Shown: positions 1 through 64,000 of the stretch, one piece after another
Numbering within the stretch: position 1 is the stretch's first letter
Layout of the letters: every line of letters begins with the position of its first letter
Source: Syntrophales bacterium
GTDB taxonomy: Bacteria > Desulfobacterota > Syntrophia > Syntrophales > Fen-1087
DNA: 64,000 nt
NCBI GenBank assembly: GCA_034678725.1
Contig: JAXDBM010000049.1
Span: forward strand, 10,878-74,877
Direction of reading: 5' to 3'
Position numbers and translations under genes: made by a program
Notes under the pieces: generated by a model
Told to the model about the DNA's origin: nothing
What the model saw: only the letters and a program-made list of their open reading frames with translations
Database searches by the model: none

Positions 1-738
1 CCCCTGCCGGTCCAGGATGCATCGGAAAAGCCCGAGCCGCTCCGCATCGAGGGCGCCTACAATTTTCTGCTGCTGGCCGGCGTGGTGGGCGTGATCCTCA
101 TCAGCGGCTACTGGCGGCCCGGCCACCTGTCCGTTTTCGGCGTTGAGATGCACTACCAGAACATGCTTCGGGACGGCGCGATCGTCGCCCTGGGCCTCCT
201 GTCCCTCTACCTGACCCCGCAGCGCCTGCGGAAGGCCAACGAGTTCAGTTGGGGGCCGATTCTGGAGGTGGCGAAGCTCTTTGCGGGCATTTTCATCACG
301 ATCATACCGGCTCTGGCCATTCTGAAGGCCGGCGCGCACGGGGCGATGGCGGGCCTCGTGACGGCGGTCCAGACGCCGGCCCATTACTTCTGGGCGTCGG
401 GCGGGCTGTCGTCCTTCCTGGATAATGCGCCCACCTACCTGACTTTTTTCAACATGGCCCTGGGGAAGGTCGGGATCGCCGAGTCGGCCGTGCCGGCGGC
501 ATTGGCGGCGGGTACGGCGGCGGCCAGCCCCGACTTCATCGGGTATCTCAAGGCCATCTCCGCCGGGTCGGTTTTCATGGGCGCCAACACCTACATCGGG
601 AACGCCCCGAACTTCATGGTGAAGTCCATCGCCGAGGAGGCGGGGGTGAACATGCCCAGCTTCTTCGGCTACATGTTCAAGTATTCCATACCGATCCTGA
701 TTCCGGTTTTCATTCTGGTGACGTTCATCTTTTTTTAA
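1..738 (+). CDS. NhaD/ArsB-like (ion-transporter superfamily) Na+/H+ antiporter family permease, C-terminal part; the 5' end lies outside the window
   Basis: Frame 1 is open from nt 1 (PLPVQDASEKPEPLRIEGAYNFLLLAGVVGV...) into ORF 82..738. The sequence is polytopic and hydrophobic, with GGLSSFLDNAPTYLTF and GANTYIGNAPNFMV motifs typical of this fold. Confidence 0.7.
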   Translation, partial: PLPVQDASEKPEPLRIEGAYNFLLLAGVVGVILISGYWRPGHLSVFGVEMHYQNMLRDGAIVALGLLSLYLTPQRLRKANEFSWGPILEVAKLFAGIFITIIPALAILKAGAHGAMAGLVTAVQTPAHYFWASGGLSSFLDNAPTYLTFFNMALGKVGIAESAVPAALAAGTAAASPDFIGYLKAISAGSVFMGANTYIGNAPNFMVKSIAEEAGVNMPSFFGYMFKYSIPILIPVFILVTFIFF

Positions 739-778
739 CCCAAATGGGCCGGGGTTTGCGGCTCCGGGAGGACATGTC

Positions 779-1366
779 ATGAACGAGCGTTATTGCGAAG
801 TGACCGTCGAAGGAAGCCTCGATCTGGTCAAGGGATTTGTCGCGGGGTTCCTGGAGGGGCGGGGCGTTTCGGGCGACGTCTTTTTCGGCAGCGACTACCA
901 CATCGAGAAAGAGAATCCGGCGGGCCTGCTCATGCGGCTGACGGGAATTCGGGGCGAGACCTGCACGCTGGTCGTCGGGACTGGGCTCCACGAACTCCTT
1001 GCCGCGGCCCTGGAGAGGCGGCGGGGCATCGTGCCCCTGCGCATCCTGAGGGTGCGCCCGGTCGCCTCCGCCGCCTTTGACGCGTCGTTCCGGACCTATT
1101 CACGGGATGTCGGCGCGAAGCTCAGGGAACTTTTCGGCAGCCTTCCCGCGGGAGTGAGCCACGGAGAAGGGTTCGAGATGCAAGAAAAGGTCACGCCGGA
1201 GGGCAAGGGGGTCGAGGCCTACGCCCCCCTGCACGAATACGAGCTGCGCGGCCGGGGAAGGATCGAGGGCGACGTGAAAGGGGTCTTCGGGCTGTATCAC
1301 CGGCTGGAACGCTTCGAGGTCGTCGAACGGGGCGACATGGAACTGACCTGTGGCGAAGACCGGTGA
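779..1366 (+). CDS. Hypothetical soluble protein (195 aa) lying between two cation transporters
   Basis: ATG ORF with ordinary amino-acid composition. It starts 40 nt after the antiporter gene and ends 19 nt before kup. The competing ORFs (725..991 -, 793..1080 +, 1100..1462 -) are R/P/G-rich shadows. Confidence 0.6.
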   Translation: MNERYCEVTVEGSLDLVKGFVAGFLEGRGVSGDVFFGSDYHIEKENPAGLLMRLTGIRGETCTLVVGTGLHELLAAALERRRGIVPLRILRVRPVASAAFDASFRTYSRDVGAKLRELFGSLPAGVSHGEGFEMQEKVTPEGKGVEAYAPLHEYELRGRGRIEGDVKGVFGLYHRLERFEVVERGDMELTCGEDR

Positions 1367-1385
1367 AAAATGAGGCGGACGTTTC

Positions 1386-3203
1386 TTGAAGCAGCCTGAA
1401 AAAGAGTCCTTCTGGGGCGGTGTGATCAAGTCCATGGGGCTGGTCTTCGGCGACATCGGCACCAGCCCGATCTACACCCTGACCGTCATCTTCGCCCTGA
1501 CCCGGCCGACCTACGAAAACGTCCTGGGGATCCTTTCACTCGTGGTCTGGACCCTGACGATCCTCGTCACCGTCGAGTACGCCTGGCTGGCCACGAGCCT
1601 TTCCCGCAAGGGGCAGGGCGGCGAGATCGTGCTCCGGGAGATTCTGCTGTCCCACCTGAAATCCGGCCGGGCCATCGGCTTCGCGGGCGTCCTCACCTAC
1701 ATGGGCGTGTCGCTGCTCCTGGGGGACGGCGTCATCACCCCGGCGATCACGCTCCTCTCGGCGGTGGAGGGTCTGCTGATCATTCCCGGCATGGAAAATC
1801 TGAGCCAGGCGACGCTCATCGGGATCGCCGCGGCCATTGCCATCGCCCTCTTTATCGCGCAGTCCCGGGGGGCGGACCGCATTGCCGGCGCCTTCGGACC
1901 GGTCATGCTGGTATGGTTCGGCGCCCTGGCCCTGTCCGGCCTGGTCTCCCTGTCCGCCATGCCGGATATCGTCAAGGCGGTGAATCCCTGGTATGCTTTC
2001 CAGTTTTTCCAGCAGAACGGCATCGCCGCTTTCTTCGTTCTCTCGGAAGTCATTCTCTGCGCGACGGGAGGCGAGGCCCTCTACGCCGACATGGGCCATC
2101 TGGGGAGAAAGCCCATTTTACAGGCCTGGAATTTCGTTTTTGTCGCCCTGCTGATCAATTATTTCGGGCAGGGGGTCTTCGCCATCCAGCACCCGGAAGC
2201 GAAACACTTTCTGTTCGGCATGGTCCGAAGCCAGGCGCCGTTGCTGTACATCCCCTTCCTCCTGCTGACGGTCGCCGCGACGATCATCGCCTCCCAGGCC
2301 ATCATCAGCAGCGCCTTCTCCATCGTCTACCAGGGGATCACGACCCGGCTGATGCCCCTCATGAAGATCGACTACACCTCCCGCAGGCTGCAGTCGCAGA
2401 TCTACATCGGGGCCGTCAACTGGATCCTGATGATCAGTGTCATCTTCATCATGTTCCTCTTCCAGAGATCGTCGAACCTGGCGGCGGCCTACGGCATGGC
2501 GGTCACCGGCTCCATGACCATCACCAGCCTGATGATGATCATGGTCTTTTCCCGCACCACAAAGTGGAAGGTCCCCATCGCGCTTGCCGTCTGCGCGATC
2601 GATTTCGTCTACCTCGCTTCGACCTTCACGAAGCTGCCCCACGGCGCCTACTGGTCCCTGATCATCGCCTCTGTCCCCTTTTTCATCATGCTCGTCTATA
2701 CGAAGGGGCAGAAGATGCTCTTCCGGCGGCTGATGCCCCTGGACATGGAGGCCTTCCTGATCAGCTATGAGCAGGTCTACGGCAAGGGGAGAAACATCGC
2801 CGGCACGGCGCTCTTCTTCACCCGTCAGGGGAACGTCATTCCCCCCTACATCGTCCACTGCATTCTCGGCAGCAGCATCATCTACGAGAACAACATTTTC
2901 ATATCGATCACCCGGACCGAGGAGCCCTTCGGCATCGAGACCGACTACCGGCAGAACTTCGCCCCCGGGCTCCACCTCTTCGAGATCCGGGCCGGATACA
3001 TGACGGTCGTGAACATCGAAAAGCTGCTGAAGGAAAAGGGCATACAGGAAAAAATCATCTTCTACGGCGTCGAGGACATCACGACGAAGAACATCATCTG
3101 GAAGGCGTTCAGCATGATCAAGAAGCTGTCGCCGAATTTCGTGCAGTTCCACAAGCTGCCCGCCCGAAAACTGCACGGCGTCGTCACCCGGGTGGAGATG
3201 TGA
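1386..3203 (+). CDS. kup: KUP/HAK/KT family potassium uptake transporter
   Basis: GDIGTSPIYTL signature near the N-terminus, about 12 hydrophobic segments, and a C-terminal cytoplasmic domain. TTG start at 1386 with GAGGCGG 8 nt upstream; ATG 1434 is an alternative. Confidence 0.9.
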   Translation: MKQPEKESFWGGVIKSMGLVFGDIGTSPIYTLTVIFALTRPTYENVLGILSLVVWTLTILVTVEYAWLATSLSRKGQGGEIVLREILLSHLKSGRAIGFAGVLTYMGVSLLLGDGVITPAITLLSAVEGLLIIPGMENLSQATLIGIAAAIAIALFIAQSRGADRIAGAFGPVMLVWFGALALSGLVSLSAMPDIVKAVNPWYAFQFFQQNGIAAFFVLSEVILCATGGEALYADMGHLGRKPILQAWNFVFVALLINYFGQGVFAIQHPEAKHFLFGMVRSQAPLLYIPFLLLTVAATIIASQAIISSAFSIVYQGITTRLMPLMKIDYTSRRLQSQIYIGAVNWILMISVIFIMFLFQRSSNLAAAYGMAVTGSMTITSLMMIMVFSRTTKWKVPIALAVCAIDFVYLASTFTKLPHGAYWSLIIASVPFFIMLVYTKGQKMLFRRLMPLDMEAFLISYEQVYGKGRNIAGTALFFTRQGNVIPPYIVHCILGSSIIYENNIFISITRTEEPFGIETDYRQNFAPGLHLFEIRAGYMTVVNIEKLLKEKGIQEKIIFYGVEDITTKNIIWKAFSMIKKLSPNFVQFHKLPARKLHGVVTRVEM

Positions 3204-3270
3204 GCGAAATGGCCGTCGGCCTGAACCCGAAAGATTCAGACCGGAATCGGCATTTCAGGGAGGTTTACAG

Positions 3271-3579
3271 ATGGGGGATCGTTCCGACGCAAAGGAAGCA
3301 AAGGGGATGTCGCCGCTGATGATCGAAAAGATCGACCGGGTCCTCGAGCGGGTCAAGGACCCGGAGAGCGGGCTGCCCGTTTCCCGGCTTGGCCTGGTGA
3401 AGCGGTTCCGCTACAGCGAGCGCGAAAAAAAAATCTTCGTCTTCACCGACGTCTACCCGCACCTGCCCAAATGCGTCACCTGCGCCGCGATTGCCCGGAC
3501 GATCGTCTCCGCCATCATTCGGGACCTGACGGCGGAGCTGGAGCGCGAGTTTCCCGAGCTGAGCGTGGAGTTCGTCTGA
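3271..3579 (+). CDS. Small DUF59/MIP18-like protein (putative metal-sulfur cluster assembly factor family)
   Basis: V..V.DPESGLPVSRLGLV pattern followed by a conserved Cys region (PKCVTCAAIA), as in DUF59 proteins. The start is ambiguous (3271 or MSPLM at 3307). Confidence 0.55.
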   Translation: MGDRSDAKEAKGMSPLMIEKIDRVLERVKDPESGLPVSRLGLVKRFRYSEREKKIFVFTDVYPHLPKCVTCAAIARTIVSAIIRDLTAELEREFPELSVEFV

Positions 3580-3581
3580 TC

Positions 3582-4100
3582 TCAGAAGAACTTCCCGAAG
3601 GTCAGGCCCGCGTACATCGGGTCGTGGTTGGCCCGAAGGGTGCGCACCATGACCATGTGGAATTTTTCCTCCTTGGCGATCTTCTCGAAGAACTTTTTCT
3701 GGTCCCGGTCGCGGGACAGCTTGGCCAGCTCGGAGTAAAGAAGGATGGCGTTCTTTTCCGCCGCCATTGCGATCGCGCAGGCCTGGCCCACCGTCTCGAC
3801 CTTCTCCAGCCGTCTGTCCACCGTTTCGCCTTTGGGGAACAACCCATCCTGGACGATCGCTTCGAGATAGTCGTCGATTTCCGGGTTGCGCAGGGTCTGG
3901 TCGGTTCCCTTGAGTTCCGCCTGGACCTTGAAGTCCGAGAAGATCCGGAGATGGTTTGCCTCTTCCTTGGCGAGGTTCGTGAAGAGCTTCTTCAGGTCTT
4001 CCGCGTCGAACTTCTTTGCCGCCTTCGTGTAGAAGGCCATGCCGTCCTTTTCCGCCTTGATCGCAAAATCGAACACATCCAGTTTCTCGCGCTTTGCCAT
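3582..4100 (-). CDS. Rubrerythrin/ferritin-like di-iron domain protein without a rubredoxin domain
   Basis: Two ExxH motifs (EEANH, EEKFH) plus paired upstream Glu in a four-helix-type sequence. Convergent with 3271..3579, with 2 nt between the stops. Confidence 0.75.
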   Translation of the reverse strand: MAKREKLDVFDFAIKAEKDGMAFYTKAAKKFDAEDLKKLFTNLAKEEANHLRIFSDFKVQAELKGTDQTLRNPEIDDYLEAIVQDGLFPKGETVDRRLEKVETVGQACAIAMAAEKNAILLYSELAKLSRDRDQKKFFEKIAKEEKFHMVMVRTLRANHDPMYAGLTFGKFF

Positions 4101-4204
4101 GGTCTGCCCTCCTCATGTGCTGTCTGGGTTGATTTTTCGCGTAAACCGCCGCCCGAACATTTCTATCATGAAGCGGCGCCTTCCTCCCTGTCAAGAAAAA
4201 ACGG

Positions 4205-4573
4205 CTAATATACGGACTTTCTCCCTTCGAGAAGGCCCTTTTCCGTCTCCGGCTTCCCTTTGCACTCGGGCGGCATGGGGATCTCGTCGCCCGCCTCGCA
4301 GGGGAGGCCGCTCATGGATTTGGCCGCGCAGCGACCCGTCCGGAAACCGATCTCGTAGCAGGACAGAGCGCTTCCCGGACCGGCCGGTTTGGGCGATGCC
4401 GTCGTTGGCGCTGTTGCCGGCGCGGCCGGTTGCGCCGTTGCCTGCACGGCGGCGGGCTTGGGCTTGTCCGCCTGCGCCGGCCCCCCCTTGCCGGAATCGC
4501 CGCAGGCCGCAAAGAGCAGGCAAAGCGCCGCCAGCACGAACGGGATTGCCCGTTTCAAATTCGTTTTCTTCAT
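4205..4573 (-). CDS. Small lipoprotein (122 aa) with an Ala/Pro-rich linker and a Cys-containing C-terminal domain
   Basis: Internal ATG at 4573 of track ORF 4205..4966, with GGAGGC 8 nt upstream. Signal peptide plus lipobox: MKKTNLKRAIPFVLAALCLLFAAC. The start overlaps the upstream gene stop by 4 nt. Confidence 0.65.
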   Translation of the reverse strand: MKKTNLKRAIPFVLAALCLLFAACGDSGKGGPAQADKPKPAAVQATAQPAAPATAPTTASPKPAGPGSALSCYEIGFRTGRCAAKSMSGLPCEAGDEIPMPPECKGKPETEKGLLEGRKSVY

Positions 4574-5244
4574 TGTGATGCCTCCTGTTTGAACTGGGAT
4601 AAGAGCCAGCGGTAAACCGGCGCGAGGTCCTTCGCCACCTGCCCCTCGCGGGGGATCATGAAGATGAAGCAGCGCTTCTGCTCCGGGACAACGGCCACGT
4701 GGCGGATATTCCCCGGGTCGGGGGAGCCGCCGGCGAGCGTCCGCAACCGGTCGCGCATTTTTCCATTGCCGTAATAGAGAAGAAAACTGCTCTTCCCCCA
4801 GGTCAGCGTCTCCTGCTTCAGGCGGTCGGCGTTTGCGATCTTCGGCCCGCGGAAACGGCTGTACCCTTCTTCGATGAGATGCCCCTCGGCGCCAGGCGAC
4901 TGCCGAAGGTGAAGGGTGATGAACAGGCGGTCGTATTTGCGGATGATCTTTGAGACGGGCATCCACAGCCAGGAGTGCCTCGGCAGAAAGGTGATGGTGG
5001 CCTCCACCCCCTCCACGGGCGATTTTTTCGGCATGGCGAGTTTGGCGTGGTATCCGATCAGGCCGCCGATGTTGGTGAAGGTCTGGTCCGTCGGCTGAAC
5101 CACGGAAACGAGATCGGTAAAGGCGCTGCGGAAGATCCGCGTGTTCACCCGCTTCCCCCAGAAATAGCCGGCCCCCAGCATGAAGGAGAAGGCGAGAAAG
5201 AGATAGAAGAGGGGCTCTTTCGCCAGGTGGGCGTACTCAAACAT
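4570..5244 (-). CDS. Hypothetical N-terminally membrane-anchored protein (224 aa)
   Basis: One N-terminal TM segment (EPLFYLFLAFSFMLGAGYFWG) followed by a soluble domain. The start overlaps the ArsA-like gene end by 8 nt, and the stop overlaps the lipoprotein start. Confidence 0.65.
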   Translation of the reverse strand: MFEYAHLAKEPLFYLFLAFSFMLGAGYFWGKRVNTRIFRSAFTDLVSVVQPTDQTFTNIGGLIGYHAKLAMPKKSPVEGVEATITFLPRHSWLWMPVSKIIRKYDRLFITLHLRQSPGAEGHLIEEGYSRFRGPKIANADRLKQETLTWGKSSFLLYYGNGKMRDRLRTLAGGSPDPGNIRHVAVVPEQKRCFIFMIPREGQVAKDLAPVYRWLLSQFKQEASQ

Positions 5245-6199
5245 GGCCTGTGCCTCCGCGGTCCAGATGGGCCGTCAGGTCCTCGGCAATGCCGTAAAGG
5301 GGCGCCGGCCCGCCGAGAACGAACTCCCGGTTCAGGGCCACCGAGGTCGCGGGGACGGCGGCGCCCGCCCGGCGCTTCAGCGCGCCGGTGACGCGCTCTG
5401 CGGTGGGCCGGTTCTCTTCGGTGACCTTGTTGGCGATCAGGAGCGCCAGCGGCAGCTTGAGCTCCCGCAGCCCCTCGATGAGCCGCTCCGATTCCCGGAG
5501 CGACAGGAGATCGGGGTTGAAGACCACCACGACACCGCAATCTGCGCCCTGAAGGGTCCGGGTCAGGTCCCGGTAGTTCCCGTCAAGGGTCCTCAGGCGC
5601 TTGAGGATGTCGTCGTCCCGCTCGTCGTATTGCAGGCGGATCTCCGGGCTCTCCTCGCCTTCCTTCAGCGGTCCGCGGATCTTCTGGATCGTGTGGCGCT
5701 TGTCGAGGATCTGCCGGCGGATGGCCGTCAGACGCTCGATCCACGTGATGGTCACCTGGGGCAGGGCCAGGAACCGCAGGGTCAGCCCGGTGGGCGGCGT
5801 GTCGAAGACGATGTAATCGAAGGCTCCTTCCTCGCGAAGCGTCTTCTCGATGCTGTTCAGCAGGGCGTATTCCTCGATGCCGGGGGAGTATTTCAGGATC
5901 GAAAAGTACCGGTCCAGGTTCAGGGTCCGAAGATAGTGATAGGATTCGGACAGGACGCTGGTTTCCCGCTCCAGATAATCCCGGGACAGCTTTTTCAGGT
6001 CCACTTCCCGAAGCTGCAGGGTCGCGGAGAAGTTCCGCCTGCCGTCCACCAGCGAAACGCCGAAGACGTCCCCCAGATTGTGGGCCGGGTCCAGCGAAAC
6101 GGCCAGCACCCGCTTCCTTTGCGAGAGCTGCCAGGCGGCGGCGGCCGCCAGCGTCGATTTCCCGACGCCGCCCTTGCCGGTGAAAAATAGGATTTTCAC
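5237..6199 (-). CDS. ArsA/GET3-family P-loop ATPase (single ATPase unit, 320 aa)
   Basis: GKGGVGKST P-loop, DPAHNLGD and DTPPTGLTLRFL motifs matching the ArsA/Get3 signature DTAPTGHT. GTG start at 6199, 1 nt after the upstream ORF stop. Confidence 0.85.
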   Translation of the reverse strand: MKILFFTGKGGVGKSTLAAAAAWQLSQRKRVLAVSLDPAHNLGDVFGVSLVDGRRNFSATLQLREVDLKKLSRDYLERETSVLSESYHYLRTLNLDRYFSILKYSPGIEEYALLNSIEKTLREEGAFDYIVFDTPPTGLTLRFLALPQVTITWIERLTAIRRQILDKRHTIQKIRGPLKEGEESPEIRLQYDERDDDILKRLRTLDGNYRDLTRTLQGADCGVVVVFNPDLLSLRESERLIEGLRELKLPLALLIANKVTEENRPTAERVTGALKRRAGAAVPATSVALNREFVLGGPAPLYGIAEDLTAHLDRGGTGHV

Positions 6200-6200
6200 G

Positions 6201-6506
6201 TCAGTCGATCCCCAGGGTGCCGGCGATCTCGGCGAGCATGTCGCCGGCGTCCTCCGCCCGCCGGTGCAGGACCTGGATCTCCCGCTCCATGAAGGGAAGC
6301 AGCTCCACGGCCAGGAAACTGGGCGGCGAGGGCAGGCCCACGAAGGAGCCCAGCAGCAGCAGGGCGAAGATGTTTTCCAGCTCCTGGGCCTCCAGGCAGG
6401 TCAGGGATACGAGGTTCTCTCGCTGCAGCGCGCCGATGTCGGAGAAAATCCGGCGGCAGTAGCGGATCAGCGAAGATGTCTTCCTGTTCGATTTCGAGCG
6501 TGTCAA
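6201..6506 (-). CDS. Hypothetical small protein (101 aa), first gene of the ArsA-like operon
   Basis: This is the only ORF in the interval with non-shadow composition. TTG start, so the start is uncertain. The stop abuts the ArsA-like start. Confidence 0.45.
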   Translation of the reverse strand: MTRSKSNRKTSSLIRYCRRIFSDIGALQRENLVSLTCLEAQELENIFALLLLGSFVGLPSPPSFLAVELLPFMEREIQVLHRRAEDAGDMLAEIAGTLGID

Positions 6507-6571
6507 GCGGGTACGGACCCCTCAATTTCCACGGGAATGCAAAAGCCGAATGCGTCAGGGATGACGGCACC

Positions 6572-6609
6572 CATAAAACAGGGAGGCCCCGCCCGCGGGC
6601 GGGGCCTCC
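6572..6609 (-). terminator. Intrinsic terminator downstream of cstA
   Basis: Perfect 13-bp GC-rich hairpin GGAGGCCCCGCCC-GCG-GGGCGGGGCCTCC (6582..6609), followed on the minus strand by CTGTTTTAT. Confidence 0.6.
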
Positions 6610-6681
6610 GGAACGGCAGTTATTTTCTGCCGGGCGTCTTTCCTTGAGCGGTCGGGAAAGGCGCCGGCAGCGACAACGCGG

Positions 6682-8466
6682 TTACTGCTGCTCCTTCTTT
6701 CTCATCTTGTAGAAGTCGAAGATGAAGATGAAGTTGAGGATCAGCATGATGCCCATGATGATCTGGACCGTCCAGCCCTGGCCGGGGGCTTTGGCGATGT
6801 TGGCCGGCATGACGACGATCATGAACCAGATGATCGCACAGGTCACCGTGATCCAGAGCAGGTAGGCCGGCACGACCGCCATGACGGCGAATTTCGACTT
6901 CAGCTTCTTGGACACGAATGCCGCGCCGGTCATCAGGGCGATCGCGGCGATGAGCTGGTTCGCGGCGCCGAAGGAAGGCCACACGATGGTGAACTGCTTG
7001 CTCCAGGCGAGGTAGATTCCGATGGCCGCCGGCACCAGCGAGGCGATCCAGCGGTTCGTCAGGACGCTGTAGAGGCCCTTGGCTGCATCCTTCACGGGGG
7101 CCAGCATCTCGACAAGGCAGTACCGGGCGATGCGGTTCGTCGTATCCAGCGTCGTCAGCGCGAAGGCGGAGATCCACAGGCCGGCCAGGATCTTGACGAT
7201 CTTCGTGGGGATGAAGCTGAGGAAGCTTGCCGCCACCATGTCGGCGTAGGTCTGGACGACGAGGTTCGCCTGATCGAGTTTCAGAGACGACGATATCTTG
7301 GTGAAGAGCTCGCCCCAGTTGTCGAGCGTCAGGGCGAAAACGGGGGCTGTGAAGGCGGCGCCCGAAGCGGCGGCCTTGGCGGCGTCGGCGGCCACCTGGG
7401 CGGCGTGGCCGTTCTTCAGGGCCGTGAAGCCGAAGCCCGCGATGCCGCAGATCACGATCGTGGAGAGGAACCCCTCCGTGAACATGGAGCCGTAGCCGAT
7501 GAAGAGCCCGTCGGACTCCTTCGTGATCTGCTTGGACGATGTCCCCGAAGCCACCAGGGAGTGGAAGCCGGACAGCGACCCGCAGGCGATGATCAGCGGA
7601 ATGGCCGGCCAGAAGGGCGTCGGCTTTCCCCCGATCAGGTTGGGCGAGAACGTGGTGTAGGCGGGGATCTCGATCGCGTGGAAGGTGAAGAAGGCGGCGA
7701 TGAACCCGATGGCGATGCCGAAGTAGAGGAGCCAGGAGTTCAGGTAGTCCCGGGGCTGCAGCAGGATGTTCACCGGGATGGCCGCGGCGATGATGATGTA
7801 GATGAAGAGGATCACCAGCCAGGCCTCGAAGCTCAGGCGGACCGGGACGAGGGTTCCCAGCCAGATGGCGATGGCCATCATGACGATCCCGATGACCGTG
7901 GCGATGGGCAGGTTCATCTTCATCTGGTAGATGAGGTAGCCCAGAATGATCGCGGCGATGGTGACGAAGATCGAGGCGCCGGCGATCTCCGGCGTCTTCA
8001 CGAACATGGAGGAGATGACGGTGCCGAAGGCCGCCACGACCAGGATCAGGAGGAAGAAGACGATCCAGTAGAAGGCCGTGCCCGTCCGCTTGGAGATGAG
8101 GTCGGTGGCGACGAACTGGATGGACTTGCCGTCGTAGCGCATGGAGGCCATGAGCGCCAGGTAGTCGTGGACGGCGCCGATGAAGATGTTCCCCAGCCAG
8201 ACCCAGGCCAGGGCGGGGAGCCAGCCCCAGCACATGGCCATTGCGGGGCCGACGATGGGGCCCGCGCCCGCGATGGACGAGAAGTGATGGCCGAAGAGGA
8301 CCATTCGATGGGCCGGGACGTAGTCGATGCCGTCGTAGAGGCGCTTGGACGGGGCATCGATCTCGTCCGAGGCCCGGACAACATCCCGTTCGATCTTTTT
8401 TCCGTAGGTGAAGTACAGGCCTACGTAAAGGATGAAGCCGATGATGCCGATGATGGTGGTAGTCAT
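6682..8466 (-). CDS. cstA: Carbon starvation protein A family transporter (CstA/BtsT pyruvate-peptide transporter family)
   Basis: FGHHFSSIAGAGPIVGPAMAMCWGWLPA...GAVHDY signature in a 594-aa polytopic protein. The overlapping 6620..8233 ORF is an R/P/H-rich shadow. Confidence 0.9.
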   Translation of the reverse strand: MTTTIIGIIGFILYVGLYFTYGKKIERDVVRASDEIDAPSKRLYDGIDYVPAHRMVLFGHHFSSIAGAGPIVGPAMAMCWGWLPALAWVWLGNIFIGAVHDYLALMASMRYDGKSIQFVATDLISKRTGTAFYWIVFFLLILVVAAFGTVISSMFVKTPEIAGASIFVTIAAIILGYLIYQMKMNLPIATVIGIVMMAIAIWLGTLVPVRLSFEAWLVILFIYIIIAAAIPVNILLQPRDYLNSWLLYFGIAIGFIAAFFTFHAIEIPAYTTFSPNLIGGKPTPFWPAIPLIIACGSLSGFHSLVASGTSSKQITKESDGLFIGYGSMFTEGFLSTIVICGIAGFGFTALKNGHAAQVAADAAKAAASGAAFTAPVFALTLDNWGELFTKISSSLKLDQANLVVQTYADMVAASFLSFIPTKIVKILAGLWISAFALTTLDTTNRIARYCLVEMLAPVKDAAKGLYSVLTNRWIASLVPAAIGIYLAWSKQFTIVWPSFGAANQLIAAIALMTGAAFVSKKLKSKFAVMAVVPAYLLWITVTCAIIWFMIVVMPANIAKAPGQGWTVQIIMGIMLILNFIFIFDFYKMRKKEQQ

Positions 8467-8835
8467 GAACTTTCTCCTTTCGTTGGATGAAAAAAATTAA
8501 GATAAAGAACCGGTCCCTGCTTCGGGATTACATCTATTACATTACAGACGTGACCGGGTGGTCCGGCATCGTCTGCGTTTCCCTGACTTCCTTCAAGCTG
8601 TCCGGATTTCGCTTGCCCGGAGCTTGAAAGGACCCCGCACATGGGTGCAAATTTAGTCCCATCAAAATTGAAAGTCAATCATTTTTCCTGGCCCGCCCAT
8701 CCGCAAAGAGTTCATTTTTCTTGACTTCGAGGTTTTACGGGAGCATCATTCTGGCAAGTGAACCGGGGGCGGGGCAGGCCGTTTTCCGTGCCTATGTTCA
8801 GTTCCGCTTCGAACCTTTTCGCGGGAGGTGACAAG

Positions 8836-9438
8836 ATGCCACAGGACGCGCAAACCGGATCCGCCGTCGAGGACCTCAGGATCGGCGGCAAGATCAGGGA
8901 TCTTCGGGAAAAGAACTTTTTTACCCAGCAGGACCTGGCCGCCAAGACCGGGCTGACCAGGGCCGTTCTGGCGGAAATCGAGGCGGACGAGGTTATGCCG
9001 CCCGTGGCCACCCTGCTCAAGCTCGCCAGGGCGCTCAATGTGGGCATGGCGTATTTCTTCAAGGACGAGGCCCCGGTGGAGCAGGTCTCCATCACGCGGG
9101 CGGGGGAGCGGGTCCGCGTCAAGCGGCGGCCCCACCACCGTGAAGGCGAGGTCGATTACGTCTATGAATCCCTCGAGGCCCGCATGCCCGGCAAGCACAT
9201 GGAGCCGCTGCGGGTGGACTTCGTTCCCATGGAGACCGCCGACATGGTGTTCACCAGCCACGAGGGGGAGGAATTCCTCTTCCTCCTGGAAGGCACGCTG
9301 GAGTTCCGCACCAACGACCGGGTGGAAACCCTCTCCGCGGGCGATGCCCTGTATTTCGATTCCGTCCTGAACCACAGCTTCCGGTCGCTGACCGACCAGC
9401 CGGCCAGGGCCGTCGTGGTCGTCTGGAACAAGGTTTGA
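8836..9438 (+). CDS. XRE-family HTH transcriptional regulator with a C-terminal cupin domain
   Basis: ATG 8836 preceded by GGGAGGTG. HTH region IRDLREKNFFTQQDLAAKTGLTRAVLAEIE, then a cupin-like C-terminus (HEGEEFLFLLEGTLEF...GDALYFDS..NH). Confidence 0.85.
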   Translation: MPQDAQTGSAVEDLRIGGKIRDLREKNFFTQQDLAAKTGLTRAVLAEIEADEVMPPVATLLKLARALNVGMAYFFKDEAPVEQVSITRAGERVRVKRRPHHREGEVDYVYESLEARMPGKHMEPLRVDFVPMETADMVFTSHEGEEFLFLLEGTLEFRTNDRVETLSAGDALYFDSVLNHSFRSLTDQPARAVVVVWNKV

Positions 9439-9451
9439 CAGGGGGACCCCG

Positions 9452-10015
9452 ATGATTGAAATCCGTTTTCACGGGCGGGGCGGGCAGGGGACGGTGGTGG
9501 CCACCATCCTGCTGGCCAAGGCCTTTTTCCAGGCGGGCTGGCAGGTTCAGAGCTTCCCCTTCTTCGGGGTCGAGCGGCGCGGCGCGCCCGTCGAGGCCTA
9601 TGTCCGCCTGGACCGCAAGAAGATCCTGCTCCGGACCAACGTGACGGAACCCGACCATGTCGCCGTACAGGATCAGACGCTCCTGCACAGCATCAGCGTC
9701 ACCCGGGGCCTCAAGCCGGGCGGCTGGATCCTGATCAACAGCCCGTCGGCGCCCGCGGACCTCGCGCCCTTTGCCGGATTCCGGCTCGCTCACGTCGATG
9801 CGAACCGGATCGCCATTCAGCACAAGTTGGGGACGCGGACCCATCCCATCGTCAACACGACCATGATCGGCGCCTTTGCCCGGGTGCTGGAAATGCCGCC
9901 CCTGAAGGCCGTGGCGGAAGCCATTCGGGAGGACATCCAGACCGAGGCGGAGCGCAACATCGAGGCGGCCCGGGAGGCCTTTTCCCAGGTCTGCCTGGCG
10001 GGCATGATCGAATAG
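9452..10015 (+). CDS. 2-oxoacid:ferredoxin oxidoreductase, gamma subunit
   Basis: RFHGRGGQGTVVATILLAKA N-terminal signature of POR/VOR/KOR gamma subunits. Confidence 0.85.
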   Translation: MIEIRFHGRGGQGTVVATILLAKAFFQAGWQVQSFPFFGVERRGAPVEAYVRLDRKKILLRTNVTEPDHVAVQDQTLLHSISVTRGLKPGGWILINSPSAPADLAPFAGFRLAHVDANRIAIQHKLGTRTHPIVNTTMIGAFARVLEMPPLKAVAEAIREDIQTEAERNIEAAREAFSQVCLAGMIE

Positions 10016-10033
10016 CAAAGCGGGGAAGCGAGG

Positions 10034-11779
10034 ATGAACGAAGCCATGAAGCCAATACCCCTCTACATGCCGCGCACCTATCTCACCACGGAGAGCAACA
10101 AGACCGGTTCCTGGCGTTTCCTGCGTCCGCGGTACGACGAGAAGACCTCGCCCTGCAGCGCCGCCTGCCCGGCCGGCGAGGACATCGCCAGAATCGAGAT
10201 GCTGGCCGCGCAGGGGCTATTCAAAGAAGCGTGGGAGACAATCCTGCGGGAAAACCCCCTGCCGTCGGTCTGCGGGCGCGTCTGCTTCCACCCCTGCGAG
10301 GGCCGGTGCAACCGACGGGAGTTCGACGCGGCCGTGGCCATCCACAGCCTCGAGCGCTTTCTCGCCGATACGGCAATCCGCTACCGGATCACGCCGGAGA
10401 TGGAGACGCGGCCCGCGCAGCAGCGGAAAATCGCCGTGATCGGCTCCGGCCCGGCGGGCCTTTCGGCGGCGTGGTTCCTGTCCCTGCTGGGCTATGCCTG
10501 CCATGTCTACGAGGCCTCGTCCGAGGCGGGCGGCGTGCTGCGCTGGGGGATTCCCGCGTACCGCCTGCCGCTGAACGCGCTCCGCCATGACCTGCGGCAG
10601 ATCGAGGCCCTGGGCGTCTCGATCTACACGGGAAGGCCGGTGGGCCCGGACCTGCTGGCGGACCTGAAAAGGGATTATGACGGGGTCTTCATCGGCTGCG
10701 GCCACGGCCGGGGAATGTCGCTGCAGGCGCCCGGCGAGGAGCTGCCGCAGGTCGGCGAGGGCCTGGATTTCCTGCGCGAACTCCGAGCGGGCGGGAAGCC
10801 CTCCTGCGGGGGGGTGTCGGCGGTTGTCGGCGGCGGAAACACGGCCGTCGACGTGGCGCGCAGCATCGTGCGCCTGGGCGGAAAGGCGCTGCTCCTCTAC
10901 CGGAGGAGGCGTCAGGACATGCCCGCCTTCGATCTGGAAGTGGAAATGGCCCTCGAGGAGGGCGTGGAGCTGCAGGAACTGGTCGCTCCGGCGGCTGTGG
11001 CTGCCGATGGGGACGGAGTCGTCCTGACGCTGCAGGAGATGAAGATCGCCGGCGAGGAGGGCGGCCGGGGGCGTATCGTGCCGGACGCGGGAAAAACGCG
11101 GCAGGTCCGCGTGGAGAGGGTCTTCAAGGCCATCGGCGCCGGTGCCGCGGAACCCTGGCACCGGCCCCCGGAAGGGGCGCCGGGCCTGCTGCGGTTGAGT
11201 CATGCCGTCCTGGTGCACGGGCAGCCGGGCGCCGTCACGGCCTTCGGCGGAGACTTGACCAACGATACCCGGAGCGCTGTCCATGCCGTCGCCTCGGGCA
11301 AACAGGCGGCCATGGCGTTCGACACGCTTTTTCGGGAAGGGGTCGATGCAATCGTTCCGAAGCTGGATTCCTGCCGGGTCGGCGGTGGCCCGTCGCTTTC
11401 CATGGAGATTTACATGGGCGGGGAGCGGCGGTTGAGGAACCCCCACGTGGTCCGCTTCGAGGAAATCAACACCGATCACTTCCAGTTCGCTTCCCGGGTG
11501 ACCCAGCCGCGCCTGCTCCGGGACGAGCGGATCCGGTCGTTCGAGGAGATCGACCTGAAGATTTCCGCCCACCTGGCCATGAAGGAGTCCGAGCGCTGCT
11601 TCAACTGCGGCCTGTGCAACCAGTGCGACAACTGCTTCATCTTCTGCCCGGACACCTCGGTGATCCGGGACAAGGACCATCAGGGACGGCACATCAACTA
11701 TGACTACTGCAAGGGGTGCGGCCTGTGCGTGGTGGAATGCCCGCGCAACGCCATGTCTCTCGAGGAGGAGAAGTCATGA
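10034..11779 (+). CDS. Fusion protein: OFOR delta-type ferredoxin elements split by a GltD/NfnB-like FAD/NAD(P)H oxidoreductase module
   Basis: N-terminus TGSWRFLRPRYDEKTSPCSAACPAG (delta-subunit-like). GltD-like Fe-S region PLPSVCGRVCFHPCEGRC. Dinucleotide folds IAVIGSGPAGLSAA and VVGGGNTAVDVAR. C-terminal 2x[4Fe-4S]: CFNCGLCNQCDNC...CKGCGLCVVECP. Confidence 0.85.
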   Translation: MNEAMKPIPLYMPRTYLTTESNKTGSWRFLRPRYDEKTSPCSAACPAGEDIARIEMLAAQGLFKEAWETILRENPLPSVCGRVCFHPCEGRCNRREFDAAVAIHSLERFLADTAIRYRITPEMETRPAQQRKIAVIGSGPAGLSAAWFLSLLGYACHVYEASSEAGGVLRWGIPAYRLPLNALRHDLRQIEALGVSIYTGRPVGPDLLADLKRDYDGVFIGCGHGRGMSLQAPGEELPQVGEGLDFLRELRAGGKPSCGGVSAVVGGGNTAVDVARSIVRLGGKALLLYRRRRQDMPAFDLEVEMALEEGVELQELVAPAAVAADGDGVVLTLQEMKIAGEEGGRGRIVPDAGKTRQVRVERVFKAIGAGAAEPWHRPPEGAPGLLRLSHAVLVHGQPGAVTAFGGDLTNDTRSAVHAVASGKQAAMAFDTLFREGVDAIVPKLDSCRVGGGPSLSMEIYMGGERRLRNPHVVRFEEINTDHFQFASRVTQPRLLRDERIRSFEEIDLKISAHLAMKESERCFNCGLCNQCDNCFIFCPDTSVIRDKDHQGRHINYDYCKGCGLCVVECPRNAMSLEEEKS

Positions 11780-12945
11780 AACGCGTCCTGGAAGGAAGCC
11801 ATGCGGTGGCGGAAGCGGTGCGGCTGGCGAAGGTGCAGGTGATCTCCGCCTATCCGATCACGCCGCAGACCCATATCGTTGAGATCCTCTCGGAATACTG
11901 CACCAAGGGGGCGATGAGCGCCAAGTTCCTTCGAGTGGAGAGCGAGCATTCCTGCATGGCCGCGCTGATCGGCGCCCAGACTGCGGGAGTCCGGACTTTC
12001 ACCGCCACCTCCGGACAGGGGCTGGCCCTGATGCACGAGCTGCTCCACTGGGCGGCCGGCGCCAGGCTTCCCATCGTCATGGCCGAGGTCAACCGGGCCC
12101 TCGCGCCGGGCTGGAACATCTGGATCGACCAGACGGACAGCCTCGCCCAGCGGGACACCGGCTGGATCCAGATGTACTGCGAAGACGGCCAGGAAGTCCT
12201 CGACACGACGCTCCAGGCCTTCCGCCTGGCCGAGACGGTCAACCTGCCCGTCATGGTCGTTCTGGATGCCTTCTATCTCTCCCACACCTACGAGGCCGCC
12301 GACGTGCCCGCGCAGGAGGAGGTTGACGGCTTCCTGCCGCCCTATGTGCCGCGGTTTCAACTGGACACGGCTCACCCATGCGGTTTCGGGCCCCTTGTCC
12401 CCCCGGCCGATTACATGGAGATGCGCCACAGCATCGCCATGGCCATGGAGGAGGCCCTGGTCCGGTTCGACGAGATCGAGGACGACTTCGCCGGCCGCTT
12501 CGGCCGCCGCTATGGGCCGGTGGAGGCCATCGGCTGCGAGGACGCCGAGATCGTCTTCGTCACGACCGGAACGCTGACGAGCACCTGCCGTCTCGTGGTG
12601 GATGAATTGCGGTCGAAAGGGGATAAGGCGGGGATCCTGAAGCTCAAGCTCCTGCGCCCCTTTCCCTTCGAGCGGATCCGTCAGGCGCTGAAGCGCGCGA
12701 AGAAGGTGGCCGTCATCGACAGGAATTTCTCGTTCGGCGCCGGCGGGATCTTCGCCCAGGAGGTGCGGGCCGCCCTGTGCAACGTCTCGGACCACCCGCC
12801 CGTCTTCGGCTTTGTCGCCGGCATCGGCGGCCGGGACGTCACGCCCGGGCTGCTGATGGAAATCTACGAACAGGTCAGGAAAAGCGAGGCGCCGCAAAGG
12901 GAGAGTGTCTGGATGGGCCTGAAGGAGGTCAATCATGCCGACTGA
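11776..12945 (+). CDS. 2-oxoacid:ferredoxin oxidoreductase, alpha subunit
   Basis: ATG 11776 overlaps the upstream stop (ATGA). MKRVLEGSHAVAEAV...ISAYPITPQT signature. Confidence 0.9.
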   Translation: MKRVLEGSHAVAEAVRLAKVQVISAYPITPQTHIVEILSEYCTKGAMSAKFLRVESEHSCMAALIGAQTAGVRTFTATSGQGLALMHELLHWAAGARLPIVMAEVNRALAPGWNIWIDQTDSLAQRDTGWIQMYCEDGQEVLDTTLQAFRLAETVNLPVMVVLDAFYLSHTYEAADVPAQEEVDGFLPPYVPRFQLDTAHPCGFGPLVPPADYMEMRHSIAMAMEEALVRFDEIEDDFAGRFGRRYGPVEAIGCEDAEIVFVTTGTLTSTCRLVVDELRSKGDKAGILKLKLLRPFPFERIRQALKRAKKVAVIDRNFSFGAGGIFAQEVRAALCNVSDHPPVFGFVAGIGGRDVTPGLLMEIYEQVRKSEAPQRESVWMGLKEVNHAD

Positions 12946-13831
12946 CGACATCATGACGGATATCATGGACCGGGAATACGTCCACTCGGGGCACGTCGGG
13001 TGTCCCGGCTGCGGCGCCACGATCGCCATGCGCTTCCTGCTCAAGGCCCTGGGGGAGAAGACCATGATGGTGCTGCCGGCCTGCTGCTGGTCGGTGATCG
13101 CGGGACCCTATCCCCAGTCCACCTTGAACATTCCGGTGATTCACGCGGCCTTCGAAACGGGGGGCGCGACGGCCACCGGGGTCCGGGCCGCCCTGGACAT
13201 GAAGGGGGATCGGGAAACGACGGTCGTCACCTGGGCCGGCGACGGCGGGACCTTCGACATCGGCTTTCAGGCGCTCTCGGGCGCCGTGGAGCGCAACGAG
13301 GACTTCATCTACGTCTGCTACGACAACGAAGCCTACATGAACACGGGCATTCAGCGCAGCTCGTCCACGCCCTACGGGGCCTGGACGACGACCACCACCG
13401 GCGCGGACTGGAAAAAGCTGCGCAAGAAGAACATCGTGGAGGCCCTGGTGGCCCACCGGATCCCCTACGCGGCGACGGCCAGCATCGCCTTTCCGGACGA
13501 CCTGCTCCGCAAGGCCCGGAAGGCGAAGGAGGTGAAGGGCTCCCGGTTCCTTCACATCTACGCAAGCTGCCCCACGGGCTGGCGCATCCCCTCGGAGATG
13601 TCCGTCCGGATCGCCCGCATGGCCGTCCAGACCAACATCTTTCCCCTCTACGAGGTGGAAAACGGCCTGCGGTACACCATCAACTACAAGCCCCGCGAAT
13701 ATCTCGTCCGCGAGTATTTCAAGCTCCAGGGGCGCTTCCGGCACCTGACCGACGCCGACCTCGACGAGATCCAGAAGATGGTCGACGAGGACTGGGCATT
13801 GCTCCTCCGCAAGGCGGGCGAGCGCGCCTGA
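12935..13831 (+). CDS. 2-oxoacid:ferredoxin oxidoreductase, beta (TPP-binding) subunit
   Basis: CPGCG motif and the TPP motif GDGGTFDIG...YDNEAYMNTG. Overlaps the alpha subunit gene by 11 nt. Confidence 0.9.
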   Translation: MPTDDIMTDIMDREYVHSGHVGCPGCGATIAMRFLLKALGEKTMMVLPACCWSVIAGPYPQSTLNIPVIHAAFETGGATATGVRAALDMKGDRETTVVTWAGDGGTFDIGFQALSGAVERNEDFIYVCYDNEAYMNTGIQRSSSTPYGAWTTTTTGADWKKLRKKNIVEALVAHRIPYAATASIAFPDDLLRKARKAKEVKGSRFLHIYASCPTGWRIPSEMSVRIARMAVQTNIFPLYEVENGLRYTINYKPREYLVREYFKLQGRFRHLTDADLDEIQKMVDEDWALLLRKAGERA

Positions 13832-13885
13832 AGGGCGCGCACCGCAGACCGAAACGCCCCGCTCCACACGATCCCGCCGTGCCGA

Positions 13886-14512
13886 TTAGAAGTGGAATCC
13901 CAAACCGGCGCCGATCGTGAAGTAGCGGACCGTGTCCAGATCACCGAAACCCGAGGTATAGGCCGCCTCCAGGTTCACGGACAGGGTCGGATTGATGTAG
14001 ATGTCGGCGCCGAATCCGATCTTGGCGCAGGGATCCGTCTCGTCGGTCGATGTCGATGTCGGCAGGTACCCGGGAGCGCTGACCGTCGTGTCGAAAGACG
14101 CCCGCATCAGGCCCAGACCGGCGACGAAGTAGGGTTTGACGATCCCGGGCAGGGGCGGAAAGACTTTCGCCGCGGCCATGATCGTGAACACGTCCAGATC
14201 CGCGTCGAAGGTGGCCCGGTTATTGCCCCAGTTGACGGTTTCGCTGGCGTTGAAACCGGACAGATACTCGAAGACGGCTTCAACGGAAACGACCGGGTGC
14301 AGTTTGTACCCGACCTTGCCGTTGATGCCCCAGGAGTTGTCGAAGGACGGATCGAAGCCGTACGGCCGCACGTTGTCGAATTCCCCGGAATCAAAATTCT
14401 CCAGGGCATAGGTGCCCCCGATCCCGACGTACATCCCCCGGTCCGCCGCATAGGCGGAACCCGCCAGCAGGAACACCGCCACAATGCATCCGATGATAGA
14501 AAGCCTCTTCAT
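13886..14512 (-). CDS. Small outer-membrane beta-barrel protein (OmpA-barrel/OmpW-like class)
   Basis: Signal peptide MKRLSIIGCIVAVFLLAGSAYA, alternating amphipathic strands, and a C-terminal ...GAGLGFHF ending in Phe. Confidence 0.7.
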   Translation of the reverse strand: MKRLSIIGCIVAVFLLAGSAYAADRGMYVGIGGTYALENFDSGEFDNVRPYGFDPSFDNSWGINGKVGYKLHPVVSVEAVFEYLSGFNASETVNWGNNRATFDADLDVFTIMAAAKVFPPLPGIVKPYFVAGLGLMRASFDTTVSAPGYLPTSTSTDETDPCAKIGFGADIYINPTLSVNLEAAYTSGFGDLDTVRYFTIGAGLGFHF

Positions 14513-14920
14513 TTTCCTCTCCTTTCTCTGGTTGGGGTCGCCGAATCGTCCCGGCTGACCGTTGGCATTTCGTATATGTCAAAAGGGTCATCCTGTCAAT
14601 AGCGGTCGCCATTCGGTACGCGGGACCGAATCCGTAAACGGAATGGCATTCCCGTTCGTCTTATGATATGTGTATACATGTAATGGCGTTTGCGGCCGTT
14701 CCTGCCGTTCGCGGTTGACGCCGCTGATGCCGTTGCCGAGGGCGCAACTTCCGCCCGTCGGCCCCCCCGATGACATTTGCCCCGATTGACTTTTTTCGTC
14801 TCGTCATTTCCGCCCCCCCCTTCACCGCGGCGGCAAGGGGAAATTGTCGGAGCCTCCGATGGCAGCCGCGGAGCGAAAGGTCGGCCCCGTGAAGGCATCC
14901 TGCTGAAAGGAGTTTGGAAC

Positions 14921-17635
14921 ATGGAAAGGACGAACGAAAAAAAATGGCATTTGCTATCCCCGGAGGAAGTGCTCGGCATCCTGGAAAGTGACTCGGTAAA
15001 TGGGCTGGATCGGTCCGAGATTGAAAATCGACGACGGCGGTTCGGGGCCAATGTCATCACCGCGAAGAAGGGCCGGGGCCCCCTGATCCGGTTCCTTCTG
15101 CAGTTCCATCAGCCTCTGATCTACATTCTCCTCGCCGCGGCCCTCATCACGGCCCTGCTGCAGGAATGGGTGGATGCGGGCGTCATCTTCGGGGTGGTGC
15201 TCGTCAACGCCCTGATCGGTTTTTTCCAGGAGGCGAAGGCGGTCCGGGCCATCGAGGCCCTGGCCGAGACCATGGTCACCGAGGCGACCGTCCTGCGCTC
15301 CGGCGGGAAGACGCGCATCTCCTCGACGGAGGTCCTTCCGGGGGATATCGTCCTGCTGCAATCCGGCGACAAGGTGCCCGCGGACATGCGTTTGCTGTCT
15401 GCGCGGGACCTGAGGGCCGACGAGTCGGCGCTTACCGGTGAGTCCGTGCCGGTTGAAAAGAGCCACGAGACCCTGGCCGACGACGCCGTTCTGGCGGACC
15501 GGAAAAACATGGCCTACGGCTCCGCCCTGATCACCTACGGCCAGGCCACGGGCATCGTCGTCGCCATCGGCGACAACACGGAGGTGGGCCGCATCTCGAG
15601 CCTGATCTCCGCGACAACGGAGCTGGAGACCCCGCTGATCCGGAAGATCTCGGAATTCAGCAAGGTTCTGCTCTATGTCATCCTGCTGCTGGCGGCAGCG
15701 ACCTTCGGGATCGGCCTCCTGCGCGGTGCGAGCGCGTTCGACATGTTCATGGCGGCGGTGGCCCTGTCCGTCGGGGCCATCCCGGAAGGATTGCCCGCGG
15801 CCCTGACCATCACGCTGGCCATCGGGGTGGCCCGGATGGCCCGTCGCCGGGCGATCATCCGCAAACTCCCCGCCGTGGAGACGCTGGGCAGCACGACGGT
15901 CATCTGCTCGGACAAGACGGGCACCCTGACCGAGAACCAGATGACGGTGCAGGAGATCCATGCCGGCGGCGAGACCTTCGCGGTGAGCGGTGCCGGGTAT
16001 GCGCACTCCGGACGCATCACGGCCGTGGGGGGCGCGCCGGTGGACACCCCCGCAGCGGCGCTTCTGGAGACGCTCCGGTGCGGCCTGCTTTGCAACGACA
16101 GCCTCCTGGTGGAGAAGGAAGGCCGTCTGGTCGTGCAGGGAGACCCCACCGAAGGCGCCCTGATTGCCGCTGCGTCGAAGGGCGGGCTCTCGATGGAAGG
16201 GGAGGCGGGAAAGCGTGCGCGCCTCGACACGATCCCCTTTGAGTCGCAGCACCAGTACATGGCAACCCTGCACGCCACACCCGGGGAAGAAGGGGCAGGC
16301 GCCCTGGTTTACGCCAAGGGTTCCCTCGAATCCATGCTGGCCCGGTGCGACAGTTTCCTTTCCCCGTCGGGAGAGCCTGTGGATCTTGACGCCCCGTCGG
16401 TTATACGGGCGGCGGAGGCCATGGCCGCACGGGGTCTTCGCGTCCTGGCCTTAGCACGAAAGGAAATAGCCGGGGGCACGAAAAGGATCGATCACGGGGA
16501 TGTGGCGGACGGCATGATCTTTCTCGGGCTGCAGGGTATGATCGATCCGCCGCGCGCCGAGGCCGTGGAGGCGGTGAAGCACTGTCACAGCGCAGGAATT
16601 CGCGTCAAGATGATCACGGGTGACCACGCGCTCACGGCTTCCGCCATCGCCGGGCAGATCGGTCTTCGAAACGCGGACCGGGTCATCACCGGCGGAGCGC
16701 TCGCGGAGATTCCCGACGCGGAGCTCGTCCGCATCGTCGAAGACGTTTCGGTATACGCGCGGGTCGCCCCGGAGCAGAAGCTCCGCCTCGTGGAGGCCCT
16801 GCAATCCAGGGGCAATGTCGTGGCCATGACCGGAGACGGCGTGAACGATGCCCCGGCCCTGAAGCGCGCGAACATCGGCGTCGCCATGGGCATCACGGGC
16901 ACGGACGTGGCCAAGGAGGCCGCGGACATGGTCCTCACGGACGACAACTTCGCGTCCATCGAGGCGGCGGTGGAGGAGGGCAGGGGCACGTTCGACAATA
17001 TCACCAAGTTCATCGTCTGGACGCTGCCCACGAACATCGGCGAAGGCCTCGTGATCCTGGCCGCCGTGCTGATCGGAGCCGTTCTGCCGATCCTCCCGGT
17101 TCAGATCCTGTGGATCAACATGACCACGGCCGTGCTGCTCGGCCTCATGCTCGTCTTCGAGCCCAAGGAGCCGGGCATCATGGACCGTCCCCCGCGCGAT
17201 CCCAAGGAGCCCATTCTAACCCGCGTCCTGGTCTGGCGCCTCCTGATCGTGGGATTCTGGATGTTGGTTTGCGCCTTCGGCCTCTTCAAGTACGAGATTG
17301 CCTTTCTCGGGGCCTCCGAGGCGGAAGCGAGGACCGTGGCGGTGAACGTGTTCGTGATGGTGGAACTGTTCTACCTCTTCAACTGCCGCTCGCTGACGAA
17401 ATCCGTGTTCGAGGTGGGTTTCTTTTCCAACCCCTGGGTGTTCGCGGGGGCGGCCGCCATGATCCTCCTGCAACTGCTGTTCACCTACACGCCGTTTATG
17501 AACACTGCGTTCAATAGCGCGCCGATCGGCGCGGGGTCGTGGCTGCGCATTCTGGCCGCCGGGTTCATGGTGACGCTGATCGTGGGGATCGAAAAAGGGA
17601 TCGTGCGGCGAAGGCCGCCGGTCGCCTCACCGTGA
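14921..17635 (+). CDS. Cation-translocating P-type ATPase (type II, Ca2+/Mg2+-ATPase-like)
   Basis: DKTGTLT phosphorylation site, MITGD and TGDGVNDAPAL motifs, and 10 predicted TM segments. ATG 14921 preceded by AAAGGAG; the 48 codons upstream in the track ORF are unlikely to be coding. Confidence 0.9.
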   Translation: MERTNEKKWHLLSPEEVLGILESDSVNGLDRSEIENRRRRFGANVITAKKGRGPLIRFLLQFHQPLIYILLAAALITALLQEWVDAGVIFGVVLVNALIGFFQEAKAVRAIEALAETMVTEATVLRSGGKTRISSTEVLPGDIVLLQSGDKVPADMRLLSARDLRADESALTGESVPVEKSHETLADDAVLADRKNMAYGSALITYGQATGIVVAIGDNTEVGRISSLISATTELETPLIRKISEFSKVLLYVILLLAAATFGIGLLRGASAFDMFMAAVALSVGAIPEGLPAALTITLAIGVARMARRRAIIRKLPAVETLGSTTVICSDKTGTLTENQMTVQEIHAGGETFAVSGAGYAHSGRITAVGGAPVDTPAAALLETLRCGLLCNDSLLVEKEGRLVVQGDPTEGALIAAASKGGLSMEGEAGKRARLDTIPFESQHQYMATLHATPGEEGAGALVYAKGSLESMLARCDSFLSPSGEPVDLDAPSVIRAAEAMAARGLRVLALARKEIAGGTKRIDHGDVADGMIFLGLQGMIDPPRAEAVEAVKHCHSAGIRVKMITGDHALTASAIAGQIGLRNADRVITGGALAEIPDAELVRIVEDVSVYARVAPEQKLRLVEALQSRGNVVAMTGDGVNDAPALKRANIGVAMGITGTDVAKEAADMVLTDDNFASIEAAVEEGRGTFDNITKFIVWTLPTNIGEGLVILAAVLIGAVLPILPVQILWINMTTAVLLGLMLVFEPKEPGIMDRPPRDPKEPILTRVLVWRLLIVGFWMLVCAFGLFKYEIAFLGASEAEARTVAVNVFVMVELFYLFNCRSLTKSVFEVGFFSNPWVFAGAAAMILLQLLFTYTPFMNTAFNSAPIGAGSWLRILAAGFMVTLIVGIEKGIVRRRPPVASP

Positions 17636-17750
17636 ACGACGCAGGAAACCCGGACGAGCCGGGTCGGCGAAACGGAGGCCGCACCGCCCGCCGAACAGGA
17701 TGGTCTGTGCTCTTTTGCATCCATATTTGCTTTTGTAAATCTCGCTTCAT

Positions 17751-17792
17751 CAAACAATCTTATCGTTGACATCACAAGATTGTTTGTATAAA
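17751..17792 (+). promoter_or_regulatory. Candidate sigma70-type promoter embedded in a perfect 11-bp inverted repeat (operator-like)
   Basis: CAAACAATCTT (17751..17761) and AAGATTGTTTG (17776..17786) flank a 14-nt spacer containing TTGACA (17766..17771). TATAAA follows at 17787..17792, giving a 15-16 nt spacer. Confidence 0.4.
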
Positions 17793-17861
17793 AGGGGCGA
17801 AAAAGATAATCAATCAGGGTTCAGAAATCGAGTAGGTTTCTGGAGGACTTTCGATGGTCGG

Positions 17862-17900
17862 GCCGCCATCTGACGTAATTGTCGGGTGGCGGCTTTTTTT
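17862..17900 (+). terminator. Strong intrinsic terminator, or attenuator, immediately upstream of small ORFs
   Basis: A 13-bp stem (17862..17874 pairs with 17881..17893, two G-U pairs), a 6-nt loop, then T7 (17894..17900). Confidence 0.7.
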
Positions 17901-17926
17901 ATTCGGAATAAATCGAGAGAGGTCGG

Positions 17927-18100
17927 ATGATCGAAATTCTGTCTCAGGGCCTTGCAACAGCGTGTGCGATTTTTGCCATATACGGTATCAAGGTCATGGA
18001 TTTGCCTGCCGGGATCACCATCATACTTGTGTTCGCCATCGTCTTTTTTTTCATATTTGTTTTAGCCGGCGGTCTTTCCAAAATCAAATTCATGAAATAG
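17927..18100 (+). CDS. Candidate small membrane protein (57 aa, two hydrophobic helices)
   Basis: Too short to appear in the ORF track (<60 aa). ATG 17927 preceded by GAGAGAGG. Sequence: MIEILSQGLATACAIFAIYGIKVMDLPAGITIILVFAIVFFFIFVLAGGLSKIKFMK. Confidence 0.45.
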   Translation: MIEILSQGLATACAIFAIYGIKVMDLPAGITIILVFAIVFFFIFVLAGGLSKIKFMK

Positions 18101-18141
18101 CCTCAGGCTGTCGTTTTTAGAAAAGGATTAGGGAAATAACG

Positions 18142-18252
18142 ATGATAGACTTGAAAGAGTTGCTCTTCCTGTTGGTTTTCATTGCCGTGATCGGAATGCC
18201 GATTATTTTTGGTATCTGGAAGAAAAAAGAGAAAAGCAAGCGCGACAAATGA
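18142..18252 (+). CDS. Candidate small membrane peptide (36 aa, one TM plus a basic tail)
   Basis: ATG 18142 preceded by AGGATTAGGGA. Sequence: MIDLKELLFLLVFIAVIGMPIIFGIWKKKEKSKRDK. Confidence 0.4.
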   Translation: MIDLKELLFLLVFIAVIGMPIIFGIWKKKEKSKRDK

Positions 18253-18314
18253 AATCTTCCGCGGGAATGGGACTTGTTTCCCAACCCTGAACCGACCGGT
18301 TTTCGGGAGGGAGA

Positions 18315-19085
18315 TCAAAGCGCTTCGAGGATTTCATCCAGCAGTCGGGCGATCTTTTTCTGGTCCGACAGGAAGAAGGCGGCCTGACCGGACAGCCCAT
18401 CCCCCACCCGAATGCCGAGGATGCGGTCGTTTCGCATGCGGAACACGTCTTCATCCGTTTCGTCGTCGCCAACGAAAACGGCGCGGTCTGAACCCGCAAG
18501 CGCCATGATTCGCAGGAGCGCCTCCCCCTTGTGCAGGGCATCCGCCGGCAGGATGTTTTCAACGCATTTGCCGGGAACCTCTCTGGGGCGGGGCGTGATC
18601 TGCTGCACGGCCTGAAGGATCTCACGGCGTGCCGCACTCCGTCGGGGCGCCTTTCGATAATGGGCGGACAGGGAAACCCCCTTGTTTTCGATAACGATGC
18701 CGCTGCGGGGCGAGCCCGGCAGAAGCACCCGGAGCTGATCTTCCCAGTTTCGGCAGAGGCCGGCGTATACGCGCTCGCGCTCCTCCTGCCCGGGAATGCC
18801 CTCCGCGCCGTGGTTGCCGACAATGAAGCGGGGATCGAAGCCGAGGCGGGAACGGGCGTCCTCGCGGGCACGACCCGTGAGGATGGCCACATCCGCCAGG
18901 CTGCACAGGCGGACCATCCTTTCACGCACGTCGACTGAGATTCGGGTGCCGGAGGGATCGTCGATGATCGGCGTCAGCGTCCCGTCCAGGTCGAATGTGA
19001 AAAGCGTTGCCCGGTTGGCGAAGTTCCGGAGCGCCGACAACCCGGCCGGACTGAAAATGCAGGTCCGTCCGTCTGCGGCGGTCAT
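18315..19085 (-). CDS. otsB: Trehalose-6-phosphate phosphatase (HAD superfamily)
   Basis: HAD motif I FDLDGTLT, ILTGR, and C-terminal GDDETDEDVF. The start overlaps the otsA stop by 4 nt. Confidence 0.85.
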   Translation of the reverse strand: MTAADGRTCIFSPAGLSALRNFANRATLFTFDLDGTLTPIIDDPSGTRISVDVRERMVRLCSLADVAILTGRAREDARSRLGFDPRFIVGNHGAEGIPGQEERERVYAGLCRNWEDQLRVLLPGSPRSGIVIENKGVSLSAHYRKAPRRSAARREILQAVQQITPRPREVPGKCVENILPADALHKGEALLRIMALAGSDRAVFVGDDETDEDVFRMRNDRILGIRVGDGLSGQAAFFLSDQKKIARLLDEILEAL

Positions 19086-21334
19086 CCCGCACCCCCGATG
19101 CGCAGCGCCAGCCGCTCCCGCTGCCGGATCCGGGCGGCGTCGAGCAGCATTCGGCCGGCCCAGCGGTAGACGTTGAAATCGCGGACGAGCGCCCGCATGC
19201 TGCGCATCCGCTCCCGCTGCTCGAAATCGGGCATGGTGAGCGCCTGGTAGAGGGCTTCGGCGGTCTGTTCGATGTGGTAGGGATTGACGATAAGCGATTC
19301 ATGCAGTTCGTGAGCGGCGCCGGTGAACTGGCTGAGCACGAGCACGCCCTGCTCGTCGTCCCGGGAGGCCACGAACTCCTTCGCCACCAGGTTCATTCCG
19401 TCGTGCAGGCTGGTTACCATGCAGACGTCCGCGGCCCGGTAGAAGCGGTTGACGATCTCCGGTTCGTGGTGTTCGGCCCGAAGGCAGACGGGCCGGTAGG
19501 CGCCCCGCGCGAAACGCCCGTTGATGCGGTCTGCGAGGCTCCGGACCTGTGCCGCGAACATCTGGTAATCCTCGAGCGTGGAGCGGCTCGGGGCGGCAAT
19601 CTGAATGAAGGTGAACCGGCCGATCATTTCCGGATGCGTTTCAAGCAGGTTCTCCACGGCTCGAAAACGCTCGAGAATCCCCTTGGTGTAATCCTGGCGG
19701 TCGACGCCCAGGCCGATGAGACCGTCCTTCGGCAATCCTGTGGACTGCAGAACTTCCCGCCTGCAATCCTGCACGGACGGCTGGGTCTCCTGCCAGGGCG
19801 GCGGCCACTGAATTGAGATGGGATAGTTTTCCACCAGGGTCAGCTTGCCCTGACGGGATATCGTCGACGATTCCGGTTCGATTCGGACTTCCAGGTAGCG
19901 ATCCACGGTTTCGAGAAAATTCCTGCAATGGAACGGGGTGTGGAAGCCCATGATCGTGCTGCCGAGCATGCCCTCCAGGATCTCCTCCCGCCAGGGGCAG
20001 ATGCCGAAGGATTCGGGGTTCGGCCAGGGAATGTGCCAGAACGTGATGATCGTCGCCTTGGGCAGGGCCTTGCGGATCATTTCCGGCAGGAGCGCGAAAT
20101 GGTAGTCCTGCGCCAGCACGACCGGATTTTCGCTGTCCGCTTCCGCTGCCACGGCATCGGCAAATCGCTGGTTGATCGCCTTGTACTGCCGCCAGTCGCT
20201 GGAACGGAAGATCGGCCGCACGTGGGCGATGTGGCAGAGCGGCCAGAGCCCTTCATTGGCAAAGCCGTAGTAATAACCGTCTTCTTCCTCTTTTGTGAGC
20301 CAGATGCGCCGCAGCGTGTACTCCGGATGTTCGGGCGGGATTCCGACCCGGTCGTGCGCGTCCACGGTTTCCCGGTCCGCGCTGCCGCCGCCGTGCGCGA
20401 TCCAGGTTCCCGAGCAGGCCCGCATGACCGGTTCGACGGCAGTAACCAGTCCGCTCGCCGGTCTGGAAACCTCGATCCGTTCCCCGGTTTTGACATGGAT
20501 ATAGGGTTCGCGATTGGAAACGACGAGGATTCTTTCCCCGGCGAGCTGTTTGTGAAGAAGCCTTCGCAGAGAGTCGGGGTTCCAGACGATGGAGATGTCT
20601 TCCGTAAACCGGCGTTCCGCGTCCAGGGTCCGAAACAGGTTTCGCAGGTCTCCCGCGAGGGGCTTCAATTCGGCGGGGGCCGTCTCCACGGAAAACGGTT
20701 TCAGGATTCCTTCGCCGCGCAGCATGGCCCGGACGCCGGCCATCCATCCCCGCCAGCTCAGGTGCGCGACGAATACCGTGATCAGGGAGATGATGACCCC
20801 GAGCACCGTAAAGAAGATGATGATGTATTTGCGGGTGGCGGCGCTCCGGCGCTCGATGTAGCTCATGTCATGCAAAATCACCAGCGAACCGACCCGCACC
20901 CCCTCCCGGTCGTCGGGATTGTCGACGGCATTGTATGAGACATGAACCGGTCCCTGCGGGAGAGGATGAATGGAGGGCGGTTTCTCTTTCGCGGGGTCGG
21001 CGGAAAGGCACGGGATGGATTTCGGAAAAGTCGGGGTATGATAGAGCAGTTTTCCGCCTCCGTTGCAGTAGCCGATGGCAAACAGCCGCTCGTCCTTGAT
21101 GACATTACCAAAAAGAGCGTTGATTTTTGCCCGTTCTCCCCTCTCCAGAAAATCCATAAGAGGCTCCTGCAGGGAATTGGCGATCAGATGCGAGCGGATG
21201 TCCAGGTCCCGGACGAACCACTGCAGGGTCAGCTTGTCCACGAGGGGCACCGCCGCGTAGGCCATCAGGATCAGGGCGATCGCCAATGGAAGGATGAAGC
21301 GCAGCGTCAGGCTCAGGGAACGGAGTGATTTCAA
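19082..21334 (-). CDS. otsA: Trehalose-6-phosphate synthase (GT20) with a ~265-aa N-terminal membrane-anchored extension
   Basis: GT20 core: [32 protein letters not shown]. The N-terminus has two TM segments (aa ~12-32 and ~170-192) flanking a ~135-aa loop. Confidence 0.9.
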
Positions 21335-21343
21335 AAGTCTCTC

Positions 21344-23134
21344 CTAAAATACATGATCCCACCGTTTACTCAAGCGTATGGCGGCATTGATCAGACCGAC
21401 CATGCTGTAGGTCTGGACGAAATTTCCCCACTGCTCTCCGGTGCGAACATCCAGATGCTCGGCGATGAGCCCGTGCCGGTTGTGCCGGGAAAGCAGGTTC
21501 CCGAACAGGCTACGGGCCTCTTCAGCCCGCCCCAGCGCCGCAAGGGCGTAGATGTACCAGTAAGTGCAGACAACAAAGGCGTTGACGGGCGTACCGAAAT
21601 CGTCCGGGTCCGTGTAACGGAAGATGTAGTCGCCTTTGCGCAGATCCCTTTCGATGGCGGAGACGGTGGCGGCAAAGCGGGGATCGTCCGCCGCGAGGAA
21701 CCCGACGTCATGCATCAGCAGCAGGCTGGCGTCCAGCGCCTCTCCGCCGAAGGAGGCGGCAAACGCCTTTCTCCGGCTGTTCCAGGCCTGCGCACAGATG
21801 GCGGCATGAATCCGGGCTGCCTGGTCCGCCCAGTGGCGGCGACGGTCTTCGAGACCGAGGCTGGCTGCGATGCGGGAGAGGCGGTCGCAGGCCGCCCAGC
21901 ACATGATGCTGGAAAAGGTGTGCACCCTGCGGGACCCGCGCAATTCCCAAAGCCCCGCGTCCGGCTGGTTGTGCACCTGGACGGCGGTGTCCCCCAGCGG
22001 TTCGAGGCGCTGAAACAGGGCCCGGTCCCCGCGGTGCATCAGCCGGCGGTCGAAAAAGGCGTGTGTCATGGCCAGGATGGCGGAACCGTAAACATCGTGC
22101 TGCTGCATTTTGTAGGCCTCGTTGCCCACCCGGACCGGCCCCATCCCGCGGTAACCGGAGAGGGTTCCGACCTCCCGCTCCTCCAGACGCGCACGGCCGT
22201 CAATTCCATAAACGGGCTGGATGGTTCCGTCCGTCGCTGCTGCGGCCACGTTGACCAGAAAGCCGATGTAACGCTCCATGGTGTGGGTCGTGCCCAGCCG
22301 GTTCAGGGCGTTCACCACGAAATAGGCGTCCCGCACCCAGCAGTAGCGGTAATCCCAGTTCCGCGTGGAATCGGGTGCCTCCGGAATGGACGTGGTCATG
22401 GCGGCAATGACGGCGCCGGTGTCATCGAAGGCGTTGAGCTTCAGGGTTATGGCGGCCCGAATGACCTCGTCCTGCCATTCGAAGGGAATGCCCAAGTCGC
22501 GCACCCACCCGCGCCAGAAGTCGAGCGTTTCGCACCGGAATCGGCGGGCCAGTTCCCCGATCGCCTCGGGAATCGTCTCGTCGGGGCCGAAGATGAGATT
22601 CACACGGTCTTCCAGTAGAAAGGGGATTTCCTGGAGGATGGTGGTGATGGACGCATCGGTCGTGAGCCTCAAAACCCAGTCGGGGGACACATAGCGGATG
22701 TGATGGCTCCCGCAGGTGGTGCCGCAGCATTCCCGTCCGTAATCGAAGGTCGGTCGAACGCGGATGCGGATTCTCGGGCTTCCCTGAAGGCGGCGCACCT
22801 GACGGATCAGCATCATCGGGGTGAACATCCGGCCGTACTGGCGGAAGCGGGGGGCAAAGTCGGTGATCTCGATCACGCCTCCGTGCGCGTCGGTCAGGCG
22901 CGTTGTCAGCACGGCGGAGTTGTGAAGATAGGATTGCTCGGATTCCGCCAGATCCGCCAGTTCGATGACGCAATAGCCCATTCCGTCGCCCTGGGCATGC
23001 TCCTGCAGCAATGAACAGAAGGCGGGATCGCCGTCGAACCGGGGAAGGCAGCACCAGACGATCTCGGCCGCGGAGTCGATCAGGGCGCCGATTCTGCAAT
23101 TGCCGATCAGGGCGAGGTCCAGAGAGCTGTTCAT
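21344..23134 (-). CDS. Glycoside hydrolase family 15 protein (glucoamylase/trehalase-like)
   Basis: N-terminus LIGNCRIGALIDSAAEIVWCCLPRFDGDPAFCSLL is typical of bacterial GH15 proteins. It lies 9 nt upstream of otsA on the same strand. Confidence 0.85.
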   Translation of the reverse strand: MNSSLDLALIGNCRIGALIDSAAEIVWCCLPRFDGDPAFCSLLQEHAQGDGMGYCVIELADLAESEQSYLHNSAVLTTRLTDAHGGVIEITDFAPRFRQYGRMFTPMMLIRQVRRLQGSPRIRIRVRPTFDYGRECCGTTCGSHHIRYVSPDWVLRLTTDASITTILQEIPFLLEDRVNLIFGPDETIPEAIGELARRFRCETLDFWRGWVRDLGIPFEWQDEVIRAAITLKLNAFDDTGAVIAAMTTSIPEAPDSTRNWDYRYCWVRDAYFVVNALNRLGTTHTMERYIGFLVNVAAAATDGTIQPVYGIDGRARLEEREVGTLSGYRGMGPVRVGNEAYKMQQHDVYGSAILAMTHAFFDRRLMHRGDRALFQRLEPLGDTAVQVHNQPDAGLWELRGSRRVHTFSSIMCWAACDRLSRIAASLGLEDRRRHWADQAARIHAAICAQAWNSRRKAFAASFGGEALDASLLLMHDVGFLAADDPRFAATVSAIERDLRKGDYIFRYTDPDDFGTPVNAFVVCTYWYIYALAALGRAEEARSLFGNLLSRHNRHGLIAEHLDVRTGEQWGNFVQTYSMVGLINAAIRLSKRWDHVF

Positions 23135-23371
23135 TTTTCACTTCCTTGCTTCATGGATTGCAAAGCTCACGGGCAGTCTTTTCTTATTCCATGTTGATCG
23201 TGACTCCCGCTGTGTGCGTAACCGAAATAATTATATCAGAAGGACTTAAGGATGGCCAGTCGGCCTTGAATGATCAATTGCCGGGGATGGTTCCGGGAAG
23301 ATATGCATATGCTGTAATGGAACCACCCCTCGTTTCTCGATTCGGTTTCCTCTTTCGTCTTACGATGCGTC

Positions 23372-23605
23372 TCATGTCTCGAACACACCCGGCCTGATCA
23401 GCAGTACCGGCACATGGGCATCGTGAAGTACCTTCAACGCCACACTTCCAAACATGACGCGCTTTACCCCTTTGTATCCGTGCGTGGCGATTACGATCAG
23501 GTCGACATGGTTTTCTTTTGCATAATCAATGATTGTGTGAGCTGTTTCGCCTTCCAGAACCTCTGCATTGACTTTCATCCCCTCCGAACGCAACCGGGAT
23601 TGCAT
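23372..23605 (-). pseudogene. Universal stress protein remnant (C-terminal half only, 77 codons)
   Basis: DLIVIATHGYKGVKRVMFGSVALKVLHDAHVPVLLIRP is the USP C-terminal ATP-binding half. The in-frame upstream sequence hits TAA 6 codons above the ATG, next to an A7 run. No N-terminal half is present in any frame. Confidence 0.6.
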
Positions 23606-23658
23606 CGCTGTAAGATACTTTTTTTATGCCGCCGAAACACCCCCTTTCTCGTGGTCGA

Positions 23659-24294
23659 TTAGAAGTTCCTTTTTTGTACGACAACTTCGCTTCCATTCAA
23701 CGTCTTTCTATGGGACGTTCTTTCCTCTTTGCCCGGCAAGTTCAGCTCCGGTGAGAGGACCAGCCGTGGCGGAAGCTCCTGTGCCCCGAGAATATTGACC
23801 AGCAGATCAAGGCCAGCCACTATTTCCTTCAGTTTCATGAGAGTAAGATCCTCCAGCCCGGAAACCAATAAATCCTGGTGGACCTGTGGCGCTTTTGTCA
23901 CTAACGCATTGCCTTCATCGGTCAGCTCCACATGAACAACCCTTCGGTCGCCGGCGGTTCGTACCCGCTTGATCAGTCCCTGCAATTCGAGGCGATTGAG
24001 TATGCCCACGACGGTTGCGGGATGAAGATACATGCGAAGCGCAAGATCCGAAACCCTTACCGAAGAGGATGCCGCAATGGTCTTGATTGCCCACAGCTGT
24101 GGTCCCGTAAGCCCCGTTTTTCGTTTTGCCCTTTTGGACTGTTCGTTGATGACCTGGAAAATGCGTCTAATGTTATCGATGATATCGGATACTAAAGCTG
24201 ATTTTCTTGCCATATTCCCAACTTTCACCCCGATCCGGTACGGGTGGTAAAATTCATCATGCATCCGCACCATCGTTTTCAGTGCACGGGTCAA
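23659..24294 (-). CDS. MarR-family transcriptional regulator
   Basis: Winged-helix region LTGPQLWAIKTIAASSSVRVSDLALRMYLHPATVVGILNRLELQGLIKRVRTAGDRRVVHVELTDEG. The start is ambiguous (24294, or ATG 24213 giving MARKSALV...). Confidence 0.8.
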   Translation of the reverse strand: MTRALKTMVRMHDEFYHPYRIGVKVGNMARKSALVSDIIDNIRRIFQVINEQSKRAKRKTGLTGPQLWAIKTIAASSSVRVSDLALRMYLHPATVVGILNRLELQGLIKRVRTAGDRRVVHVELTDEGNALVTKAPQVHQDLLVSGLEDLTLMKLKEIVAGLDLLVNILGAQELPPRLVLSPELNLPGKEERTSHRKTLNGSEVVVQKRNF

Positions 24295-24351
24295 ATTGTC
24301 TTTTCACTTTGCTTCTCATCCCGACGGATTCATGTCGATCGTCTCTTTTTC

Positions 24352-24365
24352 ATTAGTATACTAAT
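24352..24365. promoter_or_regulatory. Perfect 14-bp palindrome, candidate MarR operator
   Basis: ATTAGTATACTAAT lies in the divergent marR/24601 intergenic region, 18 nt upstream of a TTGACA (24383..24388). Confidence 0.4.
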
Positions 24366-24600
24366 CATTTCTGTAGAAATCAATTGACAAATTACAGCGA
24401 TTTCGAATATTCTACACATGCTGCGTGATGATGTGGACCGCTGCAGATGAAATGTGAAACAATATTCAGCCTGCTGCGACCCGCTCATGAAATGCGTCAT
24501 TTCAATCCGCCTGCACACAATCTAATCATTGCAATGACAGTGAATTGCGCGAAAAGAATGAAAACAAGGGCTATTTTTCGATAAGATGAAGGAGGAAATC

Positions 24601-25296
24601 ATGAAGACCAACATTTTTGTCAGTGCTCTGGTGACGGCCGTTCTCATTGCCATTGCCGGAATCGGCGCCTATTTCATTTTGCCGAGACTGATCCAGGAAA
24701 ACACTTCTGATCTGAATTTACAGATAAAACAGGCAAATGAGCGTCTGCAGAAAATAGAGGGATCTATCGCTGTCTCGGAACAGGCGAGCAAGGAAGGCCA
24801 GTTGAAAATCGGTGCAGATGCCCAAACGATTGTCAATATGGTGAACCGGCAAATTTCGCGCATCGACGCCTTGAGCGTCCAGACCAAGGGAGACATAAAG
24901 CGAATCGACGATGAGATGACCCGACAGAAAAACCGAATCGAGAAAGGCCTCAAGGAACAGGAAGAAACTGCCAAGAAAATCGACGATGCGACGAAGTCTC
25001 TCGCTCAGACCGCTCAGTTTCGAGGACTATTGGCGAATATCAAAAGGCAGATTCTGAAAGTTCGTCTGGAAATCAGCGACAAGAATATCGGCAACGCCAA
25101 GAATGAATTGAATCTGATCGACGCGCGGTTCGGCCAGGCATCGGCCCTGACTTCCGCTCAGGAAAAAACAACCTTGAAAGAATTGCATCAAATGCTGCAG
25201 AAGGTCAGGGCCGATCTGGATACGAATCTCGCCTCGGCAGCCAATCGTCTGGATCTCTTGTGGCACGAATTGGAGAAAGTGCCGGAGCAGCCGTAA
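24601..25296 (+). CDS. Hypothetical membrane-anchored coiled-coil protein
   Basis: ATG 24601 preceded by GGAGG (24591..24595). N-terminal TM segment (IFVSALVTAVLIAIAGIGAYFIL), then a long Q/K/E-rich heptad-like sequence. AT-richer than its surroundings. Confidence 0.6.
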   Translation: MKTNIFVSALVTAVLIAIAGIGAYFILPRLIQENTSDLNLQIKQANERLQKIEGSIAVSEQASKEGQLKIGADAQTIVNMVNRQISRIDALSVQTKGDIKRIDDEMTRQKNRIEKGLKEQEETAKKIDDATKSLAQTAQFRGLLANIKRQILKVRLEISDKNIGNAKNELNLIDARFGQASALTSAQEKTTLKELHQMLQKVRADLDTNLASAANRLDLLWHELEKVPEQP

Positions 25297-26486
25297 TGGA
25301 TGTTCCGCTTCTGTTTTTCATCGCCGGGGGCATCATCCTCGTCGGTTTCCTGGGCGATTATGTTTACGAGAAGATCAAGATTCCTGACGTGCTGGTTCTG
25401 CTCGGAATCGGCATTCTTCTCGGGCCTGTTTTCGGGATGGTCGATCACCAGCGGCTTGCCGAGTTCGCCGAGTATTTCGGGACCTTCGCCCTCATCGTCA
25501 TCCTGTTTGAAGGGGGCATGGACGTCAAAATCAGCATGCTGCTGCGGGAACTCGGAAACGCCACGATTCTCGCGACCCTTTCTTTTGCGTCCACGACGGG
25601 GGCCATCACGGCTTTTCTCTTTTACGTCCAAGGGTGGCAATTCTTCCCAAGCATCATGATGGCCAGCGTTCTGGGCTGCACCAGCGCGGCCATCGTCCTC
25701 CCTATCGTCGCGAAAATGTCCGTCAAGGACGAAACCCGAACCGTCGTCGGCGTCGAATCGGCGGTGAGCGATGTTCTGGCCGTGGTTCTGGTGATTTCCC
25801 TGATTGAATTCACCAAACTCGAAAGCATCGGAATCGAGAAGCCGCTGCGGGCGATCGCCAGCTCATTTTCCGTTGCCATCGTTGCGGGGACGGTTTTCGG
25901 GTTTTTCTGGTTCAAGGTGTTGAATGTCCTGGAAGAACGAAAATATTCCTACATGGTCACGCTGGGCGCCATGCTGATTGTTGTCGCGGCGGTCGATTAT
26001 CTGGGCGGAAGCGGTCCCATCGCGGTTCTCATCTTCGGGATCATTCTCGGCAACTGCGGCGACATCCCCTTTATTCGGGGTTCCGGCCGGTGCGGCCTGA
26101 TCGACGAGACGATCAAGTTCTTTCACGGCGAGGTCACCTTTTTCATTCGAACCTTCTTCTTTGTTTATCTGGGAATGATGATCACCTCCGCGGTCCTGTC
26201 GCCTCGGCACATTGCCGTCAGCCTTGCCTTGCTGTGCATTATCGTTCTCATGCGGTACCTGAGCGTCGAGTTCATGGTGAGAAGTTCCGGAAAAGGAAGG
26301 GAGGAGAAGAGCGCCTTTTTCTACATGCTTCCCCGCGGTCTGGCGACGGCTGTCCTGGCTTCGCTCCCGGTGGCCGCAGGCGTGGAAGGTTCCGAGAATT
26401 TTATCGTCTACGCCGTCAGTGTCATCATTTTAACGAATGTCATCATGACGTTCGGTGTGCTGAACATGGAAAGGAACAATACATGA
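25296..26486 (+). CDS. Cation:proton antiporter (CPA1/CPA2, Na+/H+ exchanger family)
   Basis: ATG 25296 overlaps the upstream stop (TAATG). Polytopic protein, MDVPLLFFIAGGIILVGFLGDYVYEKIKIPDVLVLLGIGILLGP, typical of a Na_H_exchanger N-terminus. Confidence 0.85.
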   Translation: MDVPLLFFIAGGIILVGFLGDYVYEKIKIPDVLVLLGIGILLGPVFGMVDHQRLAEFAEYFGTFALIVILFEGGMDVKISMLLRELGNATILATLSFASTTGAITAFLFYVQGWQFFPSIMMASVLGCTSAAIVLPIVAKMSVKDETRTVVGVESAVSDVLAVVLVISLIEFTKLESIGIEKPLRAIASSFSVAIVAGTVFGFFWFKVLNVLEERKYSYMVTLGAMLIVVAAVDYLGGSGPIAVLIFGIILGNCGDIPFIRGSGRCGLIDETIKFFHGEVTFFIRTFFFVYLGMMITSAVLSPRHIAVSLALLCIIVLMRYLSVEFMVRSSGKGREEKSAFFYMLPRGLATAVLASLPVAAGVEGSENFIVYAVSVIILTNVIMTFGVLNMERNNT

Positions 26487-26926
26487 AGCGGGACCACTTG
26501 ATCATTGCAAGTATAATCATTTCTTTCATATTCCTGGTCGTCTTCAATTTAGGAGGACACGGAAAATCAGCTTCCGCAAATGAAAGGGTTCCTTATCTGA
26601 TCGGCAAATGGAAAGGAGTATGTTCATTAAGTGTTAACACGAATGGCTTCGTTCCGATTAAAGCATCTTTGGTTCTTCATGTATTTGAGCAGATGGACAG
26701 AGACTTTATCGGATATATTGAAGGCTGGACGGATGGCATCCCATATCGAATGGAACTGTCGGGCGCAGTTGACACGCGGGATAGAAACATATTTGCAATC
26801 GATAAGAGCGGAATGATTTACAGCGGATATTTTGTAACCAGTTATCGAATGATCCTGTATGGCTTTGAAAATAAGGCTGAACCCAGAATCATTCAATACA
26901 AACTAAAAAAAATATCCGATCTATGA
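26483..26926 (+). CDS. Hypothetical exported or membrane-anchored protein (147 aa)
   Basis: ATG 26483 overlaps the antiporter stop (ATGA). N-terminal hydrophobic segment (LIIASIIISFIFLVVF). AT-rich codon usage. Confidence 0.55.
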   Translation: MKRDHLIIASIIISFIFLVVFNLGGHGKSASANERVPYLIGKWKGVCSLSVNTNGFVPIKASLVLHVFEQMDRDFIGYIEGWTDGIPYRMELSGAVDTRDRNIFAIDKSGMIYSGYFVTSYRMILYGFENKAEPRIIQYKLKKISDL

Positions 26927-27061
26927 AGGCAATGGCACGAAAACATTATCGGTGATGGCGAATGTGTTGACTCGAACGGTTATGATATGAAAAATTAAAT
27001 AATTAGGTCTTGGGCAGGGTTTTTGTCATAAGGTTAAAAAGCGAGCTGTCACCTCCGACTT

Positions 27062-28477
27062 ATGCAGAAACCCTGCTCGTCTTTTTTCGTTGTCTTTCGG
27101 GCCACGGAAACAACCATGAGAAATAAAATCGTCGAAGAGTCCGTTCTGTTTGTCAGCCTTCTGAAATGGCTCGTTCTGTCTTCCGTTGTCGGGATTACCG
27201 CAGGCGCCGCAACGGCCGCCTTCCTCAAAATCCTTCATGCAAGCATCGCGTTTGCGACCCCTCCGTCCCATGCCTTTTTTCTGCTGCCGGCGGGGCTTTT
27301 CCTGAGCGCCCTGCTGGTGAAATACGTGGCGCGGGAGGCAAAGGGGTACGGAACGGAAAAGGTGATCGAGTCCGTTCACAGGCATTCCGGGAGAATCCGT
27401 GCCGTCGTCGTGCCGGTCAAACTCGCCGCGACCGTCGTCACGGCAGCGGTCGGCGGTTCCGTGGGGCAGGTCGGTCCGAGCGCGCAGATCGGGGGCGGAC
27501 TGGCGTCCGTCCTGGCCGGGTTTCTGAAATTCGACGATAACGATCGGAAGAAACTCGTCATCTGCGGGATCAGTGCCGGATTTTCCGCCGTTCTGGGCGC
27601 ACCGGTGTCCGGCGCCATCTTCGGGGTGGAAGTCCTCTTTGTCGGAACGCTCCTGTATGAGGTTCTTCTGCCTTCTTTCGTCGCGGGCATCATCGGTTAT
27701 CATACGGCTTCCTTCCTCGGCGTCACATACTTTCACTACCCCATTCGCGCGATATCGGCCTTCTCCGACGCCTTTTTCCTCGAAATCATCGTTTCCGGAA
27801 TTTTCTTCGGAATTTGCGCAATCGTTGTCATCGAGACGGTGCACGGTGCCGATCGCCTGTTTGCGAAGGTCAGAATCTGGCAGCCGCTTCAGGCGATCCT
27901 GGGCGGTGTCGTCCTGGCGCTCCTCGCGTCTGTTTTTTCCGCAAAATATCTGGGGCTCGGACTGAACACCATCCAGGAGGCGCTCCAGGGGGTCCGGATG
28001 GTTTCCTATGATTTTTTGATGAAGACGGTCTTTACCGCCATCACCTTCGCTTCCGGCGGGAGCGGCGGGATCATCGCGCCGATTCTGTTTGTCGGAGCGA
28101 CGGCCGGCAGCTTTTTCGGGGACCTGCTGAGCCTGGACCGGGCAACCTTTGCTTCGATCGGAATGGTGAGCGTCCTGGCAGGAGCGGCGAATACGCCCGT
28201 CGCCATGAGCATGCTGGCCATCGAGCTGTTCGGGGGCGAGATCGGCGCCTACGCGGCCGTCGCCTGCGTGATCAGTTTTCTCATCTCCGGGCACCGCAGC
28301 ATTTTTCCGACGCAGGTCATGGCCATGAAAAAATCATCCTCCGTCGATGTGGAACTCGGGAGGGAAGTGGAAAATGTGAAGACGCGGTTCAAATATCGGG
28401 AAAAAAGTTTCATCGGGCAGGGGATCCGGCTGAGGGATAAAATCAGAAGAAGAATCCAAAATGGCGGAGGGGAATGA
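27062..28477 (+). CDS. ClC-family chloride channel/transporter homologue with no CBS domains
   Basis: ClC signature blocks GYGTEK (the GSGIPE position), GGSVGQVGPSAQIGG (the GREGPxxQIG position) and GGIIAPILFVG (the GxFxP position). The start is ambiguous (27062 or 27116). Confidence 0.85.
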   Translation: MQKPCSSFFVVFRATETTMRNKIVEESVLFVSLLKWLVLSSVVGITAGAATAAFLKILHASIAFATPPSHAFFLLPAGLFLSALLVKYVAREAKGYGTEKVIESVHRHSGRIRAVVVPVKLAATVVTAAVGGSVGQVGPSAQIGGGLASVLAGFLKFDDNDRKKLVICGISAGFSAVLGAPVSGAIFGVEVLFVGTLLYEVLLPSFVAGIIGYHTASFLGVTYFHYPIRAISAFSDAFFLEIIVSGIFFGICAIVVIETVHGADRLFAKVRIWQPLQAILGGVVLALLASVFSAKYLGLGLNTIQEALQGVRMVSYDFLMKTVFTAITFASGGSGGIIAPILFVGATAGSFFGDLLSLDRATFASIGMVSVLAGAANTPVAMSMLAIELFGGEIGAYAAVACVISFLISGHRSIFPTQVMAMKKSSSVDVELGREVENVKTRFKYREKSFIGQGIRLRDKIRRRIQNGGGE

Positions 28478-28639
28478 TGCCTCGGCGGAGCGCATTTGCT
28501 TTCCTCCTTCCTGACGGCGTCCGTTGACGGTCCGGATCTGAATCTTCGATCGTTCGGTCGGCATCGGGTTTCCGGAAGAAATATAAGCATGCATCATTCG
28601 GAAGGGATCCTGCGACGGGGGGTGTTGAAAGAAGTCTCG

Positions 28640-28667
28640 TTGACAATTCAAATCTTTCCGGTATGAT
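28640..28667 (+). promoter_or_regulatory. Candidate sigma70 promoter for the aminotransferase gene
   Basis: TTGACA (28640..28645), a 16-nt spacer, then TATGAT (28662..28667), 46 nt upstream of ATG 28713. Confidence 0.5.
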
Positions 28668-28712
28668 CCGGTCAACAACAAGTCCGCGGCGGCGGGCAGG
28701 GAGGAGATCGAC

Positions 28713-29819
28713 ATGAAGAACCTGCTGGACGGCATCGAAGACATTCTGCTCATGGGACCCGGCCCATCCTGCGTCCCCGATGAGGTCTATCGGGCGCTGA
28801 GCCGCGGGACCCTCGGGCATCTGGACCCTTACTTCCTGACCATCATGGATGAAATCAAGGACATGCTGAGGCGGGTCATGAACACCGGCAACGCCATGAC
28901 GGTCCCCCTTTCCGGCACCGGATCGGCCGGGATGGAGGCGTGCTTCGTCAATCTCGTGGAGCCCGGCGACAAAGTGCTGGTCCTCGTCAACGGGGTGTTC
29001 GGCGTGCGCATGCGCGAGGTCGCGACCCGGCTGGGCGCCCGGGTGGACGCGCTCGAATTCCCCTGGGGGACGCCCGTGATTCCGGAGCAGGCGGCCGAGA
29101 AGATCCGCCGGGAAAATTACCGGATCGTCGCGATCGTCCACGCGGAGACGTCGACGGGGGTCATGAATCCGGTGGCCGACATCGGGAAAATCATCGCGGG
29201 GTCCGACACCCTCTACCTGGTGGATGCGGTGACCAGCCTGGGCGGCATCGAGGTCCGCATGGACGACTGGGGCATCGACGCCCTCTACAGCGGGACCCAG
29301 AAATGCCTTTCCTGCCCGCCGGGGCTCGCGCCCCTGTCCTTTTCCGAAAAGGCGATGGCCCGGCTGGGCGGGCGCGGATCGAAAGTGCCCAACTGGTACC
29401 TGGACCTTTCCCTGATCGCCAACTACTGGGGGACCAACCGGGTTTACCACCACACGGCGCCCGTGAACATGCTCTACGGCCTTTACGAGGCCCTGCGCCT
29501 GCTGCTGGCGGAGGGGCCCGAAGCGGCCTTCCGGCGGCACCGGGAATGCCACGAAGCCCTTGTCCGGGGCTTGTGGGACCTCGGCTTGGAGATGCTGGTG
29601 GCGGAGCCCTGGCGCCTGCCCATGCTCAACACCGTCCGCATTCCGGAGGGTGTGGACGATCTTGCCGTCCGGAAGCATCTGCGCAGCGAATTCCGGATCG
29701 AGATCGGCGGCGGCCTGGGGCCGCTGGCCGGAAAGATCTGGCGGATCGGCCTGATGGGCCATACCGCGAGGGCGGAGAATGTCTCCCGGTTTCTCGAAGC
29801 GCTGAGGGCACTTTTATAA
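28713..29819 (+). CDS. Class V aminotransferase (alanine-glyoxylate / serine-pyruvate aminotransferase family)
   Basis: LLMGPGPS N-terminus and the PLP-lysine block SGTQKCLSCPPGL, typical of the AGXT/SPT family. Confidence 0.9.
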   Translation: MKNLLDGIEDILLMGPGPSCVPDEVYRALSRGTLGHLDPYFLTIMDEIKDMLRRVMNTGNAMTVPLSGTGSAGMEACFVNLVEPGDKVLVLVNGVFGVRMREVATRLGARVDALEFPWGTPVIPEQAAEKIRRENYRIVAIVHAETSTGVMNPVADIGKIIAGSDTLYLVDAVTSLGGIEVRMDDWGIDALYSGTQKCLSCPPGLAPLSFSEKAMARLGGRGSKVPNWYLDLSLIANYWGTNRVYHHTAPVNMLYGLYEALRLLLAEGPEAAFRRHRECHEALVRGLWDLGLEMLVAEPWRLPMLNTVRIPEGVDDLAVRKHLRSEFRIEIGGGLGPLAGKIWRIGLMGHTARAENVSRFLEALRALL

Positions 29820-30003
29820 AATGGCCCCGACCGGCGTCTGATCGCCGGGTTGAATTCGACATCGAGCCCGCGGTTCCATAGCGGAAGCGGAACATTCCCG
29901 CGGCGCGGGGGTATTGCGGGCGGAAAAACCGCTGCGTGAAAATCCGGAACGTCTGTTTGCCCGCCGGAGCAACGCCTTTTCATCACACGAAGTGAACCGG
30001 ATC

Positions 30004-31173
30004 ATGTCTGAAGCGCTGATCTACTTTGACAATGCCGCCACCACCTTCCCGAAACCCGCGGTAACGATGGAGGCCATGGCGCGCTGCCTGCGCGAAGCGG
30101 GCGGCAGTCCGGGGCGTTCCGGCCACCGTCTTTCCATCGAGGCGGGACGGGTCCTGTTCAACGCGCGGGAAAGCCTGGCCGGGCTGTTCGGCATTTCCGA
30201 CTCGCTCCGGATCATTCTGACAAAAAATGCGACGGAAGCCCTGAATATTGCCATCTGCGGACTGCTGAAGCCGGGCGACCATGTCATCACGTCCGGCATG
30301 GAGCACAATTCGGTCATGCGGCCCCTGCGCGCCCTGGAGCCCGGGGGCGTGAATCTGACCGTGATCTCCTGCTCTCCCGCGGGGGAACTCGACCCTGCGG
30401 ATGTCGCCCGCGCCATCCGGAAGGACACCCGGGCTATCGTCCTGACCCACGCCTCCAATGTCACCGGAACCATCATGCCCGTCGCCGCCGTGGGCCGGAT
30501 CGCCCGGGAGCGGGGTGTCGTATTTTGCGTGGATGCTGCGCAGACCGCGGGCGCCCTTCCCATCGACGTTCAGGCCATGCAGATCGACCTGCTCGCATTC
30601 ACGGGGCACAAGTCCCTGTTCGGCCCGCAGGGAACGGGCGGGCTCTACATGCGGAAGGGCCTTGAAAAGGAGATCGCGCCCATCATGCGGGGAGGCACGG
30701 GAAGCCACTCCGAACTGGAGGAGCAGCCGGATTTCATGCCCGACTGCTACGAATCGGGCACCCCGAACACCGTCGGCATGGCCGGCCTGGATGCCGGGGC
30801 CGGTTTCGTCGCGAACCGGGGGGTCGAAAGCATTCGGGTCCATGAGGAAAGGCTGACCGGGCTCTTTCTGGCGGGTATCGAAAACATCGAAGGGGTAAGG
30901 GTGTACGGACTGAAGGACCCGTCCCGGCAGATGCCCGTCGTTTCGATCGGCATTCGCGGCTTGGACCCCGCGGCGGTCTCGATGGCGCTGGATGAACGTT
31001 TCGGGATCATGACGAGGCCGGGGCTGCACTGCGCCCCCGCGGCGCACAAAACGATCGAAACTTATCCCGCCGGGACGATCCGGTTCAGCTTCGGCTTTTT
31101 CAACACGGAGGAGCAGGTCGGCAGGGCGCTGGAGGCAATCCGCGAACTGGCCGGAAAGAGGATCAGGCCATGA
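30004..31173 (+). CDS. Cysteine desulfurase-family (class V) PLP enzyme
   Basis: ATG 30004. IYFDNAATTFPKP, the PLP lysine in FTGHKSLFGPQGTGGLY, and an active-site Cys in RPGLHCAPAAH. Confidence 0.85.
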   Translation: MSEALIYFDNAATTFPKPAVTMEAMARCLREAGGSPGRSGHRLSIEAGRVLFNARESLAGLFGISDSLRIILTKNATEALNIAICGLLKPGDHVITSGMEHNSVMRPLRALEPGGVNLTVISCSPAGELDPADVARAIRKDTRAIVLTHASNVTGTIMPVAAVGRIARERGVVFCVDAAQTAGALPIDVQAMQIDLLAFTGHKSLFGPQGTGGLYMRKGLEKEIAPIMRGGTGSHSELEEQPDFMPDCYESGTPNTVGMAGLDAGAGFVANRGVESIRVHEERLTGLFLAGIENIEGVRVYGLKDPSRQMPVVSIGIRGLDPAAVSMALDERFGIMTRPGLHCAPAAHKTIETYPAGTIRFSFGFFNTEEQVGRALEAIRELAGKRIRP

Positions 31174-31400
31174 CGCCGGGGGAGGGATTTCTCGTCGTTC
31201 TGTTCGTCTCGGTCAGCCATGCGCTGAAGGCGGAAAAGATTCTGAAGGGCGAAGGCATTCCCTTCAAGCTGATTCCCGTCCCCCGACACCTGAGTTCCGA
31301 CTGCGGTGTCTGCCTGCGGTTCCCGGCCGGTTTCCGGGAAAGGGTCCTTCACGCCCTTTCGGGAAAGGTCGAGATCGAAGGCATTCATTCCCTGGAATAG
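31170..31400 (+). CDS. DUF3343 (putative Se/S carrier-like) small protein
   Basis: ATGA overlap with the desulfurase gene. FLVVLFVSVSHALKAEKILKGEGIPFKLIPVPRHLSSDCGVCLRF matches the DUF3343 pattern, including its conserved Cys. Confidence 0.7.
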   Translation: MTPGEGFLVVLFVSVSHALKAEKILKGEGIPFKLIPVPRHLSSDCGVCLRFPAGFRERVLHALSGKVEIEGIHSLE

Positions 31401-31412
31401 GCCGGCCCGCCG

Positions 31413-32339
31413 CTATCGGCTCTTGTCCAGAAGGGCGGCATGCACCTTCTCGTGCTGCGGCACGGGGATCCCCAGTTTCTTCCCGATGGCGGTCATGTAG
31501 CCGGTGAAGATGTCCAACTCGACGGGGTTTCCCTTTTCGAAATCCAGTTGAAAAGAGGTCTTGGTCTCCTTCGGGAAGGCGCCCGCCTTGGCGATCGTGG
31601 CCGGAACGATGTCCTCGGGCAGCGCGACGCCCTGGGCCTTTGCCACCTCCGCGACTTCCCGCATGAGCGCCCCCAGCATTTTTTTCCGTTCCCCGTCTTC
31701 CAGAATCTCGCCGAACGCCTTTCCCAGCATGGCCGTCAGGCCGGCCATCGGATCGATGAAGATGTATTTGGTCCACAGTGGGATGCGGATGTCGGAAACA
31801 AGCTCCGCCGGAATGCCGGCGTCTTTCAGAAAACGCTCGACGGGCCGGAACGGCGCCGCGTCCGTTCCCGGCTCGGGGCCGAAGATGAGCTGGCAGGAGC
31901 CGCCGACCTGGCGGACGGCGCCGGGACCTTCGATCCGCGTGCTGATGTAGACGCAGCCGCCGAGGACAATGCCCGTTGGCAGGACCGCCCGCAGGCGCTC
32001 GGCCATGTTGACGCCGTTCAGAAGGGGAACGATCACGGTCCCGTCGTGGATGTTGCCGCTGATCCGGCGCGCCGCCTCTTCGAGGCCGTAGCTCTTAACG
32101 CAGAAGAGAACCAGGTCGAAGGGTCCCGCGTCGCCCGGGCTGTCCGTGGCCAGCGCCGGTACGGCGGTAAAATCCCCCTCCACGGTCATCAGCCGCAGGC
32201 CGCCGTTTTGAATCGCCTTCAGGTGCGCCCCCCGGGCGATGAAGATGATCCGGTGCTCCGGAGATCCGGCATACCGCAGGGCCAGCCTGCCCCCGTAATA
32301 GCCGCCCACGCCGCCCACGCCGACAATCGCCGCTCTCAT
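31413..32339 (-). CDS. panE: 2-dehydropantoate 2-reductase (ApbA/PanE family)
   Basis: ATG 32339 preceded by GAGGAGG. IVGVGGVGGYYGGRLA Rossmann motif and ApbA-like C-terminal domain. Confidence 0.85.
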   Translation of the reverse strand: MRAAIVGVGGVGGYYGGRLALRYAGSPEHRIIFIARGAHLKAIQNGGLRLMTVEGDFTAVPALATDSPGDAGPFDLVLFCVKSYGLEEAARRISGNIHDGTVIVPLLNGVNMAERLRAVLPTGIVLGGCVYISTRIEGPGAVRQVGGSCQLIFGPEPGTDAAPFRPVERFLKDAGIPAELVSDIRIPLWTKYIFIDPMAGLTAMLGKAFGEILEDGERKKMLGALMREVAEVAKAQGVALPEDIVPATIAKAGAFPKETKTSFQLDFEKGNPVELDIFTGYMTAIGKKLGIPVPQHEKVHAALLDKSR

Positions 32340-32420
32340 GAATCTTCCTCCTCTTTCATAATGGATGAAACAAGCGCCCGCCGGAGCCTTCGTCCGCGGA
32401 GGGTGCATGCCGGTCCGCCG

Positions 32421-33584
32421 CTACAGGCAGCGCCGGAGGATGTCCGAGATCACCTCGGGGGTATAATCCTTCAACTGCCAGACCTCGGCGAGTCTGCCGG
32501 CATTTGCCGTGATCTTGTCGATGTCCCCCTCCGGGATGCGGACCTCCTCGAGCGACGTCGGGCTGCCGATCCCGGAAAACCAGGCCTTCAGGCGGCGGAT
32601 CCCTTCCTGCGCCTCTTCCATTTCCGTGCGGCTTTCAACTCCGAAGATTTCCCGGGCGAACCGCGCAAACCGCTTCGGATTGCTCCCGACGGCGTAATCC
32701 ATCCAGCCCGGCGTCAGGATCGAGAGCCCCGCCCCGTGCGGCACGTCGTAGAGGGCGCTCAGGGAGTGCTCGATCATGTGGACGGGCAGGCTGATCAGGC
32801 CCATTCCCGCCGATGTCAGCCCGTTGAAGGCGAGCGTTGCGGACCACATCATCGTGGCCCTCGCATTGTAGTTCGCCGGGTCTTGAAGGATGATCCCGGT
32901 GCTTTCCATGATCGTCCGGGTCAGGGCTTCGACCAGGCGGTCCTGGAGCGGGGAGTCGGCCGCCGTGTTGTTGAAGTAGCCCTCCAGCATGTGGCTGATC
33001 GCGTCGACGGCGCTGTAGGCGCTGTAGGACGGGGGCAGCGTGTACAGGACGGTGGGGTCGAGAATGGAGGTCTTCGGCTGGATGTGCATGGACCGGATGC
33101 TGAATTTCTCGGCCCCTTCGTCGCGGGTCATGACGGCTGCCGGGTTCATCTCCGAGGCGCTGGCGGAGACGGTGGCCACCGTCAGGACGGGCAGTGCGCC
33201 CCGGATCGCTTCCTTGCGGGTGAAATAGTCCCAGATGTCGTGTTCCGCCCGGACGCCCATGGCGATGGTCTTGGCCGTGTCGATGACGCTGCCGCCGCCG
33301 ACGGCGAGGACAACATCCACCGCTTCCCGCCTGGCCAGTGTGATGCCCTTCATTGTGTGGGACAGCAGCGGATTCGACCGGACGCCCGGGAACTCCACGA
33401 GGGAAACCCCCGCCTCGCTCATGGAGGCGACCACCCGGTCGTAGATGCCGTTTTTCCGAATGCTGCCTTCCCCGTAGACCATCAGCGCCTTCCGGCCGTG
33501 GGATTTGACTTCCGCGCCGATCCGCTTGATCTGGCCCTGGCCGAAGATGATTTTTGTGGGGTTCTCAAAAATGAAGTTCTGCAT
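32421..33584 (-). CDS. Iron-containing (group III) alcohol dehydrogenase, butanol dehydrogenase/YqhD-like
   Basis: VLAVGGGSVIDTAK motif and metal-binding His blocks (AISHMLEGYF, MIEHSLSALYDVPHGAGL). Confidence 0.9.
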   Translation of the reverse strand: MQNFIFENPTKIIFGQGQIKRIGAEVKSHGRKALMVYGEGSIRKNGIYDRVVASMSEAGVSLVEFPGVRSNPLLSHTMKGITLARREAVDVVLAVGGGSVIDTAKTIAMGVRAEHDIWDYFTRKEAIRGALPVLTVATVSASASEMNPAAVMTRDEGAEKFSIRSMHIQPKTSILDPTVLYTLPPSYSAYSAVDAISHMLEGYFNNTAADSPLQDRLVEALTRTIMESTGIILQDPANYNARATMMWSATLAFNGLTSAGMGLISLPVHMIEHSLSALYDVPHGAGLSILTPGWMDYAVGSNPKRFARFAREIFGVESRTEMEEAQEGIRRLKAWFSGIGSPTSLEEVRIPEGDIDKITANAGRLAEVWQLKDYTPEVISDILRRCL

Positions 33585-33621
33585 GGCTCCCGTCCTTTCG
33601 GGTGAATGGACTTTGAAAAAA

Positions 33622-35013
33622 TCAGGTGTTCTTTTCCAGACGCCGCAGCAGATAATCCCGGAACTGCGCGTAGTCGTTCGGCAGCGGGTCGGCCTCGCCG
33701 GTTTTCCGGTCCAGTCCCTTCATGCTCTCGGGCAATTCCGGATCGATGCCGATGGTCTTCAGGATCTCCTCCGGAAACTTGGCCGGGTGGGCCGTTTCAA
33801 GGGATACGCACAGACCGGCGTACCCGGAGTGCCGAAGATAGGCCTCGAGGCCGCGCCAGCCGACGGCGCCGTGCGGCTCCAGGATCGTGCCGTATGATTC
33901 GTATGCCCGCCGGATCGTTTCCAGGGTTTCCCGGTCGGTGACGCTGACCGAGAAGATGTTCTCTTTCATGCGTGCCCGGTCCGGGTAGCGATGGACCGTG
34001 CCGTTCCGGTCCACCGTTCCGCCGTACAGGTCGAAAAAACGGGCCAGGTTGCTCGGATGCCCCACGTTCATTGCGTTGGACAGGCAGGCCCGCGACGGGG
34101 AGACCTTCTCGTAAAGGCCGGTTTCCAGGTACCTCGGAAACTCGTCGTTTTCGTTGGTCGGCATGACCAGCCTTTTGACCGGCAGCCCCATCCGCCGCGC
34201 ATATTCGCATCCCAGGGCATTGCCGAAATTGCCGGAGGGGACGGAGAACACGATCTCCTCTTCAGGTTCGGCGAGCTGTCCGTAGGCGTAGACGTAATAG
34301 ACGATCTGGGGCATGATCCGGCCGAAGTTGATCGAATTGGCCGACGTCAGGTTGAGCCCCGCGAGGCCGGGGTCGGCAAAGGCCCGCTTGACGAGGTTCT
34401 GGCAGTCGTCGAATTTCCCATCCAGGGAGATGGCCCGAACGTTGCCGCCGATGGTATCGAGCTGCTTTTTCTGCCTCCCGCTCACCTCCGCGCGGGGGTA
34501 GAGGATGAAGACATTGATTCCTTCGACGCCCCGAAAGGCGTCCCCGACGGCGCTCCCCGTGTCCCCGGAGGTGGCCACCAGCACGTTCAGCCGGTTGCCG
34601 GCGCCCTTGAAGTGGCCCATCAGCCGGGCCATGAGGCGCGCCGCGAAATCCTTGAAGGATGCCGTGGGGCCCCGGTCCAGCCTCATGACGTACTTTCTGT
34701 CCGCCACCTTCTCCAGCGGCACTGCAAAGGGATAGGCGCTGCCGATAATGTCCCGAAGCGCGGCCTCCGGCATTTCACCCCGCAGAAAGGCCCCCGCGAC
34801 CAGCAGAGCCGCCTCGGCATAGGGCCTGTCCCGCAGGGAGCGGATTTCAGAAAGGGAAATCACGGGAATCCGCTCCGGCATGAAGAGGCCCTCGTCCGGG
34901 GCCTGGCCCATGAGGAGGGCCTCCCGGAAGGATGCCGTTTCCCCGGGCGCTGATCCTGCTTGTTTTGCGTTCAGGGTTCGGTTGGTGCTGTAATACCGGA
35001 TGCTTTCAGACAT
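33622..35013 (-). CDS. thrC: Threonine synthase (long form)
   Basis: ATG 35013. The PLP-lysine block TASFKDFAAR and LVATSGDTGSAVGDAF. The upstream 50 codons of the track ORF are unlikely to be coding. Confidence 0.9.
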   Translation of the reverse strand: MSESIRYYSTNRTLNAKQAGSAPGETASFREALLMGQAPDEGLFMPERIPVISLSEIRSLRDRPYAEAALLVAGAFLRGEMPEAALRDIIGSAYPFAVPLEKVADRKYVMRLDRGPTASFKDFAARLMARLMGHFKGAGNRLNVLVATSGDTGSAVGDAFRGVEGINVFILYPRAEVSGRQKKQLDTIGGNVRAISLDGKFDDCQNLVKRAFADPGLAGLNLTSANSINFGRIMPQIVYYVYAYGQLAEPEEEIVFSVPSGNFGNALGCEYARRMGLPVKRLVMPTNENDEFPRYLETGLYEKVSPSRACLSNAMNVGHPSNLARFFDLYGGTVDRNGTVHRYPDRARMKENIFSVSVTDRETLETIRRAYESYGTILEPHGAVGWRGLEAYLRHSGYAGLCVSLETAHPAKFPEEILKTIGIDPELPESMKGLDRKTGEADPLPNDYAQFRDYLLRRLEKNT

Positions 35014-35214
35014 GGCGAGATGCGCGCTCCGCTGTGTTTTTCTAAGAAATTCATAGCACAACACGCGGATCCGATCAATGCGGAAAAGACGGCTGTGCCG
35101 GCGGGCGTTGTCCGGGGGGCTGACGCCGCCATGGCGTGTGCAGGGGCAGGGTGCTTCAGCCATGGAAGGCCCGCGGGGTGCCGGGAATGCCTGTCGGCGA
35201 TTCCGTGCCCTGGA

Positions 35215-36018
35215 TTAATAGGTATAGCTCACCGCGGCGCCGGCGGAAAGCCGGTCGGAATATTGCGCTTCGGCATTCAGGCGAAATCCCCTGGCAAGGG
35301 GCATGTCGATTCCCGCAAATCCTCCGGCCAATGCTTTGTTCGAAAGGGTAACCTTCTCGTCTGCGTGCGCGCGGCCGGAAATCGTGGTGGTTGCATATGC
35401 CTTCGCTTCCGAATAATGGACATAGGGTCCCGCATACACCCTGACGCCGCGGTGAAGGGCGGCCTGAAATCCGACGCCGAGATTCACGTCCCAGAGATTT
35501 CTCACTTTCAGCTCCGCGGTGAACGGGGCGCCGCCGGCGGTTCCGGAGACGCTGTCCGTGAAATAACTGAAATAATAGGTCCCCTGAACGAAAGCGCCCA
35601 TGCCGAATGTTTTGTTGAAGGGGTAGAAGACCTTTGCTCCCAGCGTTCCGAAGAATTTCCAGTTTTCCTCGAAATCGCTTCTGCCTGCGGTGGCTGATCC
35701 GTCCGCCGCACTGAAAGTGTCGAAGATTGTCAAATCCGAGATGCCGATGCGCGCGGATATTTCCCAGATGTTGCTTGCGCCGTAGGCCGCCTGGGAATAG
35801 ATCGCGTTCTGCCTGATTTTGTGTTCCGCGCCGTTCTCGTAGGTGTCTTCGTGATGCCAGTAACCGATGGCGGTGTTCAGGCCGCCGGCCTCTCTGGAGA
35901 CGGTTTGCGGTGCGCCGAACAATCCTGCCGCCGCAGCCGCCTTCGGGGGGACGGCCCAGATGAACAAAGCCGACAGCGCGATGAGCAGAAAATTCCCCGC
36001 CGGAATGGTTTTCTTCAC
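35215..36018 (-). CDS. Outer-membrane beta-barrel protein (267 aa)
   Basis: Signal peptide MKKTIPAGNFLLIALSALFIWAVPPKAAAA, alternating strands, and an aromatic C-terminus ...AAVSYTY. GTG start overlaps the mlaA stop (GTGA). Confidence 0.7.
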   Translation of the reverse strand: MKKTIPAGNFLLIALSALFIWAVPPKAAAAAGLFGAPQTVSREAGGLNTAIGYWHHEDTYENGAEHKIRQNAIYSQAAYGASNIWEISARIGISDLTIFDTFSAADGSATAGRSDFEENWKFFGTLGAKVFYPFNKTFGMGAFVQGTYYFSYFTDSVSGTAGGAPFTAELKVRNLWDVNLGVGFQAALHRGVRVYAGPYVHYSEAKAYATTTISGRAHADEKVTLSNKALAGGFAGIDMPLARGFRLNAEAQYSDRLSAGAAVSYTY

Positions 36019-36935
36019 TGAATTTCCTTCTCCGGCGATGCCGGCCCGTCCGCCGGGGACTGCGCTTCCAGAGATGCGGACTTCGTCCGTTTGGACTTCC
36101 TTGCCTCGACCGACTTCAGGCGGTATTGAATGTAGGCATCCCGAAAGGCCACGTAGGGATCGATGGCCGCATTTTTGAGGGATTCATAATCGCCGATCCG
36201 CAGAGAGGTGGCATTCACCTGCTCGAATACCCCCACCGCCGTACCGGCGTACCAGGGACTCAGGTAGGTGGGGGGATCGAGGAGCCGCTCGCCCACCAGG
36301 CCGACGGTGTCGCGGGGACTGGAGGGTCCGAACACCGGCCAGACCAGATAAAAGCCCTGCCCAACGCCGTAGACGCCCAGCGTCTCACCCAGGTTTGTGT
36401 CCTGAATCTGAAGGTCGATCTCCCTGCCGGAGGAGGGATCCAGGAGCCCCCCGATGCCCCAGATGGTGTTGATGGCGAAACGGCCGGCTTCCGTGGCCGC
36501 GCCGCTGAAATCCGCCTGAAGCAGGCAACTGAGAAAGCGGGCGGGAAATCCCAGATTGGAAAAGAAATTTTTTACGCCGATCCGCGCGGGTTCGGGAACG
36601 ACCGCCTTGTACCCCTGGGCGACGGGTTTGAGCGCCCAGAAATAGAGTTTGTCGTTGAACTCGTGCATGGCCCGGTTGAACGGCTCCAGGGGGTCGGCAA
36701 CTACCAGTTTCTCTTCCCGAACCGCGCCGGCGCCATAAGGGTCCGGAATCTCGTCTTCCCGGTATTCTTCCTCCATGGGATTCGTCGCCGAGACGGCGGA
36801 AGTCGCCGGAATTGGACCGGCTGCGGAGGCAGGCGGAGACGTCGGGGGCGAAGACGGGGGAGAAGCGGCCCAGGAAGCGCCGCACGCGGCCATCAGAAAA
36901 ACAACCAGCACGAACAGCTCGATGTAGGATCTCAT
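36015..36935 (-). CDS. mlaA: MlaA/VacJ-family outer-membrane lipoprotein
   Basis: ATG 36935 with lipobox LMAAC. DPLEPFNRAMHEFNDKLY and NTIWGIGGLLD VacJ motifs. Confidence 0.85.
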   Translation of the reverse strand: MRSYIELFVLVVFLMAACGASWAASPPSSPPTSPPASAAGPIPATSAVSATNPMEEEYREDEIPDPYGAGAVREEKLVVADPLEPFNRAMHEFNDKLYFWALKPVAQGYKAVVPEPARIGVKNFFSNLGFPARFLSCLLQADFSGAATEAGRFAINTIWGIGGLLDPSSGREIDLQIQDTNLGETLGVYGVGQGFYLVWPVFGPSSPRDTVGLVGERLLDPPTYLSPWYAGTAVGVFEQVNATSLRIGDYESLKNAAIDPYVAFRDAYIQYRLKSVEARKSKRTKSASLEAQSPADGPASPEKEIQ

Positions 36936-37020
36936 GTAACCGGCCCCGGGTTTTCGCGCCCGCCGCACCCTGCGCATCGCTGTGCTTGTGCTCCGGCGAT
37001 GCGGGTGAATGATTTTGATC

Positions 37021-37614
37021 TCAGTGCGCCTTGACCTTTTTGCGCAGGATCTCCAGCAATTGATCCGGGGTGTTCCTGGCCAGGATGTCGCTGAACTGCG
37101 TGCGGTAATTCTGGACCAGACTCACATTTTCCACCACGACATCGTATACCTTCCATTTGCCGTCCTTCAGAATCATCCGGTAGAAAATGGGGATTTCCTT
37201 GGAGGACGTCACGATCTTCGACTGAATTTCCGCCTGATTGCCGGAAATCATGTTCTCTTTGTAGAAATCGACTCTTTCGTTCGAGTAGTCCAGAATTTTG
37301 TCGATATACGCTTTTTCCAGGATCTGCTCGAAAAGGTTCACGAATTCCGTGCGCTGCGCGGGGTTGAAATGGTTCCAGTTGCGGGCCAGCGTGCGCTTGG
37401 AAAACTCGATTTCGTCAAACATGTCCCTGTAGATCACTCGCAGCCTGTCTTTTTTGACTTCCTTGGCGGCCGGGCTTTTCAGACCGGGATCCCGAAGCAC
37501 CTCAAGCACTCTCTTGACGTAGCCTTCGGCCGTGGTCATCGGCACCCCGGCATAGGCCGGGACGGACAGCAGAAAAATGATCAGCATGCCCCATATGGCC
37601 ATTCGTTTTCTCAT
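37021..37614 (-). CDS. mlaC: MlaC/Ttg2D-family periplasmic phospholipid-binding protein
   Basis: Signal peptide plus the Tol-tolerance Ttg2 pattern (FDEIEFSKRTLARNWNHFNPAQRTEFVNLFEQIL...YDVVVENVSLVQNYRTQF). Confidence 0.85.
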   Translation of the reverse strand: MRKRMAIWGMLIIFLLSVPAYAGVPMTTAEGYVKRVLEVLRDPGLKSPAAKEVKKDRLRVIYRDMFDEIEFSKRTLARNWNHFNPAQRTEFVNLFEQILEKAYIDKILDYSNERVDFYKENMISGNQAEIQSKIVTSSKEIPIFYRMILKDGKWKVYDVVVENVSLVQNYRTQFSDILARNTPDQLLEILRKKVKAH

Positions 37615-37646
37615 GGATAAAACCTCCTCAAACCGATTCCATTGCC

Positions 37647-38126
37647 TTATTTTGTCTTGTTTTCCTTGTCCGGTTCTTTTTTCACTTCTCCAAAGGCGTA
37701 TTTGCTGATGAGCTGCTCGATATCGACGGCCGCCTGCGTATCGCTGATGACCCCGTTGTCGGCCAGCAGCGTGCCGCCGCCGCCCGGGTCGATGCTGAGA
37801 TACTTGTCGCCGATGAGGCCTTCCGTTTTGATGGAGGCGATGGCGTCGTCGTAGATGTTGACCCCTTTTTTGATCTTCATTTCCACAACCGCCTTCAGGT
37901 TTTCCTGGTCGATGGTGACTCGCTCCACCCGTCCGACTTCGAGGCCCAGGATGCTCACTTTGCTGCCGATCCTCAGACCGGTTACGGTTGTGAACTTGGC
38001 GATCAATGTGTAGGAGCGATCACCGAACAGATCCACCTTGCCCAGCTTCACCGTCATGTATCCGACGCAGATCAGACCGAGGACAACAAAAATGCCGACG
38101 ATGGTCTCCATGTTGTATTTTTTCAT
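37647..38126 (-). CDS. mlaD: MlaD (MCE-domain) inner-membrane protein
   Basis: ATG 38126, 4 nt after the mlaF stop. N-terminal TM segment and the MCE domain (GLRIGSKVSILGLEVGRVERV...IKTEGLIGDKYLSI). Confidence 0.85.
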   Translation of the reverse strand: MKKYNMETIVGIFVVLGLICVGYMTVKLGKVDLFGDRSYTLIAKFTTVTGLRIGSKVSILGLEVGRVERVTIDQENLKAVVEMKIKKGVNIYDDAIASIKTEGLIGDKYLSIDPGGGGTLLADNGVISDTQAAVDIEQLISKYAFGEVKKEPDKENKTK

Positions 38127-38130
38127 GCCT

Positions 38131-39375
38131 TCACTCCCCGGCGGCACATTGGAGCCGCCCGATTTCTTTTTGTTGGGATTTTGCGGAGCCGACAATCGCA
38201 TCAATGTCGGCCATGGACTGGCCCTGGGCGATTCCGGCCAGGATCGCAAGTCCGGCCGCCTCACCGGCAGGCAGCTTGCATGCGACTTGCGGCATGGCGC
38301 GAAGAAACTGCTGCTGAAAATCCTGGACGAAGATCTGCATGATGCTTTCCGTTTCGGCAAGATTCGAATAGGGGATCATCGTGATGATCTCATCGGTGCT
38401 GCGGCGGGTGGAAAATCCGCCGATCTTGCCGAAGTGCTTTTCAATGTACAATCCCATCGACCGCAGAACCTCCTGCGCGGCATCATGTCCGACGCGGGTG
38501 GTGAAAGCGTCGAGCCCGGTCAGCCTGAAAACGACCAGGCAGTAGGATTCTTCCGCCGCCGTGTTTCTCTTCAACTGGATGTGATTGAGCATCTCGAACT
38601 GGCGCTTGGAGTAAAGGCCGGTCAGTTCCATTTGCAGCGCTTCGAGGCTGTTGATGACCTCTTCCTTGAACGGATGGTCGAAATTCTCCAGCTCCGCCGG
38701 CGTCCCCTGAAATACGATCTTGTGCTGATAGAGGGAAAGGATGCGGTTCGAGATGAAATAGACATCCGGGATCTCGTGGCTGACGAGCACGGCGGTAAAG
38801 TTGAATTTTTTCTGATACTGGGCAATCATGCTCAAGATGGCGTTTTTCCGGACGGGGTCCTGGCCGGAAGTCGGTTCGTCAAACAGAACGATCCTGGGAT
38901 CGGTGATCAGGGCGCGCGCCAGCGCGGCTCGTTTCTGCATGCCTCCGGAGAGCTCCGACGGAAAACGGTGGGCGGCGTCGGTCAGCTCCGTCTGCTCGAT
39001 TCTGGCCATCACCCGGCGATCGATTTCCGCTTTCGTCAGACGGGTGGTTTCCTGAAGCGGCATCGCGATATTGTCGTAAACGGTCAGGGAATCGAACAGC
39101 GCGTTCCCCTGGAACATGTAGCTGATCTGGGCGAAGGATTCGGCGATTTCCGGCTTCGTCATTTCGTCGATCGGTTTGCCGCGGAACAGAATCGCCCCAT
39201 CGTCCGGTTTCAGCAGACCGATGATGTGCTTGAGCATCACGCTTTTGCCCGAACCGGACAGGCCGATGATGGTGGTGACCTCTCCCTCGTAGATCCGCAG
39301 ATTGACGCGGTCCAGCACGGTTCGCCGGCCGAAGCGCTTGGTGACATCCTTGAATTCGATGAGGGGCGTTTCCAT
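38131..39375 (-). CDS. mlaF: MlaF-type ABC ATPase fused to a C-terminal degenerate GGDEF-like domain
   Basis: Walker A GLSGSGKS, signature LSGGMQKR and Walker B VLFDEPTSGQD (aa 1-245). Residues ~245-405 align to a GGDEF fold (ELTGLYSKRQF...VGHDAAQEVLR...) with STDEI in place of GG[DE]EF. Confidence 0.85.
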   Translation of the reverse strand: METPLIEFKDVTKRFGRRTVLDRVNLRIYEGEVTTIIGLSGSGKSVMLKHIIGLLKPDDGAILFRGKPIDEMTKPEIAESFAQISYMFQGNALFDSLTVYDNIAMPLQETTRLTKAEIDRRVMARIEQTELTDAAHRFPSELSGGMQKRAALARALITDPRIVLFDEPTSGQDPVRKNAILSMIAQYQKKFNFTAVLVSHEIPDVYFISNRILSLYQHKIVFQGTPAELENFDHPFKEEVINSLEALQMELTGLYSKRQFEMLNHIQLKRNTAAEESYCLVVFRLTGLDAFTTRVGHDAAQEVLRSMGLYIEKHFGKIGGFSTRRSTDEIITMIPYSNLAETESIMQIFVQDFQQQFLRAMPQVACKLPAGEAAGLAILAGIAQGQSMADIDAIVGSAKSQQKEIGRLQCAAGE

Positions 39376-39381
39376 GATTCG

Positions 39382-40251
39382 CTAAATCAAAAGAGAAGTC
39401 ACCACGTAATCCGAGATCAGAATCAGCACGCAGGAAGTGACGACGGCCGACGTCGTCGCCAGGCCGACGGCCTGAGCGCCGCGGCTGTCCTTGCGCAGGT
39501 GCGCGAAATAACCCTGGTAACAGCAGACCGTGGATACGATGATCGCAAAAACGATCGCTTTGACGAAGCCGTTGGTGATGTCGCTCATTGCCACGTAGGC
39601 CTGAACGCTGTGCGAGTAGACGCCGGCATTCAAACCCAGCAGCATGACCCCGGAGATGTAGCCGCCGACGATGCCGATCAGGTCGAACAGTGCCGTCAAC
39701 AGGGGAAAACTGATGATGGCGGCGGTGATTCTGGGGCTGACCAGATACTGGAGCGGGTTGATCCGCATGGTGTGCAGCGCATCGATCTGTTCGCTGATGC
39801 GCTGAATGCCGATCTCCGCCGCGATGGCCGAACCGGCCCGCGCCGTGATCATGATGGCCGTCAGCACCGGCCCCATTTCCATGATCAGCGAAAGAGAAAC
39901 CAGTGAACCGACAGCGCCCTGCGCCCCGAATTTGACGAGGGCATAGTAGGACTGCAGACCCAGGACCATGCCGGTGAACAGGCTGACCAGCATGATGATG
40001 GTCATGGACCTCGCACCGATGTAGTAAACCTGCTTCACGACCTTGGAAAACTGTCTGGGCCGCGGCACATTCCAGAGCGCCGTGAGAAGGAAAATCATTG
40101 CCGCGCCCAGAATGTTGACCCGTTCGATGACCGCTTCCCCGATCCGGGCGAACGGCTTAGCCAGGGAAACGCCCGATCCATTTGGTGCTCCGGCTTCCGG
40201 ACCGTGTTTTTGCTTTTCGGTCAACGCCATGAACGGATATCCCCTTGTCAA
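39382..40251 (-). CDS. mlaE: MlaE permease
   Basis: The MlaE/Ttg2B pattern GAQGAVGSLVSLSLIMEMGPVLTAIMITARAGSAIAAEIGIQRISEQIDAL. The start is ambiguous (40251 or 40230). Confidence 0.85.
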   Translation of the reverse strand: MTRGYPFMALTEKQKHGPEAGAPNGSGVSLAKPFARIGEAVIERVNILGAAMIFLLTALWNVPRPRQFSKVVKQVYYIGARSMTIIMLVSLFTGMVLGLQSYYALVKFGAQGAVGSLVSLSLIMEMGPVLTAIMITARAGSAIAAEIGIQRISEQIDALHTMRINPLQYLVSPRITAAIISFPLLTALFDLIGIVGGYISGVMLLGLNAGVYSHSVQAYVAMSDITNGFVKAIVFAIIVSTVCCYQGYFAHLRKDSRGAQAVGLATTSAVVTSCVLILISDYVVTSLLI

Positions 40252-40439
40252 TTATTCTTGGGATGACATGACCGGCCAGTTTGCACATTTATTGAAATTC
40301 GTCAATAGTTTGCTGAAAATGTTTCGGTAAAGTTGTATAGAACCTCGTCATGGGGATTGCGGAGCCGTTCCGCGGCCGGCCGATCGAAGGTTTTTCGGCT
40401 TTCCGGAAAAGAGACGACTGAAGGGGAGAAATATTCGAT

Positions 40440-41492
40440 ATGTCCGAAGCGAAAACGTTGCGCCTGACTGAAACGGTTCACGGTTCCGGCTGAGCCTGCA
40501 AAATCGGTCCGGAGGACCTGAACAAAGCGCTGCAGGCATTGCCGCCGATCTCGCACCCGAATCTCATCGTGGGCATGGAGCACGGGGAGGATGCCGGGGT
40601 CTACAAATTGTCCGATGACCTGGCCATCATCCAGACCGTGGATTTTTTCACCCCGATCGTCGACGATCCCTTCACCTTCGGACAGGTGGCGGCCGTCAAC
40701 GCCCTGTCCGATGTGTACGCCATGGGCGGCCGACCGCTCACGGCCATGAACATCATCTGCTTTCCCGTCAGAAAGATGGACCTCTCCATTCTGCAGCAGG
40801 TCCTTCTGGGCGGCCTGAACAAGATGCAGGAGGCCGGCGTTGTCCTTGTGGGCGGGCACAGTGTGGAGGACGACGAACTGAAGTATGGGCTGTCCGTGAC
40901 GGGTGTCATTCATCCCGACAGGGTACTGTTGAACCGGGGCGCCCGGCCCGGCGACCGGCTGATCCTCACGAAGCCGCTGGGGACCGGCATTGTGAGCACG
41001 GCCGTCAAGGGTGGGGTGGCCGACGACGCACTGCTGGCCGGCGCCGTTGCGTGCATGACGACGCTGAACCGGGCCGCGGCCGAACTGGTGGCGCAGACCC
41101 CCGGGATTCACGCCTGCACGGACATCACCGGGTTCGGACTGGTCGGGCACGCCGCTGAAATGATTGAAAACAGCGATGTTTCCATTCGGATCCGGACCGC
41201 GGACGTGCCCTTTTTCCCGGGCATCCGCGAGCTGGTGGAGAGCGGCATCGTCCCCGCGGGGCTGTACCGCAACCGGGATTTCCGTGCGGGCATCGTTGAT
41301 CCGGCCCCCGGATGTCCCTCGTGGCTGGTGGACATCCTTTTCGACCCGCAGACGGCCGGCGGGCTTTTCGTGGCCCTGGCGCCGGAGCGCGCGGACGAAC
41401 TCGTCCGAACGATGCGGTCCCGCGGCCTCGAGCAGGCCGCCGTCGTCGGGGAGGTTCTGGCCGAGCCGAAAGGCCGCATTCTGCTCGTTTGA
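40440..41492 (+). CDS. selD: Selenide, water dikinase (selenophosphate synthetase) with in-frame UGA (Sec) at codon 18
   Basis: ATG 40440 preceded by AAGGGGAG. Translation MSEAKTLRLTETVHGSG-U-ACKIGPEDL... with TGA at 40491..40493, at the position of the catalytic Cys/Sec in the SelD glycine-rich loop. It runs in frame into track ORF 40539..41492 (AIR-synthase-like fold). Confidence 0.9.
40494..40537 (+). promoter_or_regulatory. Candidate bacterial SECIS stem-loop directly 3' of the selD UGA
   Basis: Outer stem GCCUGCA (40494..40500) pairs with UGCAGGC (40531..40537). Inner hairpin GGUCC-GGA-GGACC (40506..40518). Confidence 0.6.
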
Positions 41493-41616
41493 TCCCGCAT
41501 GGTATTCAAAAATAATGGTTGTTGAATCGGAAAATGCTTTCTGTTAAATCTTTTCCCATTCTTGCGTGCCGCTGATCGCGCGAAGCGGAAGGACCACCCG
41601 TCAATAACGCCATGTC

Positions 41617-42693
41617 ATGAAGCGCATTGAATCGATCCTCGTCAAAAAAGAGGAAACATCACTCAATGTTTTCAAACTGAAGGCCATGGTCAGGGGAAAA
41701 GAGGCGCCGGCCATCCTCATGTACGGCAGCCCCGATCCGGACGCCGTGGCGTCGGCGATGGCGCTGGAGGAGATTCTGCGCCGGACATCGGGGATTGCCC
41801 GGTGCACCCTGATCTCGACGGAGCCGGTGGCCCGCCAACAGAACCGGGAATTCATCCGGGCCATGCGTCTGGACATCGGGCTCCTGGACAAGAGCGACCT
41901 CGATTCGTTCGATCTCATCGCCCTTGTGGACGCCCAGCCCACGTTCTTCGGCCAGTCCCTGGAAAACATCCCCGTCCACCCCCAGATCGTCCTGGACCAC
42001 CACCCCGCCGCCGGCGTCTGGCACGCTGAACTGGCCGACATCCGGCCGAACTACGGCGCCCTGTCCACCGTCATGATGGAGTATTTGCTGACGGCGAAGG
42101 TCAGGATTCCGAGGAAGCTCTACACGGCGCTCTTGTACGGGATCAAGACGGACACCAACAACTTCGAGCGGGATTCCATTCTCGAAGACATCACTGCCTA
42201 TTACCTGGCCTATTCCCGCGCCAATCGCCAGCTCATCCGGCGCATCGAGCTGAATCAGATCCCCGAGAAGTATTTCAAGTATTTCGACTATGCCTTTCAT
42301 CACCGGCGCCGCTATCGCGACCGGGCCATGTGCTTTCTCGGCAAGGTGGAAAGCACCGACGCCTGCGTCCAAGTGGCCGATTTCTTCATCCGGATCGCGG
42401 AGATTTACTATGTCCTGATCGCCGGCATCGTCCGGGACCGTCTCGTCATCGTTTTGCGCGGGGACGGCTACCGTCAGGACTGCGGGGCCATCGCCATCAA
42501 GGCCTTCGGCGGCTACGGGAGCGCGGGGGGGCACAAGAGCGCGGCCCGTGTGGAGATACCGCTGGAGGCCCTGAAAGCGCCCCTGGATGAAGATTTTTCC
42601 CAGGAAAACGTGGAGCAGTTCATGATTCAGTGCCTTCGAAGGGCGCGGAAGCGGGCGCGCCCGTCCGAACCGCCCCCGGCGCAGAATTCCTGA
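41617..42693 (+). CDS. DHH/DHHA1-family phosphoesterase (NrnA-like)
   Basis: The DxD motif (GSPDPDAVAS), DHH motif (VLDHHP) and DHHA1 GGGH-type motif (GSAGGHKSAA). Confidence 0.8.
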   Translation: MKRIESILVKKEETSLNVFKLKAMVRGKEAPAILMYGSPDPDAVASAMALEEILRRTSGIARCTLISTEPVARQQNREFIRAMRLDIGLLDKSDLDSFDLIALVDAQPTFFGQSLENIPVHPQIVLDHHPAAGVWHAELADIRPNYGALSTVMMEYLLTAKVRIPRKLYTALLYGIKTDTNNFERDSILEDITAYYLAYSRANRQLIRRIELNQIPEKYFKYFDYAFHHRRRYRDRAMCFLGKVESTDACVQVADFFIRIAEIYYVLIAGIVRDRLVIVLRGDGYRQDCGAIAIKAFGGYGSAGGHKSAARVEIPLEALKAPLDEDFSQENVEQFMIQCLRRARKRARPSEPPPAQNS

Positions 42694-42878
42694 CCCGCGG
42701 CCCTGCCTCGAAGCGAATCCCGCTTGCCCTTGCCGGACATTCCTGAACATTGTCGGCCATGCGAAGAATCGAACGCCCCGGTTGCTCTGAAGAAACGGAA
42801 GGGTGTCTGAAATGCAGGAACGCGGAGGCGGGATCCCTTTGAGGGCCCTGCTTCCGCGCTGAAGGGAAAGTTTATGTT

Positions 42879-43172
42879 TTAATCGTTGCTTTCGGAAGAT
42901 GTGCCGGACGTATCGGATGCACCGGCGGCGGCATCGACCGGGGGCGAAGCGGCGGACTTTTCTTCCTTGGCCGTCTCGGTTGCCGGCGCCTTCTTTCCGC
43001 CGTAATCCGTGACATACCAGCCGGACCCCTTCAAGTGAAAGGTCGTTCTCGAAATCAGCTTCCGGGCAGGCCCCTTGCAGAAACGGCAGGATTTCAGGGC
43101 AGGCTCTGTAATCCCTTGAAATACCTCAAATTCCTTGCCGCACTTTTTGCATTTGTACTCGTAAATGGGCAT
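42879..43172 (-). CDS. FmdB-family zinc-ribbon protein
   Basis: ATG 43172 preceded by GGAGGTG. MPIYEYKCKKCGKEFEV...CRFCKG (CxxC...CxxC) with a low-complexity acidic/Ser tail. Confidence 0.8.
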   Translation of the reverse strand: MPIYEYKCKKCGKEFEVFQGITEPALKSCRFCKGPARKLISRTTFHLKGSGWYVTDYGGKKAPATETAKEEKSAASPPVDAAAGASDTSGTSSESND

Positions 43173-43194
43173 TCCCACACCTCCAAAAAATCGC

Positions 43195-43731
43195 TTATTG
43201 GCACAGATCGCCAATTTGATATCGATTGCTGAAGCACTCCAGGACCAGATTCAACTCCGGATGGGACGCGGGTCCCAGCATCTCCCGGGTGATCTCGTGG
43301 ACTTTTTCCTCCTCCCGCCGCTTCTCTTCCAGCGGGGCGTCGAAATCGATCGCGCCCTCGTCGAAGCGGATCACGTGCACCAGCTCGTGGGCGGCGATAT
43401 AAAGCATCAGGGGCCCCAGCTTGATGAACGAGCTGGCCCTTTCCACGGCGTCGAGTATCCGGTTGTCCTGAAGGCAGATCCGGTAAAAATGAAGATCCCT
43501 CTCCGGACCGGCCCCGTCCGCCCTCTGGTAGTGGTACTTGCAGAGATGGGCGAAGGCCCGCGCACTCACCTCGTGATGATCGAGATAGGCCAAGGTCTTG
43601 ACATCATAGCGGTATTCCTTCATCCCTTCCGGGCTGATCCGGTAGTATCGCCCGGCCAGCTTTTCGGCCTGCTGAAAGGCGCTGCCGGCAAGAGACTTCT
43701 GCAATGAATTGAAATACATGCCCGGTGACAT
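43195..43731 (-). CDS. Hypothetical protein with an HExxH motif
   Basis: A 178-aa ORF of normal composition containing AAHELVHVIRF. It ends 22 nt upstream of the FmdB-family gene on the same strand. Confidence 0.6.
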   Translation of the reverse strand: MSPGMYFNSLQKSLAGSAFQQAEKLAGRYYRISPEGMKEYRYDVKTLAYLDHHEVSARAFAHLCKYHYQRADGAGPERDLHFYRICLQDNRILDAVERASSFIKLGPLMLYIAAHELVHVIRFDEGAIDFDAPLEEKRREEEKVHEITREMLGPASHPELNLVLECFSNRYQIGDLCQ

Positions 43732-43793
43732 CGCCCCGTTCCCCCGACCATCGATTACGCTGCGCTAATATATGAATTTTTTTCAATCTGTCA

Positions 43794-43811
43794 AGCTTTT
43801 CCTGAATTGCT
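43794..43811. repeat. Left copy of the 18-bp direct repeat (target-site duplication) flanking the IS
   Basis: AGCTTTTCCTGAATTGCT, identical 18/18 to 45249..45266, immediately abutting the IS left inverted repeat. Confidence 0.75.
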
Positions 43812-45248
43812 GTCAAGAGCAAATAGAGTTGTCCGGTTTTGTAGCACGTGAATTGTCCGCTTTTCTGTTCCGTGCGAAGGGCGACATTTTGGAACAGGAG
43901 GGGAGCGGCGGACGTGCGCTTCCTCAGACGATGAGGCGTTATCCACAACTCATCTCCCGCAGCCTATGTGGAGCGAGGCGGGAGGGGGCTGTGGGTAACG
44001 CCGTCAAGCCGCTTTTTTTATCTCTTTGAGCTTCCCCCGAGGATCATAATCAGCCAGCTTCCTGGGACCATGAAAGAGGGCTATTGACCCATCCAGATAC
44101 CGATGAACTTGGACCCTGACCCTGACGTAATGGCAGCGATATTGGTTTTCAGGGATTTGGAGTTTCTTCCCCTCGAAGCTGACGCAGTTGTCGGCGCTGA
44201 CCGTCCGCTCATCCTGTTCGCAGAGAATGTCATCCAGATGCTCTCCCAGCCAAGGAACAAACGCTGACCCGTCTTCAAGGGCCGGCTGCATGAACTCGGC
44301 GTTGAACGCGGGGAGATACTCCTTTGCCAAATAGCGGTTGGCGGCGTCCATGTCCGTGATCCCATGAAAAGCCAGCTCCTTGACAAGCCGGTCCTGGTGA
44401 GTCTCAAAAGCCCTTTCGCTACGTCCTCGCGCCTCCGGGGAGTAGGCCGCAATCATCTGAATCCCCAGGTGTTTCATCGCCCGGCCAAACTGGGTCAGCT
44501 GCGTCTTGCTGACCTTCCCCCCTTCCTTGGGTGTGTACCAGTAATGACTTCCACGGTCGGTGTACAAAGAACTGAACAACCCCTTTTGAACAATCACCTC
44601 CCGCACCCCCTGAAAACTGCTGCTCGTCCCTTCCTCGCCAACAAAGAACATCGAATAATGCTCACTCGTTGCGTCATCCATCGTCACGATTAGATCCCAC
44701 TGCTTCCCGGAAACCCATTCGTGTCTGCTGCCGTCTTGATGCAGCATCATACCGGGAAAGTGAGCCCGCTCTCTGCGCTTGCGATGAACTCCCCGCTTGG
44801 ATGACTTCATAACCAATCCCTTTGTCTGGAGCGTGTTCTTCACCCAGGTGTAACTGCGCCCACCCCCATCTCGCCGATACCACCTGTAAAAGTGCTTCAC
44901 ATTCCAGCCCCGGTGACCACGATGATACAGGTCCGTAACCGCCATCACCTCGTCCACAGGCGCACGACGAAATGAAGCCTGCCTCAAACGCTTGTCCGAC
45001 ACACCCGCTATCCCATCCTCCTCGTATCGATCAATGTATCGCCGAAACGTCCGATCGCTTACCCCCAAAACCAGAGCCGCCGTCGCCTGCGTCAACCGAC
45101 CCTCGTTCCATCCCAAATATACCTCCTCAAATCGCATCTTCCGGTTCTCCTCTAGCCACTCTGTCCGCCTCATCGGTCACCTCCCTAGGCAACCTTATCA
45201 AACCGGACAGATCATGTGCTATAAACCGGACATATCATTTGTTACTGA
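43812..45248 (-). mobile_element. Intact 1437-bp insertion sequence (DDE/rve transposase; IS1202/ISNCY-like, or IS481-like)
   Basis: Imperfect ~50-bp terminal inverted repeats: GTCAAGAGCAAATAGAGTTGTCCGGTTTTGTAGCAC... versus the reverse complement GTCAGTAACAAATGATATGTCCGGTTTATAGCAC... Each carries two TGTCCG(G/C)TTT motifs. One transposase ORF, flanked by an 18-bp direct repeat. Confidence 0.8.
44004..45173 (-). CDS. IS transposase (N-terminal HTH plus rve-type DDE integrase core)
   Basis: 389 aa. HTH region LTQATAALVLGVSDRTFRRYIDRY; DDE core blocks MLHQDGSRHEW, DLIVTMDDATS, LYTDRGSHY and SPEARGRSER. Confidence 0.85.
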   Translation of the reverse strand: MRRTEWLEENRKMRFEEVYLGWNEGRLTQATAALVLGVSDRTFRRYIDRYEEDGIAGVSDKRLRQASFRRAPVDEVMAVTDLYHRGHRGWNVKHFYRWYRRDGGGRSYTWVKNTLQTKGLVMKSSKRGVHRKRRERAHFPGMMLHQDGSRHEWVSGKQWDLIVTMDDATSEHYSMFFVGEEGTSSSFQGVREVIVQKGLFSSLYTDRGSHYWYTPKEGGKVSKTQLTQFGRAMKHLGIQMIAAYSPEARGRSERAFETHQDRLVKELAFHGITDMDAANRYLAKEYLPAFNAEFMQPALEDGSAFVPWLGEHLDDILCEQDERTVSADNCVSFEGKKLQIPENQYRCHYVRVRVQVHRYLDGSIALFHGPRKLADYDPRGKLKEIKKAA

Positions 45249-45266
45249 CAGCTTTTCCTGAATTGC
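45249..45266. repeat. Right copy of the 18-bp direct repeat (target-site duplication)
   Basis: AGCTTTTCCTGAATTGCT, immediately abutting the IS right inverted repeat. Confidence 0.75.
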
Positions 45267-45671
45267 TTTTTTCGCAATTGCGTTGCGTCTCACGAGCGGG
45301 GTGGCCCGGCATCGATCGCCGAATGCATACGGCGGGGAAATCGGACGAAGAGTCGATGTCCGCTCGCTTGACGTTTCCCTTCGCTCCACGGTCTTAAATT
45401 CCCGGTCTTTCATCCTCCCGGATCTGATCCTGAGCGGCGGCGCCTGGCCTTATGAATGGTCTCGATGTGCCGGTGAGGGTGTGATTGCCGGTGAAATGCC
45501 GGTTTCTGCATCTTTTCCGCCCTTCGGAAATGTGATATTGATGGGCCGCGCCGGCCGATGTCGCCCCGCCGGTTGACGAAAAGAGAAAAAGCGATGATTC
45601 GTGACCATCGGCAAGGGAAGGGATGACCTTCCCCTGCTTTCGGCCGACCGCCAAGGCAAAGGAGGCCCGAC

Positions 45672-47102
45672 ATGCTCATTCAGCCCTTTTTTGTTTCCGG
45701 ACTGGCCCATTGCTCGTACCTGCTCGCCGGGTCGAAAAGCTGCGCCGTCATCGATCCGAGGCGGGACGTCCGGGTGTATCTGGATGCGGCGAATTCGCTG
45801 GGCGTCCGGATCACGCACATCCTCGAAACCCACCTTCACGCGGATTTTGTCTCCGGTCACATGGACCTGGCCGAAAAGACCGGGGCCGCGATCTATGCCC
45901 CCCGCTCCGCCGGGTGCGCCTTCGCGCACACGGGTTTGGCAGACGGCGATGTGTTCCATATCGAAGACATGGATGTCCTGGTTCTGGAGACGCCCGGCCA
46001 CACACCGGAGCACATCGTTTACGTCGTCGCGGACCGGTCAAGGGGCGAAGATCCGGTGGCCCTCTTCAGCGGCGACACCCTCTTCGTGGGTGATGTGGGA
46101 AGGCCGGACCTGTTTCCGGGGATCGCGGAGAAACTGGCGGGGGAACTGCACGACAGCCTCTACCGGAAACTGATGGGCCTGCCCGATTTCTGCGAGGTCT
46201 ATCCCGCGCACGGGGCCGGCTCCCTCTGCGGAAGAGAGATATCGGCAAAGCGCACGTCCACCATCGGATATGAAAAGCGGCACAACTACGCGCTGCAAAT
46301 CCCGGACCGGAAGGAGTTCATTCGGCGGCTGACGACCGGGATGCCCGCGGCCCCGGACCACTTCAGCCGCTGCAGCGAGACCAACCGGAAGGGACCTGCC
46401 CGGCTTAAAAGCCTTTCCGCCGCCGTGCCCCTCGATCCCCTATCCTTTTCACGCAGGGCCGAGGGCGCCGGTGTGGCCGTGCTCGATATCCGGCCCTATG
46501 ATGCGTACGGCGGCTTGCATGTCATGGGATCTTTTCACATCGATCTGACCAGCAACTTCAGCACCTTCGCCGGATGGATCCTTCCGCCCGAAGCCGACAT
46601 CCTGCTGGTCGCCGATCACCGGGACCAGGTTGAAAGGGCCTCGGTTCTTCTCAGACGGGTGGGGCTCGACCGGGTGACGGGCTTTCTGGAAGGGGGCTCG
46701 TTTGCCTGGGCCGCCTCCGGATTTCCCCTGGGTCATGTTCCCCAGCTTTCCGTTCAGGATCTGAACGAAAGGATCTGCAGCGGCGAATCGGCCGTCCTTC
46801 TGGACGTGCGAACCGTCGGCGAATTCGAGGGGGGCCATATCGAGGGCGCCATCCATATTCCGGTTCCCGACCTCAGGACCCGACATGGGGAACTGGACCC
46901 GGAGGCGTCGATCGTCGCCATCTGCAACGTGGGACAGCGGGGGACGCTTGCGGCAAGCCTTCTCAAGCAGCGCGGTTTTCAGCGCGTCTCCAATCTGGCC
47001 GGCGGCATGACGGCTTACAATGCCGCCACAGGAGGCGCCGAATGTCCGGTCTGCGCGCTTCCCCACGGACCGGCGCTGTCCGCAGGATCGGGTGGGAGGT
47101 GA
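45672..47102 (+). CDS. MBL-fold hydrolase (persulfide-dioxygenase-like) fused to two rhodanese domains
   Basis: THLHADFVSGH metal motif and HTPEH. C-terminal rhodanese with active-site loop CNVGQRG. AGGAGG lies 6 nt upstream of the ATG. Confidence 0.85.
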   Translation: MLIQPFFVSGLAHCSYLLAGSKSCAVIDPRRDVRVYLDAANSLGVRITHILETHLHADFVSGHMDLAEKTGAAIYAPRSAGCAFAHTGLADGDVFHIEDMDVLVLETPGHTPEHIVYVVADRSRGEDPVALFSGDTLFVGDVGRPDLFPGIAEKLAGELHDSLYRKLMGLPDFCEVYPAHGAGSLCGREISAKRTSTIGYEKRHNYALQIPDRKEFIRRLTTGMPAAPDHFSRCSETNRKGPARLKSLSAAVPLDPLSFSRRAEGAGVAVLDIRPYDAYGGLHVMGSFHIDLTSNFSTFAGWILPPEADILLVADHRDQVERASVLLRRVGLDRVTGFLEGGSFAWAASGFPLGHVPQLSVQDLNERICSGESAVLLDVRTVGEFEGGHIEGAIHIPVPDLRTRHGELDPEASIVAICNVGQRGTLAASLLKQRGFQRVSNLAGGMTAYNAATGGAECPVCALPHGPALSAGSGGR

Positions 47103-47127
47103 GGATCACAGCGTGGAATGGCTCATC

Positions 47128-47634
47128 ATGGAAAGGTGGTCGCCTTACGCGGCGGGGGTCGGAATCGGGATACTGAGCTGGCTGACCTTTCTGCTGTCGG
47201 ACCGGGCCCTCGGCTGCTCCACCGCCTTCGCCCGGACCAGCGGGATGATCGAAAGGCTCTTCCGCGGGGCCAAGGTCCTCGAAAAGCCCTATTACCGGAA
47301 ATTCGTCCCGGAGATCGACTGGGAATGGATGCTGGTCCTCGGGATGTTCTTCGGCGCCCTCGCCTCCTCGGTCCTGTCCGGCCAGTTTCAGATCCAGTGG
47401 GTTCCGGAAAGATGGATGGCGGCTTTCGGCGGTTCGTTCCCCCTTCGCTGGCTGGCCTCGATGGCCGGAGGATTTCTGCTGGGGTTCGGCGCCCGCTGGG
47501 CGGGAGGCTGCACCAGCGGCCACGGGATCAGCGGCACCCTGCAACTGGCCGTCGGCAGCTGGATCGCGACCCTCTGCTTCTTTGTCGGCGGCGTTGTGAC
47601 GGCCCGGCTGATTTTTCAATATTTTCCGAAGTGA
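47128..47634 (+). CDS. YeeE/YedE-family sulfur (or selenium) transport protein, half-size
   Basis: Conserved GARWAGGCTSGHGISG motif and four hydrophobic segments. GTG 47113 is an alternative start, 10 nt after GGGAGGTGAGG. Confidence 0.8.
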   Translation: MERWSPYAAGVGIGILSWLTFLLSDRALGCSTAFARTSGMIERLFRGAKVLEKPYYRKFVPEIDWEWMLVLGMFFGALASSVLSGQFQIQWVPERWMAAFGGSFPLRWLASMAGGFLLGFGARWAGGCTSGHGISGTLQLAVGSWIATLCFFVGGVVTARLIFQYFPK

Positions 47635-47639
47635 CGCGG

Positions 47640-48200
47640 ATGATGCCGGGCAGCCTGCACGAAAACAGAAAAATTCAACTGGTCATCGGTTTTGCGGCCG
47701 GTTTCTTTTTCGGATTCCTGCTCCAGAAGGGAGGGGTCACCCGCTACGACGTCATCATCGGCCAGCTCCTTCTGAGGGACTTCACGATGGTCAAGGTCAT
47801 GCTCTCCGCCGTGGTCACCGGCATGATCGGCGTGCACCTGCTGCGCAGTCTCGGCCTGGCTGCCCTGCACCCGAAGGCCGGTTCCTTCGGGTCGGTCGTT
47901 CCCGGAGGCCTGATCTTCGGGGCGGGATTCGGCCTGCTGGGCTATTGCCCCGGGACCCTGGCCGGCGCCGCGGGTCAGGGGAGCCTGGACGCCCTGCTTG
48001 GAGGGATGGCGGGCGTCCTGATCGGCGCGGGGGTCTTTGCGCAATTCTACCCGAAGCTGGAGCGGGCAATTATCGGAAGGGGTGATTTCGGTGAGATGAC
48101 CATGCCGCAGTTGCTCCGGGTGAATCCCTGGCGGGTGATTCCGGGGGTCGCGATCGCCATCGTCGCCCTGCTGGTCTGGATGGAAAAATCGGGCTTCTGA
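47640..48200 (+). CDS. YeeE/YedE-family transport protein, second half-size paralogue
   Basis: ATG 47640, in frame within track ORF 47118..48200. GFGLLGYCPGT conserved-Cys motif; hydrophobic. Confidence 0.8.
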   Translation: MMPGSLHENRKIQLVIGFAAGFFFGFLLQKGGVTRYDVIIGQLLLRDFTMVKVMLSAVVTGMIGVHLLRSLGLAALHPKAGSFGSVVPGGLIFGAGFGLLGYCPGTLAGAAGQGSLDALLGGMAGVLIGAGVFAQFYPKLERAIIGRGDFGEMTMPQLLRVNPWRVIPGVAIAIVALLVWMEKSGF

Positions 48201-48400
48201 CCGAAGGGAAGAGGTCGACGTGCGGGAGATCGCTTCCAGGGCTTTGCGCCGAATTTCATGAACACCTGAACGCAATCGCCCGTGAGGCCGCCCGGACGGC
48301 CGCCATGACCGTGCGCCGCGCGGTCTTTTGCCGAATGCCGCGCCCCTGCCTCATAACGGGCGCTCCGGCGGCATACGGGAAGGGCGTGGGTCCGGTCTTC

Positions 48401-49477
48401 TCAGAGGGGTCCCTTCTTGGCGGCGTGCGCCTCCAGGGCATTTTGGATGATGCGGTCGATCAGGTCGGCCTGCGTGATCCCGGCGGCCGCCGCCTGATGG
48501 AACAGGACGGTGGAGGGCGTCATCCCCGGCAGGCTGTTGGGCTCGAGCACCGCGATCCGACCGCTTTCGGTGACGAACATGTCGATCCGGGCATAGCCCT
48601 TCAGATCGAGCGCCTGAAAACTCCGGACTGCGATGTCCCGGATTTTTTCCAGAGTTTCCTTCGGCAGGCGTGCCGGGGTCTTGTTCTCGCCCTGCCCGTA
48701 GAGGAATTTGTCCTCCAGGGACAGGATCGCCGTCGTCGGGATCGTCTCGGAGGGGGTGAGCGCGACGGGATGGTGATTCCCGACGACCCCGCAGGTGACC
48801 TCCATGCCGGTCAGAAATTCCTCGACCAGGACGGTGTCATCCCAGGCAAAGGCCCCTTCCAGCGCCTCGGGGATGCCGTCCGCGGAGACGACCTTCCGGA
48901 CCGCCGTGCTGCACCCTTCCCGGGTGGGCTTGACCACGCAGGGGTAGCCGATCTCCGAGGCGATCTTCTTCAGGATCGCCTCGCGGCTGTCAGGCGTCCA
49001 TTGTCCACTGAAAATCGGCAGCGTGCGGGGCACGTCGATGCCGCTGATGGACAGGATCTTTCGGCCGGTCCACTTGTCCATGCCCAGTGCCGAGGCCAGA
49101 ACGCCCGAGCCGGTGTAGGGGATTCGTACAAGCTCCAGGAGCCCCTGCATGCAGCCGTCCTCTCCGTATTTGCCGTGCAGCCCCAGGCAAACCACGTCGA
49201 CCCGGGATTTGATCTGCTCATAGGCGATGGGCGTTGCCTCGTCGGGAAGGTCCTCCTCGATGTCCCGAGTGCTGTTGCGCATCAACAGTTTGATCGGGAT
49301 TTCCCAGAGGGCCGCCCTGCTGTCCATGAAAATGGCGACCGGATCGTATTTCCGGCGGTCGATCTTGCTGTAGATGTTTCTGCCGCTCTCCAGGGAGACC
49401 TCCTTTTCCGATGAGACTCCCCCCATGATGATGCCGACCCGGAGTTTGGCGGCGGGATGATCCGTTGATGAAGCCAT
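48401..49477 (-). CDS. ddl: D-alanine--D-alanine ligase family protein (paralogue 1; omega-loop Lys-Phe)
   Basis: IIMGGVSSEKEVSLESG, LHGKYGEDGCMQGLLELVRIPYTGSG, and an ATP-grasp C-terminus LEPNSLPGMT. The omega-loop reads ILSLEDKFLYG. Confidence 0.9.
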   Translation of the reverse strand: MASSTDHPAAKLRVGIIMGGVSSEKEVSLESGRNIYSKIDRRKYDPVAIFMDSRAALWEIPIKLLMRNSTRDIEEDLPDEATPIAYEQIKSRVDVVCLGLHGKYGEDGCMQGLLELVRIPYTGSGVLASALGMDKWTGRKILSISGIDVPRTLPIFSGQWTPDSREAILKKIASEIGYPCVVKPTREGCSTAVRKVVSADGIPEALEGAFAWDDTVLVEEFLTGMEVTCGVVGNHHPVALTPSETIPTTAILSLEDKFLYGQGENKTPARLPKETLEKIRDIAVRSFQALDLKGYARIDMFVTESGRIAVLEPNSLPGMTPSTVLFHQAAAAGITQADLIDRIIQNALEAHAAKKGPL

Positions 49478-49495
49478 GGCTGTTGTTCCTTGGAT

Positions 49496-50275
49496 TTAGA
49501 AACCGATGGAAATTCCAACAAAAGGCCCGTTGCAATCCACATCCGCGTAAATGTCGCTGATGTCGTCCAGTTCGAGCTTCATGACGCGATAACCCGCGTG
49601 AATGTCGAGAAAAGGGAAGGGGGTCACGGAAATCTCCGCCGAGGCGTCGTAGAACTGGTTGCCGGAGTAGCCGGTCCAGGCGCCGTTCACGCGGGCCTCC
49701 AGGATGTTGGCGATCAGCCCGATATGCAGTCCCGCCCCGACCATGGGAAGAACGGCGGTGAACGTCCGTTTCTGCTCGCCCAGTTCCGCGGAGGACATCC
49801 TCGTTTCGCCGTCGATGTACCGCACCCTTCCCAGCAGCCCGAAGGAGAAGCCTCCCAGAGCGTTCTCCAGGTTGACAAGGTCGTACCGGTACTCCCCGTC
49901 GAACATGTTTATTTTGAAGCTGGAATCGACGACGGAATTCGTTTGATAGGCTTGGCCGTTGAAGGTGATGGGCCGGCTGATGCTCGCGCTCGCCGAATAA
50001 TCCAGCGGCGTGTACATGACGCTGAAGTGATGGTTTCCGCCTCCGGCATAGACTTCCACGGAATAGGTCAGCTCATCGTCGAGCCCCAGATCGTCTTTCA
50101 GGTCTACATTGTCGCCTTTTATTCCGTCTTTGTCCGCACGCATCGTGCCCTCGATTTTGGGCATCCACAGAAATCCCCGCGCGCCGAATTCCACGGCGCC
50201 GGCGCTTGCCGACAGCATGGTCACGATCAGAAATCCGGCAAGCGCGGCCAGAACCACCCCGTGCTTTTTTTTCAT
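49496..50275 (-). CDS. Outer-membrane beta-barrel protein (259 aa)
   Basis: ATG 50275. Signal peptide MKKKHGVVLAALAGFLIVTMLSASAGA, alternating strands, and C-terminal ...VGISIGF. Confidence 0.7.
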   Translation of the reverse strand: MKKKHGVVLAALAGFLIVTMLSASAGAVEFGARGFLWMPKIEGTMRADKDGIKGDNVDLKDDLGLDDELTYSVEVYAGGGNHHFSVMYTPLDYSASASISRPITFNGQAYQTNSVVDSSFKINMFDGEYRYDLVNLENALGGFSFGLLGRVRYIDGETRMSSAELGEQKRTFTAVLPMVGAGLHIGLIANILEARVNGAWTGYSGNQFYDASAEISVTPFPFLDIHAGYRVMKLELDDISDIYADVDCNGPFVGISIGF

Positions 50276-50403
50276 GAAACCTCCTGAAAACGCCCGCATC
50301 CGCGCATCCGCGCATTTTTTAGAATCCGCGGCAACATCGCAAATAATCCCGTCCAGTGCAAGCGAAAATGCATTCCCGTTCCCGCCATGCCCGGCGCTGA
50401 ATT

Positions 50404-51459
50404 TCAGAGGGGGCCCTTCTTGTCCCGGTGGATCGCGAGGGCGTTCCGGATCAGGGCGGAGATGATCATCCCGGGCAGGAGGCCGGCGCTGGCAGCCTGC
50501 TCGAAGAAAAAGGAGGAGGGTGCCATGCCGGATGAAGAGTTGGGGTCGGTGATCAGGATCCGGCCGTCCTTCAGGCAGAATCCGTCAATGCGGCCGTAGG
50601 AGCGGAATCCAAGGGCATGGTAGGCCCGAAGCACGGATTCCCGGATTCGATCCGCCGTTTCGCGGGGGATGTTTTTCGGCGGCGTGAATTTGCGGCATCG
50701 TCCGGGCATGTACTTGTCGTCATAGGTGTAGTAGGCGCTCTGCGGGTAGATTTCCGTCAGTTCCAGCACCCGGGCCTCTCCATCGTCCTCCAGGACGATG
50801 GCGGAAAATTCGATGCCGTCGAGATACTCCTCCACCAGGGCGGCGTTGTCCCATTGGAGGGCGGCGTCGATGCCCGCCGCGAGGCCGGCCGGATCGTCCA
50901 CACGGGTGACGCCGACGCTCGATCCTTCGCGGGTCGGTTTCGTGAAGAAGGGGAAGGAAAACCGCTCCAGGATCTCCTTTTGGACGGCCTCCCGCCTTTC
51001 CCGCCAGTCCCATGCGGTAACGACCATGCTGCGCGGCACATCGATTCCCTCCGACATCAGGACTTTCTGCTGGAGATGCTTGTCCATGCCGAGGGCGGAT
51101 GCCAGGACGCCGGGGCCGGTGTAGGGGATGTTCAGGAGTTCGAGCAGCCCCTGGATGCAGCCGTCGTCCCCGTACTTTCCGTGCAGGGAGATGAAGGCGA
51201 AATCGATTTCCCTTTTCAGGTCCTCGTAGGCGATCCGGCGGGCCTCCCCTTCGAGGTGGTCGGAGATGTCCAGGGTCGTGTTCTGGGAGATGAGCTGCCA
51301 CGGAATGACCCACAGCCTCCCCTCGGCGTCCATGAAGATGGGAACGGCCCCATACAGCTCGGGGTCGAGGTTGTCGTGAACGTTCCTTCCGCTGTTGAGG
51401 GAGACCTCACGTTCCGAAGACATCCCCCCCAGAATGATCCCGATGCGCAGTTTTTTCAT
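50404..51459 (-). CDS. ddl: D-alanine--D-alanine ligase (paralogue 2; canonical omega-loop Lys-Tyr)
   Basis: ATG 51459. IILGGMSSEREVSLNSG and LHGKYGDDGCIQGLLELLNIPYTGPG. The omega-loop YYTYDDKYMPG resembles E. coli DdlB FYDYEAKY. Confidence 0.9.
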   Translation of the reverse strand: MKKLRIGIILGGMSSEREVSLNSGRNVHDNLDPELYGAVPIFMDAEGRLWVIPWQLISQNTTLDISDHLEGEARRIAYEDLKREIDFAFISLHGKYGDDGCIQGLLELLNIPYTGPGVLASALGMDKHLQQKVLMSEGIDVPRSMVVTAWDWRERREAVQKEILERFSFPFFTKPTREGSSVGVTRVDDPAGLAAGIDAALQWDNAALVEEYLDGIEFSAIVLEDDGEARVLELTEIYPQSAYYTYDDKYMPGRCRKFTPPKNIPRETADRIRESVLRAYHALGFRSYGRIDGFCLKDGRILITDPNSSSGMAPSSFFFEQAASAGLLPGMIISALIRNALAIHRDKKGPL

Positions 51460-51734
51460 CGTCTCTTCCCGGAGTCGCGCCGCCGCGGGCATCGCGCCCG
51501 GATCGCGTCCGGTCGGCTGCACGTTCGGCTGAGGCGCCCCTTCCAATTATTTTTTTACGGTTCGTGCCGCATTTCATACTTTACAACGGCTTTACCGTCG
51601 AGGAAATGTTTTGCCGTATATCACAGTCGGCGGGCGGTGGGAAGACCGTGCAAGTAGGGCGGGCCGGAGACGGCCTGAAGGTCCGGGCCGCGGCCGGCGG
51701 ACCGTCGAACGCATGACCGGTGACGGGGCTGCGG

Positions 51735-53720
51735 CTACGCCCAGATAAATGTGACGCCGCTGGTGGGAAAGATCCACTCGTCGTCGCTGATCCGGAGTGT
51801 GATGGACCGGTCCTTCACTCGGGTGATCACCGGTGAGGGGTTCCTCCCGGCGAAGAAGCTGATCTCCCGGACATTCCGGACGCGCGCCCCCTCGTAGTTG
51901 AAGCGGATGTCCAGCCCCCGCGTGGGGTAGACCAGATAAACGGAGAACAGGTTGTTGCGCTTCGATTTCTTGGTCACGATTTCGATTGCAATCCTGGCCT
52001 GGCGGTTGACTTTTTTCTTCAGATCCTCGCCGCCGCACCAGACCTCGTAGCCCCGGTCCGTGATTTCCGTCCGAATGATGGGGACCGGATCATCGTCGAT
52101 ACAGACGCGGCTCACCCGGAAATCCTTTTCCGTGATCGCCTCGTCGCGTTGGCCGAGCAGCCAGCGGTACTCGCACCGCTTATCGTCGAACAGCGAGGCG
52201 AGCTGCTCGTTATTCATGGCGCAGCCGATCATGAAGACGGGATGGCTGAGGGCCTTGGTGTATTCGATGCGCGTGGTGACCTTGAAATCATCTCCGGACG
52301 GGCGATCGGAGGCCATTTCCGCCTCCGTGAATTCCTCGATGTGGATGTCGTAGCGGAAGTTCGTCCGCAGCTCGAGCTGCCGGTCCTCCTTGCCGAACAG
52401 GGTTTCGAACATCTCGTAGTAGATGGCGTCGCCCAGCTCCTCGCTGCGCGCCCGGGTCTGGAGGCAATGCCGGAGGATGTTGTCGATGCGGGCAAGGGAT
52501 TTTTCCTCGTCGGGGATGAAGACCCTCCGGAGGCGGGGAGCCACGGTGTCCGTTTTGCCCTTCTGCAGGAAGACCCGCGGCGCCCGCTTGCCCAGGGCGC
52601 ACAGGATCTCGTAGCTGATGGTCCGGATGCGGTTCGCGATCTCGTTGGCGGTGATCGCTTCGCTTCCCTGCCGGCCGAGGATCACCACCTCGTCCCCCAC
52701 TTGGCAGTCCTGAATGTGGCTGACATTGACGGTGCACATGTCCATGGAAACCCGCCCGACGATGGCGGCCCGCTTTCCCTGAATGAGCACCTCGCCCTGG
52801 TTCGACAGGAGCACGTCGTAGCCGTCCCCGTAGCCGACGGGGATCGTCGCGATCCGGGTGGGCTTGTGGGTCATATAGGTCCGGTTGTAGCCGATGCTGT
52901 AGCCTTCCGGAAACTCTTTGATGAGCACGATCCGGGTCTTGAAGCTCATGACCGGGGCGAGGCTCGCCTTTCCTGCGGTGTCGGGCGAGGGGTAGATGCC
53001 GTAGGACATGATGCCCGGCCGGACCATGTCCAGGTGGAACCCGGGGTAATTGAGGATGCCCCCGCTGTTGCACATGTGCCGGACGGGAATCCGGACCCGG
53101 TGGGCCGCCAGCTTGTCCAGCAGATCCTTGAACAGGCGCCACTGCCGGTCGTTGTACTCGATCATCACCTCGCTGGCCGCCAGGTGGGTGAAGATCCCCT
53201 CGACAACGACGTTCGGAAATGCGAGGATTTCCCGGATCATGTCGAAGGCCTCGTAATGGATGGTGCCGCCGCGGCCCATCCCGGTGTCCACCTCGATGTG
53301 TATGGGGGCCTTGATCCCCGCCTTGCGGAACTGCCTCTGCAGCTCCCGGGCAAAACAGATGTCGGAGACCGACGGTGTCAGGTTGTACTTGATGATCTGG
53401 CCGATTTCGTAATCCGGCGAGGGGCTGAGGATGACGATGGGTGCGCTGATGTCGCTGACCCGGAGCTGAACGCCCTCATCCGCGTTGGCGACGCCGAGGC
53501 AGGCCGCGCCGTTTTTCAGCGCCACATTGGCGATTTCCATCGCGCCGTGCCCGTAGGCGTCGGCCTTCACCACCTGCATGATGCGCACGGCAGGGCCCAC
53601 GAGCCGCTTCATCTCATTCCAGTTTTGGGTGAAGTGATCGAGGTCGACTTCCACCCAGCTTCTGTACCGCTGTTCCTCTTTCAACGCCATGTCCCCTGTC
53701 CCCGGGCCGCTTCCACACAT
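51735..53720 (-). CDS. alr: Alanine racemase fused to a ~276-aa C-terminal domain of unknown function
   Basis: The PLP-lysine block VVKADAYGHG and the Alr fold to about aa 385 (..ISYEILCALGKRAPRVF). A further 276 aa have no motif I recognise. ATG 53690 is an alternative start. Confidence 0.85.
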   Translation of the reverse strand: MCGSGPGTGDMALKEEQRYRSWVEVDLDHFTQNWNEMKRLVGPAVRIMQVVKADAYGHGAMEIANVALKNGAACLGVANADEGVQLRVSDISAPIVILSPSPDYEIGQIIKYNLTPSVSDICFARELQRQFRKAGIKAPIHIEVDTGMGRGGTIHYEAFDMIREILAFPNVVVEGIFTHLAASEVMIEYNDRQWRLFKDLLDKLAAHRVRIPVRHMCNSGGILNYPGFHLDMVRPGIMSYGIYPSPDTAGKASLAPVMSFKTRIVLIKEFPEGYSIGYNRTYMTHKPTRIATIPVGYGDGYDVLLSNQGEVLIQGKRAAIVGRVSMDMCTVNVSHIQDCQVGDEVVILGRQGSEAITANEIANRIRTISYEILCALGKRAPRVFLQKGKTDTVAPRLRRVFIPDEEKSLARIDNILRHCLQTRARSEELGDAIYYEMFETLFGKEDRQLELRTNFRYDIHIEEFTEAEMASDRPSGDDFKVTTRIEYTKALSHPVFMIGCAMNNEQLASLFDDKRCEYRWLLGQRDEAITEKDFRVSRVCIDDDPVPIIRTEITDRGYEVWCGGEDLKKKVNRQARIAIEIVTKKSKRNNLFSVYLVYPTRGLDIRFNYEGARVRNVREISFFAGRNPSPVITRVKDRSITLRISDDEWIFPTSGVTFIWA

Positions 53721-53984
53721 CCTTCCTGAAACCGCGACGTGCGAATCATACCAGAGGCTTCGGTGTTGTCAAGGCAAAGCTCGGACTTGGTTTGTGGAAA
53801 CAGCCATTGGAAATTTTCCATTATCCGTCCGATCGTCGCTGTCGAACACCTGCTTCGACCGCCCTCTCTGGCTCCGCTCGCGCTCCGCCGATCAAGGCCG
53901 TTCGAGCAGACCCCGCCCCAAGGGGCTGTAACGATCCATCGTTCGCATAAAGAGAGAAAAATCCTTGCTGCTATGACGTTATGG

Positions 53985-54002
53985 TGTTATAGATACATAA
54001 CA
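53985..54002. promoter_or_regulatory. Inverted repeat upstream of the TA operon (candidate antitoxin operator)
   Basis: TGTTAT-N6-ATAACA, 18 nt upstream of ATG 54020. Confidence 0.35.
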
Positions 54003-54019
54003 ACATGGGGGGTGATAAT

Positions 54020-54253
54020 ATGAAATCAGCAGCAACACGCGCCACCGTATACCTGGACCCGGAATTACATAAAGCTCTTCGCTTAAAGGCAGTTGAAACA
54101 TCACAGTCTCTATCGAAATTAGTGAATGATGCCATCAAAGAATCTCTGGCGGAAGACGCTGAAGACATTGCAGCTTTTGGGGAAAGAGTTAAAGAGCCCT
54201 TAATCAGTTACGAAACAATGATCAAGAGGCTGAAAATCGATGGCAAAATATGA
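54020..54253 (+). CDS. Ribbon-helix-helix (CopG/RelB-like) type II antitoxin
   Basis: ATG 54020 preceded by GGGGGTGA. RATVYLDPELHKALRLKAVETSQSLSKLVNDAIKESL is an RHH pattern. It overlaps the toxin gene by 14 nt. Confidence 0.75.
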   Translation: MKSAATRATVYLDPELHKALRLKAVETSQSLSKLVNDAIKESLAEDAEDIAAFGERVKEPLISYETMIKRLKIDGKI

Positions 54254-54497
54254 AATCTATTTCAAACAATCCGTCGAAAAAGACTTCCGTGCGATACCCA
54301 AAAAAGATTTAAGGAAGATTATCCATTGCATTGAGGCGCTTTCTAAAGATCCGAGACCCCCAGGCCATGAAAAACTAACAGGGCAAGAGAGATACCGTGT
54401 TCGACAAGGGCGGTACAGGATTATCTATTCCGTTCAGGAGAAAGAGCTTACAATTTGGATCGTGAAGGTGGGGCATCGAAGAGATGTTTATCGCTGA
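54240..54497 (+). CDS. relE: RelE/ParE-family type II toxin
   Basis: YRVRQGRYRIIYSVQEKELTIWIVKVGHRRDVY, the typical RelE/StbE C-terminal signature. Confidence 0.85.
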   Translation: MAKYEIYFKQSVEKDFRAIPKKDLRKIIHCIEALSKDPRPPGHEKLTGQERYRVRQGRYRIIYSVQEKELTIWIVKVGHRRDVYR

Positions 54498-54515
54498 AGC
54501 GAACATGTCAATCCT

Positions 54516-54546
54516 CGCGACCGCATGTAGCGGCGCGTGATTTTTT
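54516..54546 (+). terminator. Intrinsic terminator after the TA pair
   Basis: CGCGACCGC-ATGTA-GCGGCGCG hairpin (8 bp with one bulged A), followed by TGATTTTTT. Confidence 0.55.
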
Positions 54547-54811
54547 CGCTAAATGACTGCCCGGGCGATGCTCTGCCGTTTACAAGAAATCCGTGCTGTC
54601 CCGGTGTGAAGCACTCTTCCCGGTGCGAACGGGATTACCCACCTTTACCCTTCATTTTACAATGCTGTTCTGATCCGCGGAAATCTTTCCTGTAAAATAT
54701 TCATCAATCATTACAAAAACATGAGATTCATTTCCCTGCCGGATGGCCCTTTTGGCACGATTCCTGATTGCAACCGACGCCGAAAAGACTTTTCACAAGG
54801 GAGGCATGCAG

Positions 54812-55762
54812 ATGACGGCTTCAAGAAACAGGGTGGCCGCGGTCTTTCCGGGGCAGGGCGCCCAGCGGCCTGGCATGGGGCGGGACTTCCATGACCGCGC
54901 CGCCGTCTGCCGGGAGACCTACGAGGAGGCATCGGATGCGCTGGGTTGGGACGTTGCCGCCATGTGCTTCGGGAACGACGAGCGGCTGGACCGAACGGAG
55001 TACACGCAGCCCTGCCTGCTGACGACGGAACTGGCAATGTTCCGGGGACTTTGCGAGCTGCATGGGATTCATCCGTCCCTTTACGGGGGTCACAGCCTCG
55101 GCGAGTTTACCGCCCTGGTCGCGGCCGGCGTCATTCCCCTTTCCGATGCCGTCCGGATCGTGCAGTCGCGGGGCAGGCTGATGCAGGAGGCGGCCCCGGC
55201 CGGCCTGGGCGGAATGGCGGCGGTGATTGCCGACGCGCTGGATGCCGACGACCTCGATCACGCCCTGTCCGATCTTCCCGTCGATATCGCGAATGTCAAC
55301 TCGCCGAAGCAGATCGTTCTCAGCGGGGCCGCGGAGGCCCTGTCCGAGGCGGCGGTCCGGATCGTCGATGTCCTGGAGGAAGGCAGGCCCTTCCGCTTCG
55401 TTCCCCTCAATGTCAGCGCCCCCTTTCACAGCCGGTTCATGCGCTGTGTGGAGGGCGAATTTTCAAGGATCCTCCAGTCCCTGAGCGAACGGATGGACGC
55501 GAAAAAAGCCGTCGCGGTCACTTCCAATTTCACCGGCGGATTCCACGAAACGAACCCGGATGATCTGCTGAGCGCCCTCACCTGCCAGATCGGGAGCCGG
55601 GTCCGCTGGGTGGACAACATGGAAGCCATCGCCGCGGAGGCCGATCGGATCTACGAAATCGGCCCGGCCCGGCCGCTCCGGGAATTTTTCAAATCGATCG
55701 ATGTCCACTGCCTGTCCGTGACGACGCTTTCCTCGGCGTCCCGGCTGTTCGGGAGCAATTGA
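54812..55762 (+). CDS. fabD: Malonyl-CoA:ACP transacylase
   Basis: AAVFPGQGAQRPGMG and active-site GHSLGEFTALVAAG. ATG 54812 lies 7 nt after AAGGGAGG; ATG 54806 is an alternative. Confidence 0.9.
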   Translation: MTASRNRVAAVFPGQGAQRPGMGRDFHDRAAVCRETYEEASDALGWDVAAMCFGNDERLDRTEYTQPCLLTTELAMFRGLCELHGIHPSLYGGHSLGEFTALVAAGVIPLSDAVRIVQSRGRLMQEAAPAGLGGMAAVIADALDADDLDHALSDLPVDIANVNSPKQIVLSGAAEALSEAAVRIVDVLEEGRPFRFVPLNVSAPFHSRFMRCVEGEFSRILQSLSERMDAKKAVAVTSNFTGGFHETNPDDLLSALTCQIGSRVRWVDNMEAIAAEADRIYEIGPARPLREFFKSIDVHCLSVTTLSSASRLFGSN

Positions 55763-55765
55763 GAC

Positions 55766-56965
55766 ATGGACTTCCATCTGAACGATCAGCAGCAGATGTA
55801 TGTGGACACGGTCCGCCGCTTCGTCCGGACGGAGATCCTGCCGCAGGTCATGGACATGGAACGGAAACACGTTTTCCCCATGCAGATCATCCGCAAGGCC
55901 TGGGAGACGGGCATCCTCAATCTCAGCATTCCGGACGCGATCAAGGAGTACGAGATCGACGCCGTATCGTCCGCGCTGATCATCATGGAGCTTTCCTACG
56001 GCGATTCGGGGATCGCCACGTCGGCCATGTGCAACGATCTCGCCAACGTGATCATCGCCCGTCATGGGAGCGCCGCACAACAGGAGCGGTTCCTCCGCCC
56101 CTTCGTCGAAAGGCCGCTGTTGGCTTCCTTCTGCCTGACCGAACCGGGTGCAGGCTCCGACAACGGCGCCATGATCTCCTGCATGAGCAAGCAGGCGGAC
56201 GGCTCGTACCGGCTCAACGGAACGAAATGCTTCATCACCAATGCCTCCTACGCATCCCAGTTCACGGTCTTCTGCAAGGTGGGAAAGCCGGGCAGTTCGC
56301 TGATGGCCTGCGTCGTCGTTCCCGCCGGGTCCGTTTCCCCGGAAGATATGCAGGGCGATGGAGAAGGGATCCGGGAGATCGACATCGCGGCGGGCGGGAA
56401 AATCGTCGTCGCGAAGGCGGAGGACAAGCTCGGGCAGCGCCTGTCCAACACGGCCGGTGTCACCTTCGAGGACGTGGTGATTGCCCCCGACCAGATCATC
56501 GGGGACCGGCGTCTGGGATTCCGCTACATCGTCGATGTCCTCGACTACGCCCGGCCCATGGTGGCGGCGATCGGCGTCGGGCTGGCGAGGCGCGCGCTGG
56601 ATGTCACGCTGGCCTACACCCGGGAGCGCCGCCAATTCAGCCAGCGCATCTGCGACCTTCCAGTGGCGCGGGAATCGCTGGTGGCCATGTGGAAAAAAGT
56701 GGAAATGGCGGAGATGGCCCTGCTGAAGTCCGCCTGGAAACTCCAGACGGGGGCGCCGGACGGCGGCCTCTACGCCTCGCTGGCGAAAAATGCCGCAGCG
56801 GAGGCGTCCCTCTTCTGCGCGAACGAGGGGCTCCACCTCCACGGCGGCTACGGATTCATGTCGGAATACGAGATTTCGAAGCTGGTCCGGGACGCCCATA
56901 TCCTCGACATCTACGAGGGCGTCCGGGAGGTCCAGAACATGATCATCGGCCGGGAGCTGGTCTGA
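55766..56965 (+). CDS. Acyl-CoA dehydrogenase-family flavoenzyme (possibly acting on acyl-ACP)
   Basis: ACAD fold: CLTEPGAGSD, FITNA and the C-terminal catalytic-Glu block DIYEGVREVQ. It starts 3 nt after the fabD stop, and its stop overlaps the fabH start (TGATG). Confidence 0.9.
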   Translation: MDFHLNDQQQMYVDTVRRFVRTEILPQVMDMERKHVFPMQIIRKAWETGILNLSIPDAIKEYEIDAVSSALIIMELSYGDSGIATSAMCNDLANVIIARHGSAAQQERFLRPFVERPLLASFCLTEPGAGSDNGAMISCMSKQADGSYRLNGTKCFITNASYASQFTVFCKVGKPGSSLMACVVVPAGSVSPEDMQGDGEGIREIDIAAGGKIVVAKAEDKLGQRLSNTAGVTFEDVVIAPDQIIGDRRLGFRYIVDVLDYARPMVAAIGVGLARRALDVTLAYTRERRQFSQRICDLPVARESLVAMWKKVEMAEMALLKSAWKLQTGAPDGGLYASLAKNAAAEASLFCANEGLHLHGGYGFMSEYEISKLVRDAHILDIYEGVREVQNMIIGRELV

Positions 56966-57954
56966 TGGCGCTTTACCTGCACGGTCTGGGTCACTTCCAC
57001 CCGGAGAACGTGATCTCCAACCGTTTCCTCGAGGAGCTGGACATCGGCACGACCCAGGAGTGGATCATGGAGCGGGTCGGCATTCAGGAGCGCCGCACGG
57101 CCCTTTCCCTGGACTATATTCAGGCGACGCGGAACCGCGATCCGCGGGCGGCGCTGGAGGCGAGCAGCCATACGAACGCGCGGATCGGCGCGGCGGCGGC
57201 CCGAATGGCCTTGGATCGGGCGGGGCTCGGTCCGGAGGACATCGGCCTCGTCGTTTCCGGAAGCTCGGCCCCGGACCACGTCACGCCCGCCGAGGCGGCG
57301 GTGGTGGCGGCGGAACTGGACATCGAAGCGCCCTGTTTCGACATGAATGCCGCCTGCGCCACCTTTGGCGTGCAGATGCATTTTCTGAGCGGAATGCGGC
57401 CGGAAGCGCTTCCGCCTTACGTCCTGGTGGTCAACCCGGAGAGCCTCACCCGCTGCGTCGATTATTCGGACCGGAACACGGCTGTGCTCTTCGGGGACGG
57501 CGGCACGGCGGCCGTCGTCTCGGCGGCCGTGCCGTCGCGCATTCATGTTCAGGACTGCCGTTGCGATGCCCGGCCGTCGGCCTGGCGGAAGGCGTCGATT
57601 CCCCGTACCGGCTATTTCCGGCAGGAGGGGAACGCCGTCCAGGGGTTTGCAATCCGCCGCATGACGGACACCGTCCGAATGCTTCAGGATTCCCACGGCC
57701 GCAACGGCCATCGCTTTCTCTTCGCCGGACACCAGGCGAACCTGGGAATCCTGCAGACGGTCTGCGCGCGGACGGGAATCGCGGAGGATCACCACTGGCA
57801 CAATGTGGTCCGCTTCGGCAACGCCGGCTGCTCGGGCGCGCCTGCGGCCGTGAGCCAGCGCTGGGGCGATCTGAAGCCGGGCGACCGTCTGGCCATGGCT
57901 TTCGTGGGCGCGGGGCTGAGCTGGGCGTCTCTGATGCTGGTAGTCGAGGAATGA
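56965..57954 (+). CDS. fabH: 3-oxoacyl-ACP synthase III (FabH-like)
   Basis: These are the last 329 codons of track ORF 55759..57954. Cys-His-Asn triad contexts DMNAACATFG, GHQANLGI and FGNAGCSG. Confidence 0.85.
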   Translation: MALYLHGLGHFHPENVISNRFLEELDIGTTQEWIMERVGIQERRTALSLDYIQATRNRDPRAALEASSHTNARIGAAAARMALDRAGLGPEDIGLVVSGSSAPDHVTPAEAAVVAAELDIEAPCFDMNAACATFGVQMHFLSGMRPEALPPYVLVVNPESLTRCVDYSDRNTAVLFGDGGTAAVVSAAVPSRIHVQDCRCDARPSAWRKASIPRTGYFRQEGNAVQGFAIRRMTDTVRMLQDSHGRNGHRFLFAGHQANLGILQTVCARTGIAEDHHWHNVVRFGNAGCSGAPAAVSQRWGDLKPGDRLAMAFVGAGLSWASLMLVVEE

Positions 57955-57996
57955 CGGAAAGATATCGATGATACGCATTTTGCGGGGATGTGAAGC

Positions 57997-58602
57997 ATGA
58001 GAATCGGTTACCGGGAATTCCGGGAGAGGAAAAGTTTCGGCCTGGCTGACCTGATCGCCTTTTCCCGCGGCAGCCTGGTGGCGGATCCCCCGGCGGGATT
58101 CGAGGCAAGGCTGCCCGCCCCGCCGTTCCTGATGGTGGACCGCATCCTGCGGATCGAGGCCGACGGACGGAGGGGAAAGATCGTGGCGGAGCAGGACATC
58201 CGCCTGGACGCCTGGTATTTCCAGTGCCATATGCCCGGGGACCCGGTGCAGCCGGGCTGTTTGTGCGTGGATGCCGTCTGGCAGCTCCTGGGATTTTACG
58301 GGACCTGGCGTGGCGGTCTGGGTGCGGGGAGGGCGCTGGGGTGCGACGGGGTGGCCTTTACCGGCCAGATCCGGCCCTACCACCGAGTCGTACGTTTCGA
58401 AATCGACATTCGCCGCTTTGCCGTTCTGGCCGATTCGGGAGCCGGCATCGTGATCGGCGACGGCGCGATCTCCGTCGACGGCGAGCCCGTTGCCGAGGTC
58501 CGTCAGGCCCGGACAGGCCTGTTCCGGGGAATCGTCTATGGCGGTTACCCCTGGCCGGAAAGCGCCGGGGAAGGGCGCATGCCGGCCGGTTGCACGGCAT
58601 GA
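57997..58602 (+). CDS. fabA: FabA-type 3-hydroxyacyl-ACP dehydratase / trans-2-decenoyl-ACP isomerase homologue
   Basis: LPAPPFLMVDRI and YFQCHMPGDPVQPGCLCVDAVWQLLGFY align with E. coli FabA LPAPNMLMMDRV and [28 protein letters not shown]. The catalytic His and Asp are retained. Confidence 0.85.
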   Translation: MRIGYREFRERKSFGLADLIAFSRGSLVADPPAGFEARLPAPPFLMVDRILRIEADGRRGKIVAEQDIRLDAWYFQCHMPGDPVQPGCLCVDAVWQLLGFYGTWRGGLGAGRALGCDGVAFTGQIRPYHRVVRFEIDIRRFAVLADSGAGIVIGDGAISVDGEPVAEVRQARTGLFRGIVYGGYPWPESAGEGRMPAGCTA

Positions 58603-58613
58603 AGGGGGAAGCG

Positions 58614-59357
58614 ATGGCATCATCCGGTCAGCCGGACCAACCCGTTGCGGTTGTAACCGGAGCCGCCACGGGCATCGGGGCCGCCTGCGCCCGAGCGCTG
58701 GCGGAGAAGGGCTTTCGGGTCGGCATTCACTATCGGCGCAGCACCGCTGCGGCCGGGGCCCTGATGGCCGAGCTGGGTGAAGCATTCCTGCTCCGCGGGG
58801 ACTTGTCGCGGGAAGAGGATGTCGATGGCATCGTGGAGCGGATCAAGGACGAGGCGGGGCGGGTGGACGTCCTCGTCAACAATGCGGGCCTGTCGCTCAA
58901 TGCCGACATCCACGCCATGCGCCTCGAACAGTTCGACGAGCAGCGGGCCCTGACGCGCGGGACCTGGTACCTGACCAAGCGCATCCTGCGGCAGTTCATG
59001 ATACGACGCAACCGGGGGCGGATCATCAACATCACCAGCGTCGTCGGACACACGGGCAACGGGGGGCAGATCGCCTACACGATGGAGAAGGCCGCCCTGG
59101 ACGCCTTCACCCGGTCCCTCGCGAAGGAGCTGGCGGGCCGGGACATTCTTGTGAATTCGATTGCGCCCGGCTTCATCGACACGGACATGACGGCGGACCT
59201 TCCGGAAGAGGTCCGGGAACGCATCCTCGCCGGCATTCCCATGGGGAGAATGGGCAGGCCGGACGAAGTGGCCGAGGTGGCGGCCTTCCTGGCCAACGGC
59301 GGGAGCTACATCACGGGCTCCGTGATCCACGTCAACGGGGGGCTCTATGGCGGCTGA
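58614..59357 (+). CDS. fabG: 3-oxoacyl-ACP reductase (SDR, FabG-like)
   Basis: TGAATGIGAA, NNAG, and YTMEK (the YxxxK motif). ATG 58614 follows AAGGGGGA; ATG 58599 (ATGA overlap with fabA) is an alternative. Confidence 0.85.
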   Translation: MASSGQPDQPVAVVTGAATGIGAACARALAEKGFRVGIHYRRSTAAAGALMAELGEAFLLRGDLSREEDVDGIVERIKDEAGRVDVLVNNAGLSLNADIHAMRLEQFDEQRALTRGTWYLTKRILRQFMIRRNRGRIINITSVVGHTGNGGQIAYTMEKAALDAFTRSLAKELAGRDILVNSIAPGFIDTDMTADLPEEVRERILAGIPMGRMGRPDEVAEVAAFLANGGSYITGSVIHVNGGLYGG

Positions 59358-59817
59358 CGAACAAATGAAGGCGATCATTCTGAAGGCGATTCCCCAGCAG
59401 CCGCCGTTCCGTTTCATCGACGAGTTGCTGGAGCTGGATGACGATCGCAGCATCGGCGCCTACCGGTTCCGGCCGGACGAGTACTTCTACCGGGGGCATT
59501 TTCCCGGACGTCCCGTGACGCCCGGCGTCATCCTCATCGAGGCCATGGCCCAGACGAGCATCGTCGCCCACGGGCTGTACCTTTCCATGAAGAAAAGTGG
59601 ATCGTCTCCGGATGACTTGAAGCGAATCAGCACCCTGTTCACCTGCGCCGAAACGGTGGAATTCACCGGGATCGTGGCGCCGGGCGAGCGGATCGTCTTC
59701 CGGGGGGAAAAGGTCTATTTTCGCATGGGGAGCCTGAAGGCAAAAATTGTTGCGGAGCGGGAGACCGGGGAAGTCGTCTGCCGGGGAACGCTGGCCGGCA
59801 TGGGGGTCCGTTTATGA
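59347..59817 (+). CDS. FabZ-like hot-dog fold 3-hydroxyacyl-ACP dehydratase
   Basis: PPFRFIDEL and YRGHFPGRPVTPGVILIEAMAQ match the FabZ catalytic His/Glu block. Overlaps fabG by 11 nt. Confidence 0.75.
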   Translation: MAADEQMKAIILKAIPQQPPFRFIDELLELDDDRSIGAYRFRPDEYFYRGHFPGRPVTPGVILIEAMAQTSIVAHGLYLSMKKSGSSPDDLKRISTLFTCAETVEFTGIVAPGERIVFRGEKVYFRMGSLKAKIVAERETGEVVCRGTLAGMGVRL

Positions 59818-61094
59818 AAAAGCGAGTCGTGATTACGGGCATGGGGGTGACCGCGCCGAATGCCCACGGGCTGGAGGCCTTTGAGTCGGCCCTGCGCGAG
59901 GGCCGGTCGGGGATCCGCTTCATCCCGGAGCTGAAGGAGTTGAATTTCGCCTGCCAGGTGGGCGGCATCCCGCAGGATTTCGAAAGGATCCGCAAGCAGT
60001 ATTTCGATCATGAAAAGCTGCTGTCGATCAACGACAACATCGGCTATGCCTCCGTCTCGGCCATCGACGCCTGGCGGGATGCCGGCTTCGACATCCCGGA
60101 TCCCGAAGACGACCGGGTCGACTGGGACACGGGGATCGTGATCGGATCCGGAATCGGCGGCATGGATACGATCGCCCGTTCCGTCGTGCCGATGGTGAAC
60201 GACGGCAAGGTCCGCAGGCTGGGAAGCCGGATCGTCGAGCAGGTCATGAACAGCGGCACCAGCGCCCGGATCGCCGGGCTGCTGGCACTGGGGAACCAGG
60301 TGACTTCCAATTCGTCGGCCTGCAGCACCGGCAACGAGGCCATCATCGAGGCCATGCTGAAGATCCGGACGGGCCGGGCCAGGCGGATGCTGGCTGGAGG
60401 CTCGGAAGGGGCCTCGCCCTACATCTGGTCCGGGTTCGACGCGATGCGCGTCATCTGCCGGAAGTTCAACGAAGCGCCGGAGCAGGCCTCCCGGCCCATG
60501 AGCGCCACCGCGGGCGGCTTCGTTCCCGGCGCCGGCGGGGCGGTGCTGGTCCTGGAAGATCTGGAGACGGCCAGACGGCGCGGCGCGCGCATCTACGCCG
60601 AGGTCCTCGGCGGCGCCCTGAACTGCGGCGGCCAGCGCCGGGGCGGGTCCATGACGGCGCCCAACCCGGACGGCGTCAGCCGCTGCATCCGCGGGGCCAT
60701 CGCGGACGCGAATGTTTCGCCCCGCGACATCGACGCCATCAACGGCCACCTGACGGCCACCTATGCTGACCCCATGGAAGTCCGGAACTGGTCCGCGACG
60801 CTCGGCCTTCCGCCGGAGGATTTTCCCCTGATCAACGCGACGAAATCACTGATCGGACACTGCCTCGGCGCCGCCGGGGCCATCGAAAGCGTCGCCGCCG
60901 TCCTGCAGATCCACAGGGGGTTCGTCCATCCCTCGGCAAACTGCGAGGATGTCCACCCCGAACTGGAGCGCTTCGCCGACAAAATCCCCCGAAAGGCCGT
61001 GGACGTGCCCGGCCTCAAGATCGTCGCCAAGGCCGGATTCGGATTCGGCGACGTCAACAGTTGCCTGATCTTCCGAAAATGGGAAGAGAATTGA
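59814..61094 (+). CDS. 3-oxoacyl-ACP synthase I/II (FabB/FabF-like elongating KS)
   Basis: Cys-His-His triad contexts SNSSACSTGNEAI, INGHLTAT and KSLIGHCLGAAGAIE. ATGA overlap with the upstream gene. Confidence 0.9.
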   Translation: MKKRVVITGMGVTAPNAHGLEAFESALREGRSGIRFIPELKELNFACQVGGIPQDFERIRKQYFDHEKLLSINDNIGYASVSAIDAWRDAGFDIPDPEDDRVDWDTGIVIGSGIGGMDTIARSVVPMVNDGKVRRLGSRIVEQVMNSGTSARIAGLLALGNQVTSNSSACSTGNEAIIEAMLKIRTGRARRMLAGGSEGASPYIWSGFDAMRVICRKFNEAPEQASRPMSATAGGFVPGAGGAVLVLEDLETARRRGARIYAEVLGGALNCGGQRRGGSMTAPNPDGVSRCIRGAIADANVSPRDIDAINGHLTATYADPMEVRNWSATLGLPPEDFPLINATKSLIGHCLGAAGAIESVAAVLQIHRGFVHPSANCEDVHPELERFADKIPRKAVDVPGLKIVAKAGFGFGDVNSCLIFRKWEEN

Positions 61095-61124
61095 AAGCGC
61101 AAACAAAATCAAAGGAGTTTTCAT

Positions 61125-61370
61125 ATGGATGAGAAACAGATTTTTGCGGAGATGATCGGCATTCTGAGGGTGTACACGAAGGACGCGACCCTCCTGGACA
61201 AAGCCACGCCGGCCACCCACATCCTGGACGATCTCAAGGTCAATTCCGCCCGCCTGGTGGATGTGATCATCAAGTGCGAGGACGTCTTCGGGATCACGAT
61301 CGAGGACGACGAGGCCGACAAGATCCGCACCATCGGCGATGCCGTTGAACTGGTCAAGAAGAAGCAATGA
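61125..61370 (+). CDS. Acyl carrier protein (dedicated)
   Basis: 81 aa, acidic helical bundle, with a putative phosphopantetheine serine in LDDLKVNSARLVD. Confidence 0.85.
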   Translation: MDEKQIFAEMIGILRVYTKDATLLDKATPATHILDDLKVNSARLVDVIIKCEDVFGITIEDDEADKIRTIGDAVELVKKKQ

Positions 61371-62188
61371 CTTTTCCCGCGGCTTTTCAGATCCGTCTGC
61401 AGTCCTTCCTGGGGCTCGCGGTCGCCTGGATCCTGGCGCCGGCCTATTTCCTCCTGATCCGCATCGCGGGCTGGCGCGTCAGGGACCTCGCCGGAACCCG
61501 AAAACGATGGGCGGAACTCCGGAAGGGCCATCAGGGGCCCTGGCTGGTCTGCGGCAATCATCTGACCATGGTCGATTCCATGATCATGACCTACTCCATG
61601 ACGTCCCTGGGAGGGCACCTCACGGCTTACCGGAGTCTGCCCTGGAACCTGCCGGAGCGGACCAACTTCAATCGAAACAAGCTGTTGGCCGCCCTGTGCT
61701 ATCTGGCGAAGTGCATTCCGGTGAGACGGGGCGGCGCCCGGGAGGAAATGCGCGGCGCCCTCGCGAAATGCGATCATCTGCTGCGCCGGCGGCAGAACCT
61801 CATGGTCTTTCCCGAGGGGGGCCGATCCCGGACCGGCCGGGTCAACCGGGAGGATTTCTCTTACGGCGTCGGGCGCTTTCTTCAGGACCACCCGGACTGC
61901 CGCGTGGCGTGCGTCTATCTGCGGGGCGACGGGCAGGATGTCTACGGGACGCTGCCCCGGCGGGGCGAATCGTTTTCGGTGATGCTCGAGGAGTTCCGGC
62001 CCTGCCGGAACGGGCTGCGGGGGTTGCGGGAACAGCGGGACCTTGCGGGTCAGATCGTTCGGCATCTGGCCGGAATGGAGGAAAGGCACTTTGATCTGCA
62101 TCGGCAACGATATTGTGGACTTGAACCATCCGGGAAACCGGGGAAAAAGCCGGGACCGGCGCTTCGTTTCCCGTGTCTTCACCCCTGA
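61367..62188 (+). CDS. PlsC/LPLAT-family acyltransferase (lysophospholipid acyltransferase-like)
   Basis: The HX4D motif (GNHLTMVDS) and FPEGGRSRTG. ATGA overlap with the ACP gene. Confidence 0.8.
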   Translation: MTFPAAFQIRLQSFLGLAVAWILAPAYFLLIRIAGWRVRDLAGTRKRWAELRKGHQGPWLVCGNHLTMVDSMIMTYSMTSLGGHLTAYRSLPWNLPERTNFNRNKLLAALCYLAKCIPVRRGGAREEMRGALAKCDHLLRRRQNLMVFPEGGRSRTGRVNREDFSYGVGRFLQDHPDCRVACVYLRGDGQDVYGTLPRRGESFSVMLEEFRPCRNGLRGLREQRDLAGQIVRHLAGMEERHFDLHRQRYCGLEPSGKPGKKPGPALRFPCLHP

Positions 62189-62837
62189 GGAGCGGGAACG
62201 GATCGACGGCGCCGACGCGCCTGATGCGGTGCTCTGGATGCTGTGGGCCGCAAAAGAGGCCGCCTTCAAGGCGGCCGTCAAGCGAAGACAGGGGATCCCT
62301 TTCATCCCCCGAATGTATTCGGTCGCTCTTGAAGATCGTTCATATTCCGGTGATTGCGGGCAGGGCAATCCGCATGGCATCTCGATGGCGTCCGGCATCG
62401 AGGAAGAGCGGTCCGCTGCACACTGCGGCGTCGTCATGACGCCCGCGGGCCCCGTCGAGCTTTCCTGTTTCCGCTCCGCCGGCCATGTCCACTGTGTCGC
62501 GGTCGTGAACGGCGCATACCGCACGGCCCAGCCCGATTCCGGTGTTCGCGCCTTCGTCAGAAAACTGACCGGCCCCGCCGATCCCTCCATTGCGCTTCGC
62601 CTGGAGACCATTCACTATCTGGCTTCCGCCTTGAGGATTTCCCCCTATTTCATTCGAATCCGCCGCGAGAAGATGGGTGCCGAATCCGGCCCCCCCAGGA
62701 TTTTCATGGAAGGGCGGCCCGCGGACATCGACATCAGCCTGAGCCACGACGGCCGGTACATCGCCTTTGCCGTTCACCTGCCGGGCGCAGGGTATGCGTC
62801 CGAACGCCGCCAGGCGGTCCCTGCCTGCGCTTTCTGA
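62091..62837 (+). CDS. 4'-phosphopantetheinyl transferase superfamily protein
   Basis: ICIGNDIVDL, WAAKEAAFKA and ISLSHDGRYIAFAV motifs. There is no ATG. TTG 62091 lies 9 nt after GGAGG (TTG 62043 is an alternative). The gene overlaps the acyltransferase gene by ~98 nt. Confidence 0.7.
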   Translation: MICIGNDIVDLNHPGNRGKSRDRRFVSRVFTPEERERIDGADAPDAVLWMLWAAKEAAFKAAVKRRQGIPFIPRMYSVALEDRSYSGDCGQGNPHGISMASGIEEERSAAHCGVVMTPAGPVELSCFRSAGHVHCVAVVNGAYRTAQPDSGVRAFVRKLTGPADPSIALRLETIHYLASALRISPYFIRIRREKMGAESGPPRIFMEGRPADIDISLSHDGRYIAFAVHLPGAGYASERRQAVPACAF

Positions 62838-63099
62838 ACCGGGCCGCACCGGTATCCGGGGAAGGGGCGGGCAGCCGTTCCGAAGTCTGCCGGACAAGAG
62901 CCTGTTTTCCCTGTTATTCCAGTGATTTTACCGATTTTTTCAGTCGCAAGAAATCTGGCAAGAAATCTAACCTTGACAGGGCTGTGAAATCATGATAACC
63001 GCTCGCACGGTTTGCGGTCCCCCCTGTGCATGGGCCGTGCGTAAGGCGCGTCATCCATGTTCTTTAAATTTCGAATCGAATCCGTACAGGAGTGAAAAG

Positions 63100-64000
63100 G
63101 TGTTGAAAGATAACGAGAAAGTCGGCGCGGTAATGGTCGTCGGGTCGGGCATCGCCGGTATTCAGGCGTCCCTGGACCTCGCAAATTCCGGTATGAAAGT
63201 GTACCTCGTGGAGAACGGGATCAGCATCGGCGGCGTCATGGCCCAGCTCGACAAGACCTTTCCCACCAATGACTGCTCGGCCTGCATCCTCTCCCCGAAG
63301 CTTGTGGAAGTGGGGCGTCATCCCAACGTGGAGATCATGACCCGCCGCACGGTGGAGTCCGTGGAGGGCGAGCCGGGCAGATTCAAGGTCAAGCTGACCC
63401 GGGCCCCCCGGTTTGTCGATCTGGACAAGTGCACGGGCTGCGGCGACTGCGCCAATGCCTGCCCCGTGTCCGTCAAGTCGGATTTCAACGAAAACCTGAA
63501 CGAGCGCAAGGCCACCTACCGCCATTTCCCCCAGGCCATACCCAGCGGTTACGCCATCGACAAACTCGGGACCTCCCCCTGCAAGGCGGCCTGTCCCACC
63601 CATATCAGCGTCCAGGGCTATGTGGCCCTCATCTCCGCGGGCAAGTACAAGGAAGCCCTCAAGCTCATCAAACAGGAGAACCCCTTCCCGTCCGTCTGCG
63701 GCCGGGTCTGCAACCATCCCTGCGAGGAGGCCTGCATGCGGGGCAAGGTCGAAGCGCCCATCGACATCATGCACCTCAAGCGCTTCGTGGCCGATCTGGA
63801 CCTGAACGCCGAGACCCGCTACATCCCGGAAGTCAAGGAGAAAAAAGATAAAAAGGTTGCCGTTGTCGGCGCCGGTCCGTCCGGCCTGACGGCCGCCTAC
63901 TATCTGGCCGCGAACGGATATGGCGTGGATGTCTTTGAAGCCCTGCCCGTGGCCGGCGGCTGGATGGCGGTGGGGATCCCCGAATACCGCCTCCCCAAGG
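63100..64000 (+). CDS. HdrA-like FAD/Fe-S oxidoreductase with an inserted GltD-like NAD(P)H module; the 3' end lies outside the window
   Basis: Not in the ORF track because no stop falls inside the window. GTG 63100 lies 7 nt after AGGAG. VMVVGSGIAGIQASLDLANSG, DKTFPTNDCSACILSPKL (HdrA signature), CTGCGDCANACP, then NPFPSVCGRVCNHPCEEAC and VAVVGAGPSGLTAAYYL (GltD-like). Confidence 0.8.
   Translation, partial: MLKDNEKVGAVMVVGSGIAGIQASLDLANSGMKVYLVENGISIGGVMAQLDKTFPTNDCSACILSPKLVEVGRHPNVEIMTRRTVESVEGEPGRFKVKLTRAPRFVDLDKCTGCGDCANACPVSVKSDFNENLNERKATYRHFPQAIPSGYAIDKLGTSPCKAACPTHISVQGYVALISAGKYKEALKLIKQENPFPSVCGRVCNHPCEEACMRGKVEAPIDIMHLKRFVADLDLNAETRYIPEVKEKKDKKVAVVGAGPSGLTAAYYLAANGYGVDVFEALPVAGGWMAVGIPEYRLPK

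Follow-up and report, generated by a model that had tools for sequence, protein, structure and literature searches.

The locus described here, part of a 64,000-nucleotide stretch of DNA from a Syntrophales bacterium (hereafter the window), belongs to the CstA-associated ArsA-homologue module, cstA-cstX-arsA-cstY, and is a bacterial representative of it. This module is a known system that has been described bioinformatically only. Castillo and Saier (Int J Microbiol 2010:187373; PMC2963123) reported 26 clusters of cstA with arsA homologues, found that the trees of CstA, CstX and ArsA were congruent and that arsenic genes were absent, proposed that the ATPase energises CstA, and reported CstY in only five archaea. 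Our literature search found no experimental follow-up of the cluster, none on CstX or CstY, and no publication dealing with DUF7990, cory-CC-star or CCDC47 homologues in prokaryotes. New here are the observation that CstY is widespread in bacteria and the modelled structure of CstY, which has the fold of CCDC47. The earlier note on this DNA had staked its reading on the partner proteins lying outside any known system. That position came close to falling, as the cluster matches the one described in 2010, for which the description is bioinformatic.

The core of the locus consists of four minus-strand open reading frames, arranged as the earlier note had described them. The first (6201..6506, TTG start) encodes a 101-aa CstX-like small protein of the DUF7990 family (PF25952). 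After a 1-nt gap it is followed by a single-domain ATPase of the ArsA/Get3 class (SIMIBI; 5237..6199, GTG start, 320 aa). The ATPase gene overlaps by 8 nt (ATGTTTGA) with the gene of a 224-aa CstY-like protein (4570..5244), which has an N-terminal transmembrane helix and a CCDC47-like alpha/beta domain. The last gene encodes a 122-aa lipoprotein (4205..4573) and overlaps the cstY gene by 4 nt (ATGA). Ribosome-binding sites (GGAGG/AGGAGG) precede the cstY and lipoprotein genes. On the same strand, 175 nt upstream of the 101-aa frame, lies cstA (6682..8466), encoding a 594-aa multipass transporter of the CstA family (Pfam PF02554, E 5e-131). A terminator scan detected an element between cstA and cstX (6582..6609, minus strand), consisting of a GC-rich 12-bp hairpin followed by CTGTTTTATG. 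Downstream of the lipoprotein gene, also on the minus strand, is a rubrerythrin-like gene (3582-4100; Pfam E 2e-15), at a spacing of 104 nt where 105 nt had been claimed. The statement that no arsenic genes are present also holds: the gene tables with Pfam annotation contain no ars gene, including arsB/acr3, arsC, arsD and arsR, within about 8 kb on either side of the operon.

In the clusters of the 2010 study, cstA adjoins the gene of a single-domain ArsA homologue (about 300-330 aa), ars genes and arsR are lacking, a hydrophobic protein of about 90 aa is encoded immediately before the ATPase, and the gene after the ATPase encodes a single-TMS protein of about 210 aa. The locus described here shares these features. 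The DUF7990 protein fits the published description of CstX (about 90 aa, one hydrophobic segment, beside the ATPase), and the 224-aa protein that of CstY (about 210 aa, a single N-terminal transmembrane segment). Equivalence to the published CstX and CstY is based on size, hydropathy, gene order and archaeal genera in common; for example, the CstY family assembled here includes Staphylothermus, and the 2010 paper (PMC2963123) names S. marinus. Thermococcus kodakarensis is among the archaea in which that paper places the cluster. The present analysis differs in that CstY is also found in bacteria, and this lineage adds a lipoprotein gene.

We gathered 86 related loci via CstY, from Thermodesulfobacteriota and Crenarchaeota. 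The conserved unit consists of cstA, a DUF7990 protein of about 93 aa, the single-domain ArsA/Get3 ATPase and the anchored protein of about 220 aa. This four-gene unit is complete in 77 of the 86 loci, and seven others are incomplete solely because of contig ends. One archaeal lineage (L092/L093) has kept cstA and cstY without the ATPase or cstX. Where all four genes are present, cstA is upstream on the same strand in 71 loci, and it adjoins the module in every locus whose contig is long enough. In distant loci (L089, L090 and L092), cstA is divergent or the genes are re-ordered, still with cstA adjacent: the order in L089 is cstY-67aa-cstA-cstX-ATPase, and in the archaeal L090 cstA is divergent from the remaining module genes. 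The gene cstX always directly precedes the ATPase gene, from which it is separated by -4 to +1 nt; the spacing from the ATPase gene to cstY ranges from about -14 to +19 nt. cstA is the defining neighbour of the ATPase operon. The earlier note had proposed testing whether the four-gene neighbourhood is conserved; the ATPase and the small and anchored proteins are indeed kept together, but the invariant cstA had been missed. The coupling it had taken as fixed holds for the membrane-anchored protein and not for the lipoprotein, whose homologues occur in 8 of the 86 loci, all of them close relatives.

These data also bear on whether the adjacency of cstA is simply inherited synteny, with the ATPase operon and the lipoprotein, rubrerythrin and DUF59-like genes jointly serving an envelope or metal/redox function that has nothing to do with CstA. 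The terminator-like hairpin between cstA and cstX would fit such a separation, as would the rubrerythrin and DUF59-like genes found downstream in 28 of the 86 loci. However, the cstA link spans Crenarchaeota to Thermodesulfobacteriota at 20-30% CstY identity, despite gene re-orderings, the published trees of CstA, CstX and ArsA are congruent (PMC2963123), the lipoprotein is rare, and the rubrerythrin gene has a promoter-like site in front of it. Conservation has thus largely refuted this explanation, and we regard it as very improbable. The hint at metal or redox cofactor handling is likewise without support, because the rubrerythrin and DUF59-like genes are merely recurrent neighbours and the former has its own promoter-like site; moreover, the DUF59/FeS_assembly_P match of the convergent 102-aa gene is below threshold (17.6 bits, against 23.5). 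As a separate observation, an operon for a 2-oxoacid:ferredoxin oxidoreductase, together with an HTH-cupin regulator, recurs beside the cstA cluster. An apparent natural fusion of the ATPase with CstY (P0377, 323 aa) was set aside as an assembly artefact, since on its contig the ATPase is broken into three pieces by frameshifts.

What the single-domain ArsA/Get3 homologues of bacteria and archaea do has long been a gap in knowledge, and the cstA cluster is among the few cases in which gene context names a specific partner of the ATPase, namely CstA. The assignment of the window ATPase to a single half-size unit of this type, made in the earlier note, proved correct: it has one ATPase domain (Pfam ArsA_ATPase, E 1.3e-48) and scores 157.5 bits against TIGR00345 (GET3_arsA_TRC40), above the curated cut-off of 135. 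By comparison, it reaches 84 bits against TIGR04291, where the cut-off is 650 bits. Its P-loop is a deviant Walker A motif (GKGGVGKS), followed by switch I (DPAHNLGD) and switch II (DTPPTGLT). These catalytic motifs are kept without change in 73-79 of 79 orthologues, so the ATPase is probably active. An origin in a defence system was rejected, as PADLOC yielded a P-loop match for the ATPase only.

Compared with known members of its family, the ATPase resembles both ArsA and Get3/TRC40, and differs from each. It shares the family and catalytic motifs of ArsA, and its gene, like that of ArsA, is linked to one for a secondary carrier that it could energise, the counterpart of ArsB in the arsenical pump. 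However, ArsA is a tandem duplicate of about 580 aa with metalloid-binding cysteines, whereas this ATPase is half-size and unduplicated, has a single Cys and lacks those cysteines. The module also differs from ArsA-ArsB in having two extra small partners and no linked ars genes. With Get3/TRC40 it has in common a single domain of the homodimer type, a score above the TIGR00345 cut-off and a region equivalent in length to the TRC40 insert, and its best solved relatives are archaeal Get3 (3ug6 and 3zq6) and algal ArsA1. In contrast to Get3, the CxxC zinc motif is absent from all 79 orthologues, which have a median of one Cys per protein, although this motif is also missing from some archaeal and bacterial Get3 homologues. 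The helix 7-9/insert region is charged (36-40% charged residues, a measure of composition only), and the median count of Met there is 0 across 82 orthologues, compared with 8 in the MjGet3 segment. Furthermore, no receptor of the Get1/2 type (Oxa1 superfamily) is annotated in the neighbourhood, and no tail-anchored client is evident there.

CstY has no Pfam family. We found 394 homologues, forming 244 clusters at 50% identity and present in 239 species-representative genomes; the archaeal members include Staphylothermus, Ignicoccus and Sulfolobales. The protein of the window has about 10 residues before a transmembrane helix at about residues 11-30, and ends with a helix at residues 203-223. 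Its C-terminus is predicted to be cytoplasmic, because positive charges trail the transmembrane helix. When the AF2 model of CstY (pLDDT 85) was compared with the PDB using Foldseek, the sole significant matches were three CCDC47 chains, from human, rabbit and Chaetomium (7tm3_4, 9i78_4 and 6w6l_7; E 1.4e-8 to 1.2e-4, TMq 0.49-0.69, probability 1.0), led by 7tm3_4 (E 1.4e-8, TMq 0.69). The next-ranked matches had TM-scores of at most 0.37. This modelled similarity is supported by sub-threshold matches to the Pfam family of CCDC47 (PF07946), which ranks first among the sub-threshold families for 46 of 104 CstY members. The best member reaches E 6.2e-5 and the family consensus 22.6 bits; the window protein, at 12.8 bits, is below the gathering threshold of 27.7. 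In profile comparisons, hhalign of the CstY profile against human CCDC47 alone aligned only the juxtamembrane segment (probability 0.3-3.6%), and a search of the profile against PDB sequences gave no match.

CCDC47, a eukaryotic factor that assists the making of membrane proteins, belongs to the PAT complex within the multipass translocon (7tm3, 6w6l and 9i78); its transmembrane helix and globular domain form a scaffold that binds membrane partners. It shares with CstY the single transmembrane helix, a juxtamembrane G[KR]xxN motif and the cytosolic alpha/beta globular domain. CstY differs in lacking the lumenal acidic N-terminal domain, the C-terminal latch/coiled-coil helices and an Asterix-like partner. 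A similar architecture, an N-terminal anchor with an alpha/beta domain and a multipass transporter as partner, is seen in TtfA, the mycobacterial accessory factor of MmpL3 (6t84). TtfA ranks 18 among the matches of the CstY model, with a low TM-score (TMq 0.37, probability 0.99, 152 columns aligned), and unlike CstY it has no ATPase partner and belongs with a different transporter family.

All 120 listed homologues of the 101-aa protein (336 found) carry PF25952. Since most of them are about 93 aa long, the N-terminus of the 101-aa frame may be over-extended. CstX is predicted to form a two-helix hairpin with a hydrophobic tip (...ELENIFALLLLGSFVGLPxPPxFLAVELLPFMERE...), and thirty residues of the family are invariant and cluster in the hydrophobic core. 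The best 19-residue Kyte-Doolittle window (KD19) has a mean of 1.6, and there is an uncharged stretch of 22 residues. An AF2 model places the helices at residues 6-55 and 62-98 with low confidence (pLDDT 65), and a Foldseek search with this low-confidence model returned nothing with an E-value better than 4. CstX matches NCBIfam cory-CC-star weakly. Neither CstX (Pfam, E <=0.1) nor any neighbouring protein matched Asterix (WDR83OS).

From the features established here, namely the gene content and its conservation, the intact catalytic motifs and the fold of CstY, we infer complex formation, topology and coupling to transport. The presumed target of the module is CstA, which belongs to the pyruvate/peptide:H+ symporter family of secondary transporters. 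The three downstream genes are translationally coupled, and their products most likely assemble into a complex on the cytoplasmic side of the membrane. CstY would anchor this complex by its N-terminal transmembrane helix, with the CCDC47-like domain acting as a scaffold, and the helical hairpin of CstX would join it to CstA by its hydrophobic tip. The ATPase would open and close as a homodimer with ATP binding and hydrolysis, and this cycle could be passed on to CstA so as to drive or gate substrate uptake, much as ArsA makes an ATP-driven pump of the carrier ArsB. That an ATP-driven accessory complex acts on CstA in this way is the reading we prefer, with a confidence just short of even.

The energising or gating model is supported by the conservation of the four-gene unit and its survival through re-ordering in distant lineages, by the independent finding of the clusters and of congruent trees in the 2010 study, by the invariant catalytic motifs, by the precedent of ArsA-ArsB within the same ATPase family, by TtfA, which has a CstY-like architecture and partners the transporter MmpL3, and by the scaffold role of CCDC47. 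Several points weaken it. The activator site of ArsA, formed by the metalloid-binding cysteines, is absent from the ATPase; one archaeal lineage retains cstA and cstY without the ATPase and cstX; and the CCDC47 fold together with the Get3 family points equally to a role in biogenesis. To our knowledge, CstA and BtsT of E. coli also function without any such partner. If the model is true, the module would be a second, non-arsenical case of a secondary carrier made ATP-coupled, which would be relevant to substrate scavenging in energy-limited syntrophs.

The same similarities could instead suggest dedicated membrane-protein biogenesis, in which the Get3-like ATPase and CstX deliver or assemble a hydrophobic client at CstY as a CCDC47-like receptor. 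The client would be CstA, or CstX itself as a small subunit of CstA, and the module would be a prokaryotic counterpart of the GET/PAT factors. This alternative is close to the envelope-directed delivery or assembly function suggested in the earlier note, and it remains a live rival: in the PDB the CstY model has significant matches to CCDC47 alone, with PF07946 as the recurrent top Pfam family of CstY members, archaeal Get3 is among the closest solved relatives of the ATPase, and the unusually conserved hydrophobic hairpin of CstX could fit into a groove. However, two features of Get3 are missing from the ATPase, namely the CxxC motif and the Met-rich signature of the groove, the corresponding region being charged. 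CstY is also without the latch helices that bind the ribosome and Sec61 and underlie the known function of CCDC47, and neither an Asterix-like partner nor a Get1/2-like insertase was found among the neighbourhood genes. In most organisms, CstA-family transporters are not known to need such factors for their insertion. We consider energising or gating of transport somewhat more likely than transporter biogenesis, which is a minority possibility to be taken seriously. Were it correct, the module would be the first prokaryotic pairing of a Get3-type ATPase with a CCDC47-like membrane protein, and would bear on the origin of the eukaryotic multipass translocon.

A stronger version of the biogenesis idea is that CstY is a true prokaryotic homologue of CCDC47, and that CstY, the Get3-class ATPase and CstX make up an ATP-dependent machine dedicated to the insertion or assembly of a multipass transporter. 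Given its occurrence in Crenarchaeota, CstY would then possibly be near the ancestor of CCDC47, and the module would be a forerunner in prokaryotes that connects two branches of membrane-protein biogenesis in eukaryotes, GET and PAT. We find this version doubtful.

The element between cstA and cstX bears on these alternatives as well. A hairpin of -20 kcal/mol or stronger is present in 70 loci, about 20-30 nt past the cstA stop codon, and compensatory changes are found at all 12 consensus pairs; no Rfam family matched it. We predict that it is an element of the terminator, attenuator or mRNA-stabiliser type. Since this conserved hairpin separates cstA from cstX, the accessory genes may be expressed below cstA, and such lower expression would be more in line with a factor in a catalytic or regulatory role than with an energising subunit needed in stoichiometric amounts. 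Sub-stoichiometric expression of accessory genes would suit biogenesis. It would also suit an energy-state sensor, in which the ATPase dimer reports the ATP/ADP ratio and switches CstA via CstX and CstY without powering transport, in the manner of nucleotide-binding regulators known from other carriers. SIMIBI ATPases commonly serve as nucleotide-dependent switches, and the recurrence of the 2-oxoacid:ferredoxin oxidoreductase operon and HTH-cupin regulator beside the cluster would be in keeping with tightly controlled substrate uptake. However, sequence data cannot separate a sensor or regulator from the energising model, and nothing supports it specifically; we judge it unlikely.

The lipoprotein is a lineage-specific addition to the module. 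Profile searches assigned it to no family. It has a signal peptide with a lipobox-like FAAC sequence and the Cys at position 24, followed by a Pro/Ala-rich linker and a C-terminal domain with four Cys residues. Judging from the ATGA overlap and from its AGGAGG ribosome-binding site, the gene is translationally coupled to cstY.

Gene coordinates confirmed the four minus-strand open reading frames described in the earlier note, which encode a 101-aa small protein with a TTG start (6201-6506), a 320-aa ATPase (5237-6199), CstY (224 aa, 4570-5244), which has a hydrophobic helix at its N-terminus, and a lipoprotein of 122 aa (4205-4573). Their junctions are also as described (1 nt between the first two genes, then overlaps of 8 nt and 4 nt), and the last two genes, cstY and the lipoprotein gene, are each preceded by a good ribosome-binding site. 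Arsenic genes had been said to be absent, and indeed we found no ars genes within about 8 kb on either side. Missing from that account was a gene 175 nt upstream of the operon on the same strand (6682-8466, minus strand), which encodes a 594-aa CstA-family transporter (Pfam CstA, E 5e-131). No paralogues of the locus genes occur elsewhere in the 64-kb window. GCA_002067595.1 and other Syntrophales-type metagenome assemblies carry an identical ATPase in the same gene context.

Castillo and Saier (2010) used SEED to find 26 bacterial and archaeal clusters that combine a single-domain ArsA homologue of about 300-330 aa with cstA and cstX, the latter encoding about 90 aa with one TMS (PMC2963123). 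In five archaea, cstY (about 210 aa, one TMS) was additionally present, and S. marinus is among the CstY organisms (PMC2963123). They reported congruent trees and an absence of ars genes; in their proposal CstA is energised by the ATPase, CstX being the subunit that couples them and CstY an auxiliary one (PMC2963123). The window proteins match this cstA-cstX-arsA-cstY cluster in size, hydropathy and order, as compared by description rather than by sequence, and a profile of archaeal-type CstY-family members retrieves proteins of Staphylothermus, Ignicoccus, Sulfolobales and Acidilobaceae. The locus is a bacterial, CstY-carrying member of this cluster type, which was never characterised; our literature search found no later work on CstX, CstY, DUF7990 or cory-CC-star. 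New here are the resemblance of the CstY fold to CCDC47 and the breadth of the unit of cstA, cstX, ATPase and cstY.

This breadth was assessed by scanning a CstY profile against one genome per species, which found relatives in 239 genomes. We retained the best 80 loci, added six reached via distant CstY family members (n=86), and mapped the window proteins onto all of them. The transporter, small protein, ATPase and CstY are all present in 77/86 loci, 71 of which have the exact order cstA, small protein, ATPase, cstY on one strand; seven more loci are incomplete solely through contig ends. The lipoprotein gene, on the other hand, is present in just 8/86 loci, every one a close relative, and the rubrerythrin and convergent DUF59-like genes occur together downstream in 28/86. 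The conserved unit is therefore cstA plus three accessory genes, and not the four-gene operon as first drawn, whose small protein-ATPase-CstY portion is conserved while its lipoprotein gene is not. The gap between the small-protein and ATPase genes is almost always -4 to +1 nt, and that between the ATPase gene and cstY is about -14 to +19 nt.

The association also persists through rearrangement. In locus L089 the order is cstY-67aa-cstA-cstX-ATPase, and in L090, where the surroundings are archaeal and include ABCE1/RLI, cstA is transcribed divergently from the other unit genes. In two loci of one archaeal-looking lineage (L092 and L093), cstY is divergent from a pair formed by cstA and a gene for a 100-aa protein, and no ArsA-type ATPase or DUF7990 gene is nearby. 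This shows that cstY and cstA can be linked where the ATPase is absent, and it matches the ATPase-less Hyperthermus case of Castillo and Saier. The 100-aa protein (L092:6595-6897, minus strand) and the 67-aa protein (L089:1848-2051, plus strand) each have two TM segments, and in these two distant lineages their genes directly precede cstA. Both carry the motif LxGPxxxxGExPxAxxK towards the C-terminus and match no Pfam family; they may represent a further CstA accessory subunit. A second tandem cstY copy directly follows the first in 14/86 loci, with 42-55% identity to the window CstY (for example, the diverged paralogues at L032:5204-5800, L049:6736-7365 and L086:6688-7344); it occupies the place that the lipoprotein gene has in the window. 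An apparent ATPase-CstY fusion (predicted protein P0377, L094:798-2264) is an artefact, the ATPase gene on that contig being split into three frameshifted pieces.

The ATPase scores 157.5 bits with TIGR00345 (GET3_arsA_TRC40; curated cut-off 135), but falls far short of the true-ArsA model (84 bits, cut-off 650), and among solved single-domain structures it is closest to archaeal Get3 (3ug6, E 2e-25, and 3zq6). Since the catalytic motifs are kept in its orthologues (GKGGVGKS in 78/79, DPAHNLGD in 73/79 and DTPPTGLT in 79/79), it is probably active. CxxC occurs in 0/79 orthologues, with a median of one Cys per protein, and the enzyme has neither ArsA's metalloid site nor the zinc motif of eukaryotic Get3. 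The equivalent of Get3 helices 7-9 and the TRC40 insert is present in length and is 36-40% charged, with a median of 0 Met in 82 orthologues versus 8 in the aligned MjGet3 segment; this test, of composition only, argues against a classical groove for transmembrane segments.

All homologues of the small protein, CstX, among the matches listed carry DUF7990 (PF25952), and its ELENIFALLLLGSFVGLPxPPxFLAVELLPFMERE core is near-invariant and still recognisable in distant bacterial and archaeal copies. Residues 39-84 weakly match NF041419, the NCBIfam model of the Corynebacterium cory-CC-star protein (E 3.7e-6; 26.8 bits, cut-off 80), a hint of differently named CstX relatives in Actinobacteria. AlphaFold gives, with low confidence (pLDDT 65), two long helices with a break at the PxPP turn, which we read as a probable helical hairpin with a hydrophobic tip; the tip might dip into the membrane as a re-entrant element or dock into a partner. 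With a mean of 1.6 in its best 19-residue Kyte-Doolittle window, CstX is a borderline case for a membrane-spanning segment, and the uncharged stretch of 22 residues is interrupted by prolines; a single kinked transmembrane helix is a possible alternative.

CstY belongs to a strongly conserved but small family (394 members as 90%-identity clusters, 244 clusters at 50% identity) with no Pfam family. Its confident AlphaFold model (pLDDT 85, pTM 0.79) has a long helix at the N-terminus, of which roughly residues 11-30 form the transmembrane part, followed by an alpha/beta domain, which is predicted to be cytoplasmic by the positive-inside rule (charges of -1 before and +4 after the helix). Foldseek against the PDB returned only three significant matches, 7tm3_4 (E 1.4e-8, TMq 0.69), 9i78_4 (E 1.3e-7) and 6w6l_7 (E 1.2e-4), all verified by sequence as CCDC47 chains. 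The next-ranked matches have TM-scores of at most 0.37; they include TtfA (6t84; probability 0.99, TMq 0.37), a membrane-anchored accessory factor of the mycobacterial MmpL3 transporter. A common superfamily of anchored proteins that partner transporters or translocons may unite CCDC47, TtfA and CstY. Weaker evidence from sequence agrees with the fold: PF07946 (CCDC47) is the leading sub-threshold Pfam family in 46/104 diverse CstY members (best E 6.2e-5), with no other family recurring in more than five, and is the sole match of any significance for family consensus sequences (E 6.7e-5 and 3.5e-4), with alignments running from the transmembrane helix to midway through the domain. With human CCDC47 alone, hhalign aligned just the juxtamembrane Y..G[KR]..N.R motif, at low probability. 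Homology of CstY and CCDC47 is thus probable, not proven. CstY has neither the lumenal domain of CCDC47 nor its C-terminal latch helices, through which the ribosome and Sec61 are bound, and the locus encodes no Asterix-like partner. We found no paper mentioning prokaryotic CCDC47 homologues.

Across bacteria and archaea, cstA is thus accompanied by three translationally coupled genes, for a SIMIBI ATPase that looks active, a protein with a hydrophobic hairpin and a CCDC47-like anchored protein. We infer that the three form a complex, which would sit on the cytoplasmic face of CstA, with CstY as a scaffold in the way that CCDC47's transmembrane helix and globular domain serve SND3 and Asterix. 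In the reading that we prefer, the complex has an ATP-coupled accessory function and acts on mature CstA: ArsA-ArsB offers a precedent within this ATPase family, co-evolution has been published, and the groove is non-hydrophobic. Of the two forms that this function could take, energising CstA is our leading, still tentative, suggestion, and gating it is the less likely one. The main rival, which we consider doubtful, is that the complex is a machine dedicated to the biogenesis or assembly of CstA or CstX; this reading draws on the CCDC47 fold of CstY, the kinship of the ATPase with Get3, and a conserved hairpin 3' of cstA, implying lower expression of the accessory genes. The envelope-directed delivery or assembly function proposed in the earlier note is partly supported, and the observation behind it holds.

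This GC-rich hairpin (6582-6609, minus strand) lies about 20-30 nt past the cstA stop and about 20-30 nt ahead of cstX, a position kept in 70 loci (e.g. L042:4715-4766). The consensus reads ACCGGYGCACGG-loop-CCGTGCRCCGGTTTAAC, with compensatory changes in 12/12 pairs, and the hairpin matches no Rfam family. A clear T-tract is missing in many loci. Termination, attenuation and mRNA stabilisation are candidate functions of the element, by which it may set how strongly the accessory genes are expressed relative to cstA.

Divergent from cstA are a gene for an HTH-cupin regulator and an operon for a multi-subunit 2-oxoacid:ferredoxin oxidoreductase (8758-13900, plus strand). This divergent pairing recurs in about 20/80 related loci and suggests that CstA supplies pyruvate or another 2-oxoacid. 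On the other side, a promoter-like site, TTGACA-18-CATGAT (4165-4194, minus strand), precedes the gene for a ferritin-like, rubrerythrin-domain protein (3582-4100, minus strand), which has no rubredoxin domain and weakly matches encapsulin-cargo ferritin families; the weakly DUF59-like gene (3271-3579, plus strand) is convergent. Elsewhere in the window, positions 24001-28000 have a G+C content of 0.50-0.52, compared with about 0.62 in the rest, and this segment may be horizontally acquired DNA.

Follow-up and report, generated by a model that had tools for sequence, protein, structure and literature searches.

Known NAD(P)+-linked OFORs include the phenylglyoxylate:NAD+ oxidoreductase PadEFGHI and the 2-oxoglutarate:NADP+ oxidoreductase KorABC, both of Azoarcus evansii, and the pyruvate:NADP+ oxidoreductase (PNO) of Euglena/Cryptosporidium. 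In the Pad system, the flavoprotein (PadH) is a subunit of its own next to delta (PadF), and PNO carries a fused P450-reductase-type module. Delta subunits of the PorD/VorD type, such as that of the M. acetivorans PFOR (PDB 9bt4, chain G), belong to a family of small single-domain proteins (PorD ~85 aa, family range ~80–130 aa). GltD-like FAD/NADPH modules inserted in an Fe-S host protein are found in StnC of Sporomusa ovata StnABC (8oh5) and in NfnA of NfnABC (9bov, 9n5u), where the host is a NuoG-like subunit and the module is a non-bifurcating NADPH port.

DsrL serves dissimilatory sulfite reductase as its NAD(P)H:acceptor oxidoreductase (PMC7596348). For a protein to be called DsrL, its authors ask that the organism possesses dsrAB, that the DsrL domain order is present and that the gene is not linked to POR/VOR genes; DsrL-like genes with such a linkage were left out in one sentence only and were not studied (PMC7596348).

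The locus described here lies in a stretch of 64,000 nt from a Syntrophales bacterium, the whole of which is referred to as the window. Its product is predicted to share with PadEFGHI, KorABC and PNO the concept of an OFOR core connected to a pyridine nucleotide via a bound flavoprotein, but the flavoprotein modules and their topologies differ. In a literature search, no paper was found that describes or characterises a fusion of an OFOR delta subunit with a GltD module.

Organisation of the locus

The features of the locus are collected in Table 1. The gene order gamma, X, alpha, beta and the coordinates given in the preliminary description were reproduced exactly in the ORF check, as were the overlaps: the stop codon of X and the start codon of alpha share an ATGA at 11776, and an 11-nt overlap joins alpha to beta at 12935. 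Shine-Dalgarno-like GGAGG/GAGG sequences are located 5′ of X, alpha and beta. The gamma subunit scored 191.7 bits against TIGR02175 PorC_KorC (cutoff 81.1). Judged by gene layout and family matches, gamma, X, alpha and beta form one tightly overlapping OFOR operon, predicted to encode a four-subunit enzyme of the POR/VOR type, and X holds the slot of delta in the gamma-delta-alpha-beta order. A separate delta gene or small dicluster ferredoxin ORF was found neither elsewhere in the window nor in the 81 fetched loci.

Table 1 Features of the OFOR locus and of protein X (positions in the window)
Feature	Residues of X	Position	Strand	Size and evidence
XRE-type HTH + cupin transcriptional regulator		8758..9438	+	Pfam HTH_3 + Cupin_2
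OFOR gamma subunit (PorC/VorC type)		9452..10015	+	187 aa; Pfam POR 124.7 bits
X, chimeric delta subunit		10034..11779	+	581 aa; PorD + inserted permuted GltD/NfnB-type FAD-NADP(H) module (predicted)
PorD N-terminal arm, TGSWRxxRPxY	1–36	10034..10141	+	alone matches PorD_Arch, E = 4.4e-4
GltD Fe-S domain	37–116	10142..10381	+	Pfam Fer4_20 65.9 bits; profile positions 28–110
FAD domain (GSGPAG) + embedded NADP(H) domain (GGGNTA, Y289-R290-R291)	131–440	10424..11353	+	Pfam Pyr_redox_2, Pyr_redox, NAD_binding_8
Linker region	441–498	11354..11527	+	alignments to 9n5u_A and 9bov_A run through
Permuted first segment of GltD Fe-S domain, FxEI...ExRC522xxC525G	499–527	11528..11614	+	permutation test
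PorD 2x[4Fe-4S] ferredoxin domain	528–581	11615..11776	+	TIGR02179, PorD_Arch and 9bt4_G matches
OFOR alpha subunit, domains I + II		11776..12945	+	389 aa from ATG; Pfam POR_N 237.5 bits, PFOR_II 105.3 bits
OFOR beta subunit, TPP + [4Fe-4S] binding		12935..13831	+	298 aa; Pfam TPP_enzyme_C

The regulator gene ends 13 nt before the start of gamma. Since its homologue in the related locus L001 is called at 200 aa, translation probably starts at an internal ATG near 8836. The same regulator gene is also present upstream in L001–L004, L009 and L013. At 8721–8749 of the forward strand, 5′ of the regulator, a promoter-like site with a weak consensus match was noted.

An interrupted PorD-type delta subunit

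X carries the TGSWR motif at residue 24 and, as claimed beforehand, a C-terminal pair of CxxCxxCxxxCP motifs, which start at residues 528 and 559 (C528xxC531xxC534xxxC538P and C559xxC562xxC565xxxC569P) and are covered by the Pfam 4Fe-4S dicluster domain (residues 527–575). Native X passed the family cutoff of TIGR02179 PorD_KorD with its C-terminus alone (64.9 bits, cutoff 60.05), and the C-terminal ferredoxin domain scored 70.2 bits against PorD_Arch. For a splice test, residues 37–519 were removed in silico and residues 1–36 were joined to 520–581. The spliced protein aligned with TIGR02179 without a break over profile positions 7–77 of 78, and the score rose from that of the native protein to 84.8 bits; it also matched the M. 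acetivorans PorD structure 9bt4_G contiguously over residues 13–80 (E = 1.8e-18). The proposal of a delta subunit split by an inserted module was borne out by this gain.

Conservation was assessed in 60 diverse relatives with 33–62% identity to X. The residues T24, G25, W27 and P32 of the PorD arm are kept in 57–60 of them, and all eight cysteines of the PorD motifs are invariant. The sequence comparisons thus confirmed that X is a delta subunit of PorD type into which a GltD/NfnB-type FAD-NADP(H) module is set, and X is with high probability a delta-equivalent OFOR subunit that carries an NAD(P)H-flavin module. The TGxWR..RP arm and the two CxxCxxCxxxCP motifs are common to X and PorD/VorD, whereas in X a flavoprotein of 480 residues separates the arm from the first cluster motif, and two additional invariant cysteines, C522 and C525, stand ahead of that motif. 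Because of its length and the inserted flavoprotein, X is regarded as a chimeric variant and not as a canonical PorD.

The GltD/NfnB-type module

The GltD Fe-S domain of X contains C41, C45, C84, C88, C92 and E107, with the motifs C41xxxC45P and PLPSVC80GRVC84FHPC88EGRC92. The glycine motifs GSGPAG and GGGNTA follow at residues 137 and 266, Pfam Pyr_redox_2 spans residues 132–370, and NF009454 matched residues 37–536. C45, C84, C88, C92 and E107 are invariant in the 60 relatives and C41 is present in 59. Also invariant are the glycine motifs for FAD and NAD(P)H, R177 and G406-D407; the complete unit resembling glutamate synthase's small subunit, as previously described, is present with all its FAD and NAD(P)H motifs. 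C80 is kept in only 38/60 relatives and is unlikely to be an essential ligand.

The first segment of the Fe-S domain is not located at its N-terminal end: RC522xxC525G comes after the flavin body and runs directly into the PorD motif C528xxC531xxC534xxxC538P. When segment 499–527 was moved ahead of residue 39 and the protein was rescored against Fer4_20, the score increased from 66.6 to 94.8 bits and the coverage of the profile from positions 28–110 to 1–110 of 113. The profile alignments thereby indicate a circularly permuted GltD Fe-S domain, like that of StnC and of the NfnA in NfnABC. All 60 relatives keep C522 and C525. By the same alignment, C41 and C45 are assigned to the GltD module and not to delta. 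Of the N-terminal TGSWR…C..AC pattern previously ascribed to delta, TGSWR therefore stood as part of the PorD arm, and the cysteine pair did not, as it falls on the GltD Fe-S profile (positions 28 onward).

StnC and NfnA were the best matches of X in sequence and structure. They share with X the permuted layout, in which a motif with two cysteines stands at the N-terminus and RCxxCG behind the flavin body, and align through residue 534 of X; in all of them an FAD/NADPH module is inserted in an Fe-S host protein, in X predicted to be a non-bifurcating NADPH port as well. The hosts differ (PorD in X, a NuoG-like subunit in StnC and NfnA), as does the ligand position of the proximal cluster, with which E107 aligns: it is occupied by Lys in StnC and NfnA (Lys170 in StnC, motif 'LKRF') and by Glu in NfnB. 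In addition, the operon of X lacks a Bfu (HydBC-like) bifurcating core. The linker region of X, which is also found in NfnA(Bfu), StnC and PRK12814-type proteins, is confident in the AF2 model (pLDDT ~95–98). The model as a whole reached a pLDDT of 94.1 and a pTM of 0.92, which suggests that X folds as one compact unit; its closest structural matches were NfnA of NfnABC and StnC (TMq 0.69–0.75).

In NfnB, the YRR motif is the phosphate-binding site for NADP(H) (PMC7596348). From this motif, X is predicted to use NADP(H). YRR is present in 44–45 of the 60 relatives and about 14 have x-L-E instead, so the cofactor preference would vary across the family.

The permuted GltD module, both ends of which would meet at one Fe-S cluster, can be seen as a cassette for varied Fe-S hosts, namely PorD in X, IorA-type subunits and NuoG-like subunits as in StnC. 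Such a cassette bears on the modular evolution of redox enzymes and may be of use in engineering NADPH-linked decarboxylases.

Annotation and relation to described families

The exact sequence of X is deposited as GenBank OPY08830.1, 'Glutamate synthase (NADPH) small chain [Syntrophaceae bacterium PtaB.Bin095]'. The scores of X stayed below the cutoffs of TIGR01317 (127.4 bits, cutoff 447.7), TIGR01318 (189.2 bits, cutoff 482.95) and TIGR01316 (241.1 bits, cutoff 471.75). At L001, a 93%-identical locus, no GltB large subunit is encoded in the surrounding ±6 kb, and the conserved neighbours across 81 loci are OFOR subunits only. On these scores and neighbours, the GenBank name of X is wrong. 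In the host organisms of this family, the gene is named either 'glutamate synthase small chain' or 'FAD-dependent oxidoreductase'.

That X might be an independent GltD/DsrL-like NAD(P)H oxidoreductase which merely lies within the operon rather than being an OFOR subunit would agree with the deposited name and with the GltD-like part being the largest share of the protein. Both halves of PorD are present in X, however, and there is no other delta gene; X falls far short of the models for glutamate synthase's small subunit, neither gltB nor dsr genes are nearby, and POR/VOR-linked genes are ruled out as DsrL by definition by the DsrL authors (PMC7596348). Together with the synteny and the gamma-X fusions described below, these points leave the independent enzyme largely refuted and scarcely credible.

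DsrL and X are alike by published description: both have an NfnB-like two-cluster domain, an FAD/NAD(P) part, a linker of ~100 aa and, at the C-terminus, a 2x[4Fe-4S] ferredoxin domain from which a partner enzyme receives electrons, in X by prediction, and in both YRR governs the preference for NADP(H). DsrL differs in that it has no PorD arm, its partner is DsrAB, and the N-terminal ligand positions of the distal cluster (Cys39 and Cys42 in NfnB) are kept, partly as Ser/Thr or Arg. X was rejected as a DsrL, the gene being embedded among POR/VOR subunit genes, against the third criterion of the DsrL authors.

NCBIfam NF009410 (PRK12771, 'NAD(P)-binding protein') matched X near full length (residues 17–579 of X, 26–565 of 566 in the model), so this curated model, which bears no functional name, already describes the same fused architecture. 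The score of X (479.9 bits) is below the cutoff of 516, and a homologue from Sulfurisoma (L036), encoded in a gamma-alpha-beta-X cluster of clade ii, passes with 766.4 bits; X accordingly belongs to a sister clade with the order gamma-X-alpha-beta. The fusion is thus already present in databases and literature, as an NCBIfam model for the sister clade and as genes excluded from the DsrL study.

Other candidates for kinship were rejected. Against the Pad cutoffs, the scores were far too low for gamma (130.8/300), alpha (302.2/700), beta (240.6/700) and the delta part (34.2/150), and PadH was discarded as a homologue of the insert, as the GltD part of X matched 25 NCBIfam families but none of the Pad models. 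The extra subunit of the five-subunit OFORs of Aquificales/Nitrospira is CODH/ACS-epsilon-like and not a flavoprotein.

Spread and gene neighbourhood

When the spread of the fusion was mapped, relatives of X were found in >600 species genomes, with hosts among syntrophs, Gemmatimonadota, Planctomycetota, Beta- and Alphaproteobacteria and Actinomycetota. Synteny was counted in 80 related loci from other species genomes. OFOR alpha and/or beta adjoin the X homologue on the same strand in 76 of the 80, as does gamma wherever the contig reaches that far, and this adjacency is far beyond chance. Two gene orders occur: gamma-X-alpha-beta in the clade of the window and gamma-alpha-beta-X in clade ii, whose lineages include Streptomyces, Bradyrhizobium and Solirubrobacterales. 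Natural fusions of POR gamma with X exist, and so do IorA-GltD fusions. The assembly of X with the OFOR core, which had been expected from the overlapping genes, is supported by this conserved synteny and by the gamma-X fusion proteins.

Proposed electron path

From counting, conservation and profile alignment, 15 conserved cysteines and Glu107 were inferred to bind four [4Fe-4S] clusters. C45, C84, C88 and E107 would ligate the proximal GltD cluster and C41, C92, C522 and C525 the distal one; the two PorD clusters would be held by C528, C531, C534 and C569 and by C559, C562, C565 and C538. Electrons would start from the TPP-bound substrate in alpha/beta, pass via the [4Fe-4S] cluster of beta to the two delta clusters, and continue over the distal and then the proximal GltD cluster to FAD and NADP+. 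The delta subunit would be turned into a built-in NADP(H) port, and the reaction would read 2-oxoacid + CoA + NADP+ → acyl-CoA + CO2 + NADPH, with free ferredoxin dispensed with. As the donor lies at roughly −500 mV and the acceptor at −320 mV, it would be strongly exergonic and effectively irreversible.

A ferredoxin-independent, NADP+-reducing, non-bifurcating 2-oxoacid:NADP+ oxidoreductase is considered the most likely function of the complex, with moderate confidence. The earlier proposal that electrons are wired to NAD(P)+ instead of free ferredoxin gains support by inference in this way, and YRR would point specifically to NADP(H). In DsrL-1A, a GltD-type module that has a ferredoxin domain at its C-terminus is able to work in the direction of NAD(P)+ reduction (PMC7596348). 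If the wire works as proposed, 2-oxoacid oxidation without free ferredoxin would be widespread and, as far as the literature search shows, not yet studied; direct and irreversible formation of NADPH by the enzyme would mean that redox balances have to be redrawn in genome-scale models of the hosts.

Against NADP+ as the only acceptor it can be noted that electrons of −500 mV lose ~35 kJ/mol on transfer to NADP+, which is odd in an energy-limited syntroph (Syntrophaceae), and that the delta clusters may stay accessible to ferredoxin, so that NADP+ is perhaps not the sole acceptor. The complex could then be a mainly ferredoxin-dependent OFOR whose fused module serves as a resident ferredoxin:NADP+ oxidoreductase that brings the delta clusters and the NADP(H) pool into equilibrium; free ferredoxin and NADP+ would each take part of the electrons, and the purpose could be supply of NADPH, overflow or redox poising. 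Less energy would be wasted for a syntroph, conservation of the PorD dicluster domain is complete and extends to the part where ordinary OFORs bind ferredoxin, and the ferredoxin site of NfnB is believed to lie close to the distal cluster. No sign of an exposed ferredoxin site was seen in the sequence, however, and the continuity C525-xx-C528 favours a dedicated intramolecular wire; moreover, clade ii cassettes occur in aerobic or facultative lineages, in which a low-potential ferredoxin pool would be less expected. Such a shared use of acceptors is held to be unlikely.

The invariant Glu ligand E107 is as in bifurcating NfnB and not the Lys of the non-bifurcating StnC/NfnA, and R177, the equivalent of R201 in NfnB, is invariant as well. 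Both would fit an FAD in X that acts like the bifurcating FAD of NfnB, coupling NADPH oxidation to reductive carboxylation and to the reduction of a second acceptor of higher potential, or the reverse by confurcation. Bifurcation would overcome the thermodynamic obstacle to 2-oxoacid synthesis driven by NADPH. Neither residue is diagnostic, as glutamate synthase beta, which does not bifurcate, has both the Glu ligand and the Arg, and StnC has the Arg too; R177, the Arg near flavin N5, was discarded as a bifurcation marker, being conserved in bifurcating and non-bifurcating homologues. The closest structural counterparts of X are the GltD modules of NfnA/StnC, which do not bifurcate, and no NfnA/PyrK-like or other partner for a second path is present in the operon or conserved across the 81 loci. 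The possible bifurcating-type module of the preliminary description found no backing, with no second electron path or NfnA-like partner gene nearby, and bifurcation is judged improbable here. An NfnAB-type bifurcating transhydrogenase was rejected, as no gene for NfnA (PyrK-like, FAD/[2Fe-2S]) lies in the operon or is conserved nearby.

A more general form of this idea, in which the FAD of X bifurcates or confurcates between NADPH, external ferredoxin (or another acceptor) and 2-oxoacid/acyl-CoA and the same plug-in serves POR-, VOR-, OOR- and IOR-type enzymes, is given very little weight. If true, it would allow reversible, ferredoxin-sparing 2-oxoacid synthesis and define a new class of electron-bifurcating OFOR.

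Substrate

Pyruvate or a branched-chain 2-oxoacid is the probable substrate. The alpha subunit scored 480.3 bits against PorA_Arch (cutoff 550) and 412.6 bits against VOR alpha (cutoff 646). The beta subunit narrowly exceeded the cutoff of a VOR-type subfamily model, with 410.6 bits against NF008818 ('3-methyl-2-oxobutanoate dehydrogenase subunit beta', cutoff 405), and had, under the cutoff of 405, 365.9 bits against PorB. The best solved relative of alpha is the alpha subunit of the M. acetivorans PFOR (9bt4_B, E = 2e-98), and beta matched 9bt4_C with E = 1.5e-73. The residues for the substrate carboxylate, Thr (YPITP) and Arg (VNRA), are kept in alpha, and the substrate loop reads 'APGWNIW', compared with 'APINIW' in the solved PFOR 9bt4 and in clade ii enzymes. 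The translation of beta contains the motifs GCPGCG, PACC, GDGG...N and SCP. Beyond the four OFOR genes, no neighbour that would reveal the substrate is conserved across the 81 loci; the recurring non-OFOR neighbours are the regulator, in 6 loci, and CstA, in 3.

Organization of the operon and annotation of X

The four genes of the operon (see table) lie exactly where the preliminary description had placed them, and all motifs which it had quoted for X, the 581-aa chimeric delta subunit, were found in the translation. The X stop and alpha start codons overlap as ATGA, the alpha and beta genes overlap by 11 nt, and upstream of X, alpha and beta alike stands a GGAGG/GAGG-like ribosome-binding site.

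Features of the 2-oxoacid oxidoreductase (OFOR) operon and of other regions in the window
Feature	Position (nt)	Strand	Length	Domains or remarks
CstA-family transporter gene	6682-8466	-		Divergent, beyond the regulator; Pfam CstA on the homologue from the 93%-identical locus L001
Promoter-like site, weak	8721-8749			
XRE-HTH/cupin regulator				Upstream of gamma, 13 nt apart
OFOR gamma	9452-10015			Pfam POR
X	10034-11779		581 aa	Pfam Fer4_20 (residues 37-116), Pyr_redox_2 (132-370), 4Fe-4S dicluster (527-575)
OFOR alpha	11776-12945		389 aa, counted from ATG	Pfam POR_N + PFOR_II
OFOR beta	12935-13831			Pfam TPP_enzyme_C
Hotdog/FabZ-like ORF	59347-59817	+		From translation only
Beta-ketoacyl synthase-like ORF	59814-61094	+		From translation only
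ACP-like ORF	61125-61370	+		From translation only
Second GltD-like module, other host	63133-64000	+		Runs past the window end

X is identical to GenBank OPY08830.1, deposited as 'Glutamate synthase (NADPH) small chain [Syntrophaceae bacterium PtaB.Bin095]'; this identity was rejected, with X scoring far below cutoff in all small-subunit models. The same fused architecture is modelled by NCBIfam NF009410 (PRK12771, 'NAD(P)-binding protein'), where X falls just below the cutoff (479.9 vs 516) and a Sulfurisoma protein (L036), from the relatives with gamma-alpha-beta-X gene order, passes with 766 bits.

X is a PorD subunit interrupted by a permuted GltD module

The C-terminus of X alone exceeded the PorD/KorD cutoff (TIGR02179, 64.9 bits vs 60.05), and the first 61 residues by themselves matched PorD_Arch (E=4.4e-4). 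When residues 1-36 were joined to 520-581, the 98-aa product aligned without a break to the PorD models (TIGR02179, 84.8 bits, profile positions 7-77/78; PorD_Arch, 89.0 bits) and to residues 13-80 of the M. acetivorans PorD structure (9bt4_G, E=1.8e-18), with 'TESNKTGSWRFLRPRYDEERCFNCGLC...' opposite 'TLANKTGGWRNFRPVYIYEKCTKCGIC...'. The delta subunit is thus split by an insert, as had been proposed. Since both the spliced product and the N-terminal fragment match PorD, the TGSWR arm is delta-derived; the C41/C45 pair, which had likewise been ascribed to the delta-type N-terminus, belongs to the GltD Fe-S profile, from position 28 onward.

In native X, the Fer4_20 match begins only at profile position 28, and the usual N-terminal CxxC is therefore absent. 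Residues 499-527 (IRSFEEIDLKISAHLAMKESERC522FNC525GL) resemble the normal start of a GltD Fe-S domain; moved in silico ahead of residue 39, they restored the canonical C-x2-C-x4-C-x3-CP spacing, and the Fer4_20 match rose from 66.6 to 94.8 bits and from positions 28-110 to 1-110 of 113. Judged by these profile matches, the inserted unit is a GltD/NfnB module in circularly permuted form. The overall reading of the preliminary description is supported, with corrections to the origin of C41/C45 and to the layout of the module.

The closest solved proteins, NfnA of NfnABC (9bov_A, 9n5u_A) and StnC (8oh5_C), share this permuted layout, having an N-terminal motif with two or three Cys and an 'RCxxCG' past the flavin domain, and align through X residue 534. 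The GltD fold of StnC comprises residues 102-565, holds two [4Fe-4S] clusters and is described as joined to a NuoG-like domain. AlphaFold2 modelled X as a confident single body (pLDDT 94.1, pTM 0.92), for which Foldseek ranked NfnA and StnC top (TMq 0.69-0.75), with NfnL, GltD and DPD behind (0.58-0.62).

Predicted cluster ligands and cofactor motifs

X was aligned with 59 diverse full-length relatives (33-62% identity). Invariant in all 60 sequences were C45, C84, C88, C92, C522, C525, C528, C531, C534, C538, C559, C562, C565, C569 and E107; C41 was conserved in 59/60 and C80 in just 38/60. E107 aligns with the ligand of the flavin-proximal cluster, a Lys in StnC (Lys170) and a Glu in both NfnB and NfnL. 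In T. maritima NfnB, the distal cluster is bound by Cys39/42/47/100 and the proximal one by Cys51/90/96 and Glu117 (PMC7596348). The 15 conserved Cys (C80 excluded) and one Glu of X give exactly the 16 ligands needed for four [4Fe-4S] clusters; C45, C84, C88 and E107 would bind the proximal cluster, C41, C92, C522 and C525 the distal one, and the remaining eight Cys the two PorD clusters. The run C522xxC525xxC528xxC531xxC534xxxC538P would set the GltD distal cluster beside a PorD cluster.

Also invariant were the FAD motif (G137, G139, G142), the NAD(P)H motif (G266-G268), R177 and G406-D407. Y289-R290-R291 corresponds to the YRR motif by which NfnB binds the 2'-phosphate of NADP(H) and which is a marker of DsrL-2 enzymes with NADP(H) preference (PMC7596348). 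It was present in 44-45 of the 60 members; Leu and Glu at its second and third positions (up to 14 of 60) may denote an NADH-preferring subgroup.

The Glu ligand and an Arg are features common to X and NfnB and could speak for electron bifurcation at X, yet the former also occurs in the non-bifurcating glutamate synthase beta and the latter in StnC, and no second electron path is encoded at the locus or conserved in its neighbourhood, so that bifurcation appears improbable.

Distribution, synteny and natural fusions

At least 600 relatives of X came from a profile scan in which each species was represented by a single genome, and the best 80 loci were examined. OFOR alpha and/or beta genes adjoined the X homologue on the same strand at 76 of these 80, with gamma likewise present at those 76 wherever the contig reached far enough; among the four remaining loci are a truncated contig (L026) and an IorA-GltD fusion (L027). 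Among the best 80 loci, the window-type order gamma-X-alpha-beta, with X in the canonical delta slot, was found in Syntrophales, other Thermodesulfobacteriota, Gemmatimonadota, Planctomycetota and others, and the order gamma-alpha-beta-X in Beta- and Alphaproteobacteria and Actinomycetota, including Sulfurisoma sediminicola, Gallionella, Bradyrhizobium and Streptomyces. Neither the 81 fetched loci nor the remainder of the window contained a small dicluster ferredoxin ORF. Some genomes hold two X-/GltD-type genes side by side with two OFOR alpha/beta sets (L030 225-7638, ordered alpha-beta-X then X'-alpha'-beta'; L052 3940-5181).

In a 50%-identity representative library, 18,267 proteins matched at E<=1e-3, and more than 100 clusters had the full architecture. 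Fusions of POR-gamma with X (730-760 aa) occur, such as P0155, which retains a TGAWR arm and the CxxCGxCxxCDNCxxFCPD motif. Further fusions combine IorA-type (POR_N + TPP_C), GltD and ferredoxin parts (1100-1190 aa). The existence of natural fusions confirms the X-OFOR partnership; together with the synteny, the fusions link X genetically and physically to the OFOR core and place it in the OFOR complex. IorA-type subunits with the GltD module inside the ferredoxin domain were seen at L027 4273-7665 (+) and in P0187, P0244, P0250 and P0261; in P0244, the insert lies between the first CxxC of the host and 'RCLSCG...'. This layout suggests that the same cassette entered another OFOR class independently.

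At L080 (6001-10179), the X homologue adjoins an oxalate-oxidoreductase-like alpha subunit with the substrate loop DRTLDPPGDFG, matching that of oxalate oxidoreductase 5c4i; no gamma gene was detected at this locus, which may encode an NAD(P)-linked oxalate oxidoreductase. From the gamma-X fusions, the IorA-type fusions and the L080 pairing it follows that the module serves several OFOR classes.

Substrate class

The four-subunit M. acetivorans PFOR is the closest solved structure to alpha and beta. Thr31 and Arg114 of D. africanus PFOR, which bind the substrate carboxylate, have conserved equivalents in alpha by alignment. NCBIfam scores were ambiguous as to substrate class, for alpha with PorA_Arch (480.3 bits, cutoff 550) and VOR alpha (412.6, cutoff 646) as for beta with the VOR-type subfamily NF008818 (410.6, cutoff 405) and PorB (365.9, cutoff 405). 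In the window clade, the substrate-pocket loop is NRALAPGWNIW, against NRA(V/I)(S/G)APINIW in the 9bt4 PFOR and the gamma-alpha-beta-X clade; given this difference, the window enzyme may be something other than a simple PFOR.

A CstA neighbour is present in the window, L001 and L003 and absent from more distant loci; the CstA family includes pyruvate and peptide transporters. In S. sediminicola (L036), the gamma-alpha-beta-X cluster is directly preceded by a divergent aceE gene (193-2877 (-), 1528 bits), which encodes a homodimeric-type pyruvate dehydrogenase E1. This context points weakly to pyruvate or peptide-derived 2-oxoacids; no further conserved neighbour was found across the fetched loci. 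Pyruvate and branched-chain 2-oxoacids are both candidates, neither being favoured.

Proposed electron route and relation to known systems

Electrons would pass along a linear wire from TPP via the beta cluster, the two delta clusters, the GltD distal and GltD proximal clusters and FAD to NADP+. The best-supported reading, drawn from sequence, is that the complex would act as a ferredoxin-independent, essentially irreversible, CoA-acylating 2-oxoacid:NADP+ oxidoreductase; a dual-acceptor enzyme, with ferredoxin still in use beside NADP+, is a serious rival. The permuted GltD cassette in delta would make the complex an NAD(P)-linked OFOR. Known NAD(P)-linked OFORs that rely on different flavoprotein modules include PadEFGHI, the Azoarcus KorABC and the eukaryotic PNO; the operon scored far below all cutoffs of the Pad NCBIfam models.

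The X-type family is widespread and mis-annotated, with a function predicted from sequence. DsrL consists of an NfnB-like module, a linker and a C-terminal ferredoxin domain (PMC7596348), and since the authors of that study left POR/VOR-linked DsrL-like genes out of DsrL, the family had been noticed before, without a study of its own. It is not mentioned in reviews of GltD-like flavoenzymes and flavin-based bifurcation, and our literature search found no other account of the fusion.

Two further regions of the window were recorded. Three ORFs in a row (59347-61370) suggest, from their translations, a cluster of fatty-acid or polyketide type with no relation to X. The ORF at the window end has an HdrA-like N-terminus (MVVGSGIAGIQASLDL..., TFPTNDCSACILSPK, CTGCGDCANACP), followed from ~63571 by a GltD Fe-S/FAD module with 46% identity to X residues 38-179. 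At the proximal-cluster ligand position it carries Lys ('LKRF'), as does StnC, where X has Glu, and it is presumably an HdrA-GltD fusion of the HdrL type.

Follow-up and report, generated by a model that had tools for sequence, protein, structure and literature searches.

Regulation of the Mla phospholipid-transport system is poorly understood, and its direction of transport is disputed; to our knowledge, the only known Mla regulator is MlaB, in Proteobacteria. GGDEF domains function in dimeric form, and the helix that precedes them sets their juxtaposition. Several proteins, i.e., LapD, PelD, PopA, PdeA with its GTP-sensing GGDEF domain, and GdpP/YybT, keep a catalytically dead GGDEF fold as a regulatory module. 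Degenerate GGDEF domains that bind c-di-GMP use an RxxD motif, LapD uses its EAL domain, PdeA retains GTP-binding residues, and the degenerate domain of GdpP/YybT binds ATP; in some signaling proteins, degenerate GGDEF domains serve as docking platforms. We know of no fusion of the GGDEF domains of LapD, PelD, PopA, PdeA or GdpP/YybT to an ABC ATPase. Among ABC ATPases, MalK, MetN (C2), ModC, CysA and OpuA (a CBS pair) carry an extra domain directly after the nucleotide-binding domain (NBD), and methionine on MetN and c-di-AMP on the OpuA CBS domains exemplify gating by a ligand. E. coli MlaF is a protein of 269 aa whose tail of approximately 20 residues wraps the neighboring MlaF in a "handshake" and touches MlaB; the same study described the role of MlaB and compared MlaF regulation with the regulatory domains of MetNI-type transporters (PMC7367683).

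In the window, i.e., the whole stretch of 64,000 nucleotides of Syntrophales DNA that was analyzed, the mlaF gene encodes an ABC ATPase with an extra C-terminal domain that is homologous to diguanylate cyclases. As for E. coli MlaF, the partners MlaE, MlaD, MlaC and MlaA are encoded alongside. The features of the locus are as follows.

39382..40251, minus strand: mlaE, Mla ABC permease (Pfam PF02405 MlaE, E = 6.4e-76)
38131..39375, minus strand: mlaF-dGGDEF fusion gene, 414 aa plus stop (Pfam ABC_tran and GGDEF)
38674..39375, minus strand: ABC nucleotide-binding domain, aa 1-234, with all catalytic motifs intact as read from the sequence
38134..38673, minus strand: C-terminal module, aa 235-414 (Pfam, PDB profile search, structure model and fold search)
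37647..38126, minus strand: mlaD, short MCE protein of 159 aa (Pfam PF02470 MlaD, E = 4.6e-19)
37021..37614, minus strand: mlaC, periplasmic lipid chaperone (Pfam PF05494, E = 1.1e-43)
36015..36977, minus strand: mlaA, outer-membrane lipoprotein (Pfam PF04333, E = 2.6e-68)
35215..36018, minus strand: sixth gene, putative outer-membrane beta-barrel protein of 267 aa, with a signal-peptide-like N-terminus and the ending ...SYTY

The ABC part contained Walker A (GLSGSGKS, aa 38-45), Q89, LSGGMQKR (aa 142-149), Walker B (IVLFDE, with E167) and H200, and the same residues were invariant in a 37-sequence alignment (A3). The fusion protein matched ABC_tran in Pfam with E = 8.5e-34, and its top NCBIfam model was MlaF PRK11831, whose equivalog cut-off of 441 bits exceeded the score obtained (193.6). 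Judged by synteny and best match, and not by the curated cut-off, the fusion protein is an MlaF orthologue, and the gene encodes the ATPase subunit of a complete MlaE-F-D-C-A phospholipid-transport system. E. coli MlaF aligned with the fusion protein at 38% identity over aa 5-235 only, indicating that the GGDEF-fold domain begins at the place of the C-terminal extension. That is, a GGDEF-fold domain of approximately 165 residues takes the place of the short E. coli MlaF tail, and the neighborhood encodes no MlaB.

The genes were closely packed. The mlaE stop was followed after 6 nt by the mlaF start, mlaD (chosen start MKKYNMETIV) started 4 nt past the mlaF stop, and the sixth gene overlapped the mlaA stop by 4 nt. 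This overlap and a gap of 43 nt were the extremes of spacing inside the operon, so that a STAS gene would not fit, and no locus examined had room for an additional gene inside the operon. The order mlaE-mlaF-mlaD-mlaC-mlaA-OMP, with the fused form of mlaF, was constant across the 80 best loci wherever the contig reached far enough, and the sixth gene followed mlaA in most of those with a long enough contig. The protein that it encodes had no match in Pfam or in PDB sequences. Apart from this gene, no conserved extra gene was found beside the operon in the 80 loci. In one relative, genes for CTP_transf_like and CDP-OH_P_transf proteins (phospholipid synthesis) were located just downstream of the operon.

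The sequence-only reading, made before these searches, had stated that the operon lacks an MlaB/STAS gene, and this was confirmed. In addition to the tight spacing, five annotated loci showed no STAS Pfam family over ±10 kb around the fusion gene, the distance that the searches of relatives covered at each fusion gene. Among the small predicted genes of the window, ten were scanned with Pfam and gave no STAS match, and phmmer with E. coli MlaB, a single divergent sequence and hence a weak probe, found no match among all ORFs of at least 60 aa in the window and 85 loci. The same reading had proposed that the fused domain replaces MlaB; i.e., the domain would dock on the MlaF helical subdomain, act as MlaB does, and have evolved since MlaB was missing. 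The lack of STAS genes and the stabilization and regulation of MlaF by MlaB in E. coli (PMC7367683) are consistent with such a substitution, but other findings make it improbable. In the survey by Grasekamp et al. (2023; PMC10665443), MlaA, MlaB and MlaC were mostly confined to Proteobacteria, and in the covered part of its supplementary table the listed deltaproteobacteria all scored MlaB = 0; Geobacter, Desulfovibrio, Pelobacter, Desulfomicrobium and Desulfocapsa did so despite having MlaA, MlaC and MlaDEF. The absence of MlaB, at least as far as these entries extend, is therefore not a peculiarity that needs explanation. The fusion was much narrower than the absence of MlaB, being confined to Syntrophales/Smithella and a few metagenome-assembled genomes (MAGs) labeled Syntrophobacterales or Syntrophorhabdales. 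Veillonella MlaEFD has been reported to function without MlaB, and its MlaF tail is short. Together with the covered survey entries, this suggests that most MlaB-less systems apparently lack, and do not need, a GGDEF-fold domain. Furthermore, the domain is unrelated to STAS in fold and sequence (no STAS family was among the Pfam matches of the fusion protein up to E = 1, and its fold matched GGDEF only), and it occupies the site of the C-terminal extension.

The module comprised the last ABC helix or stalk helix (approximately aa 235-252), an LTGL turn, and a degenerate GGDEF-fold domain (approximately aa 250-411); a helix followed by an LTGL turn also precedes the domain in real cyclases. The earlier proposal that the C-terminal ~170 residues are GGDEF-like was borne out by Pfam, by the PDB profile search and by Foldseek on the structure model, and the similarity far exceeds what chance would give. 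Pfam PF00990 matched aa 251-369 above threshold (33.9 bits; gathering cut-off, 23.8; E = 3.2e-8), and the domain scored 30.2 with TIGR00254, under its cut-off of 37.4. With aa 235-414 as the phmmer query, a library of 1.84 billion representative proteins yielded genuine GGDEF/GGEEF cyclases at whole-library E values of 1e-6 to 1e-3. A profile of 23 family sequences matched almost only GGDEF proteins among PDB sequences, and every match with E < 0.03 was GGDEF; the best was DgcR (6zxb, E = 8e-11), with PleD at 1.5e-6. LapD was among the better sequence matches (PDB 3pjw, E = 2.6e-9; NCBIfam LapD, E = 4.9e-6).

The AlphaFold model of the domain had a mean pLDDT of 86.5 (core > 90) and a predicted GGDEF fold with its beta-alpha-alpha-beta-beta-alpha-beta core. 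With this model, the top 50 Foldseek matches in the PDB were all GGDEF domains at probability 1.00, with TM-scores of approximately 0.5-0.56 when normalized to a query that includes the low-confidence N-terminal helix. For the full-length monomer, the alignment was shallow, with sequences more than 70% identical, and the model reached a pLDDT of 62.8, too low to indicate how the domains are arranged. The domain shares its fold and a detectable sequence homology with PleD, WspR, DgcR and DosC; its helix alpha3 is predicted to be longer than in these cyclases.

The motifs quoted in the sequence-only reading were all in place: ELTGLYSKRQF (aa 250-260), VVFRLTGLDAF (281-291), VGHDAAQEVLR (295-305), STDEI (326-330) and LAILAGIAQG (376-385). 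MAFFT and HMMER gave the same result as its hand alignment of the catalytic positions. We counted residues in a MAFFT alignment of 97 family members and 11 canonical cyclases, and three segments were of particular relevance.

38503..38535, minus strand: VVFRLTGLDAF, aa 281-291, covering strand beta1 and what was once the metal/phosphate-binding loop (D-x-D-x-F-K in canonical form)
38404..38436, minus strand: HFGKIGGFSTR, aa 314-324, a motif conserved specifically in this family over the RxxD I-site position, invariant in alignment A3
38386..38400, minus strand: STDEI, aa 326-330, in the place of GG[D/E]EF

In the first segment, PleD D327, D329 and K332 corresponded to R284, T286 and D289, respectively. 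The four commonest residues in the D327 column were T (37), S (33), K (7) and R (5) among the 97 members, with no Asp among these four. The second metal ligand, PleD E370, was D328 here and D/N/G/H in the family; the guanine ligands N335 and D344 corresponded to T292 (I/V/T in the family) and Q301 (Q in 86/97), respectively. Both signature Gly positions were variable (S/K/R/N and T/S/I/A), and around the signature conservation was limited to E329 (88/97) and, before it, R324 (97/97). In contrast to the cyclases, the fused domain therefore has an STDEI signature, and its metal-binding Asp/Glu, guanine-binding Asn/Asp and RxxD residues are replaced. Judged from these residues, the domain cannot be a cyclase, in agreement with the earlier proposal that it is catalytically dead. 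The earlier statement that no RxxD I-site is visible held for the I-site position, five residues before the signature, which read KIGG here and AIGG in the family consensus (both Gly in 94-95/97). It did not hold literally, as RSTD occurs at aa 325-328, but this RxxD sits on the degenerate signature, off the I-site position, and was not conserved in the family.

With the RxxD inhibitory site gone, canonical-mode c-di-GMP binding is, from the sequence, lost. Unlike proteins of the LapD, PelD, PopA and PdeA types, the fused domain lacks both the I-site and the GTP-binding residues. A canonical c-di-GMP receptor, i.e., an I-site binder like PelD or PopA, was considered and ruled out by the AIGG at the I-site position. 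Nothing supports a cyclic-di-GMP link of the fusion, and the second-messenger-type input suggested earlier is unlikely in its canonical forms, as the GTP/A-site and the c-di-GMP I-site are replaced family-wide.

The remaining conservation was patterned. The fold-defining residues LTGL, GH, R324, P335, G381 and A398 were kept, and S256, Q301, F315, G319, G320, S322, T332, Q402 and C410 were conserved specifically in this family, pointing to retained function and not to decay. Within HFGKIGGFSTR, F315 and R324 were present in 97/97 members, G320 and S322 in 95/97, and G319 in 94/97. Such conservation raises the possibility that the remodeled former active site binds a small molecule that alters domain pairing and so turns the MlaF ATPase up or down, as a ligand-gated brake; the ligand might be a nucleotide other than canonically bound GTP (e.g., ATP or (p)ppGpp) or a non-nucleotide. 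The substitutions at the old A-site were themselves conserved (Q301 as above, S256 in 95/97, and D/N/E at position 289 in 90/97), R324, E329 and K403 were retained, and the domain is under purifying selection. In addition, PleD with ppGpp (PDB 9g85) was among the fold matches, indicating that GGDEF-containing proteins can bind other nucleotides. However, the loss of both metal ligands (T/S/K/R and D/N/G/H at the D327 and E370 positions) and of both base-recognition residues (I/V/T and Q at the N335 and D344 positions) argues against ligand binding, and no known ligand-binding motif was recognized in the domain. We consider this reading possible, although unlikely.

The domain was encoded in at least 325 species genomes, and the best 80 of these were all Syntrophales or Smithella. 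Remoter fusions occurred in the Syntrophobacterales- and Syntrophorhabdales-labeled MAGs, where the mlaE-F-D-C-A context was retained. The fusion is fixed in Syntrophales/Smithella and some neighboring orders. Its protein length was 403-430 aa among the 120 best protein matches. Across the 80 best loci, the C-terminal module was 46-92% identical and the ABC part 78-96% identical. The dN/dS was 0.17-0.28 for the domain compared with 0.07-0.12 for the ABC part, which places the domain under purifying selection. The number of genomes, the many independent assemblies, the synteny and a dN/dS below 0.3 ruled out both an artefact of assembly or annotation and a pseudodomain in decay. Hundreds of database entries had the fusion architecture, some of them automatically named "diguanylate cyclase". 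These names are what speaks for an active cyclase coupled to the transporter, against which stands the family-wide loss of GG and of both pairs of metal and guanine ligands; that the domain is such a cyclase, or else an artefact or pseudodomain despite its wide occurrence, uniform length and dN/dS well below 1, is scarcely credible. Literature searches found no paper that describes an MlaF-GGDEF fusion. Therefore, the earlier remark that the architecture is undescribed stands for publications, but with hundreds of entries it is not rare in databases.

In P0260 and in P0172, the latter with T5orf172, a different N-terminal region precedes the same domain subtype, indicating that this subtype is not solely an ABC accessory. 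This occurrence behind unrelated regions, the conserved family-specific surface motif HF..IGGFSTR and the phospholipid-synthesis genes next to the operon in one relative would fit a dead GGDEF domain that serves as a docking platform and recruits another protein, e.g., a lipid-metabolic enzyme or a regulator. Nevertheless, the outer-membrane protein gene was the sole conserved extra gene with the operon, and no candidate partner emerged. We therefore regard an adaptor role as doubtful.

We propose instead that a pair of dead GGDEF domains is the built-in dimerizing or regulatory module of the MlaF ATPase, which we judge on balance to be probable by analogy with described transporters and GGDEF proteins. 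The MlaF of this lineage has gained a GGDEF-fold domain right after the last ABC helix, at the site of the handshake extension of E. coli. GGDEF domains work as pairs and the C-termini of the two ABC subunits would lie side by side beneath the transporter; therefore, the dead GGDEF domains would most likely pair beneath the MlaF dimer. Such a pair could be mechanically coupled to the opening and closing of the ATPase dimer. The fused domain may thereby take over the dimer stabilization that is performed in E. coli by the C-terminal extension with the help of MlaB. As for MalK, MetN and ModC, the fused domain would presumably form a pair below the NBD dimer and tune the ATPase; in contrast to these and to OpuA, its fold is GGDEF and not TOBE/ACT-like or CBS, and the transporter is of the MCE/Mla type. 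The conserved polar residues at the former active site (R324, E329, Q301 and K403) fit a ligand pocket equally well as an interface.

A further-reaching reading holds that the paired dead GGDEF domains are a new sensor on a lipid transporter that gates outer-membrane phospholipid trafficking, through either a remodeled pocket or a conserved Cys pair. The pocket may involve the conserved residues S256, D/N289, Q301, R324, E329 and K403, and the Cys pair may consist of C410 and a Cys at 366 or 373; the signal may be a metabolite, an alternative nucleotide, or redox or metal status. We find this sensor role rather unlikely, but if true, it would be a regulatory principle new to all Mla/MCE systems, in strictly anaerobic syntrophs. 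A lineage in which MlaF bears a conserved extra domain under selection can serve as a natural experiment on the stabilization or control of the ATPase dimer, and the fusion adds a new partner to the jobs of catalytically dead GGDEF domains. In addition, the automatic label "diguanylate cyclase" is wrong and would inflate the counts of c-di-GMP enzymes in Smithella/Syntrophales genomes. The host organisms are uncultured or slow-growing syntrophs.

The mla operon of the window consists of six compactly arranged minus-strand genes; their spacing ranges between an overlap of 4 nt and a gap of 43 nt, which leaves no room for a further gene inside it. MlaE, MlaD, MlaC and MlaA were identified with Pfam (E-values 1e-19 to 1e-76).

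39382-40251, minus strand, mlaE
38131-39375, minus strand, fusion gene (mlaF plus degenerate GGDEF), a 414-codon ORF with the extra domain in its 3' third
37647-38126, minus strand, mlaD
37021-37614, minus strand, mlaC
36015-36977, minus strand, mlaA
35215-36018, minus strand, sixth gene, putative outer-membrane protein of 267 aa

Residues 1-234 of the fusion protein match Pfam ABC_tran (E 8.5e-34) and form an ordinary ABC ATPase. The top NCBIfam model was MlaF PRK11831 at 193.6 bits, under the equivalog cut-off of 441, and E. coli K-12 MlaF was 38% identical over aa 5-235. By synteny and best match, we assign the protein as the MlaF orthologue. The Walker A, Q-loop, signature, Walker B with catalytic Glu and H-loop motifs were present and invariant among 37 aligned relatives; the ATPase should be active.

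A sequence-only reading had proposed a probably catalytically dead GGDEF domain after the ABC core, and all five peptide motifs that it quoted were found in the protein at the residues it gave. PF00990 matched aa 251-369 with 33.9 bits (gathering threshold 23.8). With aa 235-414 as the query, phmmer gave 146 matches (E up to 1e-3) among 1.84 billion representative proteins; members of its own family ranked first, followed by genuine cyclases whose GGDEF/GGEEF motifs are intact. We then built a profile from 23 diverse members of the family and searched PDB sequences with it; every match with E <0.03 was a GGDEF domain, the best being DgcR 6zxb (E 8e-11), SadC, LapD 3pjw (2.6e-9) and PleD (1.5e-6). 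Profile matches to the GGDEF fold, whose absence would have spoken against the proposal, were thus obtained from both Pfam and the PDB. The AlphaFold model of the domain, built on the alignment of the same 23 sequences, had a mean pLDDT of 86.5 (core residues >90), and its top 50 Foldseek matches in the PDB were GGDEF domains only, with probability 1.00. These four concordant lines (Pfam, phmmer, PDB profile and AlphaFold/Foldseek) identify the extra domain as a GGDEF domain.

The comparison set comprised 97 family C-termini, taken from 80 genomic loci and from metagenomic proteins, which we aligned to 11 canonical cyclases.

Residues at key positions of the extra domain; PleD numbers and roles are those that we take to apply to the aligned columns
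D327, metal-binding Asp: window R284; family most commonly T (37), S (33), K (7) and R (5), Asp not among these
D329: window T286; family variable
K332: window D289; family D (56) or N (28)
N335, guanine-binding: window T292; family I (50) or V (15)
D344, guanine-binding: window Q301; family Q in 86/97
G368 and G369: window S326 and T327; family variable
E370: window D328; family D/N/G/H
I-site RxxD: window KIGG; family consensus AIGG

The metal-binding, guanine-binding and GG positions are replaced throughout this comparison; judged by these residues, the domain is catalytically dead, as proposed. The proposal that no RxxD is visible held at the I-site position itself; a literal RSTD does exist at 325-328, on the signature, and is not conserved. 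The extra domain thus lacks both known GGDEF nucleotide sites, and the suggested second-messenger link found no support in the sequence. Two identities were rejected on these residues: a diguanylate cyclase, despite GGDEF superfamily membership, and an I-site-type c-di-GMP receptor. Meanwhile, the fold-defining LTGL, GH, P335, G381 and A398 were kept, as were R324 (97/97), E329 (88/97) and K403 (89/97), together with a family-specific set (S256, F283, A300, Q301, G308, F315, G319, G320, S322, T332, E341, F349, A380, A383, G385, Q402, I405 and C410), indicating that the domain was remodelled and is not decaying.

The alignment with E. coli MlaF extended to E. coli P238 (window P235), and the next helix, RVRQFLDG in E. 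coli, corresponds to FKEEVINSLEAL in the window protein. After this shared helix, E. coli MlaF carries a C-terminal extension of ~20 residues, which engages MlaB and the adjacent MlaF in a reciprocal handshake and favours dimerisation of the NBDs (Kolich et al. 2020, PMC7367683). In the window protein, the helix is followed at once by the GGDEF domain's LTGL turn. The full-length model, otherwise poor, showed a helix at 237-252, a turn and a helix at 257-268. Therefore, the extra domain stands where E. coli MlaF has its extension and does not take the position of MlaB. GGDEF domains work in pairs whose geometry is set by the preceding helices, and the two NBD C-termini of ABC transporters are adjacent. 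The most economical reading is that two dead GGDEF domains would pair beneath the MlaF dimer and serve as its built-in dimerising or regulatory module, much like the domains at the C-terminus of MalK, MetN or ModC.

The main rival is that the domain senses a ligand, a metal or redox state; the polar residues conserved near the former active site, together with a conserved cysteine pair, would allow for it. C410, in the last strand, was Cys in 91/97 family members, and a second Cys, in column 366 or 373, preceded the conserved AG motif by 3-22 residues, also in 91/97; both were mostly missing from canonical cyclases. A role as a redox, disulfide or metal site is conceivable for the pair, which the two subunits of a dimer might share.

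As the sequence-only reading had stated, the operon has no MlaB/STAS gene: no STAS Pfam family occurred among called genes within ±10 kb of the fusion gene at five annotated loci from two clades, nor among ten small predicted window genes. E. coli MlaB, a weak phmmer probe, matched none of 9,982 ORFs from the window and 85 loci. MlaA, B and C are found mostly in Proteobacteria, and every deltaproteobacterium among the supplementary-table rows examined scored MlaB = 0, including Geobacter sulfurreducens, Desulfovibrio vulgaris, Desulfomicrobium, Pelobacter and Desulfocapsa, despite MlaA, MlaC and MlaDEF (Grasekamp et al. 2023, PMC10665443). Several of these had consecutive Mla accession numbers, leaving no gap for an extra gene. 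Veillonella MlaEFD, whose MlaF has only a short tail, is reported to function without MlaB (PMC10665443). Within the part of the survey considered, MlaB absence is not distinctive of the fusion operon; by its presence/absence scores, MlaB-less systems are far commoner than the fusion, which is therefore not needed to explain that absence.

The fusion is a real, selected, lineage-specific architecture. The best 120 protein matches (70-95% identity) were all 403-430 aa, most with PF00005 plus PF00990, from Smithella, Smithellaceae or Syntrophaceae MAGs; some are automatically named 'diguanylate cyclase'. Scanning one genome per GTDB species with a closer, domain-only alignment revealed a relative of the extra domain in 325 genomes; almost all of the best 80 carry the label Syntrophales, Smithella, Syntrophaceae or unclassified deltaproteobacteria. 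All 80 loci had the order mlaE, fusion gene, mlaD, mlaC, mlaA as far as each contig extends. Identity to the window protein was 78-96% in the ABC half and 46-92% in the extra domain, with Nei-Gojobori dN/dS of 0.07-0.12 and 0.17-0.28, respectively; the nearest relative among these 80 was an uncultured Syntrophaceae MAG (L001, 92% in the extra domain). Remoter fusions had extra domains 27-40% identical: P0279 (417 aa, Syntrophobacterales-labelled MAG), P0281 (406 aa) and P0282 (409 aa, Syntrophorhabdales-labelled MAG, GGDEF below Pfam detection), and the mlaE-F-D-C-A context recurred at the P0282 loci examined.

Dead GGDEF domains are well known in regulatory roles, and ABC ATPases that carry a regulatory domain at the C-terminus are equally familiar. 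The architecture had been proposed as undescribed, and our full-text literature search likewise found no report of a GGDEF domain combined with an ABC ATPase, or of any extra domain on an Mla/MCE ATPase. This conserved, uncharacterised fusion offers a handle on Mla regulation. In the representative search, the same degenerate subtype, with ILAGIGQGQP... and ...GHEAAQ motifs, followed non-ABC N-terminal regions in P0260 (356 aa, no Pfam match) and P0172 (243 aa, T5orf172 domain); therefore, the module is not exclusive to MlaF.

The sixth-gene protein has a signal-peptide-like N-terminus, ends in ...SYTY and matched nothing in Pfam or PDB sequences. Its gene and the mlaA stop share a 4-nt overlap, and most of the 80 related loci also have it after mlaA. 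The MlaA partner in E. coli is OmpC/F; this product may be a dedicated outer-membrane beta-barrel partner of MlaA. In a Smithella-like relative (L084/L085, 15025-16190), the position immediately downstream of the mla operon, which thrC takes in the window, holds CTP_transf_like and CDP-OH_P_transf phospholipid-synthesis genes together with KAS III-type genes.

Elsewhere in the window, an nhaA-I riboswitch motif scored 49.2 bits (Rfam gathering score 37), and GC was 0.50-0.52 at 23400-28500 versus about 0.62 elsewhere; this stretch may be a horizontally acquired ion-homeostasis island.

14777-17635, P-type cation ATPase gene, just upstream of the motif
17817-17871, plus strand, nhaA-I motif
17927-18100 and 18142-18252, small hydrophobic ORFs (57 and 36 aa) downstream of the motif
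18315-21334, minus strand, trehalose-phosphate synthase and phosphatase genes
23659-24294, MarR-family regulator, low-GC stretch
25260-26486, Na+/H+ exchanger, low-GC stretch
27062-28477, ClC chloride channel, low-GC stretch

A 389-aa ORF (44004-45173, minus strand) with N-terminal HTH domains (HTH_29/23/28) and transposase-like sequence lies in a 2-kb block of strongly negative GC skew (-0.138) and is probably an insertion sequence. The mla region is flanked by genes for a Se/S-carrier-like protein (31170-31400, plus strand; PF11823, E 1e-21) and a SelD-like AIR-synthase-family protein (40539-41492, plus strand), suggesting that selenium metabolism genes lie close to the mla operon; many related loci also have SelD and a DHH-family gene in its vicinity.
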